The notes under the pieces were generated by a model that made no database searches, was not told the origin of the DNA, and was given only the letters and a program-made list of their open reading frames with translations. Both the position numbers and the translations under genes were made by a program. Shown one piece after another: positions 1 to 64,000 of a DNA stretch of 64,000 nt (position 1 is the stretch's first letter; each line of letters opens with the position of its first letter). The stretch comes from a virus (Duplodnaviria; Heunggongvirae; Uroviricota; Caudoviricetes). The stretch spans positions 59,723-123,722 of the IMG/VR virus record IMGVR_UViG_3300044557_000151; one strand, written 5' to 3'.

Positions 1-220
1 TTTTCCCAGATGGATAGTGAAGATGATGCGCAATGGACACTTGATGACATTGAGCACACTATCAAGGCGATTGAACCGGCATGGAAATTTGAAAAACGTC
101 AAGTGTTCGCATGTTAGCCGATAAAGAATTTTAGTAGGAGAAAGAAATTATGAAATTATATGCCAATGAGGCTTGGGTAACGCTAAAGGTCGTAGATGAA
201 GGTGAGGAGTTTGAACCCTA

Positions 221-577
221 ATGGCTAAATATAATATGTCGCAGAGTGATGCTGCGAAGAAATTTGACGAGCAATTAAACGGCATTGATTTAATTCACAC
301 GGTTGAGAATATTATGGGTGTTAAGGCCAAGGAGGAAGAAGTTATGGGCAAGCTAGATTCTGTTTTTGTATTGACTGAAGTTGACGACGGAGTAATTTCG
401 CCAAACGTTTTCTTAAATAAAGAACAATGTCGTCATGAGTTTGATGAGGTAATTCATGAAATGTTAGAGCCTGAACAGATCGAGGCAAATGTCGAGTATA
501 CCGATGAAGAAAATCACGGTTGTTTCGATACAGGAAATGGTTGGCAGCTTGATTGGAAAGAAGTTTCAATCCAGTAA
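221..577 (+). CDS. hypothetical protein
   Basis: ORF track (118 aa), part of the co-directional plus-strand gene chain. No recognisable motif. Confidence 0.45.
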   Translation: MAKYNMSQSDAAKKFDEQLNGIDLIHTVENIMGVKAKEEEVMGKLDSVFVLTEVDDGVISPNVFLNKEQCRHEFDEVIHEMLEPEQIEANVEYTDEENHGCFDTGNGWQLDWKEVSIQ

Positions 578-659
578 TTGATTGCGTGGTGGCCACGGCT
601 TGATGGTGGCTAGTCTGGAGTTAATTACAATATATTATAGGAAGAAAGAGGTAATAATT

Positions 660-992
660 ATGGTTACGAAGAAATCACAGCGAGTATTTATTGTCTGGGA
701 CGGTGATCTTGGCGAATACTTGCCAGGTGCATGGTTAACACGCTCCATGGCTAGTAAAAATCATGCACGAGAAGATGGATTTGAGGTTGAATCAATTGAA
801 TTTGAAATGCTAGATCATCACGATCAGCAAGAAATTTTAGATCAACGAGAAAAACAGATGATTGATGACGGTGATTATCGTCGCATGAGCGAGAATGTTT
901 TCGGTAGCGATCCATTATGCCACCATATTGCAAGAGCTGATTTTGATGGGAATGGACGCTGCATCAAGTGTGGCGCATGGGAGAGTAACTAA
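660..992 (+). CDS. hypothetical protein with C-terminal CxxC zinc-ribbon-like pair
   Basis: ATG at 660 sits behind the SD AAGAAAGAGG (ORF track began at 582). C-terminus carries CHH...CIKCG cysteines. Confidence 0.45.
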   Translation: MVTKKSQRVFIVWDGDLGEYLPGAWLTRSMASKNHAREDGFEVESIEFEMLDHHDQQEILDQREKQMIDDGDYRRMSENVFGSDPLCHHIARADFDGNGRCIKCGAWESN

Positions 993-1090
993 AAGGCGCA
1001 TTTCATAATACGAGGAAATTTTCACGTATATATGTTGTATAAACGCCCGGTTTAGTTTATACTGTGTTTATACAAAACGGAGGTGCTTTC

Positions 1091-1378
1091 ATGGAAGAAA
1101 TTAAAACAAGCAGCCGTATCCCGTTAGGCTCTGTTACGGCGGGCAAGGTGGGAAATTCAATCAAGGTTACAATCCCGTCGGATGCTGATGTCGAGGTCGG
1201 TACTGAATTCAACGCCTTTATCGAAGAACGAGATGGGCGTGATCGAATTGTGTTTGAGGTCAAGCCCAAGAAGCACGTAAATATCTGGCACACGGATTTT
1301 GTTAAAGAGCATGACTTTCAAAAAGATAAAGAAATTATCGGTGAACTTCAGGGCAATCCGGTAGGTAGGGAGATTTAG
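1091..1378 (+). CDS. MazE/PemI-like antitoxin (AbrB/SpoVT swapped-hairpin fold)
   Basis: ATG 1091 follows the SD AAACGGAGGTG. The motif GKVGNSIKVTIPSD resembles the MazE/AbrB family VGNSxxVxIP signature. Lies directly upstream of a MazF-like ORF. Confidence 0.5.
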   Translation: MEEIKTSSRIPLGSVTAGKVGNSIKVTIPSDADVEVGTEFNAFIEERDGRDRIVFEVKPKKHVNIWHTDFVKEHDFQKDKEIIGELQGNPVGREI

Positions 1379-1382
1379 TCGT

Positions 1383-1751
1383 ATGGGGAATGTCTTTCCA
1401 CGTCAGGGTGATATTGTAAGAATTGATGCAGAGCCACATGCCGGGATCGAGTATGGCGGGCATGATCCGGAAGGCGGAAATATCCAACGTCCAATGATTG
1501 TATTATCAAACGATGATTATAACGAACACGCAAAGATGATTGTCGGTATGGTCATAACATCCACGAAGCGCTACCTAGATCCAGCGTTGCATAAAGAATT
1601 TTTAGACATGGATTCTGGAGTTCACGGTAAGATCGTTATGTGGCAAATTCCGAATTACGATTATGCTGCGCGTCACCTAAAAGTAGTGGGGCACGTTAAA
1701 GAAAAATTACTGAAAGAACTCGTCCAGCGTGCAATTGATATCTTTCAGTAA
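1383..1751 (+). CDS. MazF/PemK/Kid-like toxin (endoribonuclease fold)
   Basis: 122 aa. PRQGDIVRIDAEP...RPMIVLSND...MIVGMVITST matches the MazF/PemK pattern GDI..VDF.P..G.E..G.RP.VVLS. Sits 5 bp after the antitoxin-like ORF. Confidence 0.6.
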   Translation: MGNVFPRQGDIVRIDAEPHAGIEYGGHDPEGGNIQRPMIVLSNDDYNEHAKMIVGMVITSTKRYLDPALHKEFLDMDSGVHGKIVMWQIPNYDYAARHLKVVGHVKEKLLKELVQRAIDIFQ

Positions 1752-1765
1752 GGAAAAGGAGATTT

Positions 1766-2137
1766 ATGTCAAACTTGTTGGAAGGATTTGAAGCTTTTCA
1801 AAGGATTAGTCCAATCACAATGACTGTGGCTTCGGGTGCTGTGAGGTTCTCAAGAGGGGCCGTGAGAATATTAGATCGACCAAAATTCGTTCGTGTGTTG
1901 ATGGGACCCGACGGTGATCGGCTTGCCCTTCAACAAGCTGATGGAGTAACTTCTGACTCGATACATTTTTATGATAATGGTCAGGATTCTGTAAGATGGG
2001 CGTTCAGCTATTTTGCAAAAGAGTTGGCAGAAAATATGGGTTGGAATCTCACAAAGAATAGTTATCGGGTAAAGGGAGAATATTTACCAGATAAACAGGC
2101 CGTGCTGTTTGATCTAGAAATGGCAACTACTTGTTAG
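1766..2137 (+). CDS. hypothetical protein
   Basis: ORF track 123 aa. RBS AGGAAAAGGAGA upstream. Confidence 0.45.
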   Translation: MSNLLEGFEAFQRISPITMTVASGAVRFSRGAVRILDRPKFVRVLMGPDGDRLALQQADGVTSDSIHFYDNGQDSVRWAFSYFAKELAENMGWNLTKNSYRVKGEYLPDKQAVLFDLEMATTC

Positions 2138-2171
2138 GTCAAACTTTTCTTTTAGAAATGGAGGTTTTAGC

Positions 2172-2657
2172 ATGAATGAGTTGAGCTATGACGAATTGAA
2201 AGATTTGAGCTGGAAAGAATTTAATGCGCCATTTCCATGGGAATCACATTTCACCTCTCTTCCACGTCGTAAAGAAGTTATCCTTAAACTAGACTTATGG
2301 CGCGCATTTGCCAATCAGGCAATCAATACCCCGGAAGTCCCGCAAAGTTTAATTGATGCAGTGAACGGGGACGCGCCGTTGTCATCATTAGTTGAAGCCC
2401 CAGAAGAAGATACCCAGATCAAGGGGTTTCGATCAGACTTTGATGATTTGTTAGATTTCTATAATATGGATCACAATTTGGATAAATTCCAAAAACAGTC
2501 AGAAAATCTGTTAATCGAAATCGCCAATGAGTATAGCGAGGGTTTGTCTGTTAGTGGGCATTATGGCATCACAGATAAGTCAGCAAGAAAGTTATACGAC
2601 GAAGTTGTCGCTAAGCGTGATGGGGTTATTGCCCGACATGGACAGACACCGAACTAG
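2172..2657 (+). CDS. hypothetical protein
   Basis: ORF track 161 aa. RBS GGAGG upstream. Confidence 0.45.
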   Translation: MNELSYDELKDLSWKEFNAPFPWESHFTSLPRRKEVILKLDLWRAFANQAINTPEVPQSLIDAVNGDAPLSSLVEAPEEDTQIKGFRSDFDDLLDFYNMDHNLDKFQKQSENLLIEIANEYSEGLSVSGHYGITDKSARKLYDEVVAKRDGVIARHGQTPN

Positions 2658-2669
2658 GACGGTTATCTC

Positions 2670-2933
2670 ATGGAAGATATGAAACAATATGGCAGTGAAT
2701 ATGCGATTCAGTATGATGGCAGCGAAGAAATGAATTGGATGTGGCACATTACCACTGGTCAACGTAGTCTTAAGCCTTTTGTTGATGAGATAATTCAGCA
2801 GAATTATTTTCATGACGCTCCAATAGATCGGGGTGACTGGATTGTTCTGTCACCGAGAACGCAAAAGTTTCGAGTGTTGCCGGATATTGAGTTCCAATAC
2901 AAGTATGGTGAATTGCTAAAATCTAAGTTTTAG
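2670..2933 (+). CDS. hypothetical protein
   Basis: ORF track 87 aa. Confidence 0.4.
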   Translation: MEDMKQYGSEYAIQYDGSEEMNWMWHITTGQRSLKPFVDEIIQQNYFHDAPIDRGDWIVLSPRTQKFRVLPDIEFQYKYGELLKSKF

Positions 2934-2951
2934 AAAGAAGGAATTGAGGTA

Positions 2952-3272
2952 ATGGATCGACAATTATCCGAGATGTCCCGATACGCCCCAGAGGCAATCG
3001 ATTTCACTCTTGAGAAGGAGAGTATTACTGATTTAAGACTTGCGCGAGAAATCTATGAGGCAAGATTGAGTAAATTAAACGAAAGTAATCCCGTGTACCT
3101 ATCGGAGAGCATGTTATTTGGGCTTAATTTTGGTGAAGCAGATATTTCGCCGGCGTCTCACAGAATTAATGAGCTAGGCAAAAGCCAACGCAAACTCATA
3201 AACGAATTGGTTGGGAAAGTCCGCGATTCGATCGACAAGATTGATCGAGAACTTCGCTCGCGTCACAACTAG
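2952..3272 (+). CDS. hypothetical protein
   Basis: ORF track 106 aa. RBS GAAGGAATTGAGG upstream. Confidence 0.4.
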   Translation: MDRQLSEMSRYAPEAIDFTLEKESITDLRLAREIYEARLSKLNESNPVYLSESMLFGLNFGEADISPASHRINELGKSQRKLINELVGKVRDSIDKIDRELRSRHN

Positions 3273-3535
3273 CAGAAAACCATGTGGAACCAAGACGAAA
3301 AATTGAATGCTGTTCAAGATGTAGAATTAGCGTTAGGTGACATTGGACGCATTGCCCGTGATTGGTGATTTGAAGAAGATCCGGCAGTTTCCAAGATTGA
3401 TAAGCAGGGGACAAAGTTGCTTACCGATATGAAGCAAACGTCAGTCGAAGAAGTGGGATAGGATGTTGTGTCATCCATCTTGTCGTGGTATGATTGAGAT
3501 GCTAAAAAATCTCGCAACTCAACAACACCACCACA

Positions 3536-3573
3536 AATCCCCACTTCGGCCAATGAAGTGGGGATTATTTTTT
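3536..3573 (+). terminator. rho-independent terminator
   Basis: Hairpin AATCCCCACTTC-GGCCAAT-GAAGTGGGGATT followed by ATTTTTTGG. Confidence 0.6.
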
Positions 3574-3853
3574 GGCAAAACATAACACACTTAACGATAA
3601 AGCGGAACTTTATTATATCAACACTCAACAAAGCAATGCAGACGTTACGCTGCGACTATTGGATCACGCAAAGAATAAGAATTAGGTATACCATCCTAAA
3701 AGCGCCCGATGGGTACGGACGCTTTATAGGGTGAGCTACCACCCTGAACCTGAACCAACTGGTATAGATTGATGATCTGAAAATTAATTGTGAGGGAGGA
3801 TTAGTTCGATATAATATCTGGGTATAAGAATATATATATGTGGAGGGATCATA

Positions 3854-4651
3854 ATGGGATGGATTATTGTAATTGTTATAATATTCGGACTAGCGTATTG
3901 GTGGAATGATGCACCTGAACGTGCCCGTAAGCGTGCTGAACAAGATGGAAAAGAACTTTTTGAAACACGAAATGCTCAGGTGAGGGATTGGGAGAGCAAG
4001 GCCCGGCCAGATCAAGAGGGTGATTTTTATTGGCGATTGGTTACAGTTCGCTCAAGCGATGTCGCAAAATTAACTGGTGGTTCGTATGGGAAAGACGACA
4101 TGGAATTATATTTCGTTCGCCCAGAAGATTCTGGATACATGCACATTTCACAGAGTACAAGAACCCCTGATCTCAAACTGACCGGAATTCAATATAATGG
4201 GCAATATAGTCACACGACCACCGGGGAATTATCAAGCAACGCGAGCAACGCAATGCTTGGCGGAATGATAGCGGGTTCTGCTGGTGCGCAAATTGGTGCG
4301 GCAGGAAAGAGAACAATCACAACTACGACAATCGATCAGGAAATCAGTTCATGGAATATCCTTGAATTTGAAGTAGTTGAAACTGGTGAACAATTTGCGG
4401 TTGAGGCTGTTTTGGATAAGAACGTCTACCAATCCTTGTACAAGAATTATTTGTTCCGAGGAGAGGGTCCTGCTGATAAGTTGTCAGAGATTGGGGAATT
4501 TACGGACAAGGTAGCTGAATCGTCAGTAACAGAAACGTCTGAATCAATATCGGCTGATCGTACTGCTAAACTCGTGAGCTTATCTAAGGCGCATGAAGAT
4601 GGAATCTTAACTGATGAAGAGTTTAGTCGAAAGGTATCTGAATTAGGATAG
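3854..4651 (+). CDS. membrane-anchored protein with C-terminal SHOCT-like motif
   Basis: N-terminal TM helix (IIVIVIIFGLAYWW). C-terminus KAHEDGILTDEEFSRKVSELG matches the SHOCT short C-terminal domain pattern. Confidence 0.5.
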   Translation: MGWIIVIVIIFGLAYWWNDAPERARKRAEQDGKELFETRNAQVRDWESKARPDQEGDFYWRLVTVRSSDVAKLTGGSYGKDDMELYFVRPEDSGYMHISQSTRTPDLKLTGIQYNGQYSHTTTGELSSNASNAMLGGMIAGSAGAQIGAAGKRTITTTTIDQEISSWNILEFEVVETGEQFAVEAVLDKNVYQSLYKNYLFRGEGPADKLSEIGEFTDKVAESSVTETSESISADRTAKLVSLSKAHEDGILTDEEFSRKVSELG

Positions 4652-4654
4652 TGA

Positions 4655-4680
4655 AGACCGCCTCGGCGGTTCTTCTCATC
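4655..4680 (+). terminator. rho-independent terminator
   Basis: Stem ACCGCC-TCG-GGCGGT followed by a T-rich tract, directly after the stop codon at 4651. Confidence 0.5.
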
Positions 4681-4764
4681 CTTTCAATTAAATTAGAATA
4701 TATAGTTGACAAATAATATCCTCTTGGATTATGATATATACATCAGATAACAGGAGGGGAATAT

Positions 4765-5433
4765 ATGAATGACTACGGCGAGACTAGAGAACAAAAACTC
4801 CAAACAGTCAAGAATGAGATTGAGCGCCTAAATCTTGGCCCTATTCCATCTCAGGATAAGTATAAAAAGCTTCGGGGGAAGCCGTCTATTCCATGGATTC
4901 GCAAACATCTGCAACTGAGTTGGAGAGAACTCTTAATTGAGCTTGGCTATGAAACACGACCAGAAGTTAAGGCGAATACAAAAATATGGGACGCAATGTC
5001 AGATCAGGACCTATCATCTCATATCATGAATTTTATGGCCAACAACAATGTGATTAGCCGTACCGATTTTGTGAAGAAAACTAAAGCGTCAGAAGTCCCA
5101 AGTCAGGAATATATTGTGAAACGTTTCGGTAAAAACGGGGTTTCGATACTCCTGGAACGAACCTACGAACATTACGGAGTGCCGTCAAACGTAAAACGCC
5201 GTATGTGGATGTACCTTACGAAGAATGAATTGCTTGACCATGCACACTATGAAATTGAGGATCAGGGGTTAAATACAGTATTAGCATATATTCAACAATA
5301 TGATCGGAGAATTGCGCCGTCGCTTCAAGTATTACGTAATACGTTCGGCGGGCAAGCTCAATTGTATGATGCGTATCGAGAGCGTTTTGGAAAAGAAATG
5401 TTCATGACTAGCTATGCTAAACGAAATAATTAG
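4765..5433 (+). CDS. hypothetical protein
   Basis: ORF track 222 aa. RBS CAGGAGGGGA upstream. Confidence 0.5.
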   Translation: MNDYGETREQKLQTVKNEIERLNLGPIPSQDKYKKLRGKPSIPWIRKHLQLSWRELLIELGYETRPEVKANTKIWDAMSDQDLSSHIMNFMANNNVISRTDFVKKTKASEVPSQEYIVKRFGKNGVSILLERTYEHYGVPSNVKRRMWMYLTKNELLDHAHYEIEDQGLNTVLAYIQQYDRRIAPSLQVLRNTFGGQAQLYDAYRERFGKEMFMTSYAKRNN

Positions 5434-5447
5434 AGGGGGTAGTCATT

Positions 5448-6509
5448 ATGACTAAATCAATTTCAGAAATCTATCGGGTTTGGCTTGATGGACAATCATC
5501 AGAGGAAACGGCAAAGGTTTACCGCAACTATGTTAACAAGTTCTGCTCCTATGTTTTTGACAAGACTCCAGAACAGTTGTCTGAAGACGATATTTCTTCA
5601 GACAACTTCTATCCGGGTCTTGTCCAAGATAAGTTTATTAATCGTTTACGCGATGAAGATGTGCAAGATTCAAGCATTCGTAATTATATGAACGCCGTGT
5701 CATCTTTCATGGATGCACTGGAATCAAACCGGGTTTCTTCCGAAGCAGACTTCCTATATATCAAGAAAAACGTACTAAACAAAAAGAGCCTGAAAAAAGA
5801 TGGTGGTCATGTCTCAATGATCTCGCGGAATGATCTTGCAGCGTTTGAGGATTTCTTGAGGAATCGGAAGTATCGTAGTAAGGCAGAAAACGTTGGCCTT
5901 AAGTATGCAGGCGTCGTGGACTTCATGTTCACCTTTGCAACTCGTGTTTCAGCTACATTCAATATCAAATGGTCAGATATTAAGGATATCACTGATATCA
6001 AAGGGAACACTGACAAATGTGCATATGTTCATGATAAGGGCAAGGGATCTGGTAGTCGGGCTAATCAAAAGGTAATTGCGCCAGACTACTATGCCAAGAT
6101 GCGTGAATTATACTTCACTGGCGACGAATCAGACACCATATTCCATGAATTAACTCAGGACACATTTACGCGAATGATGAAGGAGTTCTCTGAAAAAACC
6201 GGTCGGGATATGACTCCTCACTCAATTAAAGTTGGGGCGGTTAGCTGGTTGTACGAATTAACCCACGACATTGTCCTTTGCCAGCAATTTGCGGATCATG
6301 AAGATATTGAAACTACCCAACGTTATATCCGTCTAAGTGGTGCCAATCGTAGTAAGGGTACTTATATCATGTCTGAGGGTGTTAACGTATCAGATATTAA
6401 TGATATCTCACTTGAAGAGATTGCAGCAATTGTTAAGAGTGACCCCGTATTGGCATTCAACGTATTGCGAGAATACCGCGAAGCATCACACAAAGACCAA
6501 ATTGCCTAG
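5448..6509 (+). CDS. tyrosine recombinase/integrase-like protein
   Basis: N-terminal SAM-like core-binding region. C-terminal TPHSIKVGAVSWLYELTHDIVLCQQFADHEDIETTQRYIRL fits the integrase box II pattern HxxR...LGH...TxxYxH including the catalytic Tyr. Confidence 0.6.
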   Translation: MTKSISEIYRVWLDGQSSEETAKVYRNYVNKFCSYVFDKTPEQLSEDDISSDNFYPGLVQDKFINRLRDEDVQDSSIRNYMNAVSSFMDALESNRVSSEADFLYIKKNVLNKKSLKKDGGHVSMISRNDLAAFEDFLRNRKYRSKAENVGLKYAGVVDFMFTFATRVSATFNIKWSDIKDITDIKGNTDKCAYVHDKGKGSGSRANQKVIAPDYYAKMRELYFTGDESDTIFHELTQDTFTRMMKEFSEKTGRDMTPHSIKVGAVSWLYELTHDIVLCQQFADHEDIETTQRYIRLSGANRSKGTYIMSEGVNVSDINDISLEEIAAIVKSDPVLAFNVLREYREASHKDQIA

Positions 6510-6545
6510 TAAACAAATACTAACCGTATGTTGAGCAGTTCTGTG

Positions 6546-6574
6546 TTGACAAACACTAATGCGTTTGATAGTAT
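6546..6574 (+). promoter_or_regulatory. sigma70-type promoter with operator palindrome in the spacer
   Basis: TTGACA-N17-TAGTAT. The spacer contains AACACTAATGCGTTT, the variant of the window-wide palindrome. Lies upstream of the 6622 gene. Confidence 0.5.
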
Positions 6575-6621
6575 GAGTAAGTCAAATCAGGAACAACGAA
6601 TAATAAAGGGAGGCGAAGAGC

Positions 6622-7884
6622 ATGGTTGATCTGAAACTATATAAATATAACCAGAAAACTGCTTTTCCCAATGCGGATAGTATTTTTACTGCAAGAAGGT
6701 TATTAAGTGGATTATTTGAAGAATATCGTATTGATAATTTAATAAACGAATTTGAATCTGAGTTCCCAAAACTATCTTTCGAGGAGAAGGCTAAGCTTTG
6801 TCAGAAGTTTTCTGACTTTAATCTTCCATCATTTAACAGGGGTGCTTCGATTAGTTTTGCCCGTGCAGACGAGTTCGTTACGCGGGCAAATGTAAGTACG
6901 TTTTACGCATATGATAATACACTTAAGAAAGCGTTATTGTCTTTCTGCTATATTGATAATGACCAAGGAATCGCTCAGGCATCTCGGGCAAACAATCTTC
7001 TTCGAATTGCAATTCCTTACGAGAAAAAAGTAAACAAAACAATTTTCCAATGGGACAAATCCGAGTTCGAGTCCTATATCAGAGGAGTTCGCGAAGAATA
7101 TACTGACGTTATTACGTTCCAACAGGTCATGGTCACTCTATCACAGTTAATTGATGGGGCTAGGAAAGTTAGCAACGTCATTGTCGCGCCTTATGTGCTA
7201 CACGATATTGCTAAGGAATCCCAGCCGATTGTGAGCGAAATTTATCCAACCTTGAGTGACTTACATGAAGTCGCATATAGAATGGATGACCCACAAGCGT
7301 CTGCAATGGTAATCTTATGCTATTTAGGCGTAAAAATTAGCAGGAATTCAGAGTCTGACGAAATGCTCAGCCTAAAGAAGTCTGATCTTGATGGGAATGT
7401 GTTAACAATTTCTGGTAATGCGCCACGCAAAATCAAACTTGATAATCGAAGTGCAAACATCGTTAGAGCAGCAATTAGAACTAAATTCGAAATATTTGAT
7501 TCCGCTTCCGGGTCTCAACGGAAAATGTACTATGTGAACAGTGATCGAATTTTCCGGCCACTTGATACCAACCGAACAACTGAGCTGACTTGGGCAGGTA
7601 TGTCAAATCGAGTTCGGAAGTTTGCTAATGCGTATAAGGATTCATTCAACACGACCCAACTAATGAATGTTCGACGTTTTGAAACGGCAGGGAAAATGAA
7701 TAGTGTCCACACAATCCTCTCTGAAGAAGGAGTTGGAGATGATGAAATGTTTGAGACCTGGGACAGTCTCAAAGTATTGGACGATGCGTTAATGAAAACA
7801 GCAAATCGTTTTGGGCAAGACGCAATTAAAGCAATTTCTCGTATGCGTGTAAGATATCGGGAATATCTTAAATTAAAAAAATAA
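6622..7884 (+). CDS. divergent tyrosine-recombinase-like protein
   Basis: 420 aa. The segment ILCYLGVKISRNSES...LKKSDLD...ISGNAPRKIKLDN resembles the Arg-I region and strand of the integrase catalytic domain. The remaining catalytic residues are unclear. Confidence 0.35.
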   Translation: MVDLKLYKYNQKTAFPNADSIFTARRLLSGLFEEYRIDNLINEFESEFPKLSFEEKAKLCQKFSDFNLPSFNRGASISFARADEFVTRANVSTFYAYDNTLKKALLSFCYIDNDQGIAQASRANNLLRIAIPYEKKVNKTIFQWDKSEFESYIRGVREEYTDVITFQQVMVTLSQLIDGARKVSNVIVAPYVLHDIAKESQPIVSEIYPTLSDLHEVAYRMDDPQASAMVILCYLGVKISRNSESDEMLSLKKSDLDGNVLTISGNAPRKIKLDNRSANIVRAAIRTKFEIFDSASGSQRKMYYVNSDRIFRPLDTNRTTELTWAGMSNRVRKFANAYKDSFNTTQLMNVRRFETAGKMNSVHTILSEEGVGDDEMFETWDSLKVLDDALMKTANRFGQDAIKAISRMRVRYREYLKLKK

Positions 7885-7963
7885 AATAGGTCACAGGTAA
7901 TCCGAAGTCTAAAGACACGGTGTATAGGGGTCGGATCTACTTGCACGCCGTGGAGGAATATCA

Positions 7964-8413
7964 TTGAAGGACAACGCTTTTACTGGGAAGGTATATAACA
8001 ACTTATTCGATAAGTACATGATTGAAATTAGTGAATATTTACAAAGCATTGGAATGGTTACGGCGAGTGAGTTTATGCGAGACTATGAAACAGCGCTATA
8101 TTTATTTAAGAAGTGCGCCAACATTGATCGGATCGCCACTCTGGCCGATGCTGCGTGCAACGAGGTTGAAAAGAGCGAAACGGACGTCTACCAAAAGGGT
8201 TTTGCAGATCAATACATCTCATCATATGGTGAAAGCTTCGAAGAGGCTTTCCTCATCCTCATTGAAGACCGTATAATTGAAGGTTTTGTGATCGCATGTC
8301 ACGCCATGGAGTCTGCCGGGAAAACTATCAATGATATGGCAAACTTCTTCTACATAACATGTCAAGAGGCCCCACTTGAACAGGTAATTCGATATAATGG
8401 GGAGGTGGACTGA
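7964..8413 (+). CDS. hypothetical protein
   Basis: ORF track 149 aa. Confidence 0.4.
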   Translation: MKDNAFTGKVYNNLFDKYMIEISEYLQSIGMVTASEFMRDYETALYLFKKCANIDRIATLADAACNEVEKSETDVYQKGFADQYISSYGESFEEAFLILIEDRIIEGFVIACHAMESAGKTINDMANFFYITCQEAPLEQVIRYNGEVD

Positions 8414-8625
8414 TGACCACCGATCAACTAGATGAAGAGTTCTCAGAACTTGAAAGTGTTGTCCGATTATTTAAGATTGAATCAGAAATCGCGTTCAATG
8501 CGGAGTCCTTTAGTAAGATGATGCAACATGTTACTGACTTCCTTAAGCATGTGATGAACTCTGATGAACCAGAGGATATCTCAACCACGCGTCTGAGAAT
8601 GGTTAGTGAAATTTTAAAAATTTAG
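8413..8625 (+). CDS. hypothetical protein
   Basis: ORF track 70 aa. The ATGA start/stop overlap with the preceding gene suggests translational coupling. Confidence 0.4.
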   Translation: MTTDQLDEEFSELESVVRLFKIESEIAFNAESFSKMMQHVTDFLKHVMNSDEPEDISTTRLRMVSEILKI

Positions 8626-8645
8626 CCTTCGGGCTATTTTTAAAA
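8615..8645 (+). terminator. rho-independent terminator
   Basis: Hairpin TAGCC-TTCG-GGCTA followed by TTTTTAAAATTT, overlapping the stop codon of the 8413 gene. Confidence 0.5.
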
Positions 8646-8655
8646 TTTATCAGTC

Positions 8656-8671
8656 AAACACTATTGTGTTT
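8656..8671 (+). promoter_or_regulatory. copy of the operator palindrome (AAACACTATTGTGTTT)
   Basis: One mismatch from the recurring AAACACTAATGTGTTT. Sits just upstream of the 3D-domain gene, with no clear -10 element. Confidence 0.35.
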
Positions 8672-9317
8672 ATTGAAAGGTGGTGATACAATTAGTTCAC
8701 AGGCAAGTAAGACTGATCGTAGACCTATTAAGGTGGGTTTTCTAGCATTTGTTTCTGCGTTCGCGTTTGCAATCCTCCCGGCGAAGCACGCTGGTGGCGA
8801 TCAAATCATTCAAACACAGAAAAACGATGACCATTATCGATATTCACGAATTGTAAAAGAAGCAGATCGGCGCGTTGAGCAGAGGCGCGTTCGATACTTT
8901 CGAAGTTTAATGAAGTCTTGGCGTTCAGCTAAGGTTCATTCAGATGAGGTTGCAAGAAAAGAAAAGGCCGCGGCTATGGCTGCGGCTAATAATTCTAGGC
9001 AAACAAACACTAATGTGTTAAAGCCCGTGACAGTTGCAAGATATTCTAACTTCAGGCTTTCATTTTATGATCCAGCAGTATTGGGAGCACTTACCATGCC
9101 GGGCGGTATGTATTCTGGCGTAGCGGCGGATTTGTCGCTATTTCCAAAAGGTACGCACCTACGAATTACCGCTAATAATGGCATGATAATTGATCGGGTC
9201 GTTAATGATACTGGAACGTTTATCTATAGTAATCGATACCAGTTAGATGTTGCTTGGCCGAACAATCAAATACCTAGCGCTGGCGTTCTATACGCTACGG
9301 TTGAGGTTGTTCAATAA
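8664..9317 (+). CDS. 3D-domain protein, putative peptidoglycan-binding/lytic transglycosylase-like
   Basis: The C-terminal ~100 aa (FRLSFYDPAVLGALTMPGG...GTHLRITANNGMIIDRVVNDTGTFI...QLDVAW) fit the 3D (MltA/RlpA-like double-psi beta-barrel) domain. N-terminus is hydrophobic. The start codon is uncertain (TTG in the ORF track). Confidence 0.5.
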   Translation: MCLLKGGDTISSQASKTDRRPIKVGFLAFVSAFAFAILPAKHAGGDQIIQTQKNDDHYRYSRIVKEADRRVEQRRVRYFRSLMKSWRSAKVHSDEVARKEKAAAMAAANNSRQTNTNVLKPVTVARYSNFRLSFYDPAVLGALTMPGGMYSGVAADLSLFPKGTHLRITANNGMIIDRVVNDTGTFIYSNRYQLDVAWPNNQIPSAGVLYATVEVVQ

Positions 9318-9333
9318 GAGAGGGGGTACATGT

Positions 9334-9966
9334 ATCAGAACTATCAAAGTTACGGCAGAGGTTGATCTTGATCCTTTCAAGTCTGATGACGCGAAGGCGG
9401 CAATTCAGATGGTAACAGGAATGGAACAAACAGACTTCGCTACATTATTTTCAAATGATGTTGGTACTCAAATCGCATCATTGTTGAATAAACGTGGTTT
9501 CAAAGATATTCATGTTGATTTTGACGATGCAGACGCTGGTACTGACTGGACTCCGAGTCCTGAAGATACAATTTTAGGTCCAGAGCCTGTCGAACCGGAT
9601 TTTTTAGAAGATGAGTCTGATTCAGTAGACATGTCTGAAGAAGATTCGAATGTGACATTGGCCGGCCAGTTTGATTTGAAGATCGGATTAGAAGATTCAA
9701 TCATTGATTCGGTTGCAGATATCCGTATGGAAATGGATACGCCGACGAATATTGATTTAAATTCCAAACAAATTGATCCGGTGATTTTGGGGGCGATTGA
9801 TGAGGAGTTCATTGAGAATCGCATTGGTAAAAACATCATTTTATCTACCGTAGAAATGCCAGATGAAATTACATATGCAATTACGTCTGAAGGTTTTGAC
9901 GGTAACTTCAACACGCATAAATACGCCTATAATGGCGAAACAACGGAGGAACTGAATGGCAAGTGA
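9334..9966 (+). CDS. acidic hypothetical protein
   Basis: ORF track frame 9247..9966. A strong SD GAGAGGGGGT is followed 6 nt later by an in-frame ATC (9334). The first in-frame ATG is at 9409, preceded by AAGGCGG. Start is ambiguous. Confidence 0.4.
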   Translation: MRTIKVTAEVDLDPFKSDDAKAAIQMVTGMEQTDFATLFSNDVGTQIASLLNKRGFKDIHVDFDDADAGTDWTPSPEDTILGPEPVEPDFLEDESDSVDMSEEDSNVTLAGQFDLKIGLEDSIIDSVADIRMEMDTPTNIDLNSKQIDPVILGAIDEEFIENRIGKNIILSTVEMPDEITYAITSEGFDGNFNTHKYAYNGETTEELNGK

Positions 9967-11080
9967 ACAACTGAAAGCAAAGTATAACAGCTTTCATATT
10001 ATTGGTAAGGTTAAGATTGAATCGGATACTTTTGCAGAAGCGAAGCAAGCCGCGAACAATCCCGAATGGGAATATATCCGCGATCAAATTCCAGTTGAAA
10101 TCAGCGAAGGTCGCATCGTGTATGTTGGCTTAACTGATGGTCACTACACAACCCGTCCACTCACCAAGTATGACTCTGAAGGTGAAAAGCACGAAATCGA
10201 TTGGGAAGACCGTTTCGACGAAGAACAGTTGAAGGATTTGCCTAATTATTCATTCTTCCGTGCAGGATTGGTCATTGGCGAAGATGGTAAACTTGTTCGC
10301 AAGCAATATTTATCCGGCATTGATCTGGCTGAATACCTTAAGGAAAACCTTACTGATGGCACACGAGTATCAATCAGTGGTCAAGTTGAATACAACGAAT
10401 ATAATGGCGATGTTCGTCGTAACTACAACATGAGTTCCATCTACGTTGCCAACGAAGAAGCTACTAACGAAGCTACCATGAGTCAAACTTACCTGATTGA
10501 CGAAAACGCTTTGGAACGCACATGGAAAGATGACGCCAAAGAAAAGCACGAAGTTACCGTTTCTGCTTACGTTCCTTCGTATGTAAGCAAGCGTAACGGT
10601 AAGAAGATTGGTAAGACGTTGCCATTGGCACAATCTTTCGTTGTTCGCCCTCAAGATGAAGAATCAATTGCTCAAATGCCTGAATTTGTAGAAGCATTAT
10701 TCTCCATCAAGCGTGGCAAGGTGCGTGAAATTACCCTGGACCTAGATATTATCGAAGGTTATTCCACCACTACTGTTGCGGCTACTGAAATCGACCCTAA
10801 GCTTGCAGCCATCTTCAAGATGATGTCTCAATCCGATGTTGAAGGTATCAAGTCTCGTGTAGCGGTCACTGGTGATCGTGTGCATGAAGTTGTCTTACGC
10901 GGTCCTCGTGCTACTAATGAAGGTGGCACGTTGAAGCTGATGTTGGATGATGACAAGTACGACACTTCTATTTTTGATGAAGAAGACTACGACGATGATG
11001 AAGACGAACCATCCGGTTCTTCTGAAGCAACCGTTACTAACATCAATAGCGTTTTGGCAGGCTTAAAGGCCGGTATTTAG
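9956..11080 (+). CDS. putative ssDNA-binding protein (acidic C-terminal region)
   Basis: 374 aa. A DE-rich tail (IFDEEDYDDDEDEP) and its position immediately upstream of a Sak4-like ATPase suggest an SSB-like role. No firm motif. Confidence 0.3.
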   Translation: MASEQLKAKYNSFHIIGKVKIESDTFAEAKQAANNPEWEYIRDQIPVEISEGRIVYVGLTDGHYTTRPLTKYDSEGEKHEIDWEDRFDEEQLKDLPNYSFFRAGLVIGEDGKLVRKQYLSGIDLAEYLKENLTDGTRVSISGQVEYNEYNGDVRRNYNMSSIYVANEEATNEATMSQTYLIDENALERTWKDDAKEKHEVTVSAYVPSYVSKRNGKKIGKTLPLAQSFVVRPQDEESIAQMPEFVEALFSIKRGKVREITLDLDIIEGYSTTTVAATEIDPKLAAIFKMMSQSDVEGIKSRVAVTGDRVHEVVLRGPRATNEGGTLKLMLDDDKYDTSIFDEEDYDDDEDEPSGSSEATVTNINSVLAGLKAGI

Positions 11081-11095
11081 GAAGGACGATAATAA

Positions 11096-12061
11096 ATGGG
11101 TTTATTTAGAAAACCAGCTGCATCTAAAAAAGGCTTAATGCTTTTGGCATATGGTGATTCTGGTGTGGGTAAGACCACATTAGCATTATCTGCGCCAAAA
11201 GTTGCCGCAATCGACTCTGAAAAGGGTATGTCGTGGTACGAAGGTCGAGAAGCCGGTAAGAATCTTGTCGGCGTATTCAATACCCAAGACTTCTTTAAAC
11301 TTGAAGATGCCATGAATGAAGTTAAGGAAGACCACGAAGATGTCGAATCCTTAGTAATCGACTCTGAAACTAAATTCAAGGAAAACATCGAAGAAGTGTA
11401 CATTGAAATCGAAAAGAAACGTGCACGTAAAAATCACAAAGACCCGGATGACGCTAACATTTCAATCCGTTCATGGGGTCAAATCGGTCAAGTGTCTAAC
11501 CATTTGCAAAATAAGAAATTGGACCTTGCAAGTCAAGGCATCAATGTTATTTCTATTGCGCAACAAGCGGATATTAAAGACGAAAAAGGCAAAGTTCTTG
11601 GTCATAAACCAGCTATGAAGAAGAACGCCGATTATGATTATGATGTTGTTCTCTACTTGTTTGTCAAAGAAGCAGAAGGCAAGACTCGTCATTACGCCAA
11701 AGTAATGAAGGATCGGACCGAAACCTTTGCCATTGGTCAAATCGTTGAAAATCCTACCTTTGATATGTGGCAAAAGGTTACTGATGCGGTTAAAGATTCC
11801 AAGGTAATTGAACATTCTTTTGCCGATGATAACGTTGCCGCAAAAGATCAATACGAAGAACAAACCGAAGAACAAGATATTCCAGTCTTGGAACGGTTCA
11901 CTACATTTGTAGAAAACAATCCAGACAAGATGGATGAAATCCAAAAGATGATCTCTTCTGTCAAGCTGTCGAAGGACGGGTTGGCAAACCCTACTGCGGC
12001 TGACATGAAGAAACTGGAAACTATTCTGGCACAATTTAAGACGACTGAAAAGGTCGCCTAG
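11096..12061 (+). CDS. AAA_24/Sak4-like RecA-fold ATPase
   Basis: N-terminal Walker A LLAYGDSGVGKTTLA and overall layout are typical of phage Sak4/AAA_24 recombination ATPases. Confidence 0.6.
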   Translation: MGLFRKPAASKKGLMLLAYGDSGVGKTTLALSAPKVAAIDSEKGMSWYEGREAGKNLVGVFNTQDFFKLEDAMNEVKEDHEDVESLVIDSETKFKENIEEVYIEIEKKRARKNHKDPDDANISIRSWGQIGQVSNHLQNKKLDLASQGINVISIAQQADIKDEKGKVLGHKPAMKKNADYDYDVVLYLFVKEAEGKTRHYAKVMKDRTETFAIGQIVENPTFDMWQKVTDAVKDSKVIEHSFADDNVAAKDQYEEQTEEQDIPVLERFTTFVENNPDKMDEIQKMISSVKLSKDGLANPTAADMKKLETILAQFKTTEKVA

Positions 12062-12098
12062 GGTCTAAGGGGTAGACTGAGGTATTCGGAGTGTAAGA

Positions 12099-13340
12099 AT
12101 GCCCAGTTATACAAACAGAAAAAACAGTAAAGTCGCAGTATCTCAAGAGCACTTGGATACTGCGATTGAAATCAAGAGAGAACTTGAGAAGCGAAGTCCT
12201 ACTCATAAGGTCTCTTGGGCGGAACACAAGCGTTTGATGGAGGCGGCTGGGTTTTCGGACTCCGAAAATTCTGGTAACTATAGACTGATGATTAGAGCCG
12301 AACTCAATCGACGGGGAAACCCAACAAGAGTTGATAGCTTAGATCAGTATGTGAATCCTGAAAAGACGTCATCGTTGCGTGAAGCTGTGGGGGACTTAAA
12401 GTTCCGACAGTTGGAAATGCAGGCTGAGGGCAGAGACCTGAATAAGCTGAAGAAGCAAACTTCAGAAGCTCTGTTGTGGCAAGATAGACTCTTAGAAGGA
12501 CTAGCCGAACATCAATTTAGCCCGATCAAAGAGAATCCAATTGTCCATAGCGAATCAGATGAACACGAGATGATCGCAGTCCTCTCAGATATTCATTTTG
12601 GCGCAGTTGTGGATTTAGAAGAGAATCAATATAATACCGAAATCGCGGCTCAGCGTTTGAATGACTATGCGGATAAGCTTATCGAAATGGGTAAGCAAAA
12701 CCATGTTGAGAATATCCATGTTGTGAATATCGGGGATATTATCGAGAACCCTTATATGCGGCACAGCGCAGCATATAATTCTCAACGCACATTAGTTGAC
12801 CAAACGATTGAAGTAACAGATTTGATTATTGGTTTCTTGGGCAGATTAGCTCAAGAATTCCATGTTGATTATGCAGCAATTGCTGGTAATCATGACCGAA
12901 TCGTCGGGAAGAACCATGGCGATGATAACCTGTTTGCCGATGATGTTATCACCATTAGTAATAAGATTATCGAATACGCAATCAAGACCATCTCAGATCG
13001 AATTAAGTACATCCAAGCTCCAAAGTACCATTACGAGCTTTTCTGTAAGTGGAATTGGTTCGAGTTCGTCCATGGTGATCGGGATAAGTTGAACAAGCCT
13101 ACGATCTTGGCAGAATTAAGCAACCTATACGGCAAGCAGTTCTCATTAGTCGTAGGTGGGCATATCCATCATAACGTTCAAAACGAAGTTGGTGACGACC
13201 AGTATGTTACTACTGTTGGGTCATTGAAGGGTACAGACGATTTCTCTCTCCGAATTGGAGCAAGAGCATCAGTATCCCAAGGTGTAATCCTTGTCGATTC
13301 CAACTCAGGTGAATTTGAAACAAAAATCGTAAAGTTGTGA
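12099..13340 (+). CDS. calcineurin-like metallophosphoesterase (SbcD/Mre11-like nuclease)
   Basis: Phosphoesterase motifs are present in order: DIHFG, GDIIEN, GNHD and GGHIHH. Confidence 0.65.
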   Translation: MPSYTNRKNSKVAVSQEHLDTAIEIKRELEKRSPTHKVSWAEHKRLMEAAGFSDSENSGNYRLMIRAELNRRGNPTRVDSLDQYVNPEKTSSLREAVGDLKFRQLEMQAEGRDLNKLKKQTSEALLWQDRLLEGLAEHQFSPIKENPIVHSESDEHEMIAVLSDIHFGAVVDLEENQYNTEIAAQRLNDYADKLIEMGKQNHVENIHVVNIGDIIENPYMRHSAAYNSQRTLVDQTIEVTDLIIGFLGRLAQEFHVDYAAIAGNHDRIVGKNHGDDNLFADDVITISNKIIEYAIKTISDRIKYIQAPKYHYELFCKWNWFEFVHGDRDKLNKPTILAELSNLYGKQFSLVVGGHIHHNVQNEVGDDQYVTTVGSLKGTDDFSLRIGARASVSQGVILVDSNSGEFETKIVKL

Positions 13341-13350
13341 GGGAATTGAA

Positions 13351-13956
13351 TTGATTTGTTATTACTGTGGGAAAGAACTGAGTGAAGAGGACATGGTCAT
13401 CAAAAAGTACCCGATGGTATGTAAGAATGGCAAGGTCAGAAATTACTCGCGTAAGTTACATTACGACTGTGTTCCCAAGTATAACGCTGGTCGAAATGAT
13501 TTTGCGGGACGATCCGAGGAAGCAAGCTCGTGGGATAGAGCATACAAAACATTTAGGACCGATATTCTCGGTTTAGATGACGACAAGGCTTTATCGGAAC
13601 ACGCAGTGAAGCGACTATTAGGGTTGCGCGTAGGTAGATATTATCCGAATGGAAACAATACTCGCATTTTGAAGCGCGGGTATGACTTTGATACCATCTA
13701 CTACACGATTGTTGTGTGCACCCAACAAATCCAACGCGCGTTTGACACACAAAAGTTTAAAGACCAAGATCATAAAATCAATTTCGCGATGAAGATTATC
13801 ACCAACAACATCGATTTTGTACAAAAAAGTGTTGACCAGTCCGAGAAGCAAGCAGAACGTGTTGACAAGATCGACGTTGAAATTGTTGAGCAGCCACAGG
13901 TAGCTGAATACAAACGACGTGGAACAGGGAAAGCGCGTTTTGCAGATATTGAATAG
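13351..13956 (+). CDS. hypothetical protein with N-terminal CxxC...C...C zinc-finger-like segment
   Basis: TTG start in the ORF track. N-terminus reads ICYYCGK...VCKNGK...HYDC. Confidence 0.4.
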   Translation: MICYYCGKELSEEDMVIKKYPMVCKNGKVRNYSRKLHYDCVPKYNAGRNDFAGRSEEASSWDRAYKTFRTDILGLDDDKALSEHAVKRLLGLRVGRYYPNGNNTRILKRGYDFDTIYYTIVVCTQQIQRAFDTQKFKDQDHKINFAMKIITNNIDFVQKSVDQSEKQAERVDKIDVEIVEQPQVAEYKRRGTGKARFADIE

Positions 13957-13964
13957 GAGTTTTT

Positions 13965-14279
13965 ATGTCTCAAAAATTTGGATATGAATTGGCGCTTGAA
14001 TTGATTGTAAGCAATCCTAATTATGAATTGCTCGTTAGTCAATGGGGTGCAACTAGCCTAAAGAAGTCGCATTTGATGATGAAAGAATACTCCGATATGA
14101 TTGAAAAAATCTGTATTGAAGGTTCTACGTTGGATGAAGCAATCTATGAATTCTTTGATGCGTTGACGACGGTTTATATCGATGATCACCCTTTGAAGAA
14201 TGTGTATTCCGAAGCGGAACTTGAAGCGTTTGCTTTGGAAGAACGAGGCTATTACAAAGCGCAACTTGTCTTTGCGTAA
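13965..14279 (+). CDS. hypothetical protein
   Basis: ORF track 104 aa. Confidence 0.4.
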   Translation: MSQKFGYELALELIVSNPNYELLVSQWGATSLKKSHLMMKEYSDMIEKICIEGSTLDEAIYEFFDALTTVYIDDHPLKNVYSEAELEAFALEERGYYKAQLVFA

Positions 14280-14282
14280 CGA

Positions 14283-15746
14283 ATGGAGTTTTTGAGTGTG
14301 GGGGAGACCTTCAGAGAGTCATTAATTAAGGATAAGGCGTTAGCAGAAGGGCAATTCGTCCTTTCGATGGCAAGCGATCCCGATTTGTATTACGACTACC
14401 CGTTGAAGACGGCAGACTTCCACACCCCTGGTTGGGCACTATACTTTGGTATTCTTGCAACACTTATCAGAGACAAGGGCGTGACCAAGGTTGATAGTAT
14501 TGCCTTTGAAACACAGGTAAAGAGCTTGCCTAAAACAGGGCAGGATGTAGTGGATGATTTTGGTGGGTGGACAACCATCCAAAAAGGTATGCGTGTTGTT
14601 GAAGCGGAAAATGCAGAGACATACTACTCAGAAATTAATCGCTATAAAGTACTTATCAAACTTCTCGACGATGGGTTCCCTATCGAAAAGAAGTGGGGCG
14701 TACTTAAAAACCTCAGTCTTGAAGAGATTAGCGATTATCTCGAAGGAAAACTGAGTGCAGCATTCATTGATACAGAGTCAACAGGTGAAGTTGTCCACGA
14801 TATTAACGATGGATTGGACGAGAACCTGAAGGCGGCTGATGAGGGTATTCACGCTGGATTACCTTTCTCAAGTGTACTGATTAATTCGGTGCAGAATGGT
14901 ATGAGCACAGGGAACATTACGATGTTCGCCGCTCAGTCCGGGTTGGGGAAGTCGTTTATGGCTTTAACCCAGATGTTACCAGTCGCAGTGAGATTCCAAG
15001 AACCAATGATGCTGTTAATCAACGAAGAAGATCGAAAAAAGTGGCAATACGAAATCATTACATGGGCTATCAACAACCTGTTCGATGGTGATTTTAATAA
15101 GTCACGATTCTATCAAGGCCATTTCTCGCCAGAGGAATGGGAGTTGATTAATAAAGGGAGCGATTGGATGAAGACGAATATTGAATCAGGATTGATTCGA
15201 TTTGTTGAATTCCAGTCATTCTCTATGGGTAAGGCAATCAAGTATATCAAGAAGTACAGTAAGCTGTATGAGGTGAAATACTTCCTGATTGATACGCTGA
15301 AACTAGATAACGACACCTCTGATCCGTCTGTAAGCGACAAGTCGTGGTTACAGCTTCAACAGAACATGGTAAAGCTGTATAACGCGATCAAAAAGTCTGC
15401 TGCGGATTGTCACGTTGTCGTCACCTATCAGATGAACAAATCACAGCGCGAACGCTACCTGACTCAAAATGATTTAGGTATGTCCAAGAACGTTGCTGAT
15501 GTGGTCACGTCCCTTATTTTGTTCCGCCTAGCTGGTGCAAACGAAAAGGGTGACGGAAAGACCGCACTTACCGTAAAGACTCAAGATGGGAAGCGTAAGA
15601 AGCTAAATCCCGATAAAGACTACTTTATCCTATTCTGGGACAAGAACCGGCAAGGACAAACCTCTCGACAGGTTGTTGTAGAGGTCGATCGTGGGCGTAA
15701 TATTGTTAAAGATATCGGGCTAACACAAATTTCTCCAGAATATTGA
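14283..15746 (+). CDS. DnaB-like replicative DNA helicase
   Basis: C-terminal RecA-like domain with Walker A FAAQSGLGKSF and Walker B-like LIDTLKLD. The N-terminal domain is helical. Confidence 0.6.
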   Translation: MEFLSVGETFRESLIKDKALAEGQFVLSMASDPDLYYDYPLKTADFHTPGWALYFGILATLIRDKGVTKVDSIAFETQVKSLPKTGQDVVDDFGGWTTIQKGMRVVEAENAETYYSEINRYKVLIKLLDDGFPIEKKWGVLKNLSLEEISDYLEGKLSAAFIDTESTGEVVHDINDGLDENLKAADEGIHAGLPFSSVLINSVQNGMSTGNITMFAAQSGLGKSFMALTQMLPVAVRFQEPMMLLINEEDRKKWQYEIITWAINNLFDGDFNKSRFYQGHFSPEEWELINKGSDWMKTNIESGLIRFVEFQSFSMGKAIKYIKKYSKLYEVKYFLIDTLKLDNDTSDPSVSDKSWLQLQQNMVKLYNAIKKSAADCHVVVTYQMNKSQRERYLTQNDLGMSKNVADVVTSLILFRLAGANEKGDGKTALTVKTQDGKRKKLNPDKDYFILFWDKNRQGQTSRQVVVEVDRGRNIVKDIGLTQISPEY

Positions 15747-15755
15747 AATAAGTAG

Positions 15756-15818
15756 TAGACAAACACTAATGTGTTTGGTAATATAATAGACGTAGGTTAA
15801 ACAAACACTAACGTGTTT
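15756..15818 (+). promoter_or_regulatory. promoter-operator unit driving the tRNA array
   Basis: TAGACA-N17-TAATAT at 15756..15784. The palindrome AAACACTAATGTGTTT lies in the spacer and a second copy, AAACACTAACGTGTTT, at 15803..15818. Confidence 0.6.
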
Positions 15819-15836
15819 ATGAACCGCTTCTATTGT

Positions 15837-15910
15837 GTCTCCGTAGCTCAGATGGATAGAGCATAGATCTTCTAAATCTACGGTCATCGGTTCAAATCCG
15901 ATCGGAGACA
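15837..15910 (+). tRNA. tRNA-Arg(TCT)
   Basis: Manual cloverleaf: acceptor GTCTCCG/CGGAGAC, anticodon loop CTTCTAA, T-arm ATCGG-TTCAAAT-CCGAT. 74 nt. Confidence 0.8.
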
Positions 15911-15994
15911 TTGAGCTGAATTAATTATTCACCTGGTTTGACAACCCTCCAATTTAACTCAAACGTGTGCAGGACTGATCAACCTGTTACATAT

Positions 15995-16065
15995 GCGGAT
16001 ATAGTTCAATGGTAGAATTCTAGTTTTCCAAACTAGCGACGCGAGGCCGGTACTCGTTATCCGCT
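15995..16065 (+). tRNA. tRNA-Trp(CCA)-like with atypical T-loop
   Basis: Acceptor GCGGATA/TATCCGC. Anticodon stem CTAGT/ACTAG with loop TTCCAAA. The T-loop GCCGGTA lacks the conserved TTC. May be a pseudo-tRNA. Confidence 0.4.
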
Positions 16066-16096
16066 TTATATATTTATAAGAAGAGGAGGTTAAAGT

Positions 16097-16780
16097 ATGG
16101 AGATTTGGAAGCCGATGGTTGGATATGAGGGCCTTTACGAAGTGTCTAATGACGGACATGCGCGTTCTGTATCAAGAGAAATTGTGGATAGCGTTGGACG
16201 CAGACGCACCCTAAAAGGCAAGGCAGTCTCGTTCACTATAAATCCCAGAGGATATCTTACCTTTCACGCCACGAAAAACGGTAATAGAAGAACAGCATTC
16301 ATTCATGTTGAAGTGGCGAAGGCGTTTATAGAAAAACCTATTTCTGACGAGCGTTTAGATGTGAATCACAAGGACCATAATAAATTGAATTGCTCAATTG
16401 AGAATCTTGAGTGGTTGACACACGGAGATAATGTGAGAGATCTCAGCATATACCGGGCAAGGACATCAAACACATTAACGAGATTTACAAGGGTCAATGA
16501 TAAGATTGTCAAGCTACCAGATAAGACTTGCGTAGATTGTGGAAAAACCGTTGAGTTCACATCCACTCGTTGTCCTTCATGTGCGGCAAGCGCGTCAATG
16601 ACTTTCACAAACAACGTCGGAGTTATCCCGAAAAATATGCTAGTTTCCGTCCTTCGTGAGAATAATGGGAACTTTGTTAAGGCTGCTGCTGAGTTCGGAA
16701 TTACAGATAACTCCTTGAGAAAGTGGTGTAAGAAATATAATTTGCCATTTCACTCATCGGACTATAAGAAAGCATCATAA
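16097..16780 (+). CDS. HNH homing endonuclease (NUMOD4 + HNH + C-terminal HTH)
   Basis: GYEGLYEVSNDG (NUMOD4 motif), VNHKDHNKLNCSIENLEW (HNH motif) and a C-terminal helix-turn-helix. RBS AAGAGGAGG. Confidence 0.75.
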   Translation: MEIWKPMVGYEGLYEVSNDGHARSVSREIVDSVGRRRTLKGKAVSFTINPRGYLTFHATKNGNRRTAFIHVEVAKAFIEKPISDERLDVNHKDHNKLNCSIENLEWLTHGDNVRDLSIYRARTSNTLTRFTRVNDKIVKLPDKTCVDCGKTVEFTSTRCPSCAASASMTFTNNVGVIPKNMLVSVLRENNGNFVKAAAEFGITDNSLRKWCKKYNLPFHSSDYKKAS

Positions 16781-16798
16781 TGAATTGCATTCGCTTTT

Positions 16799-16882
16799 GC
16801 CGAAGTGGTGGAACTGGAAGACGCGCAGGATTTAGGCTCCTGTGTTGGGAACAACGTGTGGGTTCGAATCCCACCTTCGGCA
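16799..16882 (+). tRNA. tRNA-Leu(TAG)
   Basis: Class II tRNA with long variable arm. Acceptor GCCGAAG/CTTCGGC, anticodon stem CAGGA/TCCTG with loop TTTAGGC, T-arm GTGGG-TTCGAAT-CCCAC. Confidence 0.75.
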
Positions 16883-17120
16883 TCGCCCCTCACTTCACGG
16901 TGGTGAGAGGCGTGAATCAATACTAGTCATGCGGTGTTGGTTCCTCCTTATATATGATATTCGTGCGACCGTCCTGAACGAAGGATTTAAGTCTTATTGC
17001 TTGAATCGGGTTTGAATCCCGACAGCCGCATTCCAGCAAACGTGTATGGCCGCGTGGCGGCGACGAGCGCTGGAATTTAGGTGTGGCACCCTTAACCACA
17101 CCACTCGTTATACTGAAGTG

Positions 17121-17344
17121 GGCAAGAAGACATGTTCTTTAAAGGACGTGATGAATTGCACGTATCTGCGTCAGCAGGTACAACAGCCTTGGTAGCGAAA
17201 ACCAAACTACCAACCTGAACTCAACGTTAAGGCGCGGAACGCGCCGTGGTCAATAACCGTAACCTCTGCATTGTTAGTTTAATGCTAATGGTGTAAGTCA
17301 GCGGTGTTCCCAGAAGCTCGGTCATTTATGACCGAGTAGTTCAC
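17121..17344 (+). mobile_element. ORF-less miniature IS200/IS605 derivative (left end + right end/omega-RNA scaffold)
   Basis: 17121..17160 is nearly identical to the left end of the full IS at 54477. 17245..17344 is nearly identical to the right end at 56190..56287 and ends in the same GAGTAGTTCAC. No ORF between the ends. Confidence 0.6.
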
Positions 17345-17348
17345 GAGT

Positions 17349-17421
17349 GCAACTGTAGCTCAGCGGTGGAGCGGCTGCTCAGAAGAGTAGAGTGTCGCTG
17401 GTTCGATTCCAGCCAGTTGTA
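17349..17421 (+). other. degenerate tRNA-like element (pseudo-tRNA, Phe-like loop CAGAAGA)
   Basis: Good acceptor stem, D-arm and T-arm (GCTGG-TTCGATT-CCAGC) are present. The anticodon stem cannot pair. Begins 4 nt after the mini-IS right end. Confidence 0.35.
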
Positions 17422-17574
17422 GATCCGTGGACTATGTCTAAAATACCTATGTTCTCCTGGTGTCGGTTTGAGGAGACTAACTTTTGGCGGGATGTTCGCA
17501 CATAAGATTGCGAACTTTGTTTCGGATAGTAAAACCGTTAGTCGTGATTGCGAAGTACAAGCTTTCGCGCATAT

Positions 17575-17648
17575 GCTTTCTTAGCTCAGTTGGTTAGAGC
17601 ACCTGACTGTTAATCAGGGTGTCACAGGTTCGAGTCCTGTAGAAAGCG
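17575..17648 (+). tRNA. tRNA-Asn(GTT)
   Basis: Acceptor GCTTTCT/AGAAAGC. Anticodon stem CCTGA/TCAGG with loop CTGTTAA. T-arm ACAGG-TTCGAGT-CCTGT. Confidence 0.85.
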
Positions 17649-17933
17649 TATCTGGATAAATTAAGTTTACGACCAAAAAGCATCCAGAGAAACGCTAACG
17701 TATTGCAGCTGGACTTTAGAGCGATACGAGAGGGCAATCAGCTGTCGGACGGCAGGAAGTTGTCGTAGGTGGATTTGCAACACTTATAGAAAAAGGCTGG
17801 CATGTTCTTGCGCACGAACAAAGCTGGTTAAGATTAAAGTGTGGCGCAGTAGTCGGATAGGTGATTAGTAGTCTGGTGGTCGCAGATGAAAGATCTTACC
17901 GGACTAGGTAGTTCGACTCTACCATCCACCATT

Positions 17934-18006
17934 GGTTGTGTGGTGTTAATGGCTAACACGCCTGATTGTCTATCAGGAGCTTAGGGTTCAATTCCCTACA
18001 CGACCG
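17934..18006 (+). tRNA. tRNA-Asp(GTC)
   Basis: Acceptor GGTTGTG/CACGACC. Anticodon stem CCTGA/TCAGG with loop TTGTCTA. T-arm TAGGG-TTCAATT-CCCTA. Confidence 0.8.
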
Positions 18007-18476
18007 TCAAGCCGAAAGGTTTGAGTTCTTTGCTGTTAATATAACTACCTATCGGATTGGCTAATGACCGCCGATATTTCGGGGATGTAACGGTCTCGAC
18101 AGGATATGCTTAACTGACAAAGCATGTAGAGTGATGACTTAATCATCAACTTGCTAAATGCAAAACAAAACGATTTAGTTGCGGCCTAAGTTTAACTTAG
18201 TATAGCAACACTTACCCCAACGTATGATACCAGATACAAGACGTTGGCTAAACAGGCTGGTGTAGGATGACACTTACTTATTTTCATAAGCTTATCCGAA
18301 ATCTATTGAAAATATGCTCGTCTACTCCGATTGCCCATTTGCGGAAGACGCTAAGACTAATAAGTGAGCTAAGCATGTAGAATTGTCAGATAGAAGCATG
18401 TGTTGGAAACGGGTTCAACTCCCGTCATCTCCATATAGTATGTCGTTACACAATAACATACTAGATATAGTGCAAC

Positions 18477-18564
18477 GGAAAGTTACTCAAGTGGCTGAAG
18501 AGGCGCCCCTGCTAAGGGTGTAGGTCGAGAAATCGGCGCATGGGTTCAAACCCCATACTTTCCA
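18477..18564 (+). tRNA. tRNA-Ser(GCT)
   Basis: Class II tRNA. Acceptor GGAAAGT/ACTTTCC, anticodon loop CTGCTAA, long variable arm, T-arm ATGGG-TTCAAAC-CCCAT. Confidence 0.8.
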
Positions 18565-18628
18565 TACGTCACTATCCTTAAGTGGGTACGATGACGTTTA
18601 ATTTAACAACAATATAAGGGGTGGAATT

Positions 18629-19732
18629 TTGGAAGCACAGGAGCTTAAGGATTATCTGTTGGAAGATACAGAGAGAATCCTAAAACTACTTGAGGATTCA
18701 GGATTTCACTCCTTTTCTGTATCATCAGGTGAGATTAGATGCGCCTTGCCTGACGGTGACAATGGACAATCCGTTTCAGTTCGTCTTGAGGAGATGATTC
18801 CCGCAAGTATATTCAGCCGAGATTCTTACCACAGTGATCTATTCGGAATGCTTCAGCAGGTCCGTGATGAGTCATTTGCCGATGTCATGGCGTATATTCA
18901 TGCAAAATTCGGTATATCTAGAAAATACCATAAACAGAAGTTTGATCTACTTTCTCCACTAATGTCCCTGTACTCTGGAGAGAGCGCTAAAACCATAAAG
19001 ACGAATAAGCTTTATGAAAGTTCAATTTTATCGCGCTATATTCATTTACCGCATATTAATTTAATTCAAGAGGGAATTGATCCATCGGTTATTGACAAGT
19101 TCAGAATCTGCTTTGACCCGCAGCAGTCTCGTATTATCTTTCCTCATTATGACTGGAAAGAGCCGGATAAGATTGCTGGTGTAGTGGGACGCACAACTAT
19201 GGATGCTGAATTGGCGCGTAAGCTTGATGTTCCGAAGTATTGGAATTACATAAGCGGATATCTTAAGCGACTGAATCTGTATGGGTATTTAATAGGTAGA
19301 GACACGATTGCCAAGCAGAGAATGATGGTTATTTTCGAAGGTGAGAAGTCGGTACTGAAACAATACACATATACGCATGGTGAGGGCTATAGCGTGAGCG
19401 TTGGTGGTCACGAAATTTCGGAAGAACAAATTGAATTCATTTCGAAAGAGGTTCCTACCGATGTTGAAATAGTCGTTGCGTTCGACCAGGATGTTATCAC
19501 CAACCCGGTCGTATTCGCCCCGATTGTTCGTCAGCTCATGGATTTGACGCTCACGAAAAAGGTCAGCGTCATTACGGATAAGCTAGGATTATTGAAGTCG
19601 AAACAAGCACCGGTCGATAATTATTTTGAAGTCTGGGATTACCTCCTAGATCAGAGGATTACTGTCAATGAGACATATGCACGTAAATTGGAACGAGAAG
19701 CTGAAAAGCTAAAGGAGAAAAAGCATGACTAA
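18629..19732 (+). CDS. TOPRIM-domain primase-like protein
   Basis: MMVIFEGEKSVLKQ (TOPRIM glutamate motif) and VVAFDQDVIT (DxD motif). TTG start after the SD AAGGGGTGG. Confidence 0.5.
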   Translation: MEAQELKDYLLEDTERILKLLEDSGFHSFSVSSGEIRCALPDGDNGQSVSVRLEEMIPASIFSRDSYHSDLFGMLQQVRDESFADVMAYIHAKFGISRKYHKQKFDLLSPLMSLYSGESAKTIKTNKLYESSILSRYIHLPHINLIQEGIDPSVIDKFRICFDPQQSRIIFPHYDWKEPDKIAGVVGRTTMDAELARKLDVPKYWNYISGYLKRLNLYGYLIGRDTIAKQRMMVIFEGEKSVLKQYTYTHGEGYSVSVGGHEISEEQIEFISKEVPTDVEIVVAFDQDVITNPVVFAPIVRQLMDLTLTKKVSVITDKLGLLKSKQAPVDNYFEVWDYLLDQRITVNETYARKLEREAEKLKEKKHD

Positions 19733-20036
19733 ACATTTCGAATTATATGTACGTCCTAATTGGCCTGATTGCCAAAAGACAATTGATTGGTTGGAAAAAC
19801 ATCATCAGCGATATACGGTTTCTGTCATTAATGTTAATGATGTGGATATGAAGCACCGCGAATGGAGTCTTAAGAAGATCAAAGAATTCAAGCAAAAAGG
19901 CTTGTGGAAATTGCCTGTAGTTAAGGCGAATAATGACAACTATATGGGAGAACGTGGTGTTCAAACATGGTGTGGTCTTGATTACAACAAGTTAAAAGCC
20001 AACGCGAAAACGGAAGGAGAACATCAGGTAGCGTGA
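19725..20036 (+). CDS. small thioredoxin-fold (glutaredoxin/NrdH-like) protein
   Basis: 103 aa. LYVRPNWPDCQKTIDWL resembles the N-terminal redox-motif region of NrdH/glutaredoxins. Weak call. Confidence 0.3.
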   Translation: MTKHFELYVRPNWPDCQKTIDWLEKHHQRYTVSVINVNDVDMKHREWSLKKIKEFKQKGLWKLPVVKANNDNYMGERGVQTWCGLDYNKLKANAKTEGEHQVA

Positions 20037-21247
20037 GATACAGTAGAGCGGTCCAAAAGGAACTCGCAAAGGCTTTTGGCGTTGATCGAATTTGGTCATA
20101 CAGCCGAATCAGCACTTTTGTGAATTGCCCTTGGGAATACAAAGTTAAATATATTGACCATGTAAGAGATGCTGGAAATGTCTATTCATTCTATGGGACT
20201 CAATGCCACAATATCATTCAAGGATTCTATGATGGGGTATATACCTACGATCAAATGTCCACTGAATATACCGATTTCGTTCGTCAATGGATGGATGACC
20301 AAGATCATTTCAATTTTCCGAAATCGAAAGATGGATCTGATAAGACCGAAAAGAGTTATATTAAGAATCTGACTCATTATTTCAAGAACACTCAAGTTGT
20401 TGATACTTCGAATGGAATTGAAATTCACAACGAAGAGCCAGTACTTGTTCAGATTCCTAAAGATGACAACCCGGCGGCGTTCGTTCTAGTGGGTTATATT
20501 GACTCGCTATATAAGGATGGCGACGATATCTACCTGTTAGACTACAAAACATCCTCGAAGAGTGGATTCACTGGAAAGAAGCTTATTGAACACTCGCAAC
20601 AATTGCGTCTATATTCAATCGGCATTCATCAACAGAAGGGCATTCCATACGACAAAATTAATCCTCGTTTTGACATGATGAAGTATGTGAAAATCCGGTT
20701 TAAGCAAGAAAATGGTAAGTGGAAGGAGACAATCCAGGAACGGGCATCTTGGGTATCGGGAATTGCCACCAAGCTAAAGACGAAGCTCAAGAAGGCAGGA
20801 CTTGGACCGCTTGAAATTCAACAAGCGATTGATCTTGCAGATGCCCATGGAAATCTGGATAACTTACCGGAATCCGTTCAGAAACAATTCGAAGTTGGCA
20901 ATTGCTATATTGACGTTGAAATCAACGAAGAGATCGCGGCAGAGACTCTCAAGAATCATGCCGACACCATTACTGAAATTATGCGTCGTGAAGCGTGTGA
21001 TCCAGCGACTTATCCAGAAGTGTTTGAACGCGATTTGGCACCATTCCAAAACTCGTTAATGTTTGGGCACATGGCTGAAGCACTCTCTAAGGAAACCATC
21101 GATTACACAGATGATGCTGGAAAGAAACAAGTGTCTAACGTTGTTGATTTAGTATCGTTATTCAAGCCACAGGGGGCAGACAATGGTAAAGAAAAACCAG
21201 AAGAGCCGGGGAACAGTCTTGAACGCCTCGGTTTACATGTATCATAA
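20033..21247 (+). CDS. PD-(D/E)XK family nuclease (RecB/Cas4-like fold)
   Basis: Core motif GYIDSLYKDGDDIYLLDYKTS carries the D...D/ExK catalytic triad of PD-(D/E)XK nucleases. Confidence 0.55.
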   Translation: MRYSRAVQKELAKAFGVDRIWSYSRISTFVNCPWEYKVKYIDHVRDAGNVYSFYGTQCHNIIQGFYDGVYTYDQMSTEYTDFVRQWMDDQDHFNFPKSKDGSDKTEKSYIKNLTHYFKNTQVVDTSNGIEIHNEEPVLVQIPKDDNPAAFVLVGYIDSLYKDGDDIYLLDYKTSSKSGFTGKKLIEHSQQLRLYSIGIHQQKGIPYDKINPRFDMMKYVKIRFKQENGKWKETIQERASWVSGIATKLKTKLKKAGLGPLEIQQAIDLADAHGNLDNLPESVQKQFEVGNCYIDVEINEEIAAETLKNHADTITEIMRREACDPATYPEVFERDLAPFQNSLMFGHMAEALSKETIDYTDDAGKKQVSNVVDLVSLFKPQGADNGKEKPEEPGNSLERLGLHVS

Positions 21248-21431
21248 AAATGAGAAAGAACCACAATTTATTGCTGCGTTGAATAAGAGCGAATTACACA
21301 GTCCAGACTTCAATCAATATGTCGCGGCAGTTACTGAAAAGTTTGGGAAGCAAATTTATGTTAAGATCGATAAAATTGAGTATGCGGTAACACCTCAAGC
21401 GAACGGTTGGTTGCTATATGACAAACACTAA
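21239..21431 (+). CDS. hypothetical small protein
   Basis: Frame of ORF 21183..21431. ATG at 21239. Overlaps the dnaE start. Confidence 0.3.
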
Positions 21432-24400
21432 TGTGTTTATTAACCTACACCAGCATACCGATTATTCTAACGGGTCTATGTTCGAAGTAGTTTCAACAAC
21501 GCAAGATTACATTGATTATGCTAAAGAGCATCAACTTCCGGCTGTGTGCATTACCAATCATGGGAATGTAGTTGGGTGGCTGAAGTCAAAACGTGCAATT
21601 GAAAAGGCCGGGCTGAAATACATTCATGGCATTGAAGCCTACGTTACGATGACCTTAGACGAAAAGATTAAAGATAGCTATCACACAATCTTAATTGCTA
21701 AGAATTATGAAGGTGTCAAAGAGATTAATCGCCTTTCATCTGGAGCATTCAATCGAGACGACAATCATTACTATTTCAAGCCACGCATCCTATTCGATGA
21801 TTTGGTAAAGACTAGCGATAATGTGATTGTAACTACAGCCTGCTTAGGCGGTGCAATTTGGCAGAGTATTAGCCATAACCAACCAGACGTCCTTACAAAA
21901 TGGCTTGAATTTGCTCAAGCAAACCCGGATCGTGTTTATCTTGAGGTCCAACCTCATATGGATGACGACCAAAAGGCGCTTAACAAAGCTCTGTTAGAAA
22001 TCGCAAAGACGTCTAGTTTAAAGCTGATTGCAAGTAACGATGTCCACGCCGCAACTCAAGAACACAATACCATTCGTCAAATCATTAAGAAGGGCAAAGG
22101 CATTGAGTATGAAGGTGATGACGCATTTGAATTATGGTCTAAAGACTACGATGAGATGTACGCCGGATTCAAAGCTCAAGGTGTTCTAAGCGACGAACAA
22201 ATCAATGACGCGTTAACTCAAACTGCCAAGATTGTACAACAGGTCGAAGAGTTTGAAGTTGACCGTACAGCCAAGTATCCTCACGTTTCTGATAATCCAG
22301 ATCAAGAGTTGCTAGACTCGATTCAGAAGGGCTATCACGAGCATGGTTTAGATCAGTTACCAATTGATGACCAGCAGGTTTACCTGCAACGCATTCAGCA
22401 CGAGGTTGAAACGTTCCGTCATAACGGAGCGGTCGAATACATGGTTTTGGACAACATGGTTGCCCAAGAGGCTCATCGTCAAGGTCGTCAGTTTGGATAC
22501 GGTCGTGGTTCCGCCGCCGGTTCGTTAGTTATGTTCCTAACTGGAGAAACTGCGGTTGATCCAATCAAATGGGGATTAAGCTTTGAGCGCTTCATGAACC
22601 CCGAACGAGTATCCCTAGCCGATGTGGACAGAGACTTCGAGAGTGTCGATCAACAGGCGATGCAGAGGTGGTTGGTTCACAACCCAAGCTTCCATTCAGC
22701 CGCAATCATGACTATTAATACTTTCGGACTCAAAAGCGCTATTCCAGCCTTGGCAAATGGTATGCCTGAATACGCCGGAAAGAAGTCTATGATCGAGTCC
22801 ATTAAGAGTTCGATTGCCGATGATGGTAGTTATGCACCCAAGCTTCGCGCCCAGAACGAAAAACTATTCCAATATGCTGAGGCGATTATGGGCGTGACCT
22901 CATCATTTGGTCGTCACGCAGCGGGCATTCTCGTTAGCTCAGATCAAATTGATGAGACTGTTGGCACAATGACGCTGAAGACTAGCACTAGTCCAGACGT
23001 GTATCTAACAACTCAACTCGATATGGGCGACATCGAATACATGAAGTATGTAAAGATGGACATCCTTGGTCTGGATAATGTCGGATTGATTAAGAAGGCG
23101 TGTGATTACGCAGGCTTACCATATTTGACACCAGAAAGTACGGACATCATCGATCCAGAAGATGAAGCCGTTTGGAATTCATTAACCGAAAGCACAATCG
23201 GGATCTTCCAATTTGAAGGCGAACGTGCTGAAAACTTCCTTCAGAAACTTTTCTCCAAGGAGACGATGGCAAAAATTAAGGCTGGAGACCCAGATATCAA
23301 GATGATGGATATGTTGTCTTTGGCAAACGCCGCAATGCGTCCAGCTGGGGCAAGTTATATCGAATCGTTAACTCGTGGTGAATTCTATGACAACGGTCAT
23401 CCAGCACTGAACAAGTTCCTTGGGAAAACAATGGGACGTTTAGTTTATCAAGAGAGTTTGATTGAGTTTTTGGAAAAGTTCTGCGGTTACACAGCAGGGA
23501 AGGCGGACATTATCAGAAGAGGTATAGGCCACAAGATTCCCGCTGTTATGAATGAAGAGGTCCCAAAAATCAAACCCGCGTTTGTAAAGACTATGGTTAA
23601 TAAATATGGTGATACGAAAGAGCACGCCGAATCGATTGCTGATGCTTTTATTCAAGTGTTCATGGACGCTGCCAACTATGGGTTCTCCGTCAACCATTCA
23701 ACACCATATTCGTGGATTGGTTACATCTCCGCTTGGTTGCGTTACTACTATCCAATTGAATTCATCACTGCTGGTCTTGAAATCTGGAAAGATAAGCCAG
23801 AAAAGACTAACAAGCTGATCCAGTACGCACAATCAAAGGGTATTACGATTCAGACTCCTAAGTTTCGTAAGTCTAAGGGGGCATACTTCTTTGACAAAGA
23901 AACTAACGTGATTTATCAAGGAACCGCCCCAATCAAGGAAAACAACGCACAAACCGGTGATACGCTGTACGAACTGAAAGACGACAAATTTAACACGTTC
24001 ACCGACTTTTTGTTAAAGATTACCGATAACGGGGTCGTCACCGATCACGGAGTTGGCTATGAATCATTTGAGTCAACGTTTAATCGCTATCAAGATAATG
24101 AAGACGCAATCAAAGACCTAGACAAGATGATTAGGGCTCAGGATATGTTTGTTGAATCAAATCCAATGTCGATTAATAAGAGTCAGATGGAAGGATTGAT
24201 TTCCATTGATTATTTCGCTGAGTTCGGTAAACGGGACAAGCTGATGAAGATTTATACGTATTTCCGAGACAATTATAAGAAGACTGCCAAGACGATGAAG
24301 ACAAAGTTTAAGAAGTATTGGATGATTCGTGACTTCGAATCGTCCTGTGCAGATGAGGACTTTTCATATAATCGGACTGTTCAGGCTGAGTTGTATTACT

Positions 24401-24711
24401 TCGGTGCCCCCGTATCAGTCGATAAGACTGTCCCTACGAACTATGCGTTTATTGTGGGCGTTGAAGCTAAGTCATATCGTGTAAAAGCAGCGTTGTATAT
24501 CCCATCAACTGGAGACACGGTTAACGTGCTAATGCGTGCCCGACTATATCGTGACGTTCCATTTGGTGTAGGCGATTTAATCAACATCAAGAGTCTAGCA
24601 TCTAAACCACGCAACGTAAATGTGGATGGAGAATGGGTGGCAAGTAAAACCGAAAGCGATGTTTGGCTTGAACACCTTGAAATCATCAAGAAAAAAGAAG
24701 GTAAAAAATGA
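21418..24711 (+). CDS. dnaE: DNA polymerase III alpha subunit (DnaE-type, PHP domain N-terminus)
   Basis: 1097 aa. N-terminal PHP motif INLHQHTDYS. GYGRGSAAGSLV polymerase core motif. HhH and OB regions follow. Confidence 0.9.
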   Translation: MTNTNVFINLHQHTDYSNGSMFEVVSTTQDYIDYAKEHQLPAVCITNHGNVVGWLKSKRAIEKAGLKYIHGIEAYVTMTLDEKIKDSYHTILIAKNYEGVKEINRLSSGAFNRDDNHYYFKPRILFDDLVKTSDNVIVTTACLGGAIWQSISHNQPDVLTKWLEFAQANPDRVYLEVQPHMDDDQKALNKALLEIAKTSSLKLIASNDVHAATQEHNTIRQIIKKGKGIEYEGDDAFELWSKDYDEMYAGFKAQGVLSDEQINDALTQTAKIVQQVEEFEVDRTAKYPHVSDNPDQELLDSIQKGYHEHGLDQLPIDDQQVYLQRIQHEVETFRHNGAVEYMVLDNMVAQEAHRQGRQFGYGRGSAAGSLVMFLTGETAVDPIKWGLSFERFMNPERVSLADVDRDFESVDQQAMQRWLVHNPSFHSAAIMTINTFGLKSAIPALANGMPEYAGKKSMIESIKSSIADDGSYAPKLRAQNEKLFQYAEAIMGVTSSFGRHAAGILVSSDQIDETVGTMTLKTSTSPDVYLTTQLDMGDIEYMKYVKMDILGLDNVGLIKKACDYAGLPYLTPESTDIIDPEDEAVWNSLTESTIGIFQFEGERAENFLQKLFSKETMAKIKAGDPDIKMMDMLSLANAAMRPAGASYIESLTRGEFYDNGHPALNKFLGKTMGRLVYQESLIEFLEKFCGYTAGKADIIRRGIGHKIPAVMNEEVPKIKPAFVKTMVNKYGDTKEHAESIADAFIQVFMDAANYGFSVNHSTPYSWIGYISAWLRYYYPIEFITAGLEIWKDKPEKTNKLIQYAQSKGITIQTPKFRKSKGAYFFDKETNVIYQGTAPIKENNAQTGDTLYELKDDKFNTFTDFLLKITDNGVVTDHGVGYESFESTFNRYQDNEDAIKDLDKMIRAQDMFVESNPMSINKSQMEGLISIDYFAEFGKRDKLMKIYTYFRDNYKKTAKTMKTKFKKYWMIRDFESSCADEDFSYNRTVQAELYYFGAPVSVDKTVPTNYAFIVGVEAKSYRVKAALYIPSTGDTVNVLMRARLYRDVPFGVGDLINIKSLASKPRNVNVDGEWVASKTESDVWLEHLEIIKKKEGKK

Positions 24712-25040
24712 ACTATACCGCAAAGGTAACACGCGTGTTATATCGCCAAGACGATGAGCTAACACGAAAGCTAATTAACGCATATGCAAATGTGCGTTGG
24801 TTGGAATCAGAAAAGCGCGATCAAAAACACGAAGTCCGTATGACGTTTGATGCGATGGTAAGACGTGTGTTGGATACCAACCAAGTCGTTATTGTCCAAG
24901 TATTGAAGGATGAAGATGATAATCAACTGTTGCGCTTCATCGAATTTGACATCGTCAACGAAGGTCACGTTTATGAGATTGCGTCTTTAGACGTTCAGGA
25001 TGGATTACCAAATGTTGGTGTGTTAGAGGTGGAGGATTAA
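24708..25040 (+). CDS. hypothetical protein
   Basis: ORF track 110 aa. ATGA overlap with dnaE. Confidence 0.45.
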   Translation: MNYTAKVTRVLYRQDDELTRKLINAYANVRWLESEKRDQKHEVRMTFDAMVRRVLDTNQVVIVQVLKDEDDNQLLRFIEFDIVNEGHVYEIASLDVQDGLPNVGVLEVED

Positions 25041-25819
25041 TGGCAATGAAAATGATGACAACGAAGACATTTCAAAAGAAAATCGATGATAAATACAATC
25101 ACAAGTTTTTACTCATTGATGATGAATCTGAGACAATTCCTGTAAAAGCAGTCAGAAAACTGTACTGTAGATCGTGCGGGTTAGTCCAGGAATTTCAAGT
25201 TAGGAGATTACTTGTAAAAGAGTATGAGTGCCCGAAGTGTAGACGTAATGAGGCTTTGAGCGGGTGGAACAATCAGAATGATTATTGGCGCACCGTAAAA
25301 GATTATGAAGGGGTGTATGAAGTTTCTCGAAGGGGTGAGGTGCGAACACTTCCTCGGTTACTTAGAAGTAGAAATGGAACACTTTCGTTTGAATCGTCAA
25401 AAATGCTCGTACCAAATCCTGGGAGACGAGGATATCTAAGATATGTTTTATCGATGAGCGGAAAAACCACGCTTCGTTCGGCACACAGAATGGTCGCGGA
25501 TGCGTTTATTCCAAACCCACATAACCTTCCGCAAGTTAACCATATCGACGAGAATAAGACCAACAATTGTGTTGAGAATCTGGAATGGTGTTCAGCCAAA
25601 TATAATTGCAACTTCGGCACAAGAATTGCAAGAATTTCTAAAAACCGTAGAATGTATCGTAATATCATTGCGGTAGATACAGATGGGAATAAAACGAGTT
25701 TTGAAAACGTAAAGGATTTTTGCAAAAAGACAGGAGCAAACAGTTCTTGGGCTCGCGAATGTTTATTGAAGAAGACCGGTACGTGCCGGGGTTATAAACT
25801 TATGATTGGAGTTAATTAA
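25040..25819 (+). CDS. HNH homing endonuclease with N-terminal zinc finger
   Basis: YEGVYEVSRRGEV (NUMOD4 motif) and VNHIDENKTNNCVENLEW (HNH motif). N-terminal CRSCG...CPKC. Confidence 0.7.
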   Translation: MAMKMMTTKTFQKKIDDKYNHKFLLIDDESETIPVKAVRKLYCRSCGLVQEFQVRRLLVKEYECPKCRRNEALSGWNNQNDYWRTVKDYEGVYEVSRRGEVRTLPRLLRSRNGTLSFESSKMLVPNPGRRGYLRYVLSMSGKTTLRSAHRMVADAFIPNPHNLPQVNHIDENKTNNCVENLEWCSAKYNCNFGTRIARISKNRRMYRNIIAVDTDGNKTSFENVKDFCKKTGANSSWARECLLKKTGTCRGYKLMIGVN

Positions 25820-26400
25820 TGGCGAAATTTATATATCGTTATGCCGCGATGTCGGCTGGCAAGTCCTTAGATCTATTGAAAGTTGCGCATAATTACAAGG
25901 ATCAAGGACGAGAAGTCCTGCTAATGACTCCGGCAATTGACACGCGCAATGGTGAAGGGGTTATCAGCAGCCGCGTTGGATTACAATCAAAAGCAATCGC
26001 GTTATCTGTAGAGGATTCACCAGTAAAGATGTTGAATGCTCTAAATAATCCATTACCGGATTGCATCCTTGTTGATGAGGCACAATTCCTGACGAGCGCA
26101 CAAGTAGATGACTTCGCCTGGATTGTTGATTTTTTGAACATTCCGGTGATTTGCTACGGACTTAGAACTGATTTTCAAGGCAATCTTTTTGAGGGCAGTC
26201 AAGCGCTAATGTGTTTAGCTGACAGCATTGAAGAAATCAAAACAATCTGCGCTAAATGCAATCATAAGGCAATTATGAACCTTCGAACCGTAAATGGGAA
26301 ACCAGTTACTGAAGGAGATCAAATTGTCATTGGCGATACCGAATATATCAGCCTTTGTCGCAAACATTGGAAAGAAGCTACAAATTCTTTGCCATTTTAG
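25819..26400 (+). CDS. tdk: thymidine kinase
   Basis: P-loop AAMSAGKS. C-terminal zinc ribbon CAKCNHKAIMNLR...LCRKHW. Typical 193-aa Tdk. Confidence 0.9.
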   Translation: MAKFIYRYAAMSAGKSLDLLKVAHNYKDQGREVLLMTPAIDTRNGEGVISSRVGLQSKAIALSVEDSPVKMLNALNNPLPDCILVDEAQFLTSAQVDDFAWIVDFLNIPVICYGLRTDFQGNLFEGSQALMCLADSIEEIKTICAKCNHKAIMNLRTVNGKPVTEGDQIVIGDTEYISLCRKHWKEATNSLPF

Positions 26401-26401
26401 G

Positions 26402-26464
26402 TAGACAAACACTAATGCGTTTAGTATACTAATACTCGTAAGTTAAACAAACACTAATGTGTTT
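26402..26464 (+). promoter_or_regulatory. promoter-operator unit
   Basis: TAGACA-N17-TATACT at 26402..26430. Second palindrome copy AAACACTAATGTGTTT at 26449..26464. Confidence 0.6.
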
Positions 26465-26579
26465 ATTGGAGGGTGCTAGTCGAGAAAACTCGTTACTTTA
26501 GTGACGAGATGAATCAACGTATTGGGCAATCACCGGTGTAGTGTTCTAATAGCGTACCATAGGGTACACGGGAAAGGAG

Positions 26580-27731
26580 ATGATAAATATTGTTTTAAAA
26601 GGCATTAAACTAAGAATATACCCTAGCAAAGAGCAACAGCTAAGTATAAAGCTTAACTTTGGATATAACCGATTTGTTTGGAATCAGATGCTGGGTATGT
26701 TACAAGAAAGATATGCTAATAACCCTAAGCTATCTTTTCCTAGCGCCTTTACTTTAAATAACTTGTTACCAACAATGAAGATAGAATATTCTTGGCTTAA
26801 CGATGCTGAAAGTCGTAGCTTACAAATAACCTGTAAAAACTTAGTTGATGCTTACAAGAAGTTCTTTAAGACCCATAAGGGGTTTCCTAAGTTTAAATCA
26901 AAGAAGTATCCTAAGCAAAGCTACCAAACAAATTCTACAATAAAGCTAAAGGCCAACGAAGTTAAGTTTCCGAAATTAGGCTATATGAAGTTTAAAGGTA
27001 GTAGCAAAAAACTAAATGAGATTACTAAGATTAAGCTAGGAACTATTAAACTTACACCTACTGGTAAATACTATCTTGTACTGATTGCAGAGTGTGAAAA
27101 CCAAGCACTCCCTAAATCAGGAAATCAAGTAGGTATTGATATGGGGTTAGCTGATTTGATGATTACTAGTGACGGTGTAAAGTATCCTACTTTAAGATTT
27201 GACAAGATACTAGCTAAGAAAAAACGTTACTGGGAAAAGCGTTTAGCTCGTAGACGACTTCAAGCTCAAAAAGAGATTGCTTGGGATAAGCATAATAAGG
27301 TATTAAATCCTAGGGAACTTTCCAACTTTAAAAACTATCAGAAAGCAAAGCTAATGGTTGCTAAGTATTCAGAAAAAATAGCTAACCAGCGTAAAAACTA
27401 CCTTCATATGCTTTCAAAACAGCTTGTATCACAATATGATGTGATTAAGATAGAAGATTTGAAAACCAAGAATCTTCTTAAGAATCATAAGTTATCTAGA
27501 GCAATAGCTAATGCAAGTTGGAAAGAACTTAGAAGACAACTAGAGTACAAGTGCTTATGGTATGGGAAACAGTTAGTCACTGTGAACCCTAGAAAAACCT
27601 CACAAATATGTTCTAGTTGTGGCTATGATGACGGTAAGCATACCTTAGATATTAGAGAGTGGACATGTCCCAAGTGTGGTGTTCACCACGACAGGGACAT
27701 TAACGCGGCTATCAATATCTTAAATGCTTAA
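26580..27731 (+). CDS. tnpB: TnpB RNA-guided endonuclease
   Basis: N-terminal KLRIYPSKEQ...FGYNRFVWNQ. RuvC-I GIDMG and RuvC-II IEDLKTK. C-terminal CSSCG...CPKCG zinc finger followed by RuvC-III DRDINAAINIL. Confidence 0.9.
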   Translation: MINIVLKGIKLRIYPSKEQQLSIKLNFGYNRFVWNQMLGMLQERYANNPKLSFPSAFTLNNLLPTMKIEYSWLNDAESRSLQITCKNLVDAYKKFFKTHKGFPKFKSKKYPKQSYQTNSTIKLKANEVKFPKLGYMKFKGSSKKLNEITKIKLGTIKLTPTGKYYLVLIAECENQALPKSGNQVGIDMGLADLMITSDGVKYPTLRFDKILAKKKRYWEKRLARRRLQAQKEIAWDKHNKVLNPRELSNFKNYQKAKLMVAKYSEKIANQRKNYLHMLSKQLVSQYDVIKIEDLKTKNLLKNHKLSRAIANASWKELRRQLEYKCLWYGKQLVTVNPRKTSQICSSCGYDDGKHTLDIREWTCPKCGVHHDRDINAAINILNA

Positions 27732-27854
27732 ATGACTAGTGTGGGCTGGAACAGCCCTTAGTAAATAGTCGTAACCGCTACACCTCATTCAACGAATGAA
27801 GTGCAAGTCAGCGATGTTCCTAGAAGCTCGGTCATTCATGGCCGAGTAGTTCAC
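27732..27854 (+). ncRNA. putative omega-RNA scaffold / IS right end
   Basis: Structured segment 3' of tnpB with hairpins. Conserved with the other two right-end copies (GTTCC-AGAAGCTCGGTCATTCATGGCCGAGTAGTTCAC). Confidence 0.45.
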
Positions 27855-28015
27855 TCAGCAGTCCATCATTCATTCAAAATCTTACCTTTGACCTTATGAA
27901 TGATGGCTACTATGTTCACTACTTTGGAATTCAAGGTGAAGTTGGGATTCCATTCTCTGTCGGCGGTAAGCGGGGCGTTAAATTTAGCGTCTCAAGTATG
28001 GTTTAGGAGGCTATC

Positions 28016-28204
28016 ATGAGGATTCGAGATTTCTTGGATTATGTGATTGGTAAGAACGTGAGTGAAGATGCTGAATTAAATGTCATCAATAAATCTGGTG
28101 AGATGGAAAAGGCTAAATTCATTATTGACGGGGAGAATGGCGAAAAGATTGCATTCTATCCTTGCTCCTTTGCTACATATGAACAACAAAAAGGGGAACT
28201 ATGA
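28016..28204 (+). CDS. hypothetical protein
   Basis: ORF track 62 aa. RBS GGAGG upstream. Confidence 0.35.
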   Translation: MRIRDFLDYVIGKNVSEDAELNVINKSGEMEKAKFIIDGENGEKIAFYPCSFATYEQQKGEL

Positions 28205-28359
28205 AACCTAAACGTAAGCACTACGGTCATGGTACGAAACGATACGACAAACAAAAATTAGCCAAGCTTGTTGATCGTGTGTCAAAAGAAGATAAGAAAG
28301 AGATTGCCCCAATCAAACGCTGGCGTTTGTGGTGGCGCATGGTTGAGGGGAAATATTAA
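28201..28359 (+). CDS. hypothetical small basic protein
   Basis: 52-aa ORF not in the track (below 60 aa). ATGA overlap upstream and TAATG overlap downstream, so it fits the gene chain. Confidence 0.3.
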   Translation: MKPKRKHYGHGTKRYDKQKLAKLVDRVSKEDKKEIAPIKRWRLWWRMVEGKY

Positions 28360-28634
28360 TGATTAGCAAACAGAAACTTCAAGAGCAGGCCGATCGTATT
28401 CGAAATAACCGAATCAAAAGTATGCAACAACGAATTGAAACCCGAATGGTGAATGCTTTGGCGGAAGATCGAAAATCAATCGTTATCTACCGAAAAGAAG
28501 ACTCCGATTTATATACCGCGCTCAGCTTAGGGCTCATCTCATCAGACCCATATCGTATGGAACCATGCCTCAAGAATGGTAACGATGGACTCGTAATTTA
28601 TTTCGACTTGGATGGTGAAGACGATGGAAACTAG
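28359..28634 (+). CDS. hypothetical protein
   Basis: ORF track 91 aa. Confidence 0.4.
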   Translation: MISKQKLQEQADRIRNNRIKSMQQRIETRMVNALAEDRKSIVIYRKEDSDLYTALSLGLISSDPYRMEPCLKNGNDGLVIYFDLDGEDDGN

Positions 28635-28941
28635 CGCGACTCTATTAGAAAAAACGATTAGCGGAATTGAATCTGATTATCGCGAAGGGATTAAAGAGTT
28701 GATGATCATCTTAAGCGATGCTGCACGAGTGCACGCGACTCGGGAGACGATTATCTTTGCAGAGGAATCGGTATCTGACTTTCCACATGCGATTGACTTC
28801 CTGAAAAGTCGGTGTGCAGAACAATATCTAGGATATTACGGATACAGGTTCTATCAAGAAAACGATTGGGTAAAGAAGCACTTCTGGAACATTGCACAGC
28901 CAATCCATGTTGGGTGCACCATTAGTTGGCCGGTTGAGTAG
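28621..28941 (+). CDS. hypothetical protein
   Basis: Frame of ORF 28612. ATG at 28621. Confidence 0.4.
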   Translation, partial: TMETSATLLEKTISGIESDYREGIKELMIILSDAARVHATRETIIFAEESVSDFPHAIDFLKSRCAEQYLGYYGYRFYQENDWVKKHFWNIAQPIHVGCTISWPVE

Positions 28942-28973
28942 TTTATAATATTGAGATTTTAGGAGGCGCCACG

Positions 28974-29282
28974 GTGAGTACATCAAGTATGCCAAGCACA
29001 CAAACTGGGATTATGGAATTAGCTGATGCGTATTTGCGCGAACGCTATCGTTTAAAGAGTCTGCACAAAAAGCCAAGTGATTTGAACATGTTCCAGTGGA
29101 CGCGCAAATGCCTATGCGTTACTCAAAAACAAATGGCGGACATATTGAATGTCTCTGTGGCCTCTCTCAAGGCTTATGAGTATGGGAGCCGAAATCCAGG
29201 GGAAGACGCATGGAAACGTCTCTCGGACGTCACCCACATGTCAGTTGCGGATTTATTAGAACTGGAAAACAAGAATCGGTAA
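28974..29282 (+). CDS. XRE-family helix-turn-helix protein
   Basis: VTQKQMADILNVSVASLKAYEYGSRNP is a canonical HTH_XRE segment. Lies 30 bp upstream of the second tnpB. Confidence 0.6.
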   Translation: MSTSSMPSTQTGIMELADAYLRERYRLKSLHKKPSDLNMFQWTRKCLCVTQKQMADILNVSVASLKAYEYGSRNPGEDAWKRLSDVTHMSVADLLELENKNR

Positions 29283-29311
29283 AAGTTTGATTTTGTAAAG
29301 GAGGTGAGGCC

Positions 29312-30448
29312 GTGGATACCTATCAAGCATACAAAGTCCGTATCTATCCCACTCAATTACAAGCTGATATGATTATGCAATTTATCGGAAATAGTCGATT
29401 CGTGTATAACCAAATGCTTGCCATGCAGGCTGATCGTTACAAGAACGGCGGAAGGTACGTTGGATACATGGCAATGTCCAACCTAGTCAAACCACTCAAA
29501 CAAGAGTACGCATTCCTCAAGCTGTCACCATCTCAATCGCTACAACAGGCGTGTGCGGATTTGAACGCCGCTTTCCAGAACTTCTTTGCTAAGCGCGCAG
29601 ACTATCCACGGTTCCACTCCCGAAAAGGTGCGAAGCAATCTATGCGGGTCATGCAGGCTTGTTCCATCATCGCTTCGGGAGTCAAGCTGCCAAAGCTCGG
29701 TATCATGCGTTTCCGTTATGGATATAGTCTCGACCCGTCACTTAAAATTCGGCAAGTGACCGTCTCGTACACCTCATCTCACAAGTTTTACGCCAGCATC
29801 TTAGTTAAATGCGAAAAACAAGCATTGTCTAAAACTGGTGAACAAGTGGGATTGGATATGGGCGTGGCTGACTTAGCTATCCAGAGCAATGGCAAGAAAA
29901 TTCCAACTCAGAAGCATGACGAGCTGGAACACTCTCTTCACATTTGGCAACGTAAGTTGGCTCGCCGTAGGGAGTTAGCCAAGGCGGAAATCGCTAAATC
30001 CAAGCACTATGACCACACTGAATTGACGCTTGATGACTTCTCCAATTACAACAAGGCGAAAATAATGGTTGCTAAGTTGCATGAGAAGATTGCTAACAGG
30101 CGGAAGGATTACCTACACAAGACGACAACCAAATTGGTGCGGGAATATGACCTTATCGCTATGGAAGATTTGAGGACCAAGAATATGGTCAAGAATCACC
30201 ATTTGGCGAAGTCAATTACCAATCAAGGCTGGAACATGTTTAAAACCATGCTTCAGTACAAGTGCGAGTGGTATGGGAAGACAATAGTGGTGGTAAACCC
30301 GCGGAATACCAGTCGCGTATGTTCTGATTGTGGTGTGGATAGCGGCAAGAAACCACTAGATGTGCGGGAATGGACGTGTCCAGGATGTGGTACATGGCAT
30401 GATCGTGATGTGAATGCAGCACAAAACATTTTGAAATTAGCAGTGTAA
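29312..30448 (+). CDS. tnpB: TnpB RNA-guided endonuclease
   Basis: KVRIYPTQLQ...GNSRFVYNQ. RuvC-I GLDMG, RuvC-II MEDLRTK. Zinc finger CSDCG...CPGCG. RuvC-III DRDVNAAQNIL. Confidence 0.9.
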   Translation: MDTYQAYKVRIYPTQLQADMIMQFIGNSRFVYNQMLAMQADRYKNGGRYVGYMAMSNLVKPLKQEYAFLKLSPSQSLQQACADLNAAFQNFFAKRADYPRFHSRKGAKQSMRVMQACSIIASGVKLPKLGIMRFRYGYSLDPSLKIRQVTVSYTSSHKFYASILVKCEKQALSKTGEQVGLDMGVADLAIQSNGKKIPTQKHDELEHSLHIWQRKLARRRELAKAEIAKSKHYDHTELTLDDFSNYNKAKIMVAKLHEKIANRRKDYLHKTTTKLVREYDLIAMEDLRTKNMVKNHHLAKSITNQGWNMFKTMLQYKCEWYGKTIVVVNPRNTSRVCSDCGVDSGKKPLDVREWTCPGCGTWHDRDVNAAQNILKLAV

Positions 30449-30568
30449 CTGATAAACAAGGGCAGGGACTGTCCGTGGTAATAGAGTCGAACCTCTTGAG
30501 GTGCTCATGTGTAACACACAAAGTTCGATGCTCCCAGAAGCCTGTCATTTTAATGACGGGTGGTTCAC
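30449..30568 (+). ncRNA. putative omega-RNA scaffold / IS right end of the second tnpB element
   Basis: Hairpin-rich segment ending in GGTGGTTCAC. Architecture parallels the other right ends (CCCAGAAGC + hairpin + GTTCAC). Confidence 0.45.
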
Positions 30569-30616
30569 TTCCGCTACGTTGGGTATGACGTCAAAGATCA
30601 TTATAACGCTTTGGGC

Positions 30617-30808
30617 GAAGTAGACGGTTACGTCATCTCATGGAATAACGAAAAGGGACGGTAGATAATGAAATTTGAACCATATCAACATGTACAACGT
30701 ATGGGCGTTGACGAAGTAGACGGTTACGTCATCTCATGGAATAACGAAAAGGGACGGTAGATAATGAAATTTGAACCATATCAACATGTACAACGTATGG
30801 GCGTTGAC
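30617..30808 (+). repeat. perfect 96-bp tandem duplication spanning RBS and start of the RNA ligase gene
   Basis: 30617..30712 equals 30713..30808 exactly. A 12-bp junction GAAGTAGACGGT recurs at 30809. Copy 1 creates a decoy 30-codon ORF (30668..30760). Confidence 0.9.
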
Positions 30809-31696
30809 GAAGTAGACGGTATCCTGGATGGTAATGTTGTCATTCAACCGAAGATTGATGGAACAAACGCATCAATCTGGTTAGACCAAAATGGAACCTT
30901 GGGATTTGGAAGTCGTCGGCGAAAGCTGACTTTAGAAAAGGACAACGCGGGGTTCATGACCTTCTTCACCTCTGAAATGGCTCAAGGCGACGCCGCCAAA
31001 TTACAAGAGTATCTCGAAGATAACCCAGATTACACCATTTACGGCGAATGGTTAGTCCAACATGTCGTTCATTACAAAGATAACGTTTACCATCAACTGT
31101 TCATTTTCGACGTCTACGACAATGCGAATGAACGATATCTCAACATCGAAGAATATCAAGATGACCTTCAAGAGTTGGGCATGTCGTATGTGGTTGTGAT
31201 CCCGGCGATTTACAAAGGTAAAGCAACAAACGAGATGATTGTAAAGCTCGCTAAGGATAACCACTATCTTCTGGAAAAAGACCAGGTCGGTGAAGGCGTT
31301 GTAGTTAAACGATATGACTTCGTGAATCGATATGGGCGTACCACTTGGGGTAAATACGTGCTTGCAGATTTCAAGAAGCGCAAACATGATGGACGTAATT
31401 ACTCTCAGGATGTTGATGGTATTGGGAACAGTTATGCAGAACCTATTGCTAAATTCATTACACCAGCGTTTGTCGAAAAAGAGTTCATTAAGTTTAAAGA
31501 GCGATTGGATCACCCGTTTAGTGGAAAAGATATTCCGGCATTGCTAGGGACCGTGTATCACGAATTTGTTTCAGAAGAGACGTGGCATTTCTTGAAAGAA
31601 CTTGGGAAGAGTCCGGTTGTCAACTTTGGAACTGTACAGCGCGAATCGTACAAACAAATTAAGCGGTGTTTGCCTGTCTTATTCGGCCAAGCATAG
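30764..31696 (+). CDS. ATP-dependent RNA ligase-like nucleotidyltransferase
   Basis: Motif I KIDGTNA (ligase/capping-enzyme lysine adenylyltransferase). 310 aa. RtcB lies nearby. Confidence 0.5.
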   Translation: MKFEPYQHVQRMGVDEVDGILDGNVVIQPKIDGTNASIWLDQNGTLGFGSRRRKLTLEKDNAGFMTFFTSEMAQGDAAKLQEYLEDNPDYTIYGEWLVQHVVHYKDNVYHQLFIFDVYDNANERYLNIEEYQDDLQELGMSYVVVIPAIYKGKATNEMIVKLAKDNHYLLEKDQVGEGVVVKRYDFVNRYGRTTWGKYVLADFKKRKHDGRNYSQDVDGIGNSYAEPIAKFITPAFVEKEFIKFKERLDHPFSGKDIPALLGTVYHEFVSEETWHFLKELGKSPVVNFGTVQRESYKQIKRCLPVLFGQA

Positions 31697-31703
31697 GAGA
31701 TTT

Positions 31704-32066
31704 ATGAAAATTAAATTAATTGATGTAACAACCGAAGAGGAATACATGGAACTTGGCACATGCGAACTCTGCTTCAGCTATGGCGAAGAAGAGATCCCAA
31801 CCTTTCATTTCGAGAAAGACGACGGAACCAAGTTTGATGTTGAGGCTTTCTATATTGAATGGGGTTGCCCGTATTCTCTCTATGTTGACAACGCAATTAC
31901 CTTTGCTGGGTATCTTGCAAGTTTAGACTTCGACCCTGACTTCGACAAACAAATCAATGCTAAAGGTTATAACGAGTGGGACGATTACGCGTGGCTTAGT
32001 AATTTGCTCCGCGATTATGCCGAGTCCACATTCTGCAAAGATCCAGAATACGATCCATCGTGGTAA
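31704..32066 (+). CDS. hypothetical protein
   Basis: ATG 31704 follows AGGAGA (ORF track frame began at 31602). Confidence 0.45.
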   Translation: MKIKLIDVTTEEEYMELGTCELCFSYGEEEIPTFHFEKDDGTKFDVEAFYIEWGCPYSLYVDNAITFAGYLASLDFDPDFDKQINAKGYNEWDDYAWLSNLLRDYAESTFCKDPEYDPSW

Positions 32067-32089
32067 AAGTACGATTTTAGGAGGTTAAC

Positions 32090-32395
32090 ATGATTACACC
32101 AAGAGGGTTAATGGACAAGGTTAAGGTTCGAAAATTAGAACTTGATAACCAATTTGAGCAAACGTATCTGGATCAAAAAGATGCAATGGAATTATTGCTA
32201 GAAGAACTGTTAGTTGATGCCATTGCTCGTAATGGTAGAGGTGTATGGATTGATGAATACGGTAATAGTTCATTGTATAACTTCCTTGTAAAATACTCCG
32301 ATCGCATTGATGGATATTCGTTTGAAATCGACGACGTAACATGTGATATGTATGTAACGCCAATCTTGGACGACGATTCGTGGAATGAATATTAA
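32090..32395 (+). CDS. hypothetical protein
   Basis: ORF track 101 aa. RBS AGGAGG upstream. Confidence 0.45.
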   Translation: MITPRGLMDKVKVRKLELDNQFEQTYLDQKDAMELLLEELLVDAIARNGRGVWIDEYGNSSLYNFLVKYSDRIDGYSFEIDDVTCDMYVTPILDDDSWNEY

Positions 32396-32412
32396 CTGAA
32401 AGCTGGTACGTC

Positions 32413-33603
32413 TTGGAAATCAAAGGTAAATACGGCGTTGCAAAAGTAATGACCGAGAATATTGAGCAAACCGCTCAAGAACAGTTGAAAACGTTACTGG
32501 ATCAGCCATACATGAAGGGCAACGATGTTCGAATCATGCCGGATGTTCACGCTGGTAAAGGCGCAACAATTGGCACTAGCATCAAGTTAAACAACGACTT
32601 CATTTGCCCAAATACGGTTTCGGTCGACCTGGGCTGTGGAATGCACGTATTCAAGCTTGACATCGATCATGTAGACTTTGAAAAGTTGGATCAGTTAATC
32701 AATAACGAAGTACCATCTGGTTTCAACGTTTACGAAAATCCGATTCGTAAATTCAGACAAATCAATTATACTCGCATTACTCATCTGAAAAACTACGATC
32801 ACATCTTGAACAGTATTGGAACTCTTGGTGGTGGGAACCATTTCATTGAAATCGATCAGGATACCGATGGTGTTTACTACCTGGTAATTCATTCAGGCTC
32901 ACGCAACTTGGGCGTTCAAGTTGCCAACTATTATCAACGCTTAGCAATTTCGAATCAGTCAAAGAATGTTGAGTTACGCGACGCTGTGATTGCAGCATGT
33001 AAAGAGGTTGGACAAGAGCGTCAGATTGAGGGTTTGTTGAATACGTTGAAACAAACGAATCCAATCATTCCAGACGAGTTGGCTCCTGTCAGCGGCCAAG
33101 ATGCTGAAGACTACTTATACGACGTATCGATTGCACAAGAGTTTGCAGCGTTGAATCGTTTGACGATGGCCGAAACAATTATCTACGGCATGAATTGGCA
33201 AGTTGATTCAGACTTTGATTCAATTCACAACTACATTGATATCGATAATCGAATTATTCGCAAAGGTGCTACCGATGCCTCGTTGGGGAAACAATTGGTT
33301 ATCCCATTGAATATGCGTGATGGCTCGATTATTGCAACTGGCATGGGTAACTCTGACTGGAACTACTCAGCTCCACATGGTGCAGGTCGCGTAATGTCTC
33401 GCAAGAAGGCGTTTGAAACAGTTGCCATGAACGACTTTACCAAATCGATGGAAGGTATCTACTCGACTTCTGTTGTCAAAGAAACGATTGATGAATCACC
33501 GTTCGCATACAAGCCTGCACAAGAGATTATTGATGCAATCAGTGAGAAGACTGTCCACATCGATAAGGTGATTAAACCGGTTTACAACTACAAGGCACAT
33601 TAA
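32413..33603 (+). CDS. rtcB: RtcB-family RNA 3'-phosphate ligase
   Basis: MPDVHAGKGATIG, GGGNHFIEID and APHGAGR motifs. Start uncertain: TTG at 32413 or ATG at 32449. Confidence 0.85.
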   Translation: MEIKGKYGVAKVMTENIEQTAQEQLKTLLDQPYMKGNDVRIMPDVHAGKGATIGTSIKLNNDFICPNTVSVDLGCGMHVFKLDIDHVDFEKLDQLINNEVPSGFNVYENPIRKFRQINYTRITHLKNYDHILNSIGTLGGGNHFIEIDQDTDGVYYLVIHSGSRNLGVQVANYYQRLAISNQSKNVELRDAVIAACKEVGQERQIEGLLNTLKQTNPIIPDELAPVSGQDAEDYLYDVSIAQEFAALNRLTMAETIIYGMNWQVDSDFDSIHNYIDIDNRIIRKGATDASLGKQLVIPLNMRDGSIIATGMGNSDWNYSAPHGAGRVMSRKKAFETVAMNDFTKSMEGIYSTSVVKETIDESPFAYKPAQEIIDAISEKTVHIDKVIKPVYNYKAH

Positions 33604-33604
33604 G

Positions 33605-33931
33605 ATGATGAATATTATTTGTGTAGGAGTTGTAGTTGTCATGCTGGGTTTATCCTGTGCCAAGATTGTTGATATGAAGTGTCACCACCAATGTCCATAT
33701 CACCATAGACAATCAAACGGAAAGTGTGAACCATTCCCAAGCGATTATGACTACGGTGAAGGCTACATGTCGCTGTATCAGATCATCGAAACTGGAAGTG
33801 GTTATGTACTAGACGTTCATAGCCAATCGTATCTAGGAGACGATCATATCGATATTGACGAAAACCAAGTTCCGATTACTCACTGTCCACTATGTGGCGG
33901 ATATCTATGGAGGTCACGAAGTAAGTGTTAG
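33605..33931 (+). CDS. Cys-rich small protein
   Basis: CHHQCPYHH...CPLCGG. N-terminal hydrophobic segment. Confidence 0.4.
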   Translation: MMNIICVGVVVVMLGLSCAKIVDMKCHHQCPYHHRQSNGKCEPFPSDYDYGEGYMSLYQIIETGSGYVLDVHSQSYLGDDHIDIDENQVPITHCPLCGGYLWRSRSKC

Positions 33932-34248
33932 AAACAAAACGAGAGATTTTCGACTTCTTAGTCGATCATACTATCCAGATTGCTCAACAAGTCGAAGTAG
34001 GCGAAACCAGCAAGCGTTCTGAAGAGTTTCGGCGCGATATGAACGCACTGTGGGACAGCGCTGACGATCAACGAAAAGGGTGCCCACATTGCTTAAAAGG
34101 TATGCCGTTAATCGACGATGCTTGGAATTATATCGGCATTGAACGTGAGACTAAGCGGATGTTCTTCAACAGCAATAAGGCTGTTGGACATGACGAAGTG
34201 GGTATTGTTCATATCAAGTATTGTCCTGAATGCGGGGCGAAGCTGTGA
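33925..34248 (+). CDS. small zinc-ribbon protein (paralog family)
   Basis: CPHCLKG ... YCPECGAKL. Confidence 0.45.
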   Translation: MLETKREIFDFLVDHTIQIAQQVEVGETSKRSEEFRRDMNALWDSADDQRKGCPHCLKGMPLIDDAWNYIGIERETKRMFFNSNKAVGHDEVGIVHIKYCPECGAKL

Positions 34249-34436
34249 GCGAAACAAAAGAAGACGTGTTCGAAGCCGCAATCGATTTAGTCAAAACTTG
34301 GTGGCCGTATCCCGGTAATGCCATTGACCAGGCCGACGATCTGATTCGCCGATGGAAGAATGCCCCCTACCATAAGCCATTGATTTCATATTGTTACGAC
34401 CAAGACGGGGAGCCGACTCAGGTGGAGATTTCATGA
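34230..34436 (+). CDS. small protein of the ETK-DVF paralog family
   Basis: N-terminus SETKEDVFEAAIDLV matches the N-termini of the 34433, 38070 and 39490 proteins. Confidence 0.4.
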   Translation: MRGEAVSETKEDVFEAAIDLVKTWWPYPGNAIDQADDLIRRWKNAPYHKPLISYCYDQDGEPTQVEIS

Positions 34437-34789
34437 AAGAGACCAAAGAAGATGTATTCCAAAAGCTACTAGATGAATACTGTAAAGACGAGGCGCGAAT
34501 CGACACCTTAGTGTATGAACCAGATCAGCACATTCCAGATCTCGATCGCGAGTATTTTATGAAGCGATATGAGGAGGCAAAACAGGGCGATTCCAAATGC
34601 CCATACTGCCATAGTGACGGGCACACTCGTTGGGATAATAGATCGGTGTGGGGGTCAAAAGAGATTCTTGACTGTTATGGAGAATCCAACAATCTGTTTA
34701 TCAACCTCAGTAGCAAAACTCTGTTGGAAGGTTACGCGATGAGTGAATTTGAGATTTACTACTGTCCGATGTGCGGACGCAAATTATAA
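34433..34789 (+). CDS. small zinc-ribbon protein (paralog family)
   Basis: MKETKEDVFQKLL... CPYCHSDGH ... YYCPMCGRKL. ATGA overlap with the upstream gene. Confidence 0.45.
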   Translation: MKETKEDVFQKLLDEYCKDEARIDTLVYEPDQHIPDLDREYFMKRYEEAKQGDSKCPYCHSDGHTRWDNRSVWGSKEILDCYGESNNLFINLSSKTLLEGYAMSEFEIYYCPMCGRKL

Positions 34790-35032
34790 AACTGAACTTT
34801 TAGAAGGTAGAAAAACTTGAGAAAGCTGTTTTGGATTCCGGCATTACCATTCATTGTCATCGGAGTTCCACTATATACAATTGGGACGCTCGTTATCGCT
34901 TGTGCCTACTGGATTAGTTCGTGGGCAGTCAAGGGTTGGGAACACGAATGGGTGTTTAAGGACTTGTTCGGGCTATGGAACTGGTAGCAACAAAAACAAA
35001 TAAAACTAAAATTTTAGAAAGTAGGAAAGGCA

Positions 35033-35287
35033 ATGGCAGACAAAATTACAATTTATGATCGAGACAATTTTTTTGATCTGATTGAAAACGCGATTCAAGA
35101 TGACATCACTGAGGCTAGTGATTATGAAAACTATCACACTGCGATTGTTGAATATGAAGGACAGACATACGAAGTCGGCTACTCCACAAATATCACGTGG
35201 GGCGTCAACGACGAAAGTGGCTGGGTGCTGACCCCTGTATATCCTTACGAAGTGACGACTACGCGATATTCTTACACACCGCGATAA
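35033..35287 (+). CDS. hypothetical protein
   Basis: ORF track 84 aa. RBS AGGAAAGG upstream. Confidence 0.4.
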   Translation: MADKITIYDRDNFFDLIENAIQDDITEASDYENYHTAIVEYEGQTYEVGYSTNITWGVNDESGWVLTPVYPYEVTTTRYSYTPR

Positions 35288-35315
35288 AAGATGAGTTTTG
35301 CAAAGGAGATCCCGA

Positions 35316-35681
35316 ATGAGTTTTAAGGATATTTTCGAACGAGCAGCGGTCAAGGCTCTGTTTAACATCGATGACTACGACCACATCAGCTTCAATCGGA
35401 CTAATGAAACTGAAGAAAAGTACGGATTGACGCGATTCAACTATAATTTTGACGTTTATATCAAAAAGTCAATCATGTATGTAATCCCCATGGAGGGGAC
35501 CCAAGATGAATACGGAAACTACCGTTATGCCTATCTTGATGATGATGATGTTTGGGCGGTATCCGGTTCCCATCTTTCCGGCATGGAAAGTCCTGCACTT
35601 CGATGGCAGGTTTCATCGACCGAATTTGAAAATGCTCCGAGTTGGATTAGAGACCAGACACCAATTGAGGTGCCAAAATGA
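35316..35681 (+). CDS. hypothetical protein
   Basis: ATG 35316 after AAAGGAGA (track frame began at 35298). Confidence 0.45.
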   Translation: MSFKDIFERAAVKALFNIDDYDHISFNRTNETEEKYGLTRFNYNFDVYIKKSIMYVIPMEGTQDEYGNYRYAYLDDDDVWAVSGSHLSGMESPALRWQVSSTEFENAPSWIRDQTPIEVPK

Positions 35682-35902
35682 GCAATACGGTTATCTTAGC
35701 AATCATCTGGGCGATTATTGTGTTAGTCACAACTGGTGAGACTGTTTATCAGAACATTTGGCAATCAAAGATTATCAATCAGCAACGCGAACTGATCGAA
35801 AAGCAGCTTGATGTTCAAAATAAGGCATTCAAGTCATCTGAAACGCTAATCCGTATCATGTCGGATGTTGATAAGGTGATCGGAGCGAAGAATGATGACT
35901 AA
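35678..35902 (+). CDS. small membrane protein
   Basis: N-terminal TM helix (VILAIIWAIIVLVTT). Confidence 0.4.
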   Translation: MSNTVILAIIWAIIVLVTTGETVYQNIWQSKIINQQRELIEKQLDVQNKAFKSSETLIRIMSDVDKVIGAKNDD

Positions 35903-36203
35903 GACCAAGATTACTCGCGAAATCGAGCGAACTCTTTGGCAGAAGTTTGTAGCTGACAGTATGAATGTCTTTGGTGCATTTGAGGTAACGGTTGGCTATA
36001 CGGGGTATAAAGTCGCCTGTGTTCGGATTCCATATGGACTTAGTTTGACGGATTCCTCACGCAAAGTTTATTACGAGGATTCAATCACTGTGCGATTTGA
36101 TATTCCGAAAGTCGAACCGATAGCAAATAATCCAAAAACCAATATCTCGGATGAGGTTATTGCGTCGATGAAGCGTATGGGTAGCCCGTGGCATCATTGG
36201 TAG
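35892..36203 (+). CDS. hypothetical protein
   Basis: ORF track 103 aa. Confidence 0.4.
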   Translation: MMTKTKITREIERTLWQKFVADSMNVFGAFEVTVGYTGYKVACVRIPYGLSLTDSSRKVYYEDSITVRFDIPKVEPIANNPKTNISDEVIASMKRMGSPWHHW

Positions 36204-36283
36204 AAAAAAGAATCCCTTATATTAAAGGGCTTACGACGCACAAATATATGGTAAAAGTCATATTTTAGAAAGCGGGATATTAC

Positions 36284-36670
36284 ATGATGAGTAGTTTAGA
36301 TATGTCTGGAGACAATATGGTCTCTGTTAAAATGAAACATCCAGTCGAGGCATTTCAACTCACAAACGCGTGGTCAGATGATTATATTGCCGAGTATAAG
36401 AAGGCTGATTCGATCAAAGGCCATGCGGGTACGGAGGCGATCTGGAATTTGTTCTCTAAACATCATGGCGTGATGTACTCAGAATTCTTATACAGAGACG
36501 AGGGATACTTCTCAGTGAAAAACCATTACGGGAACGAAACTACGGTTCATATTGGCGACTGGATCGTCCCTATTGGTCAAGACAAGTATGGACATGATCT
36601 CTGTTTTGCAATGACTAATGAACAATTCGAACAATATTTCACTGAAGATGGGGTGGCTGTGCTTGACTAA
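36284..36670 (+). CDS. hypothetical protein
   Basis: ORF track 128 aa. Confidence 0.45.
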   Translation: MMSSLDMSGDNMVSVKMKHPVEAFQLTNAWSDDYIAEYKKADSIKGHAGTEAIWNLFSKHHGVMYSEFLYRDEGYFSVKNHYGNETTVHIGDWIVPIGQDKYGHDLCFAMTNEQFEQYFTEDGVAVLD

Positions 36671-37097
36671 ATACAATTATGATGATTACCAAGAATACGA
36701 TCCGGATTACCCTGGCGGGCCATATCAAAAAGACTACGACAAATTGCGAGAACGCTTGCTTTATCATCGTATCGTGAAGTGGGATAAACACTCACTGACC
36801 TTGGACGATGGTACTAAAATCGAGATTGTATGTAGCGAACAGGATTGTTGTGCATGGGCAGGTGGCGTTTGGAATGATGTCGAGCTCGATGCAGTAATCA
36901 CTGATGTTTCGAACCCGAAGAGTTGGGACGTACCAGATGACGACACTCATGTTGTAGCGGGAGTTGTTACTATCTTTCATAACCAAAATCCAATCGCGGT
37001 CGCTGATTGTGAAGGCAACGCTGGTAATGGTGGGTATTATGGAAGTGTCTGCTCGTTGCGAATTGGTGATATTGATTATCCAGTATTGGAGGCCTAA
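36618..37097 (+). CDS. hypothetical protein
   Basis: ORF track 159 aa. Start uncertain (candidate ATG at 36648). Confidence 0.35.
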   Translation: MNNSNNISLKMGWLCLTKYNYDDYQEYDPDYPGGPYQKDYDKLRERLLYHRIVKWDKHSLTLDDGTKIEIVCSEQDCCAWAGGVWNDVELDAVITDVSNPKSWDVPDDDTHVVAGVVTIFHNQNPIAVADCEGNAGNGGYYGSVCSLRIGDIDYPVLEA

Positions 37098-37322
37098 ATG
37101 CGAAAAGACATGGAACAGACAGATATGCTCTATGCACTTGTCTACGAATATCCAGATGGACATCAGGAGTTTAAGTCACGTTATCCAAATCGTGGTGTTT
37201 CGGTATATCGATCGAAGAAAATGGCATTATCCAAAGCTAAACAAGCTCCAGTAATTTACACGCAAGATGGGGAAGTAGTTCCACGAGTCGTCTCTTTCAA
37301 ACGATCAGAGGTAGTTGAATGA
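37098..37322 (+). CDS. hypothetical protein
   Basis: ORF track 74 aa. Confidence 0.4.
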   Translation: MRKDMEQTDMLYALVYEYPDGHQEFKSRYPNRGVSVYRSKKMALSKAKQAPVIYTQDGEVVPRVVSFKRSEVVE

Positions 37323-37507
37323 GTAAATGGGAAGCTTTTCTAAAAGGAATGGAATTTCTTTTCTTCTTCTTTATTGCTACTGCGGCGGTTGCGGACGGCG
37401 TTGTTAAGTTTGGCGCATTTGACTTGCTTACTGGTCTAGGTAGATGGGTAACTCTTGTGATCAGTATCGCGATCATGGGGCTAATCATCTGGGAAATGAC
37501 GAGGTGA
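37319..37507 (+). CDS. small membrane protein
   Basis: Two hydrophobic segments (FLFFFFIATAAVA and VTLVISIAIMGLII). Confidence 0.35.
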   Translation: MSKWEAFLKGMEFLFFFFIATAAVADGVVKFGAFDLLTGLGRWVTLVISIAIMGLIIWEMTR

Positions 37508-37511
37508 TTTA

Positions 37512-37694
37512 GTGCGAAACAGCTATTACATTCGTCCAGGCAGTGTTTTAATTAAAATGGCATATGGATACTGGGAAAGCCTACATACAGATCAACCTTT
37601 CGAAGATTGGTTCAAACAGCTTAGATGGGTTGATCCAGAAAAGGAATATATGTTTGATAAAACGTTTACGATTGTGGAGGAACGTGAGCATTGA
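37512..37694 (+). CDS. hypothetical protein
   Basis: ORF track 60 aa. Confidence 0.35.
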   Translation: MRNSYYIRPGSVLIKMAYGYWESLHTDQPFEDWFKQLRWVDPEKEYMFDKTFTIVEEREH

Positions 37695-37891
37695 AACCAG
37701 ATAGAATTACACAAGAAGTTGTTGAGCATTACGGCGAACGCATTTACGAGGCGATGTGCAATAAGCTGGACGATGGAAAACTCATTAATACAATTCGAGC
37801 ATGTTTGTTAGATGCGATCAAAGATGACTGGCATTATCATCATCCACCATTGATTACAGACTATATGGATGCGGGCTGTGGCTGGCAGTGA
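37691..37891 (+). CDS. hypothetical protein
   Basis: ORF track 66 aa. Confidence 0.35.
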   Translation: MKPDRITQEVVEHYGERIYEAMCNKLDDGKLINTIRACLLDAIKDDWHYHHPPLITDYMDAGCGWQ

Positions 37892-38069
37892 TCATTCATT
37901 CGGTTTTCGGGGGAGGTACGAGATGAGCTTATATGATTATCTTGGATTCAAGTTCTGGTTCGAGGTCGTTGCTACAATCATTGGCTTCACCGCGGTTGCT
38001 ATCTTGCTAATTTACAATTGGTGGCACGATCGTTGATTACAACAATGACTATCGTGGAGGTGACTGACG

Positions 38070-38465
38070 ATGAGCAATGAGACGAAGCGGGACGTGTTCG
38101 AAGACGCGTTGGCATATGCGCCAGTCGGCAGGGAATATGACCCAGTGAACGACGATGAGGCTGGCGACCTACGTAGCCGCCTGTCTGCTCGCTATGCTGC
38201 CGCCCTACCAGATGATCTGCCAGTTATTCCGAAAGCGGTGGGCGAATATATTCAAGAGCACAAAGCCGCACATGAAAGCCTTGCATTCGCACTAACTGCA
38301 CGTTGGGTACCAAAGGAAGTTATTGATTGGATGTGTATGGTTGCTGGTGATTCTGATACTGAATTGAGTCAGATTGAGTATGTGAAACAGCAAGACATAT
38401 TCGCCCGTGCATGGGGGCTAGGTGTCTGGCGCGTCGAAGAAACAGGAGAGGTGGTCAAACTATGA
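38070..38465 (+). CDS. hypothetical protein (ETK-DVF N-terminal family)
   Basis: N-terminus MSNETKRDVFEDAL. Confidence 0.45.
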   Translation: MSNETKRDVFEDALAYAPVGREYDPVNDDEAGDLRSRLSARYAAALPDDLPVIPKAVGEYIQEHKAAHESLAFALTARWVPKEVIDWMCMVAGDSDTELSQIEYVKQQDIFARAWGLGVWRVEETGEVVKL

Positions 38466-38743
38466 AAGCAAAGAAATATCGGAAAACGGCAACCATTGAG
38501 GCGGAGCAATTTAACGAAGCTGAGTGGCAAGAAAAATATCGTGCATGTCACAACCCTGATCAGTGGGAAACATTGGCTCGTCCGTACGGAATTGACCGTT
38601 ATCATGGTCACTTTATTATTATGACTCTTGAAGGCGACCTTATCCTGCATGATGGGGACTGGATCGCAACTGGTATCAACGGCGAGCACTGGCCAATTGC
38701 TGATGACATTTTTCGGAAGACATATGTGGAGGCGAAGGACTGA
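38462..38743 (+). CDS. hypothetical protein
   Basis: ATG 38462 overlaps the upstream stop (ATGA). Track frame 38411. Confidence 0.45.
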   Translation: MKAKKYRKTATIEAEQFNEAEWQEKYRACHNPDQWETLARPYGIDRYHGHFIIMTLEGDLILHDGDWIATGINGEHWPIADDIFRKTYVEAKD

Positions 38744-38898
38744 TGGCAGTGAATGATAATCGAGTATGGGCCGAATGCAACGACGGCCACACTAAGCTTG
38801 CAGGGCTGAACGCTGACAAGTTCACGATTGACGAGCTACGCAAATGGTCTGGCGTTATCCTGACGGCGTTCATAAAGGATGCGGAGGCGTCGAAATGA
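38743..38898 (+). CDS. hypothetical small protein
   Basis: 51-aa ORF not in the track. ATG 38743 overlaps the upstream stop. Ends ...EASK like the next gene. Confidence 0.3.
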   Translation: MAVNDNRVWAECNDGHTKLAGLNADKFTIDELRKWSGVILTAFIKDAEASK

Positions 38899-39092
38899 CT
38901 GAAAATTGGAAGACACGGTATTCACGTGCTATTACGTCACTTGACGAGTTGAGTGCTTTTCCGGCCGTAATGCCAAAAAATGAATATCGCGACGATTGTC
39001 TGAACTATTTGGAAAAGGCTAAAGATGCGCTAGAAATGGCTGGACTTGCGTACGGAGCGACGTTTGAATCCGAAAGAGAGGCGTCGAAATGA
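38895..39092 (+). CDS. hypothetical protein
   Basis: ATG 38895 preceded by GGAGGCG. Track frame 38844. Confidence 0.4.
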   Translation: MTENWKTRYSRAITSLDELSAFPAVMPKNEYRDDCLNYLEKAKDALEMAGLAYGATFESEREASK

Positions 39093-39493
39093 AACGAGAG
39101 ATTAAGTTCAGAGTTTGGAACAACCGGGATAAGAAGATGCTTAACGTTGCTGGAGCTGAATTTATCAGTGGCCGAGAAATTATGTCAGCAGGCACTCTCC
39201 TACCCGATGAAGTGGTTTATGGGAAGAATAATGGCGAATATTTTTCGCCTATGATGCAATACACCGGGCTATTCGATAAGAACGGACGGGAAATCTACGA
39301 GGGCGACATTTTAGATATTGGACTCCGAGATCAGGACGGCAAGCCGGTAGTGGCCCCGGTAAGCTACGAAGCATATCTCGCTGGGTATGTGCTTGACAAT
39401 AGAGGATACGGCATCTGGCAACGGCTAGGTGGTGATTGCGAGGTCGTCGGCAATATCTTTGAAAATCCGGAGTTGCTGGAGGATGAGGAATGA
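39089..39493 (+). CDS. YopX-family phage protein
   Basis: N-terminus MKREIKFRVWNNRDKKM and the central MQYTGLFDKNGREIYEGDILD match the YopX signature. Confidence 0.65.
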   Translation: MKREIKFRVWNNRDKKMLNVAGAEFISGREIMSAGTLLPDEVVYGKNNGEYFSPMMQYTGLFDKNGREIYEGDILDIGLRDQDGKPVVAPVSYEAYLAGYVLDNRGYGIWQRLGGDCEVVGNIFENPELLEDEE

Positions 39494-39804
39494 GCGAAAC
39501 CAAATATGATGTATTTGTTCGTCTAATGAGTAATTACCTTGTAGAGAAGATTCAGCTTGATAGTATAACGCGAGACCCCCACCACATCGATATTCAACGT
39601 GAAGCAGATTCGTGGTTGGAAGAATACAACCATGCGGTTGATAACGCGGAACGTCAGGTTGGATGCAAGGAATGTCGCCGAGGTGGAAGCTTAGACGTGG
39701 CAATCAAAATGGTTGAAAAGCTTACTTCGCAACTAATGTCTGCAATCAAATTCTGTCCATATTGCGGACGAAGAATCAACATAAAACTTTCTGACTTATA
39801 CTAG
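39490..39804 (+). CDS. small zinc-ribbon protein (paralog family)
   Basis: MSETKYDVF... CKECRRGG ... FCPYCGRRIN. Stop codon overlaps the -35 element of the next promoter. Confidence 0.45.
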   Translation: MSETKYDVFVRLMSNYLVEKIQLDSITRDPHHIDIQREADSWLEEYNHAVDNAERQVGCKECRRGGSLDVAIKMVEKLTSQLMSAIKFCPYCGRRINIKLSDLY

Positions 39805-39887
39805 ACAAACACTAATGTGTTTGGTAATATAATAAGAGTAGTCAAACACTAATGTGTTTTTAAGGCCGACTGCATCGGCCTTTTCTT
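39802..39887 (+). promoter_or_regulatory. promoter-operator unit with leader hairpin and intrinsic terminator
   Basis: TAGACA-N17-TAATAT at 39802..39830. RNA-level palindrome AAACACTAATGTGTTT at 39844..39859. Terminator hairpin AAGGCCGA-CTGCA-TCGGCCTT + TTTTCTT at 39862..39887. Confidence 0.55.
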
Positions 39888-39934
39888 GTGGATTACATAC
39901 AATTCAAAATAGCATCAGGGGGACAGGCACTAGC

Positions 39935-40462
39935 ATGAAGTCTTACATCGTTTTGGATACAGAGTTTAACAATAAAACAAACCGAATCACGCAGTTAGCA
40001 GCAATCAAAATTTCAAACGGCGTATTCATCAAGAGTCAATTTAATAGATACATTCCATCTATGGATAAGGAAGATCAATTCAAAATCTGGGCGGGTGGGA
40101 ACATGCGTTATTCAGATTATGGCAAGTTGCCACGACCAACACAAACAGTTCGAGATTTCATCGAATGGGTCGGGACAACTCCCGGGACACCGCTTGTAGG
40201 CTGGGGAGTTCATGGCGATTCAGAACGAGTAAAAGGGCTATTCAAAATGTGCTCGCATACAATCCTGAAAGGTTGGCACTTCTTGGATGCGGCAAAACCT
40301 ATTTGTACCGCTTGCGAATTAGATTACACGATTCCGCTACAATCAGCCGCTAATTTTGCTGGTGTTCCGAAGAACCATGCGCATAACGCATTGGATGATT
40401 GCCTACGTACATTTGGGTTAATTAAGACATTAGAACAACGCATGGGAAAACCCGTAATCTAG
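39935..40462 (+). CDS. DnaQ-like 3'-5' exonuclease (DEDDh)
   Basis: Exo I motif YIVLDTEFN and Exo III motif HNALDDCLRT. ATG 39935 after AGGGGGACAGG (track began 39854). Confidence 0.7.
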   Translation: MKSYIVLDTEFNNKTNRITQLAAIKISNGVFIKSQFNRYIPSMDKEDQFKIWAGGNMRYSDYGKLPRPTQTVRDFIEWVGTTPGTPLVGWGVHGDSERVKGLFKMCSHTILKGWHFLDAAKPICTACELDYTIPLQSAANFAGVPKNHAHNALDDCLRTFGLIKTLEQRMGKPVI

Positions 40463-40561
40463 GAGGGGATTGAGTCATGAGTTCACATGCTGTACAAAAT
40501 AAGAACGGAGAATACCTGTACTTTGATAGTCGCAGTTTGGGAATCAAACGAGGAGAAAATC

Positions 40562-41026
40562 ATGAATAAAAAAATTACATTAACGGCAACGGTATTAGCA
40601 GGCCTTATGTTCGGAGCAGGTGCGACCACGGTGGCCGACAATGTGTGGCAAGGACATCAGAACATCGTAGAAACCAAGAACAACATCGACAAGCTGGCGG
40701 CAAAAATCAATGCCTCGCAATCCAGCTTGTCCGACCTGAAACATCAATTAGCCGATGCGCAGGCACAATATTCGGTACTCAAACAGCAATACGATGGCGA
40801 CATGGCAAGCAAAGATGCACAGATTCAACAGAAGATAGCCGAGGGGCAACGGGCGGTGGCTCAGAAGCAAGCGGAAGTGGACCATAAACAACAAACCATC
40901 AATAACCTCAATGCGCAACTGGAGGCGGCTAAGCAAGACAACAATAACCTATCTCAAGCGATTCTCGATGCGCAAAGTGTCCGGGAATATTCCGATCAGG
41001 CCGTTAAAAATACAGGCGCGCAATAA
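40562..41026 (+). CDS. secreted/anchored coiled-coil protein
   Basis: ATG 40562 after AGGAGA. Signal-peptide-like N-terminus KKITLTATVLAGLMFGAGA followed by a Q/A-rich coiled coil. Confidence 0.5.
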   Translation: MNKKITLTATVLAGLMFGAGATTVADNVWQGHQNIVETKNNIDKLAAKINASQSSLSDLKHQLADAQAQYSVLKQQYDGDMASKDAQIQQKIAEGQRAVAQKQAEVDHKQQTINNLNAQLEAAKQDNNNLSQAILDAQSVREYSDQAVKNTGAQ

Positions 41027-41041
41027 GAGGAGGTAAGAGCA

Positions 41042-41620
41042 ATGAGCTTTTATATTATTGAAGACGAAGACGGCAACACCATGGATTATAACGGATATTT
41101 TAATTTCCCAATTAGCCAAACGGAGTTGTTCGATGAACCAAATGAGCCAGCTAAATTTGCAGAGGAATTAGGCGGCCACGTAGTCGAGCTAGTCGAGGAG
41201 CAAAAAGTCAAGTTACCGCAAGATGTATGCGAAGAGCTCGACGACTGGATGGCTGATAACCAAGATAGGTTGGTTGGCCGCATTGGTGAATTGATCTTCG
41301 ACATGATGACCCACGAACCTAAATTAACTAATGTATTTTGTTTTGTTGGTGATAGTGAAGAAAACTATTTCAAGATTATTGATGCTTACCGGTATGGTTG
41401 GGAAGCAGAACCGGAAGCTAAGTGGTATGTAAAAACGCCGGAAGCTTGGGAAAGCGAAGACGGTGATTTTGGCTGGCTATATAAGTCGATCTACGGAGGG
41501 ATAGACACCACTAGCCACTTCGATGGTGAAGAAAACGAGCAGTTCACCCGTGCTGAGATCAAGCAGTATCACCTAGATAGCGACATCTTTACACTGGTGC
41601 CAGTGGAGGAAGAAAAATGA
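41042..41620 (+). CDS. acidic hypothetical protein
   Basis: ORF track 192 aa. RBS AGAGGAGG upstream. Confidence 0.45.
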   Translation: MSFYIIEDEDGNTMDYNGYFNFPISQTELFDEPNEPAKFAEELGGHVVELVEEQKVKLPQDVCEELDDWMADNQDRLVGRIGELIFDMMTHEPKLTNVFCFVGDSEENYFKIIDAYRYGWEAEPEAKWYVKTPEAWESEDGDFGWLYKSIYGGIDTTSHFDGEENEQFTRAEIKQYHLDSDIFTLVPVEEEK

Positions 41621-41768
41621 ATGATGCCAAACGATTTCAAGTTTGCGACGAAGAAGAAGTAATGGCTGACTTCGCCACCAAGGAAGGAGCCTTTGTATAT
41701 ATCGAGTCTTATGACCGTTTTAATACCATGTACGTTTACGACACCGAAAAGGATGAGGTGATTTTTAA

Positions 41769-42329
41769 ATGAGCTTATGGGCAGTTAAAGATGCAGACGG
41801 CTGGTTCTGGGACTTCACCGATGAGGGTTTTTACGAAGAAAATGATACTCGAACGGCTGGCATTCCGAACCGAGATTATGCTAACCAAATCGCAAAGGAA
41901 CACAATGGGACACTTACTGAGTATGTGCAGAAGTCCGCACCGATCGTGGTGAGCCAAGAGGAAGCGGAGATGCTGGAGCGGGCGAAGAGTGGACATTTAT
42001 GGGCCACCAATGTGATACAAAATTACATCGATATGCACATGGATGGCATGTCAAATGATGAAAAACAACAATTTGAAGACCGCCTCATGCGCGCCTACGT
42101 CATCGGCTACACCGTGGCAAAGGAGACGCTGTACAACGTCAAGGTGCCACATTCAACTGATGGCTATTACTGGCGTGGAATTAGTGGACAGGTACACACA
42201 TACACTGAGCCTGACCAGCATGCTCATGTTTTGAAAACCGAAGCGTATGTTTGGGCACAAGAACAAATTAATGATGCTGGCTTGCAGGGCTGCGAGAAAG
42301 TGGAGGTGACTGACGATGAAAATGATTAA
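41769..42329 (+). CDS. hypothetical protein (paralog A of a two-member family)
   Basis: Shares VSQEEAEMLERAKSG and EDRLMRAYVIGYTVAKE with the 42694 protein. Confidence 0.5.
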   Translation: MSLWAVKDADGWFWDFTDEGFYEENDTRTAGIPNRDYANQIAKEHNGTLTEYVQKSAPIVVSQEEAEMLERAKSGHLWATNVIQNYIDMHMDGMSNDEKQQFEDRLMRAYVIGYTVAKETLYNVKVPHSTDGYYWRGISGQVHTYTEPDQHAHVLKTEAYVWAQEQINDAGLQGCEKVEVTDDEND

Positions 42330-42534
42330 GCTAGAAAACGGTAATTTGATAAATCTATCGGCAGTGTCATATATCTCAAAAACTGAAATGGTGGCTTATT
42401 TCAAAAAGCCGGTTATCAAAAGTGAAGGTGACTTTCAAACATATAAATGCTATGGCGTTGGTGTAACAGAAGCCGACATTGAACGAATCGCAGCGAGTAC
42501 GGTGAACAAAGAGGTAAAACGAGATGAAAATTGA
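42316..42534 (+). CDS. hypothetical protein
   Basis: ORF track 72 aa. Confidence 0.35.
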   Translation: MKMIKLENGNLINLSAVSYISKTEMVAYFKKPVIKSEGDFQTYKCYGVGVTEADIERIAASTVNKEVKRDEN

Positions 42535-42693
42535 TCTCATTGAACAATGGATTCATAGCCAGGCAAAATCTGTATATGACATCAAAAGTCGTCAAGCGTG
42601 GGTCAAGGCTATGCGGATCGCCGGACTTGATGAACAGACTATCATGCGTGTGTATGAAATTCGGTTCGAGAAGCAGTTTGTGGAGGTAAAACA

Positions 42694-43230
42694 ATGAGCT
42701 TATACATTATTGAAGATAGATATGGAGCATTACTAGATTCATCTGTAAATTACAATTATGCCAAGTCATTACAACATAGAAATTACCCCGACGGACACGT
42801 GGTTGAGATGGTGCCAGCAAAGCCTAAGGTTAAAGTCAGTCAGGAAGAAGCGGAGATGCTGGAAAAAGCTAAGCACAATCCTACGTTACGGCCGTCATTT
42901 TTGATTACGGAATATTCAAATAGCCACAAAGGCTACATATTAGGCAACGACCTTGAAGATCGACTCATGTGTGCCTACGTAATTGGCTGGACCGTGGGGG
43001 AGAAGCCTAAGCGCTACGTCCTACCGATGCCTGGCACTGAATATCGCAGCAAGCTGATGCACGGAAACGCTCAATATTACGCAATCAAAGGAACTGGAAA
43101 CTGGCGGCCTGACGCAATTGCTTTAGGCACTGACGATGCCGTCAAACACGGATACACCGTCACCAAGTCAGAAATCGACACCGCGCCTGATTGGGTTAAG
43201 GGTATTACGCCAATCGAGGTGACGGAATGA
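42694..43230 (+). CDS. hypothetical protein (paralog B)
   Basis: VSQEEAEMLEKAKHN and EDRLMCAYVIGWTVGEKP. Confidence 0.5.
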   Translation: MSLYIIEDRYGALLDSSVNYNYAKSLQHRNYPDGHVVEMVPAKPKVKVSQEEAEMLEKAKHNPTLRPSFLITEYSNSHKGYILGNDLEDRLMCAYVIGWTVGEKPKRYVLPMPGTEYRSKLMHGNAQYYAIKGTGNWRPDAIALGTDDAVKHGYTVTKSEIDTAPDWVKGITPIEVTE

Positions 43231-43399
43231 ATTTGGTTGTGATTGGTTTATCCGCATCAATTTGCTTGGTTGCATTTCGTTCATGGCAGAAGGGTTTGAG
43301 GTAGCAACGTGGCAAGAGAAACAAAGCGAAGCGTATTCAATGAAGCGATGGAGTTAATTCTTTAGTATTGGTAAAACTAACATTTTAGAAAAGAGTGAA

Positions 43400-43906
43400 A
43401 TGATGGAATTAAAAGAAGCTTTGAAAGTGATGTATGAAAACGACTATTTGTATGACGATCAATTAGATGGATGGAAAGCCCCGGGATATACAAACCTTTC
43501 AAACGAATTAATGGGTGAATTAGTTTCTAATGGATTGGCCGATTATGCTGTGGGAACAGACGAATACGGTTGTTTAACTCTCGCAGCCTACTTAAACGAC
43601 AAAGGCATTGAACTATTCGAAGACATGCAGCTCAAAGCCGCACCTAAGAATAAGCTCGAACAATCCGACATCGATGCAATTATGGATGCGTCTGAATGGG
43701 AATATGATACCCTTTACGGAAAAGTGACTGTAGTATCGGCTAAGTTGCCCAATGGATTCGTGTTGACGGAAACCTCTGGCGCAATTGATTCTAAGAATTA
43801 CAACTTCGAAACGGGCAAGAAGATTGCTCGTGAGCAGATCGAACATCGTATCTGGGAGTTAGAAGGTTATGCTTTGGCGAAACAATTACACGAGGTAGAT
43901 GCCTAA
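43400..43906 (+). CDS. hypothetical protein
   Basis: ORF track 168 aa. Confidence 0.45.
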   Translation: MMELKEALKVMYENDYLYDDQLDGWKAPGYTNLSNELMGELVSNGLADYAVGTDEYGCLTLAAYLNDKGIELFEDMQLKAAPKNKLEQSDIDAIMDASEWEYDTLYGKVTVVSAKLPNGFVLTETSGAIDSKNYNFETGKKIAREQIEHRIWELEGYALAKQLHEVDA

Positions 43907-44262
43907 TGTATGTAATCGAACTACCAAACGGTATGCTGGTTGATTTGAATGAGATTGTCGCGATGGTCCCCGTTCCTAGCGAACCTAATTTGCAATCCGA
44001 GAACTCCGTAATTGCGTTTAAGAGTGGTGATCGATGGGCGAAGAAGGACGTCCCTGACGACGTTCATAAGGTAATCTACGACGAATATCGCAAATTCGCT
44101 CGCAACACCAATAAGAAGTTGCCAGAGCCATATGCTTGGGAGACAAAAGAGGGAGATATCTTGTTCAGCTATGACGATAAAGTTTCCTATGAACACTTGT
44201 ATAACTCTAGCGCAAACCCATTATGGGACGAAGATACTCTCTCAAATGCGGGTATTATCTAA
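43906..44262 (+). CDS. hypothetical protein
   Basis: ORF track 118 aa. ATGA overlap upstream. Confidence 0.45.
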   Translation: MYVIELPNGMLVDLNEIVAMVPVPSEPNLQSENSVIAFKSGDRWAKKDVPDDVHKVIYDEYRKFARNTNKKLPEPYAWETKEGDILFSYDDKVSYEHLYNSSANPLWDEDTLSNAGII

Positions 44263-44450
44263 TGTCTGCTCGATCAGAATTAGACGCCGTTCTTGATGGA
44301 CTGTACAAGAACATGGATTCGTTAACGATGAAGTATTATGCAGATGAATTGCACGTTGATGAATATCCTGATATTGAACCACAGATTCTTGCATTGTGGG
44401 ACTTGCTCGAAGACTTACGAAATATAACCTTGGATGGTGAAGATGATTAA
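44262..44450 (+). CDS. hypothetical protein
   Basis: ATG 44262 overlapping the upstream stop (track frame 44223). Confidence 0.4.
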   Translation: MSARSELDAVLDGLYKNMDSLTMKYYADELHVDEYPDIEPQILALWDLLEDLRNITLDGEDD

Positions 44451-44661
44451 CTCAAGCAACACACGATATTACCTGCATCGGTTGGTCCATGGGTATGACG
44501 AATACCTCTATCGTGATGAAGCAACTGGAGAGTACAACGAACTTCCAGTTCATCAAACAACTACTTTTACTGCTGAAGAAGCAGATTTAATCGATCCAGA
44601 AAATCAATACACAAGAACGGAGGCGCGATTCGTTGTCAGAAACAACCGAAGAGACATTTGA
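44434..44661 (+). CDS. hypothetical protein
   Basis: ORF track 75 aa. Confidence 0.4.
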   Translation: MVKMINSSNTRYYLHRLVHGYDEYLYRDEATGEYNELPVHQTTTFTAEEADLIDPENQYTRTEARFVVRNNRRDI

Positions 44662-44917
44662 AGAGGCATGTCGTAGACAAACACTATACGTCATGCAGAT
44701 CGCGCGAACATATAAGTTTAACGATCCATCTAAAATAAAACAATCAGGATACAGCCCATACAACGAAGCGCTTAAGGCATTTGCAGCATACGAAAAGATC
44801 ATCGATGATTTGATGGCAGAAGTTGAACGGCTGAATGAGGTTATTGATGGAATGGTCGAGCAAATGGAGCGCGAGAACGAGTTACAAATTGAAGAAATGG
44901 AAGGAGAGGATTACTAA
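44633..44917 (+). CDS. hypothetical protein
   Basis: ORF track 94 aa. Confidence 0.4.
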   Translation: MSETTEETFEEACRRQTLYVMQIARTYKFNDPSKIKQSGYSPYNEALKAFAAYEKIIDDLMAEVERLNEVIDGMVEQMERENELQIEEMEGEDY

Positions 44918-44920
44918 CAA

Positions 44921-46054
44921 ATGGTAAAAATTACCTCGTCTGACGTCGTCTCAAGGCTTAATACTTCCCACCCCGGACAGTATGAGCTGCTGGAATATAG
45001 GAACGGGCGAGCCACTGTACTTTGTAAAAAGTGTTCACATCAATGGTCCAACGTATTGCTCGGGAATATTCTAAAAGTCACTAGAAATTGTCCAAACTGC
45101 AATAAGATCGATCGAGCAATTTCTAGAATGGAAAAGTGGAATCATCAACTCAAACAATCGGGGGAGTCATCGCTGGTTGTCGTATCGTTTAACCCAACAG
45201 AAAAAGGTGCTATGCGGGTATTATGCGAGAATTGTAATTCATACTTCAACTCTAGAACGGACTGCTTACCAACCCACTGCATCAATTGCTCTAAATACCA
45301 GAGACCTAATGTCTTTCAATTCTATCAGATGACTCGGTCCGTTGGGAACCATTACCACATTCATAACCCGGAACTGTTTACCTCAGCTAATCAGAAGGTG
45401 ACAGTGACATGCCAAGACTGTGGGTATGAGTTTACTGCAATTGGTAGATCATTGACGATAGGTAGATGTCTACGATGTTCCGGGTCGGCAAAAACAACTG
45501 AAATAGTGTCAAGAGAACTGTATGAAAAGACCGGTGGAAACATTGAGCTTCGTTCAAAGTATATCAATGCACAAACAAAGGTTCAGTTCTACTGCAATGT
45601 ATGTCATCACAGTTTTAAAAATAAGCCCTTTAATATTCTAGTTGGTGGTTCTGGATGTCCGGTATGTCATGAATCGAAAGGTGAGCGCGCAATTCGAAAT
45701 TACCTTGAGGAAAATAATATTGAATTTGAATCCCAAAAAGTATTTCCCTCATGTCGGTTAAAGCTCCCCCTTCCATTTGACTTCTTCATCAATAAATCAT
45801 TGCTTGTAGAATTTGACGGGCCTCAACACTATTCGCCGAATATGTTGATGAATAAACGCGAAGGGTTTCAGGTTCAGAAGGCACGCGACGATGCGAAAAC
45901 GTGGTGGGCACTTAAACATGACTATACGTTGGTGAGAATTAGATATGATCAGATGGAGTTAATACCACGTATTTTGAAGAATGAAATAAATAGGAGTGAA
46001 GTAAAACTTGGTAGCAAACAAAAAGTTCAAGTATCCAGATCGAGTTGCGCATGA
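44921..46054 (+). CDS. multi-zinc-ribbon protein with C-terminal Vsr/DUF559-like PD-(D/E)XK endonuclease domain
   Basis: Five or more CxxC pairs. C-terminus GERAIRNYLEENNIEFESQK...LPFDFFINKSLLVEFDGPQH...LVRIRY fits the Vsr/DUF559 pattern (FDF...iE.DG..H...vlR). Confidence 0.5.
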   Translation: MVKITSSDVVSRLNTSHPGQYELLEYRNGRATVLCKKCSHQWSNVLLGNILKVTRNCPNCNKIDRAISRMEKWNHQLKQSGESSLVVVSFNPTEKGAMRVLCENCNSYFNSRTDCLPTHCINCSKYQRPNVFQFYQMTRSVGNHYHIHNPELFTSANQKVTVTCQDCGYEFTAIGRSLTIGRCLRCSGSAKTTEIVSRELYEKTGGNIELRSKYINAQTKVQFYCNVCHHSFKNKPFNILVGGSGCPVCHESKGERAIRNYLEENNIEFESQKVFPSCRLKLPLPFDFFINKSLLVEFDGPQHYSPNMLMNKREGFQVQKARDDAKTWWALKHDYTLVRIRYDQMELIPRILKNEINRSEVKLGSKQKVQVSRSSCA

Positions 46055-46508
46055 CTTTGTAGTCAAGCGACTTGATGAAAAGGGAGTGTCTTTAGAGGCC
46101 ATCGCCGAAGAGGCTCGCCTTCAACAACTTAGCCACAATGATAAGTTAACATTTGAAGACTGCTTTGATGCTGTTCAAAAAGTCTTGTGGAAGCGAGAAA
46201 TCCTTAACAATATTATGGTCGCCTTAGAGCTAGACCGAATGGCAACGGAAGGACTGTTGGCAGAGCCGCTTCAATCAATCATTGCCAACGACAGTTCCGT
46301 GATGTCAGTAGACGAAGGGTTGGCCCTGTCTATTTCAATGCTATATGGCGAGATTGCACAAACCAACTTTTCGTACCTAGACGTTGTGAAACATGGTCTT
46401 TCGAAGAAGCTTGATAACAGTCACGAAGAAGTAAACACATTCGTCGATGACATCGTAAGCGCGCTGATTGCTTGTACTGAAGCTAAAGTCGCACACAAGT
46501 ATGAATAA
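46008..46508 (+). CDS. hypothetical protein
   Basis: ORF track 166 aa. Start uncertain. Confidence 0.4.
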   Translation: MVANKKFKYPDRVAHDFVVKRLDEKGVSLEAIAEEARLQQLSHNDKLTFEDCFDAVQKVLWKREILNNIMVALELDRMATEGLLAEPLQSIIANDSSVMSVDEGLALSISMLYGEIAQTNFSYLDVVKHGLSKKLDNSHEEVNTFVDDIVSALIACTEAKVAHKYE

Positions 46509-46520
46509 AGGTAAGCTCGT

Positions 46521-46787
46521 ATGTATATGTATTTAGTTATTGGGCGAATGGAAAAGCCTAAAAAGACATTGTATTATCTTTATCGCACTTTTAAATCAGC
46601 ATTAGAGCTCGCTAAGATGCAACTATTGATGCAAGCCGATTACGATGATTGGTTTGAATTCGATCATGAAAACAGTAGGATTGGGACCGATTCTGCATAT
46701 CTTACAACCAAAGATCCAGTGAACGAATGGACTTATGAAGTTAAAAAGCTTGAGGTTCAATATGACTGGATTTACGACAAAGAATAA
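46521..46787 (+). CDS. hypothetical protein
   Basis: ORF track 88 aa. Confidence 0.4.
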   Translation: MYMYLVIGRMEKPKKTLYYLYRTFKSALELAKMQLLMQADYDDWFEFDHENSRIGTDSAYLTTKDPVNEWTYEVKKLEVQYDWIYDKE

Positions 46788-47208
46788 GGTGGAAACTGTA
46801 TTGAAAAACAAACTCACTAAGATTTTAGTAGCGTTATCGTTGTCTGTTGTATTGGGTGGAAGCCTTGCAGCATGTGAGAATGAAACATCTGCTCCCACAA
46901 AGACTGCTCAAGGCAAAAAATTTAAACTGAAGCCTGGCACATACAAATTAGCCTATTTCGATCAGAACACAAACTACAATTCAGACAGCAATCAAAAAGC
47001 GGCGTTTGGACTTGTAATTGACGGAAAAACAAAAGAGTTAACGGTTAACCTCCGCCGCGTCAAAGAACATGTCGGATTAAAGTATGCGGACTCTCCATAT
47101 GTGGTCGTTAAAGAGAGCGATCTTGGCGAAATGCGTCTCAACATTTATCGCGGCCCGTATCAGCAGTATATTCAGACAGACGTTTCTGGCACTGTGACGG
47201 ATAAGTAG
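46762..47208 (+). CDS. lipoprotein
   Basis: Signal peptide with lipobox: LVALSLSVVLGGSLAAC. Start is ATG 46762 or 46735. Confidence 0.55.
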   Translation: MTGFTTKNKVETVLKNKLTKILVALSLSVVLGGSLAACENETSAPTKTAQGKKFKLKPGTYKLAYFDQNTNYNSDSNQKAAFGLVIDGKTKELTVNLRRVKEHVGLKYADSPYVVVKESDLGEMRLNIYRGPYQQYIQTDVSGTVTDK

Positions 47209-47218
47209 AGGCCGGCCT

Positions 47219-48037
47219 ATGCGTAAATTCAAAGGTTTATTATATGGACTGATCGCATTACTGGTCGTATCTGGCGTTGGTGTCGGGGTCGAAACGACTA
47301 TTTCGCCGGCAACGCCCGTTGTAGCATATGGAGGGCATTCGTCTGGAGGACACAGTTCTGGCGGGCACGCGTCCACGTCACATGCCTCAACTGCACACAC
47401 GAGTACGTCTCACGCATCAATTTCTCACTCGTCTGGGACAATGGCACGATCGACAAGCCCAGCAAGTCGATTTGGCGGTTCGACAAGCAGTCATGGTGGA
47501 TTCAGTAGTTCTCCAGCTACGCGGTTTGGCGGCTCGAGTTCAACGACCAAGAGTGCAATTAGCAAGTCGCCAGCAACACGATTTAACAGTACTCCATCTC
47601 GGACATACTCAAGCTCATTCACCAAGAATCCAGCAACACGGGCCAAGGTGTACAACAGTTCGGCAAATAAGAGTTTGGGAACTACGCGAAGCGCTTTAGG
47701 ATTGAATAGCTCGACTCGAACTTACACTAGTTATTTCCATAATCCATATAGTCATTCGTATTATCGACACGGGAGTTTCTATAATACCTACTACCCATAT
47801 TGGATTTGGAATTCAAACCTGACGCGTTCGCAACACGACATTTTGGTAACTCAGGGCATCGATCACGATCAACTTATGAAGTCCAAAACAAAGATTAAAC
47901 ACATCATGATTCGCGACTCGAAAGGGAATAAGAAGAGTGTGATCGTAACACCGCAACAGTATAAGGCAATCAAGGCTGGAGACAAGATTAAGATTCAGGC
48001 TGGATTGCTATATGTGAATGGCGAGGTAGTCAAATGA
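47219..48037 (+). CDS. secreted Ser/Thr/His-rich repeat protein
   Basis: Signal peptide. GGHSSGGHSSGGHASTSHASTAHTSTSHAS tract. Four SPATRF(G/N) repeats. Structured C-terminal domain. Confidence 0.5.
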   Translation: MRKFKGLLYGLIALLVVSGVGVGVETTISPATPVVAYGGHSSGGHSSGGHASTSHASTAHTSTSHASISHSSGTMARSTSPASRFGGSTSSHGGFSSSPATRFGGSSSTTKSAISKSPATRFNSTPSRTYSSSFTKNPATRAKVYNSSANKSLGTTRSALGLNSSTRTYTSYFHNPYSHSYYRHGSFYNTYYPYWIWNSNLTRSQHDILVTQGIDHDQLMKSKTKIKHIMIRDSKGNKKSVIVTPQQYKAIKAGDKIKIQAGLLYVNGEVVK

Positions 48038-48603
48038 TCTTTTACTTCATTGGAGTCGGAATCTTCTTCGTCGGAATGATGACGCTTATCTGGTATCCAA
48101 CTTGGAAACTCAAGCATTCTGAAGTTGACGTGTATGAGGTTGAGCTATCTGAACTTCGGAAGAGACTCAAGCAATACGATACGTTGTTCTTAGACCCACT
48201 AAATCAACCCGTCGGGAAGTTTGGAATGAGCCATTCAATCGACCCTAGCTTGTATCGAGAAGGACTCGCGACAAAGGCATCTCCAACCGATATCATCGCG
48301 TATTCTCAGCAACATTTGTATAGCAAATGGTCATATGGACTCAGAATGCAATGGGATCAATTCCTATTTGCCCAACTTGAAGTGTTATTGCCGGTTGTTA
48401 AAGGTGAGGTTCAAGATTATGTGTTGGGTAATGGGTCTATGACCAATACGGAGATTACCAAAGCGAATGAGACTTTGAGCAATCCGTTACTTGAGTTCAC
48501 AGAACACAACCTCTACAGTCTGGCGGATTTGACTAATACCTATACATTGGTCTCCGCAACAGCCAATATGGAAGCTTATAAACAAAAGGTGGGTAATTAT
48601 TAG
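48034..48603 (+). CDS. membrane protein
   Basis: N-terminal TM helix IFYFIGVGIFFVGMMTLIW. ATGA overlap with the upstream gene. Confidence 0.45.
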   Translation: MIFYFIGVGIFFVGMMTLIWYPTWKLKHSEVDVYEVELSELRKRLKQYDTLFLDPLNQPVGKFGMSHSIDPSLYREGLATKASPTDIIAYSQQHLYSKWSYGLRMQWDQFLFAQLEVLLPVVKGEVQDYVLGNGSMTNTEITKANETLSNPLLEFTEHNLYSLADLTNTYTLVSATANMEAYKQKVGNY

Positions 48604-48818
48604 TGGGTAAGAAGAATAGAGAAACGATTGGTCTGCTTTATCAGTTATCTAACAAGGTGAATAGTGATCGCCGTAACTTCTCTATCGCGGCAAATAGTTG
48701 TAGCGATAGAGGGGACGCAAAATATGACGCTTTTGCAGACCTTACGGTATATGCGCATGATGTCGTTGGGGAGATTGAGAAGATGATTACCCTGGCTGAG
48801 CAAAATGAGTATCTATAA
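48603..48818 (+). CDS. hypothetical protein
   Basis: ORF track 71 aa. Confidence 0.4.
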   Translation: MGKKNRETIGLLYQLSNKVNSDRRNFSIAANSCSDRGDAKYDAFADLTVYAHDVVGEIEKMITLAEQNEYL

Positions 48819-48947
48819 AAGGGAGATTTTATGAAGGATCAGATTTTTGACGCAACAAGCATTAAGGTCAATCCACTAGACGGATACGTAGTAACTGTTA
48901 AGGGAGAGCCACTACACATTTTAGGAGACGTGAAAATTATGAAACAA

Positions 48948-49415
48948 AACACGGTATATATGGCGGAATCTTGGTTTAATGATGAACAAAACGCATTACG
49001 TGAGGCCGGTATGGAGGCGATGAAGCAAAACCAAACAATTGACTGGGAAAACAGCTTCCGCCCAATTGAACATCAATACAAGGGTTGGAAGATTACAGAT
49101 CATCCCGACATGCTCAATAATTCCGAATGGCAGTTAGCGACATTTCGTTCAGACTGTCATTCTGTTGAGGCAATGGACATCACGATTGCGTTGTACGATC
49201 CGAAGATTGAGAACTCAGATCCTGGCGTTTTGTGGGAACTCGGCTATGCTTATGGCTTAAACAAACCAACATTTTTGGTGTTGCCAGATGATTGTGATAC
49301 TCCATTAAACCTAATGCCCGCGTTAGGTGCAACTCGCGTATTACATCTTGCAGACTTGGAGACTTTTGATTTTAACAACAAAGCATTTACAGTATTTACC
49401 GGGGAGGTCTACTAA
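48948..49415 (+). CDS. nucleoside 2-deoxyribosyltransferase
   Basis: YMAESWF...ENSFRPIEHQYKGWKITDHP...WELGYAYGLNKPTFLVLPDD...NLMPALG...FDFNNKAFTVFTGEVY aligns end to end with Lactobacillus NDT. ATG 48948 after GGAGACG. The alternative start at 48831 adds 39 aa. Confidence 0.8.
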   Translation, partial: NTVYMAESWFNDEQNALREAGMEAMKQNQTIDWENSFRPIEHQYKGWKITDHPDMLNNSEWQLATFRSDCHSVEAMDITIALYDPKIENSDPGVLWELGYAYGLNKPTFLVLPDDCDTPLNLMPALGATRVLHLADLETFDFNNKAFTVFTGEVY

Positions 49416-49417
49416 TT

Positions 49418-49900
49418 ATGCAACAACGAAATGTAATGTTATCAGCATCATGGTTCTCACCAGAGGAAGCCGAATTCCTCGAAAAGGTGAAAGCCTCACT
49501 TCATGCCAACGAAACGATTTCAGATTTCAGTTGGTGTTTGGATAAAGATGGACAGTGGGGAGAGACGGATGTTACTCTGCATCCTGAAGTCGCGAGTGAT
49601 TTGTTGTGGCGCTCTCGTACCTTCCTCAATGATGTAACATCTGTAAAAAACGCAGAAGTAATTGTGCTTATGATGGTTCCTGGTCACGAAGATACCGGAG
49701 CAGTTTCCGAGGCAAGTATGGCTTACGCTTGGGGTAAACCCGTAGTCATGGTCCTGCCAGACGCTGATTATGATAACAAGACCACCCCAATTAACTTAAT
49801 GCCATCCATGTTGGCTGACGTCGTAATCCCATATCGTGAACTCGCCACATATAACTTCGGTCACTTACGCAATCGTCCTTACGACGGTCCTTGCTTCTAG
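49418..49900 (+). CDS. nucleoside 2-deoxyribosyltransferase paralog
   Basis: SASWFSPEE...VSEASMAYAWGKPVVMVLPDADYDNKTTPINLMPSM preserves the NDT catalytic Glu region and the PINLM motif. Confidence 0.7.
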   Translation: MQQRNVMLSASWFSPEEAEFLEKVKASLHANETISDFSWCLDKDGQWGETDVTLHPEVASDLLWRSRTFLNDVTSVKNAEVIVLMMVPGHEDTGAVSEASMAYAWGKPVVMVLPDADYDNKTTPINLMPSMLADVVIPYRELATYNFGHLRNRPYDGPCF

Positions 49901-49911
49901 GAGGTACTAAC

Positions 49912-50283
49912 ATGGATAACAACGATTCTAACAAGCAACTAGACGAAGACATCGATCAAGCTAAGATCGAATTGCAAGAGAAGGCCAATGAGGTTCTCCC
50001 AAAGTTTGCTATTATGATTGTATCCTTGATCATCTCGCTCGTCATCAATCCAATCATCTGGCGTTGGGGTTTCAACAGCTTCCTTGCTGACGTTTTTAAC
50101 CTTTCTCATATTACGTTCTGGCAAGCATTTGGACTTTCATTGTTCGTAGATTATGCTATTTGGACGCCACTCAAGGAGAACCTAGACCTTGATACTCCAA
50201 CTCAATATAAAATGCTGATTTCATCCATTGGAACAATCATCATTACGGTATTCGGATTTCTACTCGCAGGCTTATTCGTCTAG
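49912..50283 (+). CDS. membrane protein
   Basis: ATG 49912 after AGGAGG. Three hydrophobic helices. Confidence 0.45.
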   Translation: MDNNDSNKQLDEDIDQAKIELQEKANEVLPKFAIMIVSLIISLVINPIIWRWGFNSFLADVFNLSHITFWQAFGLSLFVDYAIWTPLKENLDLDTPTQYKMLISSIGTIIITVFGFLLAGLFV

Positions 50284-50292
50284 GAGGTTGAC

Positions 50293-50460
50293 ATGTACAA
50301 ACTAGTTTTATATAACGATATTGGTATTGAGGATATCTATTTTCAAGATTACCAAACGTTCTTTGCGGCTCAGATTCAGGTATTCAAAATCTATTTTGCT
50401 CAACACGTCTGGTATCGGGTGGTCAAGGTGAACCCAAATGCAATTGCCTTTAACTTTTAG
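50293..50460 (+). CDS. hypothetical small protein
   Basis: 55-aa ORF below the track cutoff. ATG after TAGGAGGTTGAC. Confidence 0.3.
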   Translation: MYKLVLYNDIGIEDIYFQDYQTFFAAQIQVFKIYFAQHVWYRVVKVNPNAIAFNF

Positions 50461-50461
50461 G

Positions 50462-50558
50462 TAGACAAACACTAATGTGTTTAGTATACTAATCAGTGTG
50501 ATATAGACAAACACTAATGTGTTTTGGCTGACGTGAAATCACGCCAGTCTTTTTGTTT
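50462..50558 (+). promoter_or_regulatory. promoter-operator unit with leader hairpin and intrinsic terminator
   Basis: TAGACA-N17-TATACT at 50462..50490. Second TAGACAAACACTAATGTGTTTT at 50503..50524. Terminator GGCTGACGTG-AAAT-CACGCCAGTC + TTTTTGTTT at 50526..50558. Confidence 0.55.
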
Positions 50559-50597
50559 AAATCAATACATAATGCAGAGGTGAACAACATAGAACAG

Positions 50598-50987
50598 ATG
50601 AAAGACAAGGTGTTACGTATGCTTGACGAAGCACCTGAACGAACTGTAGAAAGATTGAAAAAGGCGGCTTTTGATTGGAGTGAATACGACCTGACAATCA
50701 TTTCCAATGAGATAGGAAATGAGTTATCTACTGTACGAGGGGCCATTCGACAATACTTGGACGATCCGTTGGTCAAATCAATGAATCCAAAGCGATCTGA
50801 ATCATCGTTGGATAATAAAACAATCAACAATTTAGTCGAAGCAACTCAATCTCAGAAAATTGATATTGAGGCATTATCCGATGTGATGTTTGGTCTGGCA
50901 GCGGAATTCGCCGCAGGGCAAAAAACTGCAAGTATGACACAACTTCAAATGCGAAAGTTCTTACTTAACCTATTCAAACAGGGGTAA
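50598..50987 (+). CDS. hypothetical protein
   Basis: Frame of ORF 50553 (TTG). First ATG at 50598. Start uncertain. Confidence 0.4.
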   Translation: MKDKVLRMLDEAPERTVERLKKAAFDWSEYDLTIISNEIGNELSTVRGAIRQYLDDPLVKSMNPKRSESSLDNKTINNLVEATQSQKIDIEALSDVMFGLAAEFAAGQKTASMTQLQMRKFLLNLFKQG

Positions 50988-50994
50988 ACATTTA

Positions 50995-51192
50995 ATGGAA
51001 AACTTACGACTTAAAGCTATTTCATGGTTAGTTGTATTTGCATCAGGGCTACTCATCATCGGGCTCTGCCTGATGTGGTTTGGTCCGTGGGTCACTCTAG
51101 CATTTCTGACATTTACATTCGTGATTGATTCATTATTATTACTTAATTCTGTAGCTTGGGAAGAGGGGGACATGCAACATGTCGAAGATTAA
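50995..51192 (+). CDS. small membrane protein
   Basis: Two TM helices. Confidence 0.35.
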   Translation: MENLRLKAISWLVVFASGLLIIGLCLMWFGPWVTLAFLTFTFVIDSLLLLNSVAWEEGDMQHVED

Positions 51193-51412
51193 AGATGCAA
51201 TTGCTGACCTGATGTGCCGTTTGCTCGATGGATGGGGTTACACAGCTCTTATCCATACTGACATTGATGGTAAAATCAAATTTCGATCACGCAACGCTTA
51301 TATGTATCACGTAAAAATGTCTGAAGATCCAATTCAAGAAAACGGAGTTCCGTTCCGAGTCCCCACTGGCAAGTTTAAGGTAACTACTGATGACAGCGAG
51401 GTTCAAGAATGA
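51179..51412 (+). CDS. hypothetical protein
   Basis: ORF track 77 aa. Confidence 0.4.
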   Translation: MSKIKDAIADLMCRLLDGWGYTALIHTDIDGKIKFRSRNAYMYHVKMSEDPIQENGVPFRVPTGKFKVTTDDSEVQE

Positions 51413-51708
51413 GTAGACCAGACGCAAAGCGAAAAATCGAGAACGCTAATCTCCTGCTGGCAATTCGCGAGCAGCTAGAAAATGATGGGTTCACTCCAAC
51501 AACTTGGAACATGTACAAGCGGTTAGACAACAATATCTTCGTTATTCAACCGGGCGATGGTATTAATCAGTTCATGGTTGTAGCGGATTTTAACGAAGAT
51601 GGTTCAGTTGCTTTCTGGTCTCCAGCATACATGGATATCTCAAGTTCGTTCCGGACTGTTCACACGATCGCTAAGGCAATAGAAGGGCAAGGTATCCCAA
51701 TTGAATAA
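51409..51708 (+). CDS. hypothetical protein
   Basis: ORF track 99 aa. Confidence 0.4.
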   Translation: MSRPDAKRKIENANLLLAIREQLENDGFTPTTWNMYKRLDNNIFVIQPGDGINQFMVVADFNEDGSVAFWSPAYMDISSSFRTVHTIAKAIEGQGIPIE

Positions 51709-51892
51709 ACGTCAAATTAAAAAACAAGATGATATGTGGTTACATGGTGATCGTCGTATTCTACTCCCAGGCGAAATGAACATGAACGATTTTCTTCATG
51801 AAGCTCATTTAGCGAATGGACGTTGGCGATTGCGTCATCGAGTTTTCATCAAACAATTACGGAAGATGTTCAAGGCGACTATTAATGAATAA
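51701..51892 (+). CDS. hypothetical protein (MNKRQ-KK family)
   Basis: TTG start. N-terminus MNKRQIKK parallels the next ORF. Confidence 0.35.
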   Translation: MNKRQIKKQDDMWLHGDRRILLPGEMNMNDFLHEAHLANGRWRLRHRVFIKQLRKMFKATINE

Positions 51893-52055
51893 ACGTCAAC
51901 ATAAGAAGTGGTACAAACTTTGGTTAGTCTCATTTAATCCAAAGTGCTATAAAGCATCTATCCGTATTCAAAAGAAGCGTTGGTGTTCTGGCACAAATCG
52001 CTGGCGTTTATGGTGGCGCGTGAGCACATCAAGCAAACAAACACTATATAAATAG
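51891..52055 (+). CDS. hypothetical protein (MNKRQ-KK family)
   Basis: ATG 51891. N-terminus MNKRQHKKWYKLW. Within track frame 51816. Confidence 0.3.
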   Translation, partial: KRQHKKWYKLWLVSFNPKCYKASIRIQKKRWCSGTNRWRLWWRVSTSSKQTLYK

Positions 52056-52066
52056 GAGATTACATT

Positions 52067-52903
52067 TTGGAAATTTCAACATTAATTAAAACAGGCGTTA
52101 CCGGTGTCGTTGTCTTGGTCGTAGGGACTGTAGCAGGTTTCAAGTTCTTTGAAAAGGTTGATAACGGCAATGTCGGGATCGAATACAGCATGAACGGTGG
52201 CGTCAAGAAGGAAGCCCTGGGTCAAGGTGTTCATTTCGTTGGCCTGGATCACGTTACTGCCTACCCGATCAAGACTCAAACAATCTCACAAACGATCCCG
52301 TTAGCAACTCGCGATGGTAAGAAGACGGACGTTAAGGTTAGTTTGTCATATCACATCGATGCAACCAAGGCTACGTCCGTTTACCAGAAGTTTGGGAACG
52401 TCGAAGTTGAATCTATCGAAAAAGGTTGGTTAAATCAACAATTGACCGCTGCGGGTCGTAATGCCTTATCTAAGTTTACATTGCTCGATGTCGTGGGTGA
52501 AGATTCAACCAAGGCACAAGCTGAAATGTTAAAGGAAGTACAAGATCGCACAGCTTCTCAAGGTTTCGTTATTGAAGACTTGTCAATGGGAACTCCATCC
52601 TTAGACCCTCAGACTCAACAATCCATCGATAACATCATCAAGGCCAACCAAGATCAAAAGCGAATCGCTCTAGAAGCTAAGAGTCAACAGACTAAAGCTG
52701 AAGGTGATGCGAAAGCCAAAACGATTGCTGCCGAAGCAGATGCCAAGGCAACAATTGCAAAAGCTGATGCTACAGCCAAAGCGAATGAAAAAATTAACAA
52801 CTCCATCACGGATAAGACTATTCAATATATGACTGCCCAGGCGCGTCAATCCCATGGTTGGGTGGAAGTACAAGGTGCTGGTTCAACCATCGTAGATAAG
52901 TAG
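52067..52903 (+). CDS. SPFH/band-7 (stomatin-prohibitin-HflK/C) family protein
   Basis: N-terminal TM helix. SPFH core (GVHFVGLDHV...KTDVKVSLSYHID). Ala/Lys-rich coiled-coil tail. TTG start after AGGAGA. Confidence 0.6.
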   Translation: MEISTLIKTGVTGVVVLVVGTVAGFKFFEKVDNGNVGIEYSMNGGVKKEALGQGVHFVGLDHVTAYPIKTQTISQTIPLATRDGKKTDVKVSLSYHIDATKATSVYQKFGNVEVESIEKGWLNQQLTAAGRNALSKFTLLDVVGEDSTKAQAEMLKEVQDRTASQGFVIEDLSMGTPSLDPQTQQSIDNIIKANQDQKRIALEAKSQQTKAEGDAKAKTIAAEADAKATIAKADATAKANEKINNSITDKTIQYMTAQARQSHGWVEVQGAGSTIVDK

Positions 52904-52911
52904 GTGTCTAC

Positions 52912-53091
52912 ATGGCATTCTTCTTATCCAAATTAGTGATTGGTGTAATCGTTATTATCATCGTTGTTGGATTGTTTTCCATGTGGAGTAAACCACTAAC
53001 TCCAAAATCAAAGGCAGTCCACACAACACCAGAACGACCAATTGCACCGAAGCCGGAACCTAATCATAAAGATGAATGGAGTGACTTCTAA
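52912..53091 (+). CDS. small membrane protein (possible NfeD-like partner)
   Basis: 59-aa ORF below the track cutoff. One TM helix (LVIGVIVIIIVVGLF). Immediately after the SPFH gene. Confidence 0.3.
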   Translation: MAFFLSKLVIGVIVIIIVVGLFSMWSKPLTPKSKAVHTTPERPIAPKPEPNHKDEWSDF

Positions 53092-53270
53092 TCGATACAT
53101 TAACTTATCTTAGCGAGATGTTCGTAATCTTATTTACTGGATATGGAATGGTTTATTCGAACGCCGGTATCGAGCTTATTGGGCTACTCATGCTGATCGT
53201 GATGCACACACTTGATTGGGTGCTTTCTTCCAAAGTGAAGAAGGGTAAGCACGCAAAATAGGAGATATAC

Positions 53271-53522
53271 ATGAAAGAATATAAGGTTTATGGAACTGAT
53301 TCAAACGGTAAACGGTTTATTTACTCATTAGAAAACGGACATCTGTGGAAAAATAATGGAGAGTTCGTGAAATGGCATCCAGAGGTTCTGGCGAAATCTC
53401 ACTTCACCTGGGCTCAAATCATTGAATTAAATAACAGTTTTGAAGGCTGTGAGGTTGTTGAAGTTGGAACATATGCCTTCAAACAGTCAGAAATCATGTT
53501 TGAGGACCGGGCTAATGCCTAG
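53271..53522 (+). CDS. hypothetical protein
   Basis: ORF track 83 aa. RBS AGGAGA upstream. Confidence 0.4.
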   Translation: MKEYKVYGTDSNGKRFIYSLENGHLWKNNGEFVKWHPEVLAKSHFTWAQIIELNNSFEGCEVVEVGTYAFKQSEIMFEDRANA

Positions 53523-53535
53523 AAAGGGTGATCGA

Positions 53536-53841
53536 ATGACAACAGGTAAAATGACAGTTTCATCAAGAGAAGGAACCAATTGGGTAATCTCAGAACAGGA
53601 TGCAATTAATTATTACGTTAAGACCGTGATTGACGATCACAACCAGCAAATTAAGGATTTAAACAAAAGGCACGATGCGATGGTTAATCAGCTCAGTGAA
53701 GCGAATGCTAAACTTTCGTCAACAAATGCTCAACTTGAAGATGATGTATCTGAACTGACTTGGAAAATAAAAGCTCTTCAGTGGTGGCTTGTTGGATTAC
53801 TAATCGTGATGGCTGTCGCAACTATCGGATTACTACTATAA
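53536..53841 (+). CDS. tail-anchored coiled-coil membrane protein
   Basis: ATG 53536 after AGAAAGGGTG. C-terminal TM helix LVGLLIVMAVATIGLLL. Confidence 0.4.
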   Translation: MTTGKMTVSSREGTNWVISEQDAINYYVKTVIDDHNQQIKDLNKRHDAMVNQLSEANAKLSSTNAQLEDDVSELTWKIKALQWWLVGLLIVMAVATIGLLL

Positions 53842-54068
53842 TGGAGGAAACCAGTTTGAACGAATTAGAAGATTACATCAACTATCGGAACGAACAACTA
53901 ACCGAAAGCGTAAAGGTTGGAATTGATCTCTATCAGCGAGGTAAGTTAAATCTAAACGGTTTCATCAGCACGGTTGCTGTACTAAAACCAAAGCTTGATA
54001 TATTGCATGGATATGAACGCGCACTTGCTACATTAAAAGGCGAGGGTGGTACTCCATGGCAAGAATAA
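53841..54068 (+). CDS. hypothetical protein
   Basis: ATG 53841 within track frame 53760. TAATG overlap. Confidence 0.4.
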   Translation: MEETSLNELEDYINYRNEQLTESVKVGIDLYQRGKLNLNGFISTVAVLKPKLDILHGYERALATLKGEGGTPWQE

Positions 54069-54228
54069 ACGCAGGTAAGCTTCATATGGAAGGCGTTTTC
54101 CAAGTAGAAGAATCAAAGCTTTTTACCTTCTTACAACAACACAACGAAATTAATCCACGTCAGTTGGTTCAATATCGACCACTTAGAGATGGTATTTACG
54201 AGGTTACATTGTGGAAGAAGGCTGCGTA

Positions 54229-54462
54229 ATGTATCGAGTTAATTCAATTCCGACACCTGGTTGGTTTGATTCCTACTTCGAAGTTGGACAGATCGTATCC
54301 CTGAATGATATCAAGGAAGAGGCGACCAGGTACGCAAACGCTTTCTGGGAACATGCCACTAAACCATCTGCCGATGTTGATTTTAATGTTCCAGAAAATT
54401 ATGCGGATTTCGCCTGTAATTACTGGATCAACTCGGAAGGCGACTTCGAGAAGATTGAATAA
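54229..54462 (+). CDS. hypothetical protein
   Basis: ATG 54229 within track frame 54211. Confidence 0.4.
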   Translation: MYRVNSIPTPGWFDSYFEVGQIVSLNDIKEEATRYANAFWEHATKPSADVDFNVPENYADFACNYWINSEGDFEKIE

Positions 54463-54575
54463 TTTTATCATGTGCAGGAAAGAAGACACGTTCTTTAAAG
54501 GACGTGATGAATTGCCTTCTTTTTAGCGCCAAAGGCGCTACACATGGTACGAAATCGTGTGGTATAATAAGCTAT

Positions 54576-55019
54576 ATGAAAGACACTAATAGACTTACGT
54601 ATGGTAGAACTTCTGTCTACAATCTAAATTACCACATCATCTGGGGAACTAAATACCGTAACCGGGTTCTGAAAGGAAATGTTGAGGTTACGCTCAAGCA
54701 AATTATGTATGAAATCGCAGAGCAATATGGTTTTAGCATCGACCACATGGAAATTGGTCAGGATGACCATATTCACTTGCTGGTGAGTGCACCGCCAAAA
54801 CTATCAGTTACCAATATTGTGCGATGGCTAAAAGGCATTTCAGCGCGCCAGCTATTCGTCGCGTGTCCGGAGCTACAGCGAAGTTACTGGAAACATGCAG
54901 GACGCCACTTATGGTCGCCCAGTTATTACGTAGAAAGTATTGGCACAACTAATCAGAATGCAGTCGCTAAGTACATTGATGACCAAAGGTTGAAGGAGGT
55001 GAAGATTAATGACAATTAA
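54576..55019 (+). CDS. tnpA: IS200-like Y1 (HUH) transposase TnpA
   Basis: YHIIWGTKYR and HIHLLVSAPP (HuH) motifs plus a downstream Tyr. ATG 54576 (track frame from 54504). Confidence 0.85.
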   Translation: MKDTNRLTYGRTSVYNLNYHIIWGTKYRNRVLKGNVEVTLKQIMYEIAEQYGFSIDHMEIGQDDHIHLLVSAPPKLSVTNIVRWLKGISARQLFVACPELQRSYWKHAGRHLWSPSYYVESIGTTNQNAVAKYIDDQRLKEVKINDN

Positions 55020-56148
55020 AGCTTATAAACTTAGGATCTACCCAAATGAGGCTCAAAAGCTTCAAATGGAAAAGAACTTTGGTATGTGTCGATTTGTATG
55101 GAACCAGCTTCTCGCTATGCAGAATGCGCGCTACAAGAACGGTGGTGACTACGTCAACGAGTTTGGCATGAATTACCTATTTAAGCCCCTGAAAAAAGAA
55201 TACCAATGGCTTAAAGAAGCAGACTCAACCAGCTTAATAGCTGTGAGCCACAATCTGCACTTAGCATTTAAAAACTTTTTCAAAAAGCATGAAGGGTATC
55301 CGAAGTTTAAGACTAAGCGGTTCACCCGCCCTGCATATCGTTCTAACGCAGTTAACCACAATATCGTTCTTATGGACGAGCAACATATTCGGCTGCCAAA
55401 ACTTGGATCAATAGCATTTCGATCTGGACAGTTACCAAGGGGTAAAGTTAAAACTGCAACAGTTACTAGAAGTCCCGCTGGTAAATACTATGTACTTGTG
55501 ACTACGGAAGTCGAAATAGAGAAATGGAACCCAACAGGCGCTAGTGTCGGCTTGGATATGGGAGTCGCTGACCTTGTAATCACTAGTGATGGTATGAAGT
55601 TTGCGACCAAACGGTTTGATAAAGCTCTTGCCAAAAAGAAACACTACTGGGAGAAACGATTGGCCCGTAGGCGCGCCTTAGCTCAAAAAGAAATTGCCTG
55701 GGATAAACACCTCAAGGTAGAATCGCCACGTCAGTTATCTGACTTCAAGAATTACATGAAGGCTAAAGAAATGGTGGCGAAATACAGTGAAAAAGTGTCT
55801 AATCAACGTCACGATTACCTTCAAAAGATCAGTACTGAGCTCGTTTCAGAATATGATGTGATTAAATTAGAAGACCTGAAAACCAAGGGCCTGATGAAGA
55901 ATCACAAACTGTCACGAGCAATTGCAAATCAGTCGTGGCGTGAATTACGTCTGATGTTGGAATACAAAGCAGCTTGGTATGGTAAGAGTATCATTGCCGT
56001 GTCTCCGTATAAGACCTCACAACGTTGTTCAGTATGTGGCTACGATGATGGCAAACATGAGCTAGATATCCGCGAATGGACTTGCCCACAATGCCATACT
56101 CATCACGATCGTGACATAAATGCCGCAAAGAACATTCTAGTCGCATAA
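55009..56148 (+). CDS. tnpB: TnpB RNA-guided endonuclease
   Basis: KLRIYPNEAQ...FGMCRFVWNQ. RuvC-I GLDMG, RuvC-II LEDLKTK. Zinc finger CSVCG...CPQCH. RuvC-III DRDINAAKNIL. Confidence 0.9.
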   Translation: MTIKAYKLRIYPNEAQKLQMEKNFGMCRFVWNQLLAMQNARYKNGGDYVNEFGMNYLFKPLKKEYQWLKEADSTSLIAVSHNLHLAFKNFFKKHEGYPKFKTKRFTRPAYRSNAVNHNIVLMDEQHIRLPKLGSIAFRSGQLPRGKVKTATVTRSPAGKYYVLVTTEVEIEKWNPTGASVGLDMGVADLVITSDGMKFATKRFDKALAKKKHYWEKRLARRRALAQKEIAWDKHLKVESPRQLSDFKNYMKAKEMVAKYSEKVSNQRHDYLQKISTELVSEYDVIKLEDLKTKGLMKNHKLSRAIANQSWRELRLMLEYKAAWYGKSIIAVSPYKTSQRCSVCGYDDGKHELDIREWTCPQCHTHHDRDINAAKNILVA

Positions 56149-56287
56149 AAAGCAAAGACCCAAATGGTCTATCGGCACGGGACGTGCCTTGGCTAATAAC
56201 CGTAACCTCTGCATTGTTAGTTTAATGCTAATGGTGTAAGTCGGCGGCGTTCCCAGAAGCTCGGTCATTCATGGCCGAGTAGTTCAC
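56149..56287 (+). ncRNA. putative omega-RNA scaffold / IS right end
   Basis: Nearly identical to 17245..17344. Hairpins GGCACGGGACGTGCC and CTCGGTCATTCATGGCCGAG. Confidence 0.45.
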
Positions 56288-56298
56288 GAATTCAATAG

Positions 56299-56356
56299 TA
56301 GACAAACACTAATGTGTTTGGTATACTATTAGACGTAGACAAATACTAATGTGTTT
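56299..56356 (+). promoter_or_regulatory. promoter-operator unit
   Basis: TAGACA-N17-TATACT at 56299..56327. Second palindrome copy AAATACTAATGTGTTT at 56341..56356. Confidence 0.6.
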
Positions 56357-56388
56357 TTGTTTAACAAGATGTTAAAGGGGAGATTAGT

Positions 56389-56880
56389 ATCACAGAAACG
56401 ATTCGACCTGATTATTACAAACAGGGCGCAAGTGAGACTTGGGACGACATCAAAGCATGGGGACGTACACCATACTTAGGTTTTATCCTTGGGAACACAC
56501 GAAAGTACATTGATCGATATTGGGGAAAGAATGGAGTTAAGGATTTACGTGAACTTCAAACATATCTAGCTCACGTCATTCAGGACCCTGATACTGTTAA
56601 ACCAGCAAAAGTTGCCGACATCCGCGCTAACGTGCAAAAAATTGTTAGCGATGCGGTTGAAGCGTTTGTAGATTCGGCTTGTGAAGATTCATCACAACTG
56701 ACCACCATTCAATTAGTGGTTACTGGATTGATCTCATACGAAGAAGACCTGATTAAGAAGGCTGACGAGACCAACGATGCTGGCGTTACTTTAAAGGAAG
56801 CAGCAGAAGCTGCTACCATGTTGGATGACACCGTCAAGGAGGCTACAACTGTTGAGCAAACGATTAACACTGAAGCGTGA
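56389..56880 (+). CDS. DUF3310-like phage protein, probable non-ATG (ATC) start
   Basis: The open frame from 56365 encodes ...RPDYYKQG..ETWDDIKAWG..GNTRKYIDRYWGK... upstream of the first canonical start (GTG 56632). SD AAAGGGGAG sits 6 nt before ATC 56389. Confidence 0.45.
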   Translation: MTETIRPDYYKQGASETWDDIKAWGRTPYLGFILGNTRKYIDRYWGKNGVKDLRELQTYLAHVIQDPDTVKPAKVADIRANVQKIVSDAVEAFVDSACEDSSQLTTIQLVVTGLISYEEDLIKKADETNDAGVTLKEAAEAATMLDDTVKEATTVEQTINTEA

Positions 56881-57130
56881 TTTCAACTTAACTCGGCTGT
56901 TCCTTAAGATGCGCCCTGATGCTGAACTATACGCTGCTAACGAAGATTCTACAACATTTACTCTTCGTAAGACCGGTTCGGGAATCTTGGGCGGAACTCT
57001 TGATCGTGAAGATGCCGAAAAGATGATGAAGACGAAAAAGGTCGTTGTGATTTATGAAGACCTTAACGAAATTGAGTATTACAACTTCACCAACGATTCT
57101 GAAATCTTTGGCTGGGTAATGAACAACTAG
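56852..57130 (+). CDS. hypothetical protein
   Basis: TTG 56852 after AAGGAGG. Track frame 56825. Confidence 0.35.
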   Translation: MSKRLTLKRDFNLTRLFLKMRPDAELYAANEDSTTFTLRKTGSGILGGTLDREDAEKMMKTKKVVVIYEDLNEIEYYNFTNDSEIFGWVMNN

Positions 57131-57139
57131 GAGGGAACA

Positions 57140-59419
57140 TTGGGACATTCAAACTCAATCAGCGTAACTGCAAAGCTTAAAACGTTACGCTATTCGTCTC
57201 CTGATCCGGAAAATCATTTCTTCATTGGAATATTTGAGGTCATTGACGCAAAAGGGTATGACCTTTCGTATTCCGAGCCATTCGATAAGCTGATTACCGT
57301 TAAGGGAAATGGAGAACCGATCACAGGGGTTACATATAAAGTCTCTGGGACCCTTGAACACAATAATCGATTCGGAGATCAATATCAGGTCTATCAACTG
57401 CCGATTGCGTTTGATTTAACTACTGCAACAAAAGAGCAGGTTCGGACATTCCTGGGATCATTTATCTCGAAAAGTCTTACAAACGCGATTGTAGATGGTC
57501 TACCTAATCCGGGCGAAGTACTTGTATCTGGAACAGTTGAAGAACTGTCACAGATAAAAGGTATCGGGGCGACAAAGGGCGAGAGTATCCTAAACAAAGT
57601 TCGATCACAACTCGATTACAGTGCCGCAATCGTAGCTTTGAAAGACTTTGGCTTTAACTTCTCTCCAAAAGTTGTTCAGAAAGTGGTTCAGGCGTTCAAA
57701 TCACCTGAAGGTGTAGCGTCCGCGCTTAACACCAATCCATATCTCATGACTCGTGTACCTGGTATTGGATTCCTAACTGTCGATAAAGTTGCTATCAAAC
57801 ATGGTATTCAACCAAATGATTCCAACCGGGTTCGCAGTTACATTCAATATTATCTACAAGAAGAACGTGAGAATGGCAATTCTTATGTTGAGGCAAAGGA
57901 CTTTGTCGTGAACCTTAACGATAAGATTTACGGAGTTGATATTCCGGGGGCGATTGAATACATTAATAAGTCGCCATTGTATTCGGTATACCAGGTTGAA
58001 GACGAAATGCGTATTTCATTGTCGTCTGTGAACCAGCGAGAACAGGCCGTAGCCAAAGAATTGAAACGGCTCGTATCATTCAACGGGAAGATGGGTTTCA
58101 AATCGGATCTCGTTGAAAGGGCTGTTGCTCATACTGAAGACAAGCAGGGATTTAAGTATTCAAAAATCCAACGAGCCGCAATTGACGAAATGGTAGACAA
58201 TAACGTCTATCTGTTACAAGGATTATCCGGGAGTGGCAAATCGTCATCGATTGCAGGGTTTGTCAATGCCTTGCGAGAACACCACTTTTCATTCACTCAG
58301 GTAGCTTTATCGGGGAAGGCTGCGAACAACCTCGAACAGATTACCGGTGAAGAAGGATCGACAATTCATCGTCGATTGAAGATTATGCCCGATCAAAAAG
58401 GGAAATACTTCTATGGTCCAGATCAACGCTTAGAAGAAGACGTCATCATTTTAGATGAGTTATCCATGGTCGATCTCGATATTTTCTACGCGTTAATCTC
58501 CGCCATTAAAGACGGTGGCAAGCTGATTATGATCGGTGATATTGCTCAGTTAGAGAGTATTGGGATTAGCGTTATGCGCGACTTTCTCACGTCCAATGTC
58601 GTTCCAACTCGCACACTTGATGAGATTCATCGTCAGGCGCAAAAGTCGGCAATTATCACACATTCAATTCAGATTCGTGGTGGCATCGTACCGGATGGCT
58701 TGGCAAAGTCGCCAGGTACAGTTCGTACCTACGGTGAACTGCAAGATTTAACCTACTCATTCGTTCGTAAGGATGGGGAGCAGGACAGCATCTTACATGA
58801 GTCAATTCGTATCTATAAGGAGTTGCTCAAAGAGCATAAGGTTGACGACATTCAAATCCTTATTCCAACGAAGAAGGGGCTTTGCTCAACCTTCACTCTG
58901 AATAAGGCGGGACAAGCGTTAGTAACACCACACCCAGACGACAAATCGAAACTTACTATCAATCAAGGTAAGGAAAACGAATTTGAGCTTCATGTAGGTG
59001 ATCGTGTTATCAACGTCAAGAATAATACAAAAACTCCAATTGATGACAACGGCAATCCAGCTCCTATCTTCAATGGGAACACAGGTGTCGTACTCAACTT
59101 ATCGAAAGGTGCGATCAAGATTTACTTCGATGGGATTGGAATTGTAAATGTCCTGCCAGATCACTTCAAGTATATCGAATTAGGATATGCAATTACGATT
59201 CATAAATCACAAGGTTCAACTATTCCCTATGTGATTGTTGCCTATCCATTCAACTACATGCTTAACAGTCGGGAATCACTTTATACAGCGATCACCCGCG
59301 CATCAAAACATTGCTGGGTCGTATCTTCTCCTTCGACGTTCGTTGAATCCGTTAAGAAGACAGCATCCACACAACACAACACTAGCTTAGACTATTATAT
59401 CAAAAGGGAGTTTCGTTAA
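57140..59419 (+). CDS. RecD-like SF1 DNA helicase
   Basis: N-terminal HhH (LSQIKGIGATKGESIL). Walker A QGLSGSGKSS. Motif V/VI region: ITIHKSQGST...LYTAITRASK. TTG start after AGGAGGG. Confidence 0.75.
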   Translation: MGHSNSISVTAKLKTLRYSSPDPENHFFIGIFEVIDAKGYDLSYSEPFDKLITVKGNGEPITGVTYKVSGTLEHNNRFGDQYQVYQLPIAFDLTTATKEQVRTFLGSFISKSLTNAIVDGLPNPGEVLVSGTVEELSQIKGIGATKGESILNKVRSQLDYSAAIVALKDFGFNFSPKVVQKVVQAFKSPEGVASALNTNPYLMTRVPGIGFLTVDKVAIKHGIQPNDSNRVRSYIQYYLQEERENGNSYVEAKDFVVNLNDKIYGVDIPGAIEYINKSPLYSVYQVEDEMRISLSSVNQREQAVAKELKRLVSFNGKMGFKSDLVERAVAHTEDKQGFKYSKIQRAAIDEMVDNNVYLLQGLSGSGKSSSIAGFVNALREHHFSFTQVALSGKAANNLEQITGEEGSTIHRRLKIMPDQKGKYFYGPDQRLEEDVIILDELSMVDLDIFYALISAIKDGGKLIMIGDIAQLESIGISVMRDFLTSNVVPTRTLDEIHRQAQKSAIITHSIQIRGGIVPDGLAKSPGTVRTYGELQDLTYSFVRKDGEQDSILHESIRIYKELLKEHKVDDIQILIPTKKGLCSTFTLNKAGQALVTPHPDDKSKLTINQGKENEFELHVGDRVINVKNNTKTPIDDNGNPAPIFNGNTGVVLNLSKGAIKIYFDGIGIVNVLPDHFKYIELGYAITIHKSQGSTIPYVIVAYPFNYMLNSRESLYTAITRASKHCWVVSSPSTFVESVKKTASTQHNTSLDYYIKREFR

Positions 59420-60126
59420 TGTCATACCAAACTATTACTAACTTCGAAGTCTTATACAAAGGTCAACGCGCATTCGTGCGTCGCACTTTTTTTGTCGGCG
59501 AAAAGGAATTCGCTGAAATCATCGTCTTCCCACATCGTGCAGAAAACGACTCTATCAATGTACCACGCGAAGAATTGCGCAGTATGCCTACTGAAAGTAG
59601 CTTAGAATTGGCTCAATTTGGTGCAATTGACGGCCTAGCTGACGGTGGCGCTGGTAAGGATGCTCGTGATATTTCAGACCAACCATTAGATTACCAAGAA
59701 TCCTACATGGAAAACTATCACTTTGCGATCAACAAGTACAACGCCGAACACGCTGAAGATGAAAAGAAGGAACAACAAACTGCCAAAGATACTACTGACG
59801 GTACAACCGCTGGTAAAGCAGATGGTGAAAAGGGTTCTGATCCAGCAGATTTAACTGGTAAGAGTGCTGCATACGTAACTGCTTATAACAAGGCTTACAC
59901 GACTGGCAAGGGTGTATATGACAAGGCTCAAGCTGACACCAAAGCCGGTACTGAAGCTGGTACTACAGATGGATCAAATGGTTCTGCTAAAGCTGATTTA
60001 ACTGGTAAATCAGATGCTTACACCACCGCTTACAACACGGCCTACACTACCGGTAAGGCAGCTTATGGTGCAGCTCATCCAGCAGAAGGTAGCGGTTCTG
60101 AAACTGGTACAACTCCAGAACCTTAA
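59419..60126 (+). CDS. hypothetical protein with C-terminal imperfect repeats
   Basis: Repeats of DLTGKSxAYxTAYNxAYTTGK. G/T/A-rich C-terminal tail. Confidence 0.45.
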   Translation: MSYQTITNFEVLYKGQRAFVRRTFFVGEKEFAEIIVFPHRAENDSINVPREELRSMPTESSLELAQFGAIDGLADGGAGKDARDISDQPLDYQESYMENYHFAINKYNAEHAEDEKKEQQTAKDTTDGTTAGKADGEKGSDPADLTGKSAAYVTAYNKAYTTGKGVYDKAQADTKAGTEAGTTDGSNGSAKADLTGKSDAYTTAYNTAYTTGKAAYGAAHPAEGSGSETGTTPEP

Positions 60127-60218
60127 TTTTAATAAAAGTATGGTAATGTAATCGCTTTCATGTTATAATATAGTTAATCCAAAAGGTGTTCTGGAAGATA
60201 TCTTAAAGGATTAATTAT

Positions 60219-60368
60219 ATGGAACACATTCAAACAAGTGATTACATTGCTCAGCTAAACTACCTCAACGACATCGGTCCCGGCGAATGGTGCACCTATC
60301 TATGGGACGAAGCGTTTAGTGAATTAGCTGACTTCTCGCCATTAATGGCATCATTATATATGGACTGA
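60219..60368 (+). CDS. hypothetical small protein
   Basis: 49-aa ORF below the track cutoff. Extended -10 element TGTTATAAT at 60160..60169 upstream. Confidence 0.25.
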   Translation: MEHIQTSDYIAQLNYLNDIGPGEWCTYLWDEAFSELADFSPLMASLYMD

Positions 60369-60375
60369 AAGAACT

Positions 60376-60402
60376 GGCGGTGATCGCACCGCTATTTCTT
60401 TT
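60376..60402 (+). terminator. rho-independent terminator
   Basis: Stem GGCGGTG-ATCG-CACCGCT followed by ATTTCTTTT. Confidence 0.5.
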
Positions 60403-60566
60403 GCCAAAAATAGCTTAAATAGTCTGAATTAGGTAAGGGAGACGCCAAATGAAGAGTCACGGACCACCAGGATAAAACCCGTATTTTATAACTACGATCC
60501 GCTCACAGAAGCGGGGATAAGGGACCCTACAACGTAGGGACGAAACCTACTAAACGAAAAGAGGAA
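60403..60566 (+). promoter_or_regulatory. structured 5' leader of the pnuC-like gene (candidate riboswitch/attenuator)
   Basis: 164-nt leader. SD-led mini-ORF MKSHGPPG (60447..60473). Hairpins CCGCTCACAGAAGCGG and GACCCTACAACGTAGGGAC lie ahead of the pnuC RBS. Confidence 0.3.
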
Positions 60567-61331
60567 ATGAACAACTTGGAAAACACTAACACAACTAAAT
60601 TTACTGGTACTTATTTTCAATGGATCAAGCATCAATTAACCGGATGGGACACTTTCCCATGGGCATTGTGGGGATTCGGTATCGGATTTGAATTAGCCCT
60701 GCTGCTCACCAATAAGATTACACCATTAGCTATCATTTCATTCATCGGCGTATTCTTCGGTATGTGGTGTACAGTCGCAATGTCGTCAGGCGGTACTGAC
60801 GCTAACGGTAATCGAGTAATCTCTCACTCGATTAATGGATTGTTGGGCGCAATCAGTGTAATCGCCTATGTCTATGTTAACTGGACCGCAGGGCACTGGT
60901 TCAGTGTCCTGGATCAATTTGCCTACTTCTTCTTAATCGATTTTGGTTTGATGATTAACTGGCGCACATGGGGACATGGCGAAAACGGCGGCAAGATGAA
61001 TGAACTCTCCAAAAAAGGCTGGGCAATCGTTACTGCTATTATCCTGATTGGTTGGTTTGCCTTCTACCATCTTGGCGTAGTATTAAACGACAGTAATCCA
61101 ATTTGGGATTCCCTCACGTTCGCTATTGGCGCTACGGCAAGCTGGTTGTGCTTCAAGCGTTACACATCGACATACACATTATGGATTTGTTCAAATATTG
61201 TAAATTTGGTTCTTTGGTTTACTGCCCTGCAAGCAGGGTATAGTCAATCAGCACTCGTTATGCTTGTTATGAACGTATTCTATATGGCTACTGCGATCTA
61301 CGGTAAGTTTGTGTGGAAGGTGGAAAAGTAG
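60567..61331 (+). CDS. pnuC: PnuC-family nucleoside/NMN transporter
   Basis: 254 aa, about 7 TM helices, Trp-rich. NWTAGHWFSVLDQF and the loop layout are typical of PnuC. Confidence 0.6.
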   Translation: MNNLENTNTTKFTGTYFQWIKHQLTGWDTFPWALWGFGIGFELALLLTNKITPLAIISFIGVFFGMWCTVAMSSGGTDANGNRVISHSINGLLGAISVIAYVYVNWTAGHWFSVLDQFAYFFLIDFGLMINWRTWGHGENGGKMNELSKKGWAIVTAIILIGWFAFYHLGVVLNDSNPIWDSLTFAIGATASWLCFKRYTSTYTLWICSNIVNLVLWFTALQAGYSQSALVMLVMNVFYMATAIYGKFVWKVEK

Positions 61332-61334
61332 TCC

Positions 61335-62780
61335 TTGCCAGTATCATTAACATTATCTCAAGTGCAACAACGTATCGACGAAAAGTTTAAGGAAAACATT
61401 GAGGTACATGATGACTTCGTAGGGTGGACACACCCTTGTACAATGAGTTGTCGAAAGTGCGGAACAAGCTGGTTTATGAATCCTAGAAATCTGTGTGACA
61501 TGCGACACGGATGTGGGTGCGACTCGTGTAACAAGAAGACCTTTCAACCTCACAATCTGAAAGCTGCCGAACAGGTACGGGACGAGATTCTTGATGCAAC
61601 CGACGGAACAACGCAATTGCAGGTAAACGCCTACACCCGTTCTCAAGAGAAGTGCGACTTTGTTTGCTTAATCTGTGGCAATACCTGGTGCGCCGTTCCG
61701 TCGGTGCTTTTATGGGAGTCTAAAAACAGAAGAACAACTGGTTGCTCAAAGTGTTCACGTAGGTTGCAGGCGCAAAGACAGCAGCGAACAATCGAAGATG
61801 TAAGAGTGTATGTCGCGGATTGTGCACCGGAAATCACCGTTCTTGCGTATGACCCAATTAAGCACCGTGTCGATATGAAGTGCGATAAGTGCGCGTATGA
61901 GTTTACTACAGGATTCGACTCTGATAAAGAAAAGGGGAAGACGCGCTTCCGCTGTCCTAGATGTACTCCTTGCGAATCATCTGGAGAACGGTTCGTTCGA
62001 CGTGTTCTTGACTACAATCAAATCGAGTATCAACAAGAATACTCGTACTTCAACACGATTGAGAAGACCTGGCAGCGATTTGATTTCTTGCTTCCAGTTC
62101 AAAAGCTAGTAATTGAAATCAATGGTGATCAACACACCAACGAATCGAATTCCTTCTACAAGACTCGCATGGTATACCTCGATAAAGTCAAACGTCAATG
62201 GGCGCTAGATCAAGGGTTGCATGTACTGGATATAGATTATCCAACGGAGTCCATGATTTCACAATTAGTTGGTGAGCTCGGTTTACTCGCTGTGCCTCCG
62301 TTCGATTACAAAGACTCGCGAGAGTCTGAATATCAGGACGTTATTGCGTATCTAACGTCGGGGCATAATCTTATCGAAACACAGGCCAAATTCAACATGG
62401 GTCCCAAGGTAGTGAATAGATACATTAAGATGCGCGGATACGCAAATTATTGGGATTTATACCACACTGAACGGATGAAAAGATTGGGACTAACAAATGA
62501 TCTCATCATCGATTGGCTTAAGCATAACCACTTCTCGCATATTGAAGAAGAGATCGGGATTACTAAGAAGTATGTAATTAACCATATACTTAATAATCCA
62601 GACTACCCATACACCAACCTAACCGACATCAAAGATGAAGCAATTCGGTCAGATGAATTTACAAAGTATCGCAAGACTCACTCCAAGCGAGCAACTAGTA
62701 AATACTTTATGACTGATGCAGCCCACATTATTAAATTAATTGGGGCTGAAAAATGGGATAGAAAAGTTGAGGTGTCGTAA
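61335..62780 (+). CDS. multi-zinc-ribbon protein with Vsr/DUF559-like PD-(D/E)XK endonuclease domain (paralog of 44921)
   Basis: Many CxxC pairs. GERFVRRVLDYNQIEY...FDFLLPVQKLVIEINGDQH...LHVLDIDY matches the nuclease domain of the 44921 protein. C-terminal HTH-like tail. Confidence 0.5.
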   Translation: MPVSLTLSQVQQRIDEKFKENIEVHDDFVGWTHPCTMSCRKCGTSWFMNPRNLCDMRHGCGCDSCNKKTFQPHNLKAAEQVRDEILDATDGTTQLQVNAYTRSQEKCDFVCLICGNTWCAVPSVLLWESKNRRTTGCSKCSRRLQAQRQQRTIEDVRVYVADCAPEITVLAYDPIKHRVDMKCDKCAYEFTTGFDSDKEKGKTRFRCPRCTPCESSGERFVRRVLDYNQIEYQQEYSYFNTIEKTWQRFDFLLPVQKLVIEINGDQHTNESNSFYKTRMVYLDKVKRQWALDQGLHVLDIDYPTESMISQLVGELGLLAVPPFDYKDSRESEYQDVIAYLTSGHNLIETQAKFNMGPKVVNRYIKMRGYANYWDLYHTERMKRLGLTNDLIIDWLKHNHFSHIEEEIGITKKYVINHILNNPDYPYTNLTDIKDEAIRSDEFTKYRKTHSKRATSKYFMTDAAHIIKLIGAEKWDRKVEVS

Positions 62781-62857
62781 GACCCTTATCGACAATGAGA
62801 CCTCGCGTCCGAGTGGGTGGAATGCCCATACATAATCAATGAAAGTGACGGTACAAT

Positions 62858-63589
62858 ATCATTCTGTACATTTTAGGATCAATTGGCGCTGGCAAGACAA
62901 GCCTAACCGATTTATTAGCAAAAGACCTACAAACTACCGCATACTATGAAGACATTAGTGGAAATGGCATGATTGGGAGTATGCTTGAAAAATTCTACGA
63001 ATCAGGGATTGACTCAAGAAAGCGCACGGGTGCGATGCTCCAGATCGCCTTCTTAACATTCCGTTACCAGCAATTAAAACGAGCAATTGTTGAACGTAAC
63101 GCTATTCTGGATTCTAGCCTCGAATCCGATTTTGTAATGGCAAAACAGTTGCATGACAACGGCGAAATTGATGATGTGGACTATAACATCTATACTACCT
63201 TATCACAAGAAATGCAGGCTAACGTGAATGGTATGCCATGGAGCGGATATCCAGATCTCGCCATCTACTTAAAGATTGATCCGGAGAAGGAAATCGAGGA
63301 GATTCAAGGACGTGGCCGCGAAATGGAAGATATCCGCAAAGACCCTGAATTGGTTGATTACTATCATCGCGTCAACAAAGCTTATCGCGAATGGTCTAAA
63401 GGTTATACTCGTGGAATTATGCTGACGATTGATCGTGATAAATACGATTTCGTTAATAATCTCGACGATCGCAACACTGTCCTAAATCAAATCGAACATA
63501 AACTTGTTGATCTCGGCAAGTTGTCCCCCGAAGAGTTTGACGCGATTCGTGCTCGCCGTGAACCATTAACTCGCGGTTTGCCGTTCTAA
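62858..63589 (+). CDS. deoxynucleoside kinase (dAK/dGK family), probable ATC/ATT start
   Basis: P-loop ILGSIGAGKTSL at 62870..62905 lies in frame upstream of the first ATG (62969), with no ATG/GTG/TTG after the in-frame stop at 62846. The C-terminus IQGRGREMEDIRKDPELVDYY...DRDKYDFVNNLDDRN aligns with Lactobacillus dAK/dGK. Confidence 0.75.
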   Translation: MILYILGSIGAGKTSLTDLLAKDLQTTAYYEDISGNGMIGSMLEKFYESGIDSRKRTGAMLQIAFLTFRYQQLKRAIVERNAILDSSLESDFVMAKQLHDNGEIDDVDYNIYTTLSQEMQANVNGMPWSGYPDLAIYLKIDPEKEIEEIQGRGREMEDIRKDPELVDYYHRVNKAYREWSKGYTRGIMLTIDRDKYDFVNNLDDRNTVLNQIEHKLVDLGKLSPEEFDAIRARREPLTRGLPF

Positions 63590-63756
63590 CAATCACAATC
63601 GTTCCATGGGCGGCGCTGATAGCCAAGTTCTACACATGAGTAGATCTAAAGTCCAAATAGTCACGTCATCTTAGAGGGTGACACAGCACTACATTATTAC
63701 AATTTCGATACAATATCGAGCGTCAATTGGAGACGATAACAGGTCAGCAGTTACAC

Positions 63757-63785
63757 AAAAAGCGCCCCTGAATAGGGACGCTTTT
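63757..63785. terminator. bidirectional rho-independent terminator
   Basis: AAAAGCGCCCC-TGAATA-GGGACGCTTTT, with an A-tract on one side and a T-tract on the other. Lies between the plus-strand dNK gene and the minus-strand rplS. Confidence 0.6.
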
Positions 63786-63809
63786 AATAAACATATAAAT
63801 ACCCGTGGA

Positions 63810-64000
63810 TTAACGGCGCTTTTCTTTGATACGCGCAGCCTTACCACGTAATGCCCGCAAGTAGTACAACTTGGCACGGCGTACTTGACCATGACGGGTA
63901 ACTTCGATCTTTTCAACACGTGGGGTGTGTAATGGGAAAGTCCGTTCAACACCAACGCCGCTGGAGATCTTACGAACGGTGTAAGTCGCAGAAACACCAG
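63810..64000 (-). CDS. rplS: 50S ribosomal protein L19, C-terminal part (gene runs off the window)
   Basis: Minus-strand translation ...[56 protein letters not shown] matches the L19 C-terminus. Stop codon complement at 63810..63812. Confidence 0.85.

Follow-up and report, generated by a model that had tools for sequence, protein, structure and literature searches.

MrpR (YopR, also called SroF), the master repressor of phage SPbeta, has an inactive tyrosine-recombinase fold (PMC10516654). Its binding site, the repeated element SPBRE, is documented by ChAP-seq peaks at SPBRE promoters, by EMSA and by repression of lacZ reporters, and the SPBRE copies located in SPbeta leaders are likewise DNA sites bound by MrpR (PMC10516654). 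A SroF monomer clamps a 26-bp non-palindromic box, of which it reads 24 bp, and its helices enter two successive major grooves (bioRxiv 10.1101/2025.11.27.690993). We scanned the SPbeta genome (NC_001884) for SPBRE. The promoters of yonP, yorE, yorZ and yosX have the form TAGACA-[AATACAAATAATATGTA]-TATAAT, the -10 region of yosX being TAATATAAT, i.e., TAATAT(AAT), and yorM shows the same build with the -10 hexamer TATCAT. At yopM, yopV and the second copy of yonX, SPBRE is a leader element immediately upstream of the ribosome-binding site (RBS), while yonX and yosX carry paired copies 64-68 bp apart. Every SPBRE copy in SPbeta is oriented with its downstream gene.

The DNA analyzed here, referred to as the window, comprises 64,000 nucleotides of an uncultured Caudoviricetes phage (IMG/VR record IMGVR_UViG_3300044557_000151), representing about half of the genome, with all genes on the + strand. 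No close DNA relative was found in the phage collection, and the sole DNA match was a TnpB gene, the first of the window, at 88% identity to the Lactobacillus phages Lbab1 and Lb338-1. DnaE is at most 37% identical to the DnaE proteins of cultured phages and 47-53% identical to proteins on contigs of ~120-130 kb from Lactobacillaceae; the host is probably a member of the Lactobacillaceae and not a Bacillus. As judged from a yorG-yorH-yorI-yorJ-yorL(DnaE) gene order and a YopP-like protein, the window belongs to an SPbeta-like phage. The yorG position is taken by an AAA_24/Sak4-like protein, the yorH position by a 201-aa gene whose syntenic counterpart in a relative (L111) matches Pfam YorH, and the yorI position by a DnaB-like helicase with marginal similarity to YorI itself (BLASTP E 0.01). 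A YorJ homologue follows in this replication module, then a PD-(D/E)XK nuclease and, at the yorL position, DnaE. The YopP-like gene (5448-6509, + strand) matches Pfam Phage_integrase and SPbeta YopP (BLASTP E 7e-11), and its product has HSIK in place of the recombinase HxxR in an alignment to the XerC-like protein 4A8E. Its candidacy as the MrpR homologue of the window was dropped, its BLASTP match to YopR reaching only E 0.21. The order of a YopP-like gene followed by an MrpR-like gene is common to the window and SPbeta. The window yielded no SprA-type integrase, arbitrium gene or antirepressor; only the repressor homologue suggests a temperate phage. Assignment of the gene at 8664-9317 as a YorM orthologue was not supported (E 0.78).

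The initial annotation had proposed a recurrent promoter-operator unit, exemplified by positions 15756-15818 (TAGACAAACACTAATGTGTTTGGTAATATAATAGACGTAGGTTAAACAAACACTAACGTGTTT) and listed at six positions. This unit is real: exact matches of the 29-nt pattern TWGACAAACACTAATGYGTTTNNTANNNT occur at 6546, 15756, 26402, 39802, 50462 and 56299, i.e., at six of six positions, with no match expected by chance. All six units, named in the following by their first coordinate (U6546 and so on), lie on the + strand and read T[A/T]GACA-17-TAnnnT with a box inside the spacer. The -35 hexamer is TAGACA in five units and TTGACA in U6546. The proposed promoters were borne out as sigma-A-type promoter-like units, being the best + strand sigma-70-type matches of their regions, with 9-10 of 12 positions. 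They occupy short gaps right after the stop codons of the upstream genes. Promoters of consensus type lacking the box are found at 3788 and 4706, so that the box-bearing promoters represent a distinct class. A MerR-type site in a long spacer was discarded, because only the 17-bp register yields TAnnnT in all six units.

The box itself, the 16-mer AAACACTAATGTGTTT, recurs far above expectation. At up to three mismatches the window contains 17 matches, compared to 1.2 expected, and none of 100 shuffled sequences reached 17. Allowing up to two mismatches, 15 copies remain, all on the + strand (~1 expected) and none on the - strand of the window; these are six promoter-spacer boxes, five second boxes and four lone boxes. 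A perfect 16-bp palindrome, as had been described, is not what the sequence forms. Only the 6-bp arms AAACAC and GTGTTT are inverted, and they flank an asymmetric, non-self-complementary TAAT; the reverse complement of AAACACTAATGTGTTT is AAACACATTAGTGTTT, which restricts the inverted repeat to these arms. In the information profile the box carries a one-sided 5' extension, A-R-W-C, with C at position -1 in 15 of 15 copies and A-R-W before it, and no mirror image of this extension on the 3' side; the initial annotation had not noted the extension. When the six units are aligned, the boxes and hexamer positions prove conserved, in contrast to the diverged 21-26 nt that separate one box from the next. 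This argues for selection on the boxes themselves. A second copy about 40 bp downstream had been assigned to the unit in general. It is present in five units, at 15803, 26449, 39844, 50509 and 56341 (42, 42, 37, 42 and 37 bp past the first box, respectively), and there is no clear second copy in U6546.

U6546 (6546-6574, + strand) consists of TTGACA-17-TAGTAT with its box at 6551-6566 (T12>C) and heads the MrpR-like gene. A degenerate box-like stretch, AAATACTAACCGTATGTT at 6513-6532, lies 38 bp upstream of this box and may be its decayed partner. At U15756 (15756-15818, + strand), the site originally reported, TAGACA-17-TAATAT encloses box 1 at 15761-15776; box 2 occupies 15803-15818 with the centre TAAC, and a tRNA-Arg begins 17 nt past it. 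U26402 (26402-26464, + strand; TAGACA-17-TATACT) has box 1 at 26407-26422, which like the first box of U6546 carries T12>C; the RBS GGAGGG comes after its box 2 at 26449-26464. Right after this RBS a TnpB element is inserted in the window. U39802 (39802-39887, + strand; TAGACA-17-TAATAT, the same -10 region as in U15756 and in SPbeta yosX) is located upstream of a DnaQ-like exonuclease gene, with box 1 at 39807-39822, box 2 at 39844-39859 and a terminator-like hairpin at 39862-39887. U50462 (50462-50558, + strand; TAGACA-17-TATACT) precedes small genes and comprises box 1 at 50467-50482, box 2 at 50509-50524 and a terminator-like hairpin with a T run at 50526-50558. U56299 (56299-56356, + strand) reads TAGACA-17-TATACT with a TG-extended -10, has box 1 at 56304-56319 and box 2 at 56341-56356 (C4>T), and heads a short gene followed by a RecD2-like helicase gene (57140-59419). 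The units had been said to head the tRNA array, the replication-nucleotide block and the helicase block. This holds for the tRNA array (U15756) and the RecD2 helicase (U56299) but not for U26402, which is followed by the TnpB insertion and small genes; the exonuclease block (U39802) and the repressor-candidate gene (U6546) are headed by units as well. The terminator-like hairpins at 39862-39887 and 50526-50558 lie downstream, not upstream, of the U39802 and U50462 promoters, and a transcript started at either would run into a termination signal within about 30-60 nt. These hairpins might serve attenuation, yield a short RNA or terminate the upstream operon as well.

Two of the lone boxes had been listed before, and both are present. 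The box at 8656-8671 (+ strand, centre TATT) follows a terminator (8623-8636 plus T run) and precedes the RBS of the next gene, with no promoter hexamers at the site. The box at the start of dnaE (21423-21438, + strand) begins 5 nt past the ATG at 21418 and holds the stop codon TAA of the upstream ORF (21429-21431) in its centre; here ATGACA-17-TAACCT gives a weak promoter-like match. Copies at 9005 (one mismatch) and 26201 (two mismatches) were absent from the initial list. The former (9005-9020, + strand, T16>A) lies inside the ORF 8664-9317 and is translated TNTNVL, in the same frame as the copy at the dnaE start. The latter (26201-26216, + strand) is a degenerate box, AAGCGCTAATGTGTTT, inside the thymidine kinase gene, and its function is doubtful. 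No -10 element was found at second and lone boxes. Compared to homologues starting with MF[IV]NLHQH, DnaE carries five extra, box-encoded residues (TNTNV); an in-frame GTG at 21433 would give MFINLHQH and might instead be the true start. In the genes after the 8656 box and after U56299, no ATG, GTG or TTG occurs between the RBS and the conserved coding part (8676-8702 and 56374-56396), and the presence of ATTAGT(N)TCACAG at both places suggests that ATT may serve as the start codon. A role of the motif as a source of start or stop codons or as a leader peptide was rejected, as the frames are inconsistent across copies.

The window contains three TnpB (IS605 OrfB/Cas12f-like) genes at 26474-27854, 29312-30448 and 55009-56301, which have in common a 3' end element ending in CTCGGTCATTCATGGCCGAGTAGTTCAC; a solo TnpB end at 17231-17358 abuts an odd tRNA at 17348-17422. 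The first TnpB element, located between the RBS and the start codon downstream of U26402, is absent from a 96-97% identical contig (L093). The same contig lacks one of two NUMOD4/HNH_3 homing-endonuclease genes, the one at 25040-25819 between dnaE and the thymidine kinase gene; the other (16097-16780) lies in the tRNA array. We considered whether the boxes represent REP or IS200/IS605-type hairpins or TnpB targets, and rejected this since the IS ends have a different hairpin and four units are without a nearby IS. The tRNA array also encloses a phage tmRNA at 18081-18436 (Rfam 112.9 bits; tag AKQNDLVAA). Rfam detected in addition a tRNA at 15995-16065 that was missed by ARAGORN. A perfect 109-bp tandem duplication (30616-30820) overlaps the start of an RNA ligase gene (30764-31696) and repeats its RBS and first codons; with RtcB (32413-33603) following, the ligase forms an RNA-repair pair.

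Outside the window the motif was not found beyond this phage lineage in the IMG/VR, genome and metagenome collections. A 21-mer gave no match in IMG/VR, and the 16-mer and an 18-mer gave single chance matches only in IMG/VR and the genome collection. The metagenome collection also returned mostly single chance matches, the exceptions being five contigs from the samples Ga0172377 and Ga0172378. Three of these can be aligned with the window (88-98% identity) and two have no match to it. An additional box, TAAGAC-AAACACTAATGTGTTT-TATTATTAC, occurs on contigs without a match to the window, L060 (- strand, 2779; Ga0172378) and L075 (1602; Ga0172377), and presumably belongs to the half of this phage's genome that lies outside the window. 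In the relatives with 47-53% identical DnaE the motif is absent. These relatives carry other recurrent promoter-linked repeats, e.g., L094 at 2600-2650, 12743-12789 and 20792-20842 and L109 at 9740, 16518, 16743 and 17803 (DnaE 47-52%). The repeat AAAACATCTTCATTTTTNCATGAATATATNTTGACTT of one relative is positioned upstream of and including the -35 hexamer. In a Liquorilactobacillus hordei element the repeat TAGTAGTAATATTAACATT directly precedes ribosome-binding sites, and a divergent HTH_3 repressor-like gene lies before the replication block.

The factor binding the box had been sought among small HTH or zinc-ribbon proteins of the window. A likelier candidate is the 420-aa product of ORF 6622-7884 (+ strand), the gene headed by U6546, for which profile search, profile-profile alignment and structure comparison agree. 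A profile built from 11 MrpR-family proteins matched this ORF only among 666 six-frame window ORFs (hmmsearch E 3.8e-8), and the profile alignment retains the invariant residues Q125, G136, E144, N161 and R173, G136 being the site of the c2 temperature-sensitive mutation. An exhaustive search recovered 20 distant relatives of the protein. Aligned against the MrpR family by hhalign, they scored 99.7% (E 8.4e-26), and the 279 aligned columns take in almost the whole of MrpR. Pfam detected MrpR_N_CB in six of the 20 relatives and MrpR_C_cat in one, and PF22823 is listed in the precomputed annotation of a 99%-identical database protein. An AlphaFold2 model (pLDDT 82) returned YopR (8BPZ, 8BJ6), MrpR (8A0A) and the phi3T SroF-DNA complex (9RD5; E 2e-9) as the best PDB matches in Foldseek, at E 5e-10 to 2e-9, with XerA and Cre ranking below them. 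The identity to MrpR is ~17-18%. BLASTP found no MrpR in the window, and the local Pfam and NCBIfam models found no MrpR domain in the single 420-aa sequence, which, lying below local Pfam detection, marks a remote family member. These profile and fold comparisons place the protein in the MrpR/SroF family as a distant homologue; it has a tyrosine-recombinase-like fold and is extended by ~90 aa at its N terminus. An integrase-family fragment also precedes its closest relative, L114; nothing informative came from the regions upstream of the two closest relatives. A relation of the 420-aa protein to YopQ was not supported.

We therefore propose, as the probable explanation, that each A-R-W-C-AAACAC-TAAT-GTGTTT element (~20-24 bp) acts as a DNA operator of the MrpR/SroF-type master repressor encoded at 6622-7884, and that the units delimit an early lytic regulon repressed in lysogeny. 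That the 420-aa protein binds the box, and that binding represses, we infer from its homology and from the SPbeta parallel. A predicted site for one phage factor, common to a dispersed regulon, is in line with the initial proposal; assignment to a middle class is not, since by analogy to SPbeta these would be lytic promoters that are off in lysogeny. In all six units the spacer box, at -30 to -15, would overlap the -35 hexamer, so that a repressor bound there would shut out RNA polymerase. The second box of five units, at about +7 to +27, may provide extra occupancy or a roadblock, and the lone boxes before an RBS and at the dnaE start might be roadblocks or weak sites. The dispersed early lytic operons (tRNA array, nuclease, polymerase, helicase and accessory genes) would be off in lysogeny and would fire jointly once the repressor is removed. 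U6546 could be the promoter through which the repressor gene is autoregulated, a counterpart of the SPBRE in front of yopM, with which the yopMNOPQR operon begins; TTGACA, a single box and one mismatch in it would permit continued, self-limited expression. Binding of an SroF-type repressor as a monomer would explain the single orientation, the asymmetric centre and the one-sided extension. The fixed register of the box with the -35 and -10 hexamers and its recurrence far above chance speak for the operator. Against it stand the perfect 6+6 inverted repeat, which a monomeric clamp leaves unexplained, the two units that run into terminator-like hairpins, which a simple repressor does not need, and a box core unlike both SPBRE and the phi3T box.

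Transcribed boxes could form a 6-bp hairpin with a UAAU loop that is bound by an RNA-binding protein and affects translation, processing, stability or antitermination, with spacer copies acting on read-through from upstream. Such an RNA element would make use of the perfect 6+6 repeat, and it fits both the coding-strand location of all copies and the conservation of their asymmetric loop, although monomeric repressor binding accounts for the polarity as well. Copies abut an RBS (8656; and 26449, which in the relative L093 is followed by GGAGGGCATATG) or cover the dnaE start, yet the SPbeta element has the same placements, including leaders, and is bound as DNA by MrpR. Variants in transcribed copies fall into the loop (15803, 8656) or keep G.U pairing (56341, 26201), while the variant of two spacer copies breaks RNA pairing, as an RNA role would predict, the numbers being tiny throughout. 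The terminators right after two units would suit hairpin-dependent antitermination. However, the hairpin alone is marginal (about -5 kcal/mol), terminator-free leaders fold no better than shuffled sequences (z -0.01 to -1.6), and the locking of the first copy to the -35/-10 register in six units has no RNA rationale. Rfam gave no family match at the units, and only tRNAs and the tmRNA reached gathering scores in the window; no diverged relatives that carry the motif were found. An RNA element is hence an improbable explanation, and the earlier suggestion that the second copy folds as an RNA hairpin was not supported, though not refuted either, given this folding energy, z values near zero and the fact that leader copies in SPbeta are MrpR DNA sites (PMC10516654). 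To the same low degree we credit a dual role, in which the DNA operator is also an RNA hairpin at the second boxes, at 8656 and at the dnaE start and gates translation or terminator read-through. If true, it would explain the 6+6 repeat, which sets the box apart from those of SPbeta and phi3T, and the variants that preserve G.U pairs.

The whole 29-nt block, rather than the box, might be what is recognized, by a phage activator, sigma factor or RNA polymerase. The Lpa-dependent late promoters of phage P1 contain an inverted repeat centred near -22, and here the box centre lies at about -22.5, conservation extends over the block beyond the hexamers, and the -35 in five of six units is TAGACA and not TTGACA. 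But the hexamers and the 17-bp spacing already are good sigma-A matches (9-10 of 12), a -10 element is missing from the second and lone boxes, and the factor that binds the SPbeta counterpart acts as a repressor and not as an activator, which together make activation quite unlikely; of the window proteins that were scanned, none was an RNA polymerase or a sigma factor. The least credible of the readings weighed here is that the units are kept mainly as recombination substrates that shuffle gene blocks in the manner of the promoter-stem-loop (PeSL) cassettes of T4-type phages, factor binding being secondary. Differences from near-identical metagenomic relatives do cluster at units: L093 differs downstream of U26402, divergence of L071 rises after U50462, and TnpB elements abut U26402 and U56299. 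PeSL, however, is a terminator stem-loop plus a promoter (PMC4122927), while the repeat here lies within the spacer, and conservation of box positions next to diverged inter-box stretches of 21-26 nt indicates selection on the box. The clustering is moreover compatible with the operator model and not exclusive of it, a recombinogenic side effect of the units being possible.

Returning to the operator of an MrpR/SroF-type repressor, the arrangement is most likely a remote, further example of the known SPBRE/MrpR(SroF) switch and reveals no new kind of mechanism. It would extend the recombinase-fold master-repressor system beyond the SPbeta-like phages of Bacillus into an uncultured and very distant relative and provides a map of the predicted early lytic promoters of this phage. 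The new box sequence, paired with a new repressor variant, would be useful for studying how the clamp reads DNA and how operators co-evolve with it.

Two more distant systems share single traits with the window. In phage P1 one master repressor, C1, controls many scattered promoters through an asymmetric operator; the dispersed asymmetric operators are alike, but protein fold and operator are unrelated. PeSL of T4-type phages resembles the window in its recurrent, near-identical early-promoter cassette and variable gene content (PMC2839356, PMC4122927). Its GC-rich stem-loop, found in hyperplastic regions, is a terminator beside the early promoter and involves no repressor (PMC4122927), whereas the repeat in the window is AT-rich and part of the spacer; a terminator is close to two units only, on the downstream side of their promoters.

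The closest match is SPbeta, and by its architecture the window unit is a counterpart of SPBRE with a different core. Both phages have a dispersed box repeated in a single orientation, which fills the 17-bp spacer between the atypical -35 hexamer TAGACA and a -10 of TATAAT or TAATAT, with paired copies at some promoters. The lone box at 8656 and the second box of U26402 parallel the SPBRE leader copies before an RBS. In both genomes the gene of a recombinase-fold repressor, a candidate in the window, lies near a YopP-like gene and is accompanied by a syntenic yor-type replication module. The phages differ in the core, AAACAC-TAAT-GTGTTT in the window compared to ATACA-AAWAATA-TGTAT in SPBRE; the box does not match the SPBRE consensus and has in common with it only the TAGACAAA prefix and the promoter frame. 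Pairs are spaced by 37 or 42 bp, bracketing the -10 and the start site, compared to 64-68 bp in SPbeta, and the candidate repressor has 420 aa with an N-terminal extension and ~17% identity to MrpR, which has 325 aa. In phi3T, SroF and Phi3TRE (PDB 9RD5) again combine a recombinase-fold repressor with a long asymmetric box, which fits the polarity of the window box; the window yielded neither a Sar-type antirepressor nor a LexA box. The phi3T box, CAGTAATTTTATTTTTATTCTTAATG, is rich in A-tracts and non-palindromic, in contrast to the perfect 6+6 inverted repeat found here. As it is also wholly unlike SPBRE, identity of the box is not required for membership in this family.

What the first reader, a model, noticed from the sequence alone, without database searches (positions are those of the whole stretch)
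17121..17421. ORF-less 224-bp IS200/IS605 derivative (left end + omega-RNA-bearing right end) inserted in the tRNA array, abutting a degenerate tRNA
Positions 17121..17160 reproduce the left end of the complete IS605-type element at 54477, and 17245..17344 reproduce its right end almost base for base, ending in the same GAGTAGTTCAC. There is no transposase or tnpB between them. In IS200/IS605 elements the TnpB omega-RNA scaffold is encoded in exactly this right-end segment, and the guide is the roughly 16 nt of flank that follows. Here that flank is the 5' end of a tRNA-like sequence (17349..17421) whose anticodon stem can no longer pair. This gives an orphan omega-RNA gene that the three tnpB genes in the same genome could load in trans, with a guide matching tRNA-array sequence. 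Alternatively it is a PATE-like miniature element mobilised by the resident TnpA.
Basis: partly seen in the sequence, partly recalled or inferred. Interest (0 to 1): 0.75.

Follow-up and report, generated by a model that had tools for sequence, protein, structure and literature searches.

The report
Mobile gene-less IS605 guide-RNA mini-element
A 224-233 bp gene-less miniature IS200/IS605 transposon, carrying an intact TnpB guide-RNA (omega-RNA) scaffold, sits in a Lactobacillaceae phage's tRNA array and occupies a different site in sister phages, so it is a real and recently mobile member of an already described kind of element.

Summary
Window 17121-17344 is the left end plus the omega-RNA-bearing right end of the resident IS605 (54469-56287), with no ORF between them.

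It is not a local deletion remnant. The same ORF-less architecture occurs in Lactobacillaceae chromosomes, metagenomes and other phages. That architecture is LE hairpin, promoter position, 'TAGCGAAAACCAA' hairpin, covarying scaffold, RE hairpin, then GTTCAC.

The scaffold structure is strongly supported: 28 pairs, 97% paired, 13 with compensatory changes. All 28 pairs are intact in the mini.

Sister phages about 95-97% identical settle mobility. Two carry the same mini (5 mismatches in 224) at another site beside tRNA-Arg. The window is empty there (TTAT|TCACC...). One sister lacks the mini at the window's site and reads TTAT|GAGTGCAACTG..., which is TAM plus an exact protospacer.

TAM = TTAT in 3 of 3 empty alleles. 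The phage encodes an intact TnpA and three TnpBs with catalytic residues intact.

Expression and trans-loading were not tested. The element's -10 box is weak (TACAAC), and RNase P processing of the adjacent tRNA-like gene would trim the guide to 4 nt.

That tRNA-like gene is a full cloverleaf with a closed 6-bp/4-nt 'anticodon' arm. It does not have an unpairable stem.

PATEs that encode omega-RNAs are already described, so this is a new member of a known kind.

The parts
17108..17111 (+). TTAT, the transposon-adjacent motif (TAM) and insertion target on the left side
   Evidence: All three empty alleles found (site A in L121, site B in the window, L122 and L123, and the tnpB#1 site in L118) have TTAT immediately 5' of the sequence that follows the RE in the filled allele.
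17112..17120 (+). 9-nt junction linker (ACTGAAGTG) between the TAM and the shared element core; origin unresolved
   Evidence: The 97.8%-identical copy in L121 and L124 has a different linker here (TCACCATATAA). Homology between the copies starts at 17121.
17121..17160 (+). Left end (LE), with its subterminal hairpin at 17131-17150
   Evidence: A 26-nt core is identical to the LE of the full IS. The hairpin is weakly hit by the RE-hairpin part of model R1, as are the LE hairpins of the other two LE-bearing elements in the window (the full IS and the tnpB#1 element).
17156..17184 (+). Family-conserved promoter position: -35 TTGCAC, 17-nt spacer, -10 TACAAC (weakened; relatives have TACAAT, TATAAT or TATACT)
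   Evidence: Read directly from the sequence and compared with L104-L107, L002, L080 and L081. It is not called by the consensus scan.
17191..17211 (+). 5' hairpin module GGTAGCGAAAACCAAACTACC, the hallmark of the ORF-less lineage and the probable start of the transcript
   Evidence: TAGCGAAAACCAA[A/G]CTA lies 7-8 nt after the -10 box in every mini and orphan recovered.
17220..17344 (+). Omega-RNA scaffold and right end: stem A 17231-17245, long-range stems, variable hairpin, RE hairpin 17317-17336, terminal GTTCAC 17339-17344
   Evidence: CM R1 scores it at 125 bits, E = 5e-30, over the full model length. The structure is 97.2% paired with 13 compensatory pairs. The mini breaks 0 of 28 pairs.
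17345..17364 (+). Predicted guide (the flank 3' of the RE): GAGTGCAACTGTAGCTCAGC, overlapping the 5' end of the tRNA-like gene
   Evidence: Assigned by position. The identical sequence preceded by TTAT is present in the mini-less allele of sister phage L121 (12605-12640).
17349..17422 (+). tRNA-like gene: full cloverleaf with canonical T-arm, and an 'anticodon' arm that forms a 6-bp stem with a 4-nt loop
   Evidence: ARAGORN reports a 2-base anticodon. Rfam tRNA scores 46.5 bits with an 8-nt loop. L121 has A for G at 17381, turning a G.U pair into A-U.
54469..56287 (+). Resident autonomous IS605: TAM TTAT 54465-54468; tnpA 54576-55019; tnpB 55009-56148; omega-RNA/RE 56163-56287. It is the likely trans source of TnpA and of the cognate TnpB.
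   Evidence: Pfam hits Y1_Tnp, HTH_OrfB_IS605, OrfB_IS605 and Cas12f1-like_TNB. TnpA has the HUH motif and Tyr. TnpB matches ISDra2 TnpB at E = 1e-61 with D-E-D and the zinc finger conserved. CM hit.
15925..15948 (+). Empty 'site B': TTAT|TCACCTGGTTTGACAACCCT. Sister phages L121 and L124 carry the same mini here, so this is a TAM plus protospacer for their copy's guide.
26580..27854 (+). tnpB#1 with its omega-RNA/RE (27732-27854); guide TCAGCAGTCCATCATT (27855-27870)
   Evidence: Sister phage L118 lacks this element and reads TTAT|TCAGCAGTCCATCATT.
29312..30568 (+). tnpB#2 with its omega-RNA/RE (30449-30568); more divergent, with no recognisable LE

Best explanation
Window 17112/17121-17344 is a non-autonomous, PATE-like miniature IS200/IS605 element. 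It consists of an LE hairpin, an internal promoter position, a short 5' hairpin, a complete TnpB omega-RNA scaffold and the RE.

It belongs to an old ORF-less lineage that circulates in Lactobacillaceae chromosomes and phages. In this phage its two ends have been matched, probably by recombination, to the resident autonomous IS605.

It inserts 3' of TTAT, presumably moved in trans by the resident TnpA. It has moved recently, because sister phages carry it at another TTAT in the same tRNA array.

Its transcript would be an omega-RNA whose guide is the right flank (GAGTGCAACTG...). If loaded in trans by the cognate TnpB (55009-56148), it would cut the mini-less allele (TTAT plus the same sequence). 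That could happen after excision or in a co-infecting sister phage, and repair would copy the mini back in, which is homing.

Shown: the anatomy, family membership, RNA-structure conservation, mobility, the TAM, the existence of a matching target, and intact TnpA and TnpB.

Inferred: transcription, TnpB loading, cleavage and homing.
For: End identity to the resident IS is established.

The element is a mosaic. The middle segment 17161-17250 is 84/90 identical to the Lacticaseibacillus suibinensis mini but only 53/92 to the resident IS. The RE segment is 89/94 identical to the resident IS.

The same ORF-less architecture appears in the 8-kb flanks of 2 bacterial species (3 copies), in at least 6 metagenome contigs, and in IMG/VR and GenBank phages.

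The structure is supported by 28 pairs, 97.2% paired, 13 pairs with double changes, 0/500 shuffles reaching the observed value, and slid controls of 29-46%. ORF-less copies keep the structure as well as tnpB-linked ones (97.3% against 97.0%). They show 26 extra pair types among themselves, including stems outside the TnpA hairpin.

The CM scores the mini at 125 bits, equal to the tnpB-linked copies.

Mobility: L121 and L124 carry the same mini (5/224 mismatches) at site B. The window, L122 and L123 are empty there. L121 lacks the mini at site A and has TTAT plus at least 32 nt identical to the mini's right flank.

TTAT is found in 3/3 empty alleles, including the tnpB#1 site in L118.

TnpA has HUH and Tyr. 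All three TnpBs keep D-E-D and the zinc finger, and TnpB#3 matches ISDra2 TnpB at E = 1e-61.

The concept is already in the literature: PATEs often encode omega-RNAs that are acted on in trans (PMC10055086).
Against: There are no expression data.

The element's -10 box is TACAAC, lacking the conserved final T. No sigma-70-like site is called in 16700-17700 on the + strand, so transcription may depend on read-through of the tRNA array.

The guide overlaps a tRNA-like gene with intact acceptor and T arms. RNase P cleavage at 17349 would leave a 4-nt guide.

The left junction is not textbook. The 9-11 nt between TTAT and the shared core differ between the two copies. In L121 they start with a 5-nt copy of the target flank (TCACC).

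At site A the window also lacks 288 nt that L121 has, so the event there was not a simple clean insertion.

No curated omega-RNA model matched.
Confidence: 0.62

Rival explanations
1. The element is a mobile mini, but the RNA has no role. It is only a TnpA substrate, and the omega-RNA-like part is retained as hitch-hiking sequence or recent inheritance. No functional guide RNA is made at this locus.
For: The -10 box is weak (TACAAC) and no promoter is called. Adjacent tRNA-like processing would truncate the guide. TnpA-type transposition needs only the subterminal hairpins and cleavage sites. LE-less copies show a decaying RE hairpin (L015 has 2 broken pairs; 3-521 has a 1-nt deletion).
Against: Thirteen ORF-less copies that have diverged to 55-89% identity keep 97.3% of the pairs. 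They show compensatory changes in stems A-C, which lie well outside the TnpA hairpin. Nearly all relatives keep a good promoter exactly upstream of the scaffold. A cognate, catalytically intact TnpB is in the same genome.
Confidence: 0.27
2. The element is an exapted promoter or leader for the downstream tRNA(-like) genes. It is kept because it drives or shapes transcription and processing of the array, and the scaffold is simply a leader removed by RNase P.
For: In Lactobacillus phage 3-521 and in IMG/VR contig L015, an LE-less unit with a strong promoter ends at GTTCAC exactly at +1 of tRNA-Gly. It is conserved at that position in both. 3-521 has no close cognate TnpB, only a 38%-identical homologue. 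In the window the RE ends 4 nt before the tRNA-like gene.
Against: In the window lineage the element is polymorphic and sits at different sites. Site B lies downstream of tRNA-Arg and about 66 nt before the next tRNA, so its position relative to tRNAs is not fixed. Its promoter is the weakest in the family. Both sites are explained by a TTAT in the spacer.
Confidence: 0.06
3. The element is an in-situ deletion remnant of a full-length IS605 copy that once sat here. It would have no independent history or function.
For: Its ends are nearly identical to the resident full-length IS. A genuine remnant of this type does exist elsewhere: Lb338-1 L005:5111-5235 keeps the tnpB 3' end.
Against: The 90-nt middle is unrelated to the resident IS (53/92) but is 93% identical to an ORF-less element in a Lacticaseibacillus chromosome. 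The same 224 bp lie at a different site in sister phages. No relative shows a full-length IS at this site.
Confidence: 0.03

Closest known systems
PATE-like non-autonomous IS200/IS605 elements of Geobacillus stearothermophilus (Meers et al. 2023, PMC10055086)
   Same: Both have an LE and RE like those of a resident IS605 family, no protein-coding gene, and predicted mobilisation in trans by TnpA. [quoted passage not shown]
   Different: This one is carried by a phage, in a tRNA array. The lineage has a conserved internal promoter position and a 5' hairpin module. A natural positional polymorphism with reciprocal TAM-plus-protospacer targets is documented between sister phages. The TAM is TTAT.
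ISDra2 / IS608-type TnpB-omega-RNA systems (PDB 8bf8, 8exa, 8h1j)
   Same: TnpB#3 aligns end to end with ISDra2 TnpB (E = 1e-61), with D-E-D and the zinc finger conserved. The scaffold lies at the 3' end and RE, the guide is the flank, and the TAM equals the TnpA target.
   Different: The scaffold here is separated from any tnpB. No sequence or CM-level match to a curated omega-RNA family could be made, because nothing in Rfam release 15 matched this region at E <= 10. The TAM is TTAT rather than TTGAT or TTAC (those two are recalled from memory).
Free-standing homing endonucleases in phage tRNA regions, such as T4 SegB (cited in review PMC13565253)
   Same: It is a selfish element in a phage tRNA array. 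Its predicted nuclease target is the element-less allele of a related phage. The window also has an HNH gene in the array (16097-16780).
   Different: Specificity would be RNA-guided and supplied by a gene-less cassette, with the nuclease encoded about 38 kb away. Homing has not been demonstrated here.
Stand-alone omega-RNA copies reported for IscB/TnpB loci (Altae-Tran et al. 2021; recalled from memory, not re-read here)
   Same: These are guide-RNA genes without an adjacent nuclease gene that are presumed to act in trans.
   Different: The present copies keep transposon ends and are demonstrably mobile.

Membership tests
IS200/IS605 non-autonomous (PATE-like) element | LE and RE with subterminal hairpins matching those of an autonomous family member | tested here: met
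   The LE core is identical over 26 nt and the RE is 89/94 identical to the resident IS605. The LE and RE hairpins are recognised by the same CM segment.
IS200/IS605 non-autonomous (PATE-like) element | No protein-coding gene between the ends | tested here: met
   The longest overlapping ORF is 49 aa and starts outside the element.
IS200/IS605 non-autonomous (PATE-like) element | Insertion 3' of a fixed tetra- or pentanucleotide (TAM), with the RE abutting unaltered flank | tested here: met
   TTAT immediately precedes the RE flank in 3/3 empty alleles.
IS200/IS605 non-autonomous (PATE-like) element | Precise left junction (TAM directly joined to a constant LE terminus, no target duplication) | tested here: inconclusive
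   The 9-11 nt after TTAT differ between the two copies. The L121 copy begins with a 5-nt repeat of the target flank.
IS200/IS605 non-autonomous (PATE-like) element | Copies at different genomic sites (mobility) | tested here: met
   The same 224 bp are at site A in the window and at site B in L121 and L124. Empty alleles exist at both sites. Family members have unrelated flanks in bacteria.
IS200/IS605 non-autonomous (PATE-like) element | A compatible Y1 (HUH) TnpA available in trans, with actual excision or integration by it | not testable with these tools
   TnpA is present with HUH and a catalytic Tyr. Its activity on this element needs an excision assay.
TnpB omega-RNA | Conserved secondary structure shared with scaffolds encoded at the 3' end of tnpB genes | tested here: met
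   The 19-sequence alignment includes 6 tnpB-linked copies. It has 28 pairs, 97.2% paired and 13 compensatory pairs. The mini scores 125 bits.
TnpB omega-RNA | Guide formed by the flank 3' of the RE, with a TAM-flanked matching target existing in nature | tested here: met
   L121 reads TTAT followed by a sequence identical to window 17345-17376.
TnpB omega-RNA | Transcribed, and bound by a TnpB that then cleaves DNA | not testable with these tools
   No RNA data are available. The family promoter position is present but its -10 box is weakened.
TnpB omega-RNA | Match to a curated or published omega-RNA covariance model | tested here: not met
   An Rfam 15 scan of 16880-17480 at E <= 10 returned only the tRNA. 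No curated model matched this region, so this tests availability more than identity.
Canonical tRNA (for the abutting gene 17349-17422) | Cloverleaf with a 5-bp anticodon stem and a 7-nt loop | tested here: not met
   The acceptor, D and T arms are present. The anticodon arm folds as a 6-bp stem with a 4-nt loop, or as a 4-bp stem with an 8-nt loop.
Nuclease-dead TnpB derivatives (TldR-like) | Loss of RuvC catalytic residues | tested here: not met
   The DMG, EDL and HDRD motifs are invariant in all three TnpBs, so they are predicted to be active nucleases.

The most novel reading that the evidence does not exclude
Gene-less omega-RNA cassettes may act as trans-loaded, RNA-guided homing or exclusion modules between co-infecting Lactobacillaceae phages. 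This would be an RNA-guided counterpart of T4 SegB in tRNA arrays. Each sister phage's mini encodes a guide that matches a TTAT-flanked site in the other phage. LE-less, promoter-driven copies fixed at the +1 of tRNA-Gly, as in phage 3-521 and L015, would then be domesticated versions kept for inter-phage competition or tRNA-operon expression.
Probability: 0.2. Interest if true: 0.7.

Novelty: new member of a known kind. Interest (0 to 1): 0.45.

Why it matters
This phage population offers a natural, sequence-resolved system for testing TnpB homing. It has an autonomous IS605, two tnpB-only elements and a gene-less guide cassette. Sister genomes carry filled and empty alleles at defined TTAT sites.

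That makes two questions directly testable. One is whether TnpB can be programmed in trans by PATE-borne omega-RNAs. The other is whether 'non-restorative' homing into co-infecting genomes occurs, which a 2026 review still treats as theoretical for phages (PMC13565253).

The data also supply a TAM (TTAT) and a covariation-supported scaffold for a compact 379-aa TnpB clade. The kind of element itself was already described, so the advance is incremental.

Tried and rejected
Searches that led nowhere:
- Rfam (gathering and E <= 10) gave no omega-RNA family, only the tRNA.
- Megablast of the tRNA-array region and of the full IS against GenBank phages gave only short tRNA hits for the array region and no match at all for the full IS.
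- An IMG/VR protein-anchored search with the primase found no relatives.
- One IMG/VR pattern scan was wasted on a mistyped RE pattern.
- An exact metagenome search for the tRNA-like gene found nothing.
- Exact-product look-ups for the DnaB-like protein (14283-15746), TnpA and TnpB#3 found nothing on record.

Ideas considered and rejected:
- Assembly chimera at a repeat. An independent contig is identical across the left junction.
- In-situ deletion remnant. The mosaic middle and the different site in sister phages argue against it.
- TTCAC as the TAM. It would require an RE ending in an extra TCAC, unlike every other copy.
- An orthologous RE|tRNA junction shared by the window and L015/3-521. 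The abutted tRNAs are not homologous. The L015 tRNA-Gly matches window 15995-16066 instead.
- Inferring the TAM from left-flank alignment alone. This was ambiguous until empty alleles were found.

Full report
**Context.** All long ORFs in the window lie on the + strand. The window carries a tRNA array with a tmRNA, an HNH gene, RtcB, a PolIII-alpha-type polymerase and other phage replication genes. Every database match to the element comes from Lactobacillaceae phages, plasmids or chromosomes. The window is therefore part of a large Lactobacillaceae phage. An identical primase is on record from a 123,722-bp JGI contig.

**Observation.**
- A 26-nt LE core (17134-17159 = 54490-54515) and a 34-nt RE block (17252-17285 = 56195-56228) are exact. 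Each occurs only twice in the window, with 0 expected by chance.
- Over 17251-17344 the mini matches the full IS at 89/94, and both end in GAGTAGTTCAC.
- No ORF of more than 49 aa overlaps the element.
- The full element at 54469-56287 has a Y1 tnpA with HUH (HIH) and SYYVES Tyr motifs, and a 379-aa tnpB.
- Two further tnpB genes lie at 26580-27731 and 29312-30448.
- All three TnpBs keep the RuvC D-E-D triad and the zinc finger. TnpB#3 aligns end to end with ISDra2 TnpB at E = 1e-61.
- An independent Logan assembly is identical across 15759-17281, so the junction is not an assembly artefact.

**A family, not a one-off remnant.** Between its ends the mini carries about 90 nt that do not align with the resident IS (53/92). 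That stretch is 93% identical (84/90) to an ORF-less element in the Lacticaseibacillus suibinensis chromosome.

Pattern scans recovered the same architecture in several places:
- Secundilactobacillus hailunensis, two copies with different flanks.
- Several metagenome contigs.
- IMG/VR phage contigs L002, L080, L081 and L015.
- Cultured Lactobacillus phage 3-521.

The shared plan is as follows:
- an LE hairpin;
- a sigma-70-type promoter (TTGCCT or TTGACA, 17 nt, then TATAAT, TACAAT or TATACT);
- 7-8 nt;
- the hairpin TAGCGAAAACCAA[A/G]CTA;
- a linker;
- a covarying GGNNCG-gaa-CGNNCC stem;
- long-range stems and a variable hairpin;
- the RE hairpin;
- GTAGTTCAC.

In the window copy the -10 box is TACAAC, and the consensus scan calls no + strand promoter.

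The window mini is a mosaic. Its core comes from the ORF-less lineage, while its LE and its last 94 nt, including the variable hairpin, match the resident IS. This fits recombination with the autonomous partner, or selection for compatibility with it.

**RNA structure.** The alignment holds 19 scaffolds, 6 downstream of tnpB genes and 13 ORF-less. It supports 28 base pairs with 97.2% of cells paired and 13 pairs with changes on both sides. None of 500 shuffles reached the observed values, and slid controls gave 29-46% pairing.

ORF-less copies conserve the structure as well as tnpB-linked ones (97.3% against 97.0%). The window mini breaks none of the 28 pairs.

A covariance model built from this alignment finds exactly four full-length hits in the window. 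Three follow the tnpB genes, and the fourth is the mini at 125 bits. Nothing else scores above 15 bits. The training sequences match the model by construction, so this is a consistency check rather than an independent test.

Compensatory changes in stems that lie outside the TnpA hairpin argue that the RNA, and not only the DNA end, is under selection in the gene-less lineage. No Rfam family matches.

**Mobility and TAM.** Logan contigs from other samples are about 95-97% identical to the window.

Site B, beside tRNA-Arg:
- L121 (SRR13377823) and L124 (SRR16642459) carry the same mini, with 5 mismatches in 224, just 3' of tRNA-Arg(tct). They read ...TTAT|tcaccatataaGGCAAG...GTTCAC|TCACCTGGTTTG.
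- The window (15925-15948), L122 and L123 are empty there and read TTAT|TCACCTGGTTTG.

Site A, the window's site:
- L121 has no mini at the window's site.
- It reads TTAT|GAGTGCAACTGTAGCTCAGCGG..., identical for at least 32 nt to the mini's right flank.

The tnpB#1 site:
- L118 (ERR13111410) lacks the tnpB#1 element.
- It reads TTAT|TCAGCAGTCCATCATT, an exact match to that element's guide.

TTAT precedes the flank in all three empty alleles, so TAM = TTAT. The mini is a recently mobile, polymorphic element. Each phage's mini guide has a perfect TAM-flanked target in its sister phage.

**What is not clean.**
- The 9-11 nt between TTAT and the shared core differ between the two copies. In L121 they begin with a 5-nt repeat of the target flank.
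- At site A the window lacks 288 nt that are present in L121.
- At the tnpB#1 site the window lacks 154 nt to the left of the TAM.

I cannot explain these left-side irregularities. They may reflect use of an alternative TTAT, deletions adjacent to the ends, or repair events.

**The neighbouring tRNA-like gene.** It is a complete cloverleaf with a canonical T-arm. Its anticodon arm closes into a 6-bp stem with a 4-nt loop. Rfam aligns it with an 8-nt loop. The sister phage has an A for the G at 17381, which turns a G.U pair in that stem into A-U. It is therefore non-decoding but not randomly decayed, and the claim that its stem cannot pair is wrong. Because its acceptor and T arms are intact, RNase P would probably cut at 17349 and leave a 4-nt guide. 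That counts against guide function at this particular locus, unless TnpB binds the RNA first.

**Comparison and novelty.** Meers et al. 2023 already report PATE-like IS605 derivatives. They state that these often encode omega-RNAs needing TnpB in trans. A 2026 review treats homing into co-infecting phages as theoretical. This is a new, well-documented member of that known kind, found in a phage.

**Side observations.** LE-less, promoter-driven scaffolds are fused to the +1 of tRNA-Gly in phage 3-521 and in L015. Tandem LE-less units occur in L108. These leave room for a more novel, domesticated role, which I rate at about 0.2 probability.

Noticed in passing
L114:3305-3501 (Lactobacillus phage 3-521, MK504444.1 13596-13790) and L015:1306-1447: An LE-less unit with a strong promoter (TTGACA-17-TACTAT in 3-521), the TAGCG hairpin and the omega scaffold ends at GTTCAC exactly at +1 of tRNA-Gly(UCC), followed by tRNA-Asn. 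It is conserved at this position in two diverged phages. 3-521 has only this one scaffold and only a 38%-identical TnpB homologue.
   Followed up: partly
L108:15-324: Two LE-less omega-RNA-type units sit in direct tandem, separated by 14 nt, upstream of an SSB gene in a metagenome contig.
   Followed up: no
window 17112-17120; L121:11634-11644: The linker between the TTAT TAM and the shared LE core differs between two 97.8%-identical copies (ACTGAAGTG against TCACCATATAA). The L121 linker starts with a 5-nt duplicate of the target flank (TCACC). L121 also has an extra TAT relative to the empty allele in L123.
   Followed up: partly
window 17111/17112 against L121:12321-12608: Sister phage L121 has 288 nt here, containing a tRNA-like sequence that ARAGORN does not call. 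The stretch is bounded by TTAT on both sides, and the window lacks it exactly where the mini sits.
   Followed up: partly
window 26473/26474 against L118:7201-7354: Next to the LE of the tnpB#1 element, the window lacks 154 nt present in L118. These are the start of a 101-aa gene together with the TTAT TAM. The element has therefore truncated a gene and lost its own TAM.
   Followed up: partly
window 17349-17422: This tRNA-like gene has intact acceptor, D and T arms but a closed 'anticodon' hairpin (6 bp with loop AGAA). The stem is kept by a G.U to A-U change in the sister phage. A tRNA-like sequence with a similar CAGAAGAG loop lies at L015:1148-1226.
   Followed up: partly
window 16925-17103: Two degenerate tRNA-like remnants lie here. 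One is an acceptor-like helix with a GGGTTTGAATCCC T-arm around a long insert (16929-17031). The other is a hairpin, GGTGTGG-N9-CCACACC (17081-17103), that resembles the T-arm of the L015 tRNA-like gene. Rfam does not call either.
   Followed up: no
window 30616-30820: A perfect 96-bp tandem duplication (2.1 copies, 100% identity) begins 48 nt downstream of the tnpB#2 right end.
   Followed up: partly
window 18081-18436: A phage-encoded tmRNA (Rfam 112.9 bits; tag AKQNDLVAA) lies inside the tRNA array, and an RtcB RNA ligase gene lies at 32413-33603.
   Followed up: no
window 15755-15820, 26401-26466, 39799-39859, 50455-50524, 56288-56359: A repeated motif of about 65 nt (TAGACAAACACTAATGTGTTT...TATACT/TATAAT...AACAAACACTAATGTGTTT) looks like a phage promoter/operator cassette. 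One copy immediately follows the full IS and another precedes tnpB#1.
   Followed up: no
L118:9015-10283: Sister phage ERR13111410 carries a different, 422-aa TnpB-like gene (Cas12f1-like_TNB) between sequences matching window 28640 and 28960. The window has no tnpB at that position, so this is a further TnpB presence/absence polymorphism.
   Followed up: no
L112:1737-1990: An ORF-less unit is flanked by a 24-26 nt inverted repeat (GATCATGTTCAACTATAAATAGTAT / ATACTATTTATAGTTGAACATGAT). Its predicted guide is therefore complementary to sequence just upstream of its own promoter.
   Followed up: no
L005:5111-5235 (Lactobacillus phage Lb338-1): A second omega-type scaffold has no tnpB but still keeps the last codons of one (AATGCTTAA), and its RE hairpin is degenerate. 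This is a genuine deletion remnant, in contrast to the TAGCG-type minis.
   Followed up: partly

What the first reader, a model, noticed from the sequence alone, without database searches (positions are those of the whole stretch)
26470..30568. Three intact TnpB nucleases in one phage-like replication region, two of them TnpA-less, each with its own right-end/omega-RNA segment
tnpB at 26580, 29312 and 55009 all retain RuvC-I/II/III residues and the CxxC...CxxC finger, so they look catalytically competent rather than domesticated repressor-like forms. Only the third has a cognate IS200-type tnpA. The first two are standalone and diverged from each other, with different right-end sequences. Dense TnpB carriage in a virus-like genome suggests the elements persist by RNA-guided homing during phage replication, when many genome copies coexist. 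The first element sits directly downstream of a strong phage promoter (26402), so its tnpB and omega-RNA would be transcribed from it.
Basis: partly seen in the sequence, partly recalled or inferred. Interest (0 to 1): 0.6.

Follow-up and report, generated by a model that had tools for sequence, protein, structure and literature searches.

The report
TnpB insertion elements in a phage
A new large phage carries four IS200/IS605-type selfish elements, three of them with intact RNA-guided TnpB nucleases. Near-identical sibling phages lack them and still hold the exact target sites, so homing between co-infecting phages is plausible and testable but not shown.

Summary
Three full-length TnpB genes (26580-27731, 29312-30448, 55009-56148) keep the RuvC D/E/D residues and the zinc finger. 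Only the third has a Y1 tnpA. Each is followed by a right end that stops exactly at GTTCAC (27854, 30568, 56287) and encodes an omega-RNA scaffold with strong covariation across 48 homologs.

Three corrections. The right ends are homologous, not different. A fourth, protein-less mini element (17112-17344) was missed. Element 2 has lost its whole left end, and element 1 has lost its native target-adjacent motif (TAM).

Sibling phages with 96-99% identical flanks lack element 1, 2 or 3. For elements 1 and 2 they carry intact small genes with a YTAT motif followed by the guide-matching sequence (17/20 and 20/20 bases). The insertions are therefore genuine and polymorphic, and each was followed by a deletion on its left flank.

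These are ordinary IS200/IS605 members. TnpB is common in phages, and homing between co-infecting phages has already been proposed in the literature. Homing here fits the evidence but is untested. Moderate interest.

The parts
17107..17111 (+). TAM-like GTTAT immediately 5' of the mini element (element 4)
   Evidence: Homology to siblings L192/L193, which lack the element, ends at 17113. Multi-copy relatives show T(T/C)TAT or GTTAT at this position.
17112..17344 (+). Element 4: a protein-less mini element (PATE-like). Left-end hairpin at 17131-17150, then ATGAAT. Omega-RNA scaffold at 17229-17344.
   Evidence: nhmmer right-end profile 91.9 bits. Sequence read. Left end is 97% identical to the element 3 left end over 36 nt. 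All 34 of 34 consensus pairs form.
17345..17364 (+). Would-be guide of the element 4 omega-RNA. It overlaps the 5' end of an atypical tRNA (17348-17422).
26402..26430 (+). Phage promoter-like motif TAGACA-17-TATACT with an internal palindrome AAACAC-N4-GTGTTT. A second palindrome copy lies at 26449-26464.
   Evidence: The same motif is conserved upstream of the intact 101-aa gene in element-free siblings.
26474..26579 (+). Left end of element 1. Hairpin at 26489-26508, then ATGAAT at 26509-14. The native TAM and the 5' half of the interrupted gene are deleted. The junction lies at 26473|26474, just after the gene's RBS GGAGGG.
26580..27731 (+). tnpB of element 1 (383 aa). D187, E292, D373. CxxC at 344 and 363.
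27741..27854 (+). Right end and omega-RNA scaffold of element 1, ending in GTTCAC
   Evidence: 33 of 34 consensus pairs form.
27855..27874 (+). Guide region of element 1. It is also the start of the surviving 3' half (27855-28006) of a 101-aa phage gene.
   Evidence: Empty allele in L184-L187 reads CATTAT|TCAGCAGTCCATCATTCgTT.
29298..29303 (+). Deletion junction of element 2. An AAGGAG is shared by the RBS of the interrupted phage gene and the RBS of tnpB. No left end remains.
   Evidence: L168 is 100% identical up to 29303. Homology to element 2 relatives starts at about 29280-29300. No left-end profile hit.
29312..30448 (+). tnpB of element 2 (378 aa, GTG start). D182, E285, D366. CxxC at 337 and 356.
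30458..30568 (+). Right end and omega-RNA scaffold of element 2, ending in GTTCAC
30569..30664 (+). Guide region of element 2 (first 20 nt) and the surviving 31 C-terminal codons plus stop of a 107/108-aa phage gene
   Evidence: Empty allele in L168 reads CTTCTAT|TTCCGCTACGTTGGGTATGA, 20 of 20. L185 reads TTTTAC|...GGtTATGA.
54464..54468 (+). TAM TTTAT of element 3
54469..54575 (+). Left end of element 3. Hairpin at 54487-54506, then ATGAAT.
54504..55019 (+). tnpA, a Y1 HUH transposase. The likely start is ATG 54576. It overlaps tnpB by 11 nt.
   Evidence: Pfam Y1_Tnp E 5.8e-38 over the full profile. HIH and YY motifs are readable in the translation.
55009..56148 (+). tnpB of element 3 (379 aa). 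D183, E288, D369. CxxC at 340 and 359.
56173..56287 (+). Right end and omega-RNA scaffold of element 3
56288..56307 (+). Guide region of element 3. It runs into the -35 box of the promoter motif at 56299.

Best explanation
The window is part of a roughly 124-kb uncultured, virulent-type phage. Its replication genes are only about 37% identical to any catalogued phage. Its TnpB elements are closest to those of Lactobacillaceae and their phages.

The phage carries four IS200/IS605-family elements of one subfamily:
- Element 3 is autonomous: TAM TTTAT, left end, tnpA, tnpB, right end.
- Element 4 is a 233-bp mini element with a left end and a right end/omega-RNA only.
- Elements 1 and 2 are stranded tnpB plus omega-RNA cassettes.

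Shown by sequence: elements 1 and 2 entered small phage genes immediately 3' of a YTAT motif, as this family does. A deletion then removed the 5' part of the interrupted gene together with the TAM. For element 2 it also removed the entire left end. Each tnpB now sits right behind the phage gene's ribosome-binding site and promoter, and TnpA can no longer excise it at the normal site.

Inferred: each tnpB transcript yields an omega-RNA whose scaffold is the right end and whose guide is the next 16-20 nt of phage DNA. The TnpB-omega-RNA complex would cut any genome that has YTAT followed by that sequence, which is the element-free allele carried by sibling phages. The carrier genome is immune because GTTCAC, not a TAM, precedes the guide match. 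During mixed infection the break would be repaired from the element-bearing genome, copying the cassette. This is homing of the free-standing homing-endonuclease type. Element 3's TnpA could also move element 3 and the mini element.
For: Identity of the parts:
- Pfam domains and full-length alignment to ISDra2 TnpB with the catalytic residues kept.
- Right ends end sharply at GTTCAC in 48 homologs.
- Omega-RNA scaffold: 34 pairs, 96.2% of cells paired, 21 pairs with changes on both sides. Covariation score 0.551, against 0.176 in shuffles and 0.06-0.11 in slid controls.
- TAM and left-end hairpin defined from multi-copy bacterial relatives.

Genuine, polymorphic insertions:
- L184-L187 lack element 1 and have an intact 101-aa gene holding ATTAT plus 17 of 20 guide bases.
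- L168 lacks element 2 and has an intact 108-aa gene holding TCTAT plus 20 of 20 guide bases.
- L190/L191 lack element 3, while L188/L189 have it.
- Siblings carry other TnpB elements at sites that are empty in the window.

Other support:
- No guide has a TAM-flanked match elsewhere in the window.
- TnpB genes that lack a left end in phages are under purifying selection, dN/dS 0.07-0.13.
- A separate assembly matches at 100% across the junctions.
- The mechanism follows published TnpB homing (PMC10055086) and the proposed non-restorative homing in co-infecting phages (PMC13565253).
Against: - There is no expression, cleavage or gene-conversion evidence.
- The guide-to-target match is a by-product of insertion, not independent evidence.
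- The TAM is inferred from flanks only, and it varies (TTTAT, TCTAT, GTTAT, ATTAT).
- The element-3-free allele has TTTTT/TTTAA rather than TTTAT and differs at guide position 1, so it may not be cleavable.
- L185 carries TTTAC at the element 2 site.
- The low dN/dS may reflect selection while the genes still sat in bacterial elements, before capture by phages.
- The left-flank deletions could simply be compensation for genome size.
Confidence: 0.6

Rival explanations
1. Passive passengers. The elements jumped in from host chromosomes during infection, and two were then crippled by deletions. They persist only through linkage and drift. TnpB does nothing useful for them inside the phage.
For: Elements 1 and 2 have lost the TAM or left end. 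This TnpB family is abundant in Lactobacillaceae genomes and forms a large phage protein family annotated only as transposase. Presence or absence among siblings is also what recent neutral insertions would show.
Against: In every left-end-less copy the truncation stops short of tnpB: at or near its ribosome-binding site or start codon in element 2, Lbab1 and Lb338-1, and within the left end in element 1. The ORF, the catalytic residues and the complete omega-RNA are always kept. dN/dS is 0.07-0.13 among such copies. A virulent phage under packaging limits would be expected to lose 1.3 kb of inert DNA.
Confidence: 0.25
2. Interference weapon rather than homing. The phage keeps the cassettes because the nuclease destroys co-infecting sibling genomes that carry the uninterrupted allele. 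This would give a competitive advantage without necessarily copying the element.
For: Target-bearing siblings exist. One sibling has a synonymous TAT-to-TAC change that removes the TAM at the element 2 site, which is what an escape mutation would look like. Intron and free-standing endonucleases in phages act this way (PMC11620839; PMC13565253).
Against: The flanks are 96-99% identical, so repair by recombination (homing) would be efficient and hard to separate from killing. The TAM-loss case is a single observation.
Confidence: 0.1
3. Domesticated, nuclease-dead TnpB derivatives that act as RNA-guided repressors of phage or host promoters (TldR-like).
For: Element 3's guide overlaps the -35 box of a phage promoter. 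Phage-encoded TldR proteins exist (10.1101/2023.11.30.569447).
Against: All three keep D/E/D and a full C-terminal RuvC and zinc-finger region. Each guide is simply the insertion flank and is not preceded by a TAM in this genome.
Confidence: 0.03
4. Assembly chimera that joined host insertion-sequence DNA to a phage contig.
For: Contigs from other assemblies break inside or next to the repeated right ends.
Against: L004 and L195 reproduce both junctions of elements 1 and 2 at 100% identity. Element 3 is in the same context in two other samples. The junctions fall exactly at the family's TAM and right-end boundaries when compared with the empty alleles.
Confidence: 0.02

Closest known systems
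ISDra2 (IS200/IS605 family) TnpB-omega-RNA system of Deinococcus radiodurans
   Same: Same domain order and full-length alignment at E 1e-57 to 1e-61. RuvC D/E/D and the zinc finger are kept. The omega-RNA is encoded by the tnpB 3' end and the right end, with the guide taken from the flank. Insertion is 3' of a 4-5 nt TAM. tnpA is a Y1 HUH transposase (element 3).
   Different: Roughly 30-35% identity, judged by eye from the alignments. The inferred TAM is T(T/C)TAT or YTAT rather than TTGAT. The right end finishes in GTTCAC. The elements sit in a phage. Two copies lack tnpA and the TAM or left end.
'Transposase' genes of Lactobacillaceae phages Lbab1, Lb338-1, CL1, LP65, Iacchus/Dionysus/Semele and 521B
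   Same: Same TnpB subfamily. Element 1 is 83-86% identical in DNA and 89% in protein to the Lbab1 and Lb338-1 copies. The right end/omega-RNA is homologous. Several copies per phage genome had already been noted (PMC6669764). The Lbab1, Lb338-1 and Iacchus copies also lack a detectable left end.
   Different: The host phage backbone is unrelated. Those genes were annotated only as transposases, without ends, TAM or guides. CL1 carries a complete tnpA-tnpB element.
Free-standing homing endonuclease genes of T4-like phages (seg and mob genes; intronless homing)
   Same: A nuclease gene lies between conserved phage genes and is present or absent among close relatives. The target lies in the allele that lacks it. 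The carrier allele is protected by sequence difference. This phage also carries HNH genes (25040-25819 and 16097-16780) that siblings lack.
   Different: The target is read by an RNA guide plus a TAM, not by protein. The origin is a transposon. Homing is inferred here, not shown.
PATE / mini IS200/IS605 elements that encode an omega-RNA to be used in trans (Meers et al. 2023, PMC10055086)
   Same: Element 4 has a left end and a right end/omega-RNA but no ORF, and its scaffold nearly matches that of a resident TnpB element (element 3).
   Different: It is located in a phage tRNA cluster, and its guide overlaps a tRNA 5' end. Similar minis of 252-255 bp occur in two other viral contigs.

Membership tests
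IS200/IS605 insertion sequences | Y1 HUH transposase TnpA | tested here: met
   Element 3 only: Pfam Y1_Tnp at E 5.8e-38 over the full profile. No other tnpA is in the window, so elements 1, 2 and 4 are non-autonomous.
IS200/IS605 insertion sequences | Subterminal hairpins at both the left and right ends, and no terminal inverted repeats | tested here: inconclusive
   Met for elements 1, 3 and 4: left-end hairpin plus ATGAAT, and a right-end hairpin. Not met for element 2, which has no left end. Element 2 is a truncated derivative, not a complete member.
IS200/IS605 insertion sequences | Insertion 3' of a short conserved motif (TAM), without target-site duplication | tested here: met
   Empty alleles read CATTAT|guide for element 1 and CTTCTAT|guide for element 2. 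TTTAT and GTTAT are retained at elements 3 and 4. No duplication is seen at the junctions.
TnpB (OMEGA) RNA-guided nucleases | RuvC-I/II/III catalytic D, E, D and a CxxC...CxxC zinc finger | tested here: met
   Aligned to D191/E278/D361 of the solved ISDra2 TnpB for all three proteins.
TnpB (OMEGA) RNA-guided nucleases | Structured omega-RNA encoded at the tnpB 3' end and right end, with the guide read from the flank | tested here: met
   Covariation on 48 homologs: 96.2% of cells paired, 21 of 34 pairs with double changes, controls far lower. The four window copies form 28-34 of the 34 pairs. No Rfam family matched. Transcription and processing were not tested.
TnpB (OMEGA) RNA-guided nucleases | TAM-dependent, guide-dependent cleavage of double-stranded DNA | not testable with these tools
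   Needs a TAM-depletion or plasmid-interference assay.
TldR-like domesticated TnpB repressors | Inactivated or truncated RuvC domain | tested here: not met
   The catalytic triad and C-terminal region are intact in all three.
Free-standing homing endonuclease genes (functional class) | Presence or absence among close relatives, with the recognition site in the allele that lacks the gene | tested here: met
   Elements 1 and 2. Element 3 is polymorphic, but the empty allele lacks the TAM.
Free-standing homing endonuclease genes (functional class) | Biased inheritance or gene conversion in mixed infection | not testable with these tools
   Needs co-infection experiments or population read data.
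PATE-type mini IS200/IS605 elements | Left and right ends of a resident element family enclosing no protein-coding gene | tested here: met
   17112-17344. Left end is 97% identical to the element 3 left end over 36 nt. Right-end profile 91.9 bits. The only ORF of at least 40 aa listed anywhere near it (17046-17195, 49 aa) starts upstream of the element and merely overlaps its left end.

The most novel reading that the evidence does not exclude
In virulent Lactobacillaceae phages, tnpB plus omega-RNA cassettes that have lost tnpA, the TAM and the left end are no longer transposons. They would be free-standing RNA-guided homing endonuclease genes. They would cut the uninterrupted allele of co-infecting sibling phages and be copied in by recombination, or would exclude those siblings. 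The recurrent deletions, which stop short of tnpB, would lock the cassette in place and put it under phage expression signals. This would be a natural intermediate between a transposon nuclease and a phage-owned RNA-guided weapon.
Probability: 0.35. Interest if true: 0.7.

Novelty: new member of a known kind. Interest (0 to 1): 0.45.

Why it matters
TnpB homing has been shown for bacterial chromosomes and plasmids, but for co-infecting phages it has so far only been proposed. This locus supplies a concrete natural case for testing it.

- Sibling phage genomes with 96-99% identical flanks either carry or lack each cassette.
- The predicted TAM and target are defined for elements 1 and 2.
- Two cassettes can no longer transpose, so any spread would have to come from homing.
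- A cultured phage pair, Lbab1 and Lb338-1, shows the same presence/absence at one locus and could be used for experiments.

The work also gives ends, a TAM and an omega-RNA model to a family of Lactobacillus-phage 'transposases' that had been annotated without them. If homing is not confirmed, the finding is an ordinary set of insertion sequences in a new phage.

Tried and rejected
- Rfam: nothing matched at gathering thresholds on the whole window, and nothing useful at permissive E-values on 27600-27900.
- IMG/VR scan with the thymidine kinase found no relatives.
- Exact look-ups of the RNA ligase and of P0001 found nothing.
- I first took TTTAT at 26462-26466 as element 1's native TAM (after). 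The element-free siblings show it belongs to the phage operator. The real insertion site was CATTAT inside a 101-aa gene whose 5' half is now deleted.
- I considered TTTAT at 29252-29256 as element 2's TAM, and an in-frame fusion of the HTH gene (28974-29282) with the 31-codon right-flank remnant. Both were rejected once L168 and L185 showed the remnant belongs to a separate 107/108-aa gene.
- A search for a degenerate left end upstream of element 2, by alignment with its closest relatives, gave nothing convincing.
- The relatives of element 2 (L165-L167) share no flanking genes with the window.
- PHROGs gave no function for the interrupted genes.
- Structure prediction was not run. Alignments to solved TnpB structures at E below 1e-57 already settle the fold and the catalytic residues.

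Full report
**1. What is there.** The window reads as one strand of a large phage genome. All long ORFs are on the + strand, with steady positive GC skew. It encodes a DnaB-like helicase, primase, DnaE-type polymerase, thymidine kinase, RNA ligase and a RecD-like helicase. It also has a cluster of tRNAs with a tmRNA. The polymerase is at most 37% identical to any catalogued phage, and megablast of 24000-33000 hits known phages only at element 1. The backbone is therefore new. The same genome occurs as a 123,722-bp JGI contig and in a Logan assembly of SRR16378546.

**2. The three TnpB genes.** ORFs 26580-27731, 29312-30448 and 55009-56148 each carry the three TnpB Pfam domains. Each aligns over its full length with the solved ISDra2 TnpB at E 1e-57 to 1e-61. 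The residues aligned with D191, E278 and D361 are conserved, as are both CxxC pairs. The proteins are 46-58% identical to each other, so they represent three separate acquisitions within one subfamily. Only the third is preceded by a Y1 transposase gene, and no other tnpA or TnpB fragment is in the window.

**3. Right ends and omega-RNA.** All three genes are followed by 110-140 nt that align with each other and with copies in Lactobacillaceae phages and bacteria. In 48 non-identical homologs the similarity ends abruptly after GTTCAC (rarely GTTCAT). This fixes the right boundaries at 27854, 30568 and 56287.

RNAalifold predicts six helices. On the alignment 96.2% of cells pair and 21 of 34 pairs show compensatory double changes. 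The covariation score is 0.551, against 0.176 for shuffles and 0.06-0.11 for slid partners. The terminal hairpin could also be conserved as a DNA structure for TnpA. The long-range and internal helices, however, are what an omega-RNA scaffold would require.

Elements 1 and 3 share 38 of their last 39 bases, and element 2 is a homolog with compensatory changes in its hairpin. Rfam has no matching family.

**4. A fourth element.** A profile of the right end found a fourth copy at 17229-17344. Reading the sequence shows a left end at 17112 onward that nearly matches the element 3 left end. About 70 nt further on lies a full omega-RNA scaffold, with no protein-coding gene inside the element; the only nearby ORF of at least 40 aa (17046-17195, 49 aa) starts upstream and merely overlaps the left end. 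This is a PATE-like mini element in the tRNA cluster. Its would-be guide overlaps the 5' end of an atypical tRNA. Meers et al. already proposed that such minis supply omega-RNAs used in trans (PMC10055086).

**5. Left ends and TAM.** Multi-copy relatives in Levilactobacillus, Secundilactobacillus and other genera show where similarity between copies begins. The order is a T(T/C)TAT (sometimes GTTAT) motif, then 18-22 nt, then a 5-bp hairpin, then ATGAAT. Element 3 has this complete (TAM 54464-54468). Element 4 has GTTAT at 17107-17111. Element 1 has the hairpin and ATGAAT at 26489-26514. Element 2 has none of it.

**6. Uninterrupted sites in sibling phages.** Exact-protein look-ups and one metagenome scan recovered sibling phages whose flanks are 96-99% identical.

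- **Element 1.** L184-L187 lack it. Between the thymidine kinase gene and the next small genes they carry an intact 101-aa gene behind the same promoter/operator motif. Inside that gene is CATTAT|TCAGCAGTCCATCATTCGTT, which matches 17 of the first 20 guide bases. In the window, homology stops at 26473, just after the gene's ribosome-binding site, and resumes at 27855. The element therefore inserted 3' of TTAT. A deletion of about 157 nt then removed the gene's 5' half, the TAM and at most a few bases of the left-end tip.
- **Element 2.** L168 lacks it and has an intact 108-aa gene with CTTCTAT|TTCCGCTACGTTGGGTATGA, 20 of 20 bases. In the window, everything from that gene's ribosome-binding site to just before the tnpB start is gone. 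The junction lies in an AAGGAG shared by the two ribosome-binding sites (29298-29303). Another sibling, L185, has TTTTAC at the same place. This synonymous change removes the TAM. L185 also has one mismatch in the target.
- **Element 3.** It is present at the same site in L188 and L189 and absent from L190 and L191. Those two carry a 45-nt terminator-like segment instead, and their site reads TTTTTTAA-ATTCAATAG, which lacks TTTAT.
- **Element 4.** L192 and L193 lack it. Left homology ends at the TAM, and the right flank differs.

Siblings also carry other TnpB genes at sites that are empty in the window. The lineage is therefore polymorphic for at least six TnpB-type insertions.

**7. Not an artefact.** Logan contigs L004 and L195 are 100% identical to the window over 19819-27680 and 27825-30645. 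Together they cover both junctions of elements 1 and 2. The element 3 junctions recur in two other samples.

**8. Expression context.** The site at 26402 is the best promoter-like match in the region. It is one of five copies of a 29-nt motif, with none expected by chance. Each copy has a palindromic operator-like core that is repeated about 40 nt downstream. No terminator-like site lies between it and tnpB of element 1. Element 2's tnpB took over the position and ribosome-binding site of the gene it disrupted. Co-transcription with phage genes is therefore plausible, but it is untested.

**9. How it most likely works.** The anatomy is that of IS200/IS605 elements with TnpB and omega-RNA. The published mechanism is that TnpB, guided by the flank-derived part of the omega-RNA, cuts the TAM-flanked element-free site, and recombination with an element-bearing copy restores or spreads the element (PMC10055086).

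In this phage each guide matches only its own flank, and there it is preceded by GTTCAC rather than a TAM. The carrier should therefore be immune. The sibling alleles for elements 1 and 2 have a YTAT motif plus the target.

Because elements 1 and 2 can no longer be excised normally, the only way left for them to gain copies is homing into, or exclusion of, element-free siblings. This is the behaviour of free-standing homing endonuclease genes, and this phage also has two of the HNH type that siblings lack. A 2026 review explicitly lists 'transposon non-restorative homing' into co-infecting phages as a possibility (PMC13565253).

Other left-end-less phage copies of the same subfamily (Lbab1, Lb338-1, L165/L166) show dN/dS of 0.07-0.13. 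A left end is detectable in 28 of 31 bacterial copies but only 17 of 24 phage copies. These numbers are small and not independent.

None of this shows activity. The guide-target match follows automatically from insertion, and the low dN/dS may date from before capture by phages.

**10. Comparison and novelty.** The elements are ordinary members of IS200/IS605. Element 3 is complete, element 1 lacks tnpA and its TAM, element 2 is 5'-truncated, and element 4 is a PATE-like mini. TnpB is frequent in phages: 104 relatives were confirmed in IMG/VR and it forms a large PHROG. Several copies per genome were noted years ago in Lactobacillus phages as 'transposases' (PMC6669764). A cyanophage TnpB has also been discussed in the literature.

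What this analysis adds is the ends, TAM and omega-RNA model for this subfamily, the fourth element, and the natural filled and empty alleles with their left-flank deletions.

I rate it a new member of a known kind, of moderate interest, because it makes phage-to-phage TnpB homing concretely testable.

Noticed in passing
window 17112-17344: A protein-less mini IS200/IS605 element with a complete omega-RNA scaffold sits in the tRNA cluster, directly abutting an atypical tRNA. Similar minis of 252-255 bp occur in viral contigs L091 and L146. A solo right end occurs in Lactobacillus phage 3-521.
   Followed up: yes
window 17348-17422: ARAGORN calls a tRNA of undetermined identity with a two-base 'anticodon' (a six-base loop by eye). 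Rfam scores it 46.5 bits. The sibling L192 has a different tRNA-like sequence at this place.
   Followed up: partly
window 18081-18436: Phage-encoded tmRNA (Rfam 112.9 bits; tag peptide AKQNDLVAA) within a cluster of six or seven tRNA genes at 15836-18564.
   Followed up: no
window 30616-30820: A perfect tandem duplication (period 96, 2.1 copies) starts 48 nt after the right end of element 2. It duplicates the end of the truncated gene and the start of the RNA ligase gene. The sibling L168 has a single copy. The repeat is bounded by a 12-nt microhomology, GAAGTAGACGGT. A Logan contig breaks inside it.
   Followed up: partly
window 25040-25819 and 16097-16780: Two NUMOD4/HNH_3 endonuclease genes are absent from near-identical siblings. 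L184/L185 join 25046 to 25855, and L192/L193 join 16067 to 16795. This is free-standing homing-endonuclease polymorphism in the same phage.
   Followed up: partly
window 15756, 26402, 39802, 50462, 56299: A 29-nt promoter-like motif with a palindromic core AAACAC-TAAT-GTGTTT, each followed about 40 nt later by a second copy of the palindrome and often by a hairpin. It is probably a phage-specific promoter/operator set.
   Followed up: partly
window ~59412; L190 7172-8704; L184 8440-9708: Sibling phages carry further TnpB-type genes (390 aa at the 3' end of the RecD-like helicase gene; 422 aa between small genes) at sites that are empty in the window.
   Followed up: partly
window 29262-29282 vs L185 4868-5173: The window lacks an 87-aa gene present in L185 and L168. 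The deletion fuses the end of the HTH gene to that gene's stop codon. L185 also has 155-, 108- and 67-aa genes that are missing from the window between 28941 and 28974.
   Followed up: partly
L001 (Lbab1) 1442-1485 and 2758-2801; L196 (Lb338-1) 1190-1233: The Lbab1 gp117 TnpB cassette is 89% identical in protein to element 1 and has no left end. It is flanked by a 44-bp direct repeat of the target. Lb338-1 has the empty site, where ATTCAC rather than YTAT precedes the guide match. This suggests capture by a route other than normal transposition.
   Followed up: partly
L185 5420-5450 vs L168 540-570: At the element 2 target, one element-free sibling has TTC TAT (TAM present) and another has TTT TAC (TAM absent). 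The change is synonymous. It could be an escape mutation or plain drift, and it is a single observation.
   Followed up: no
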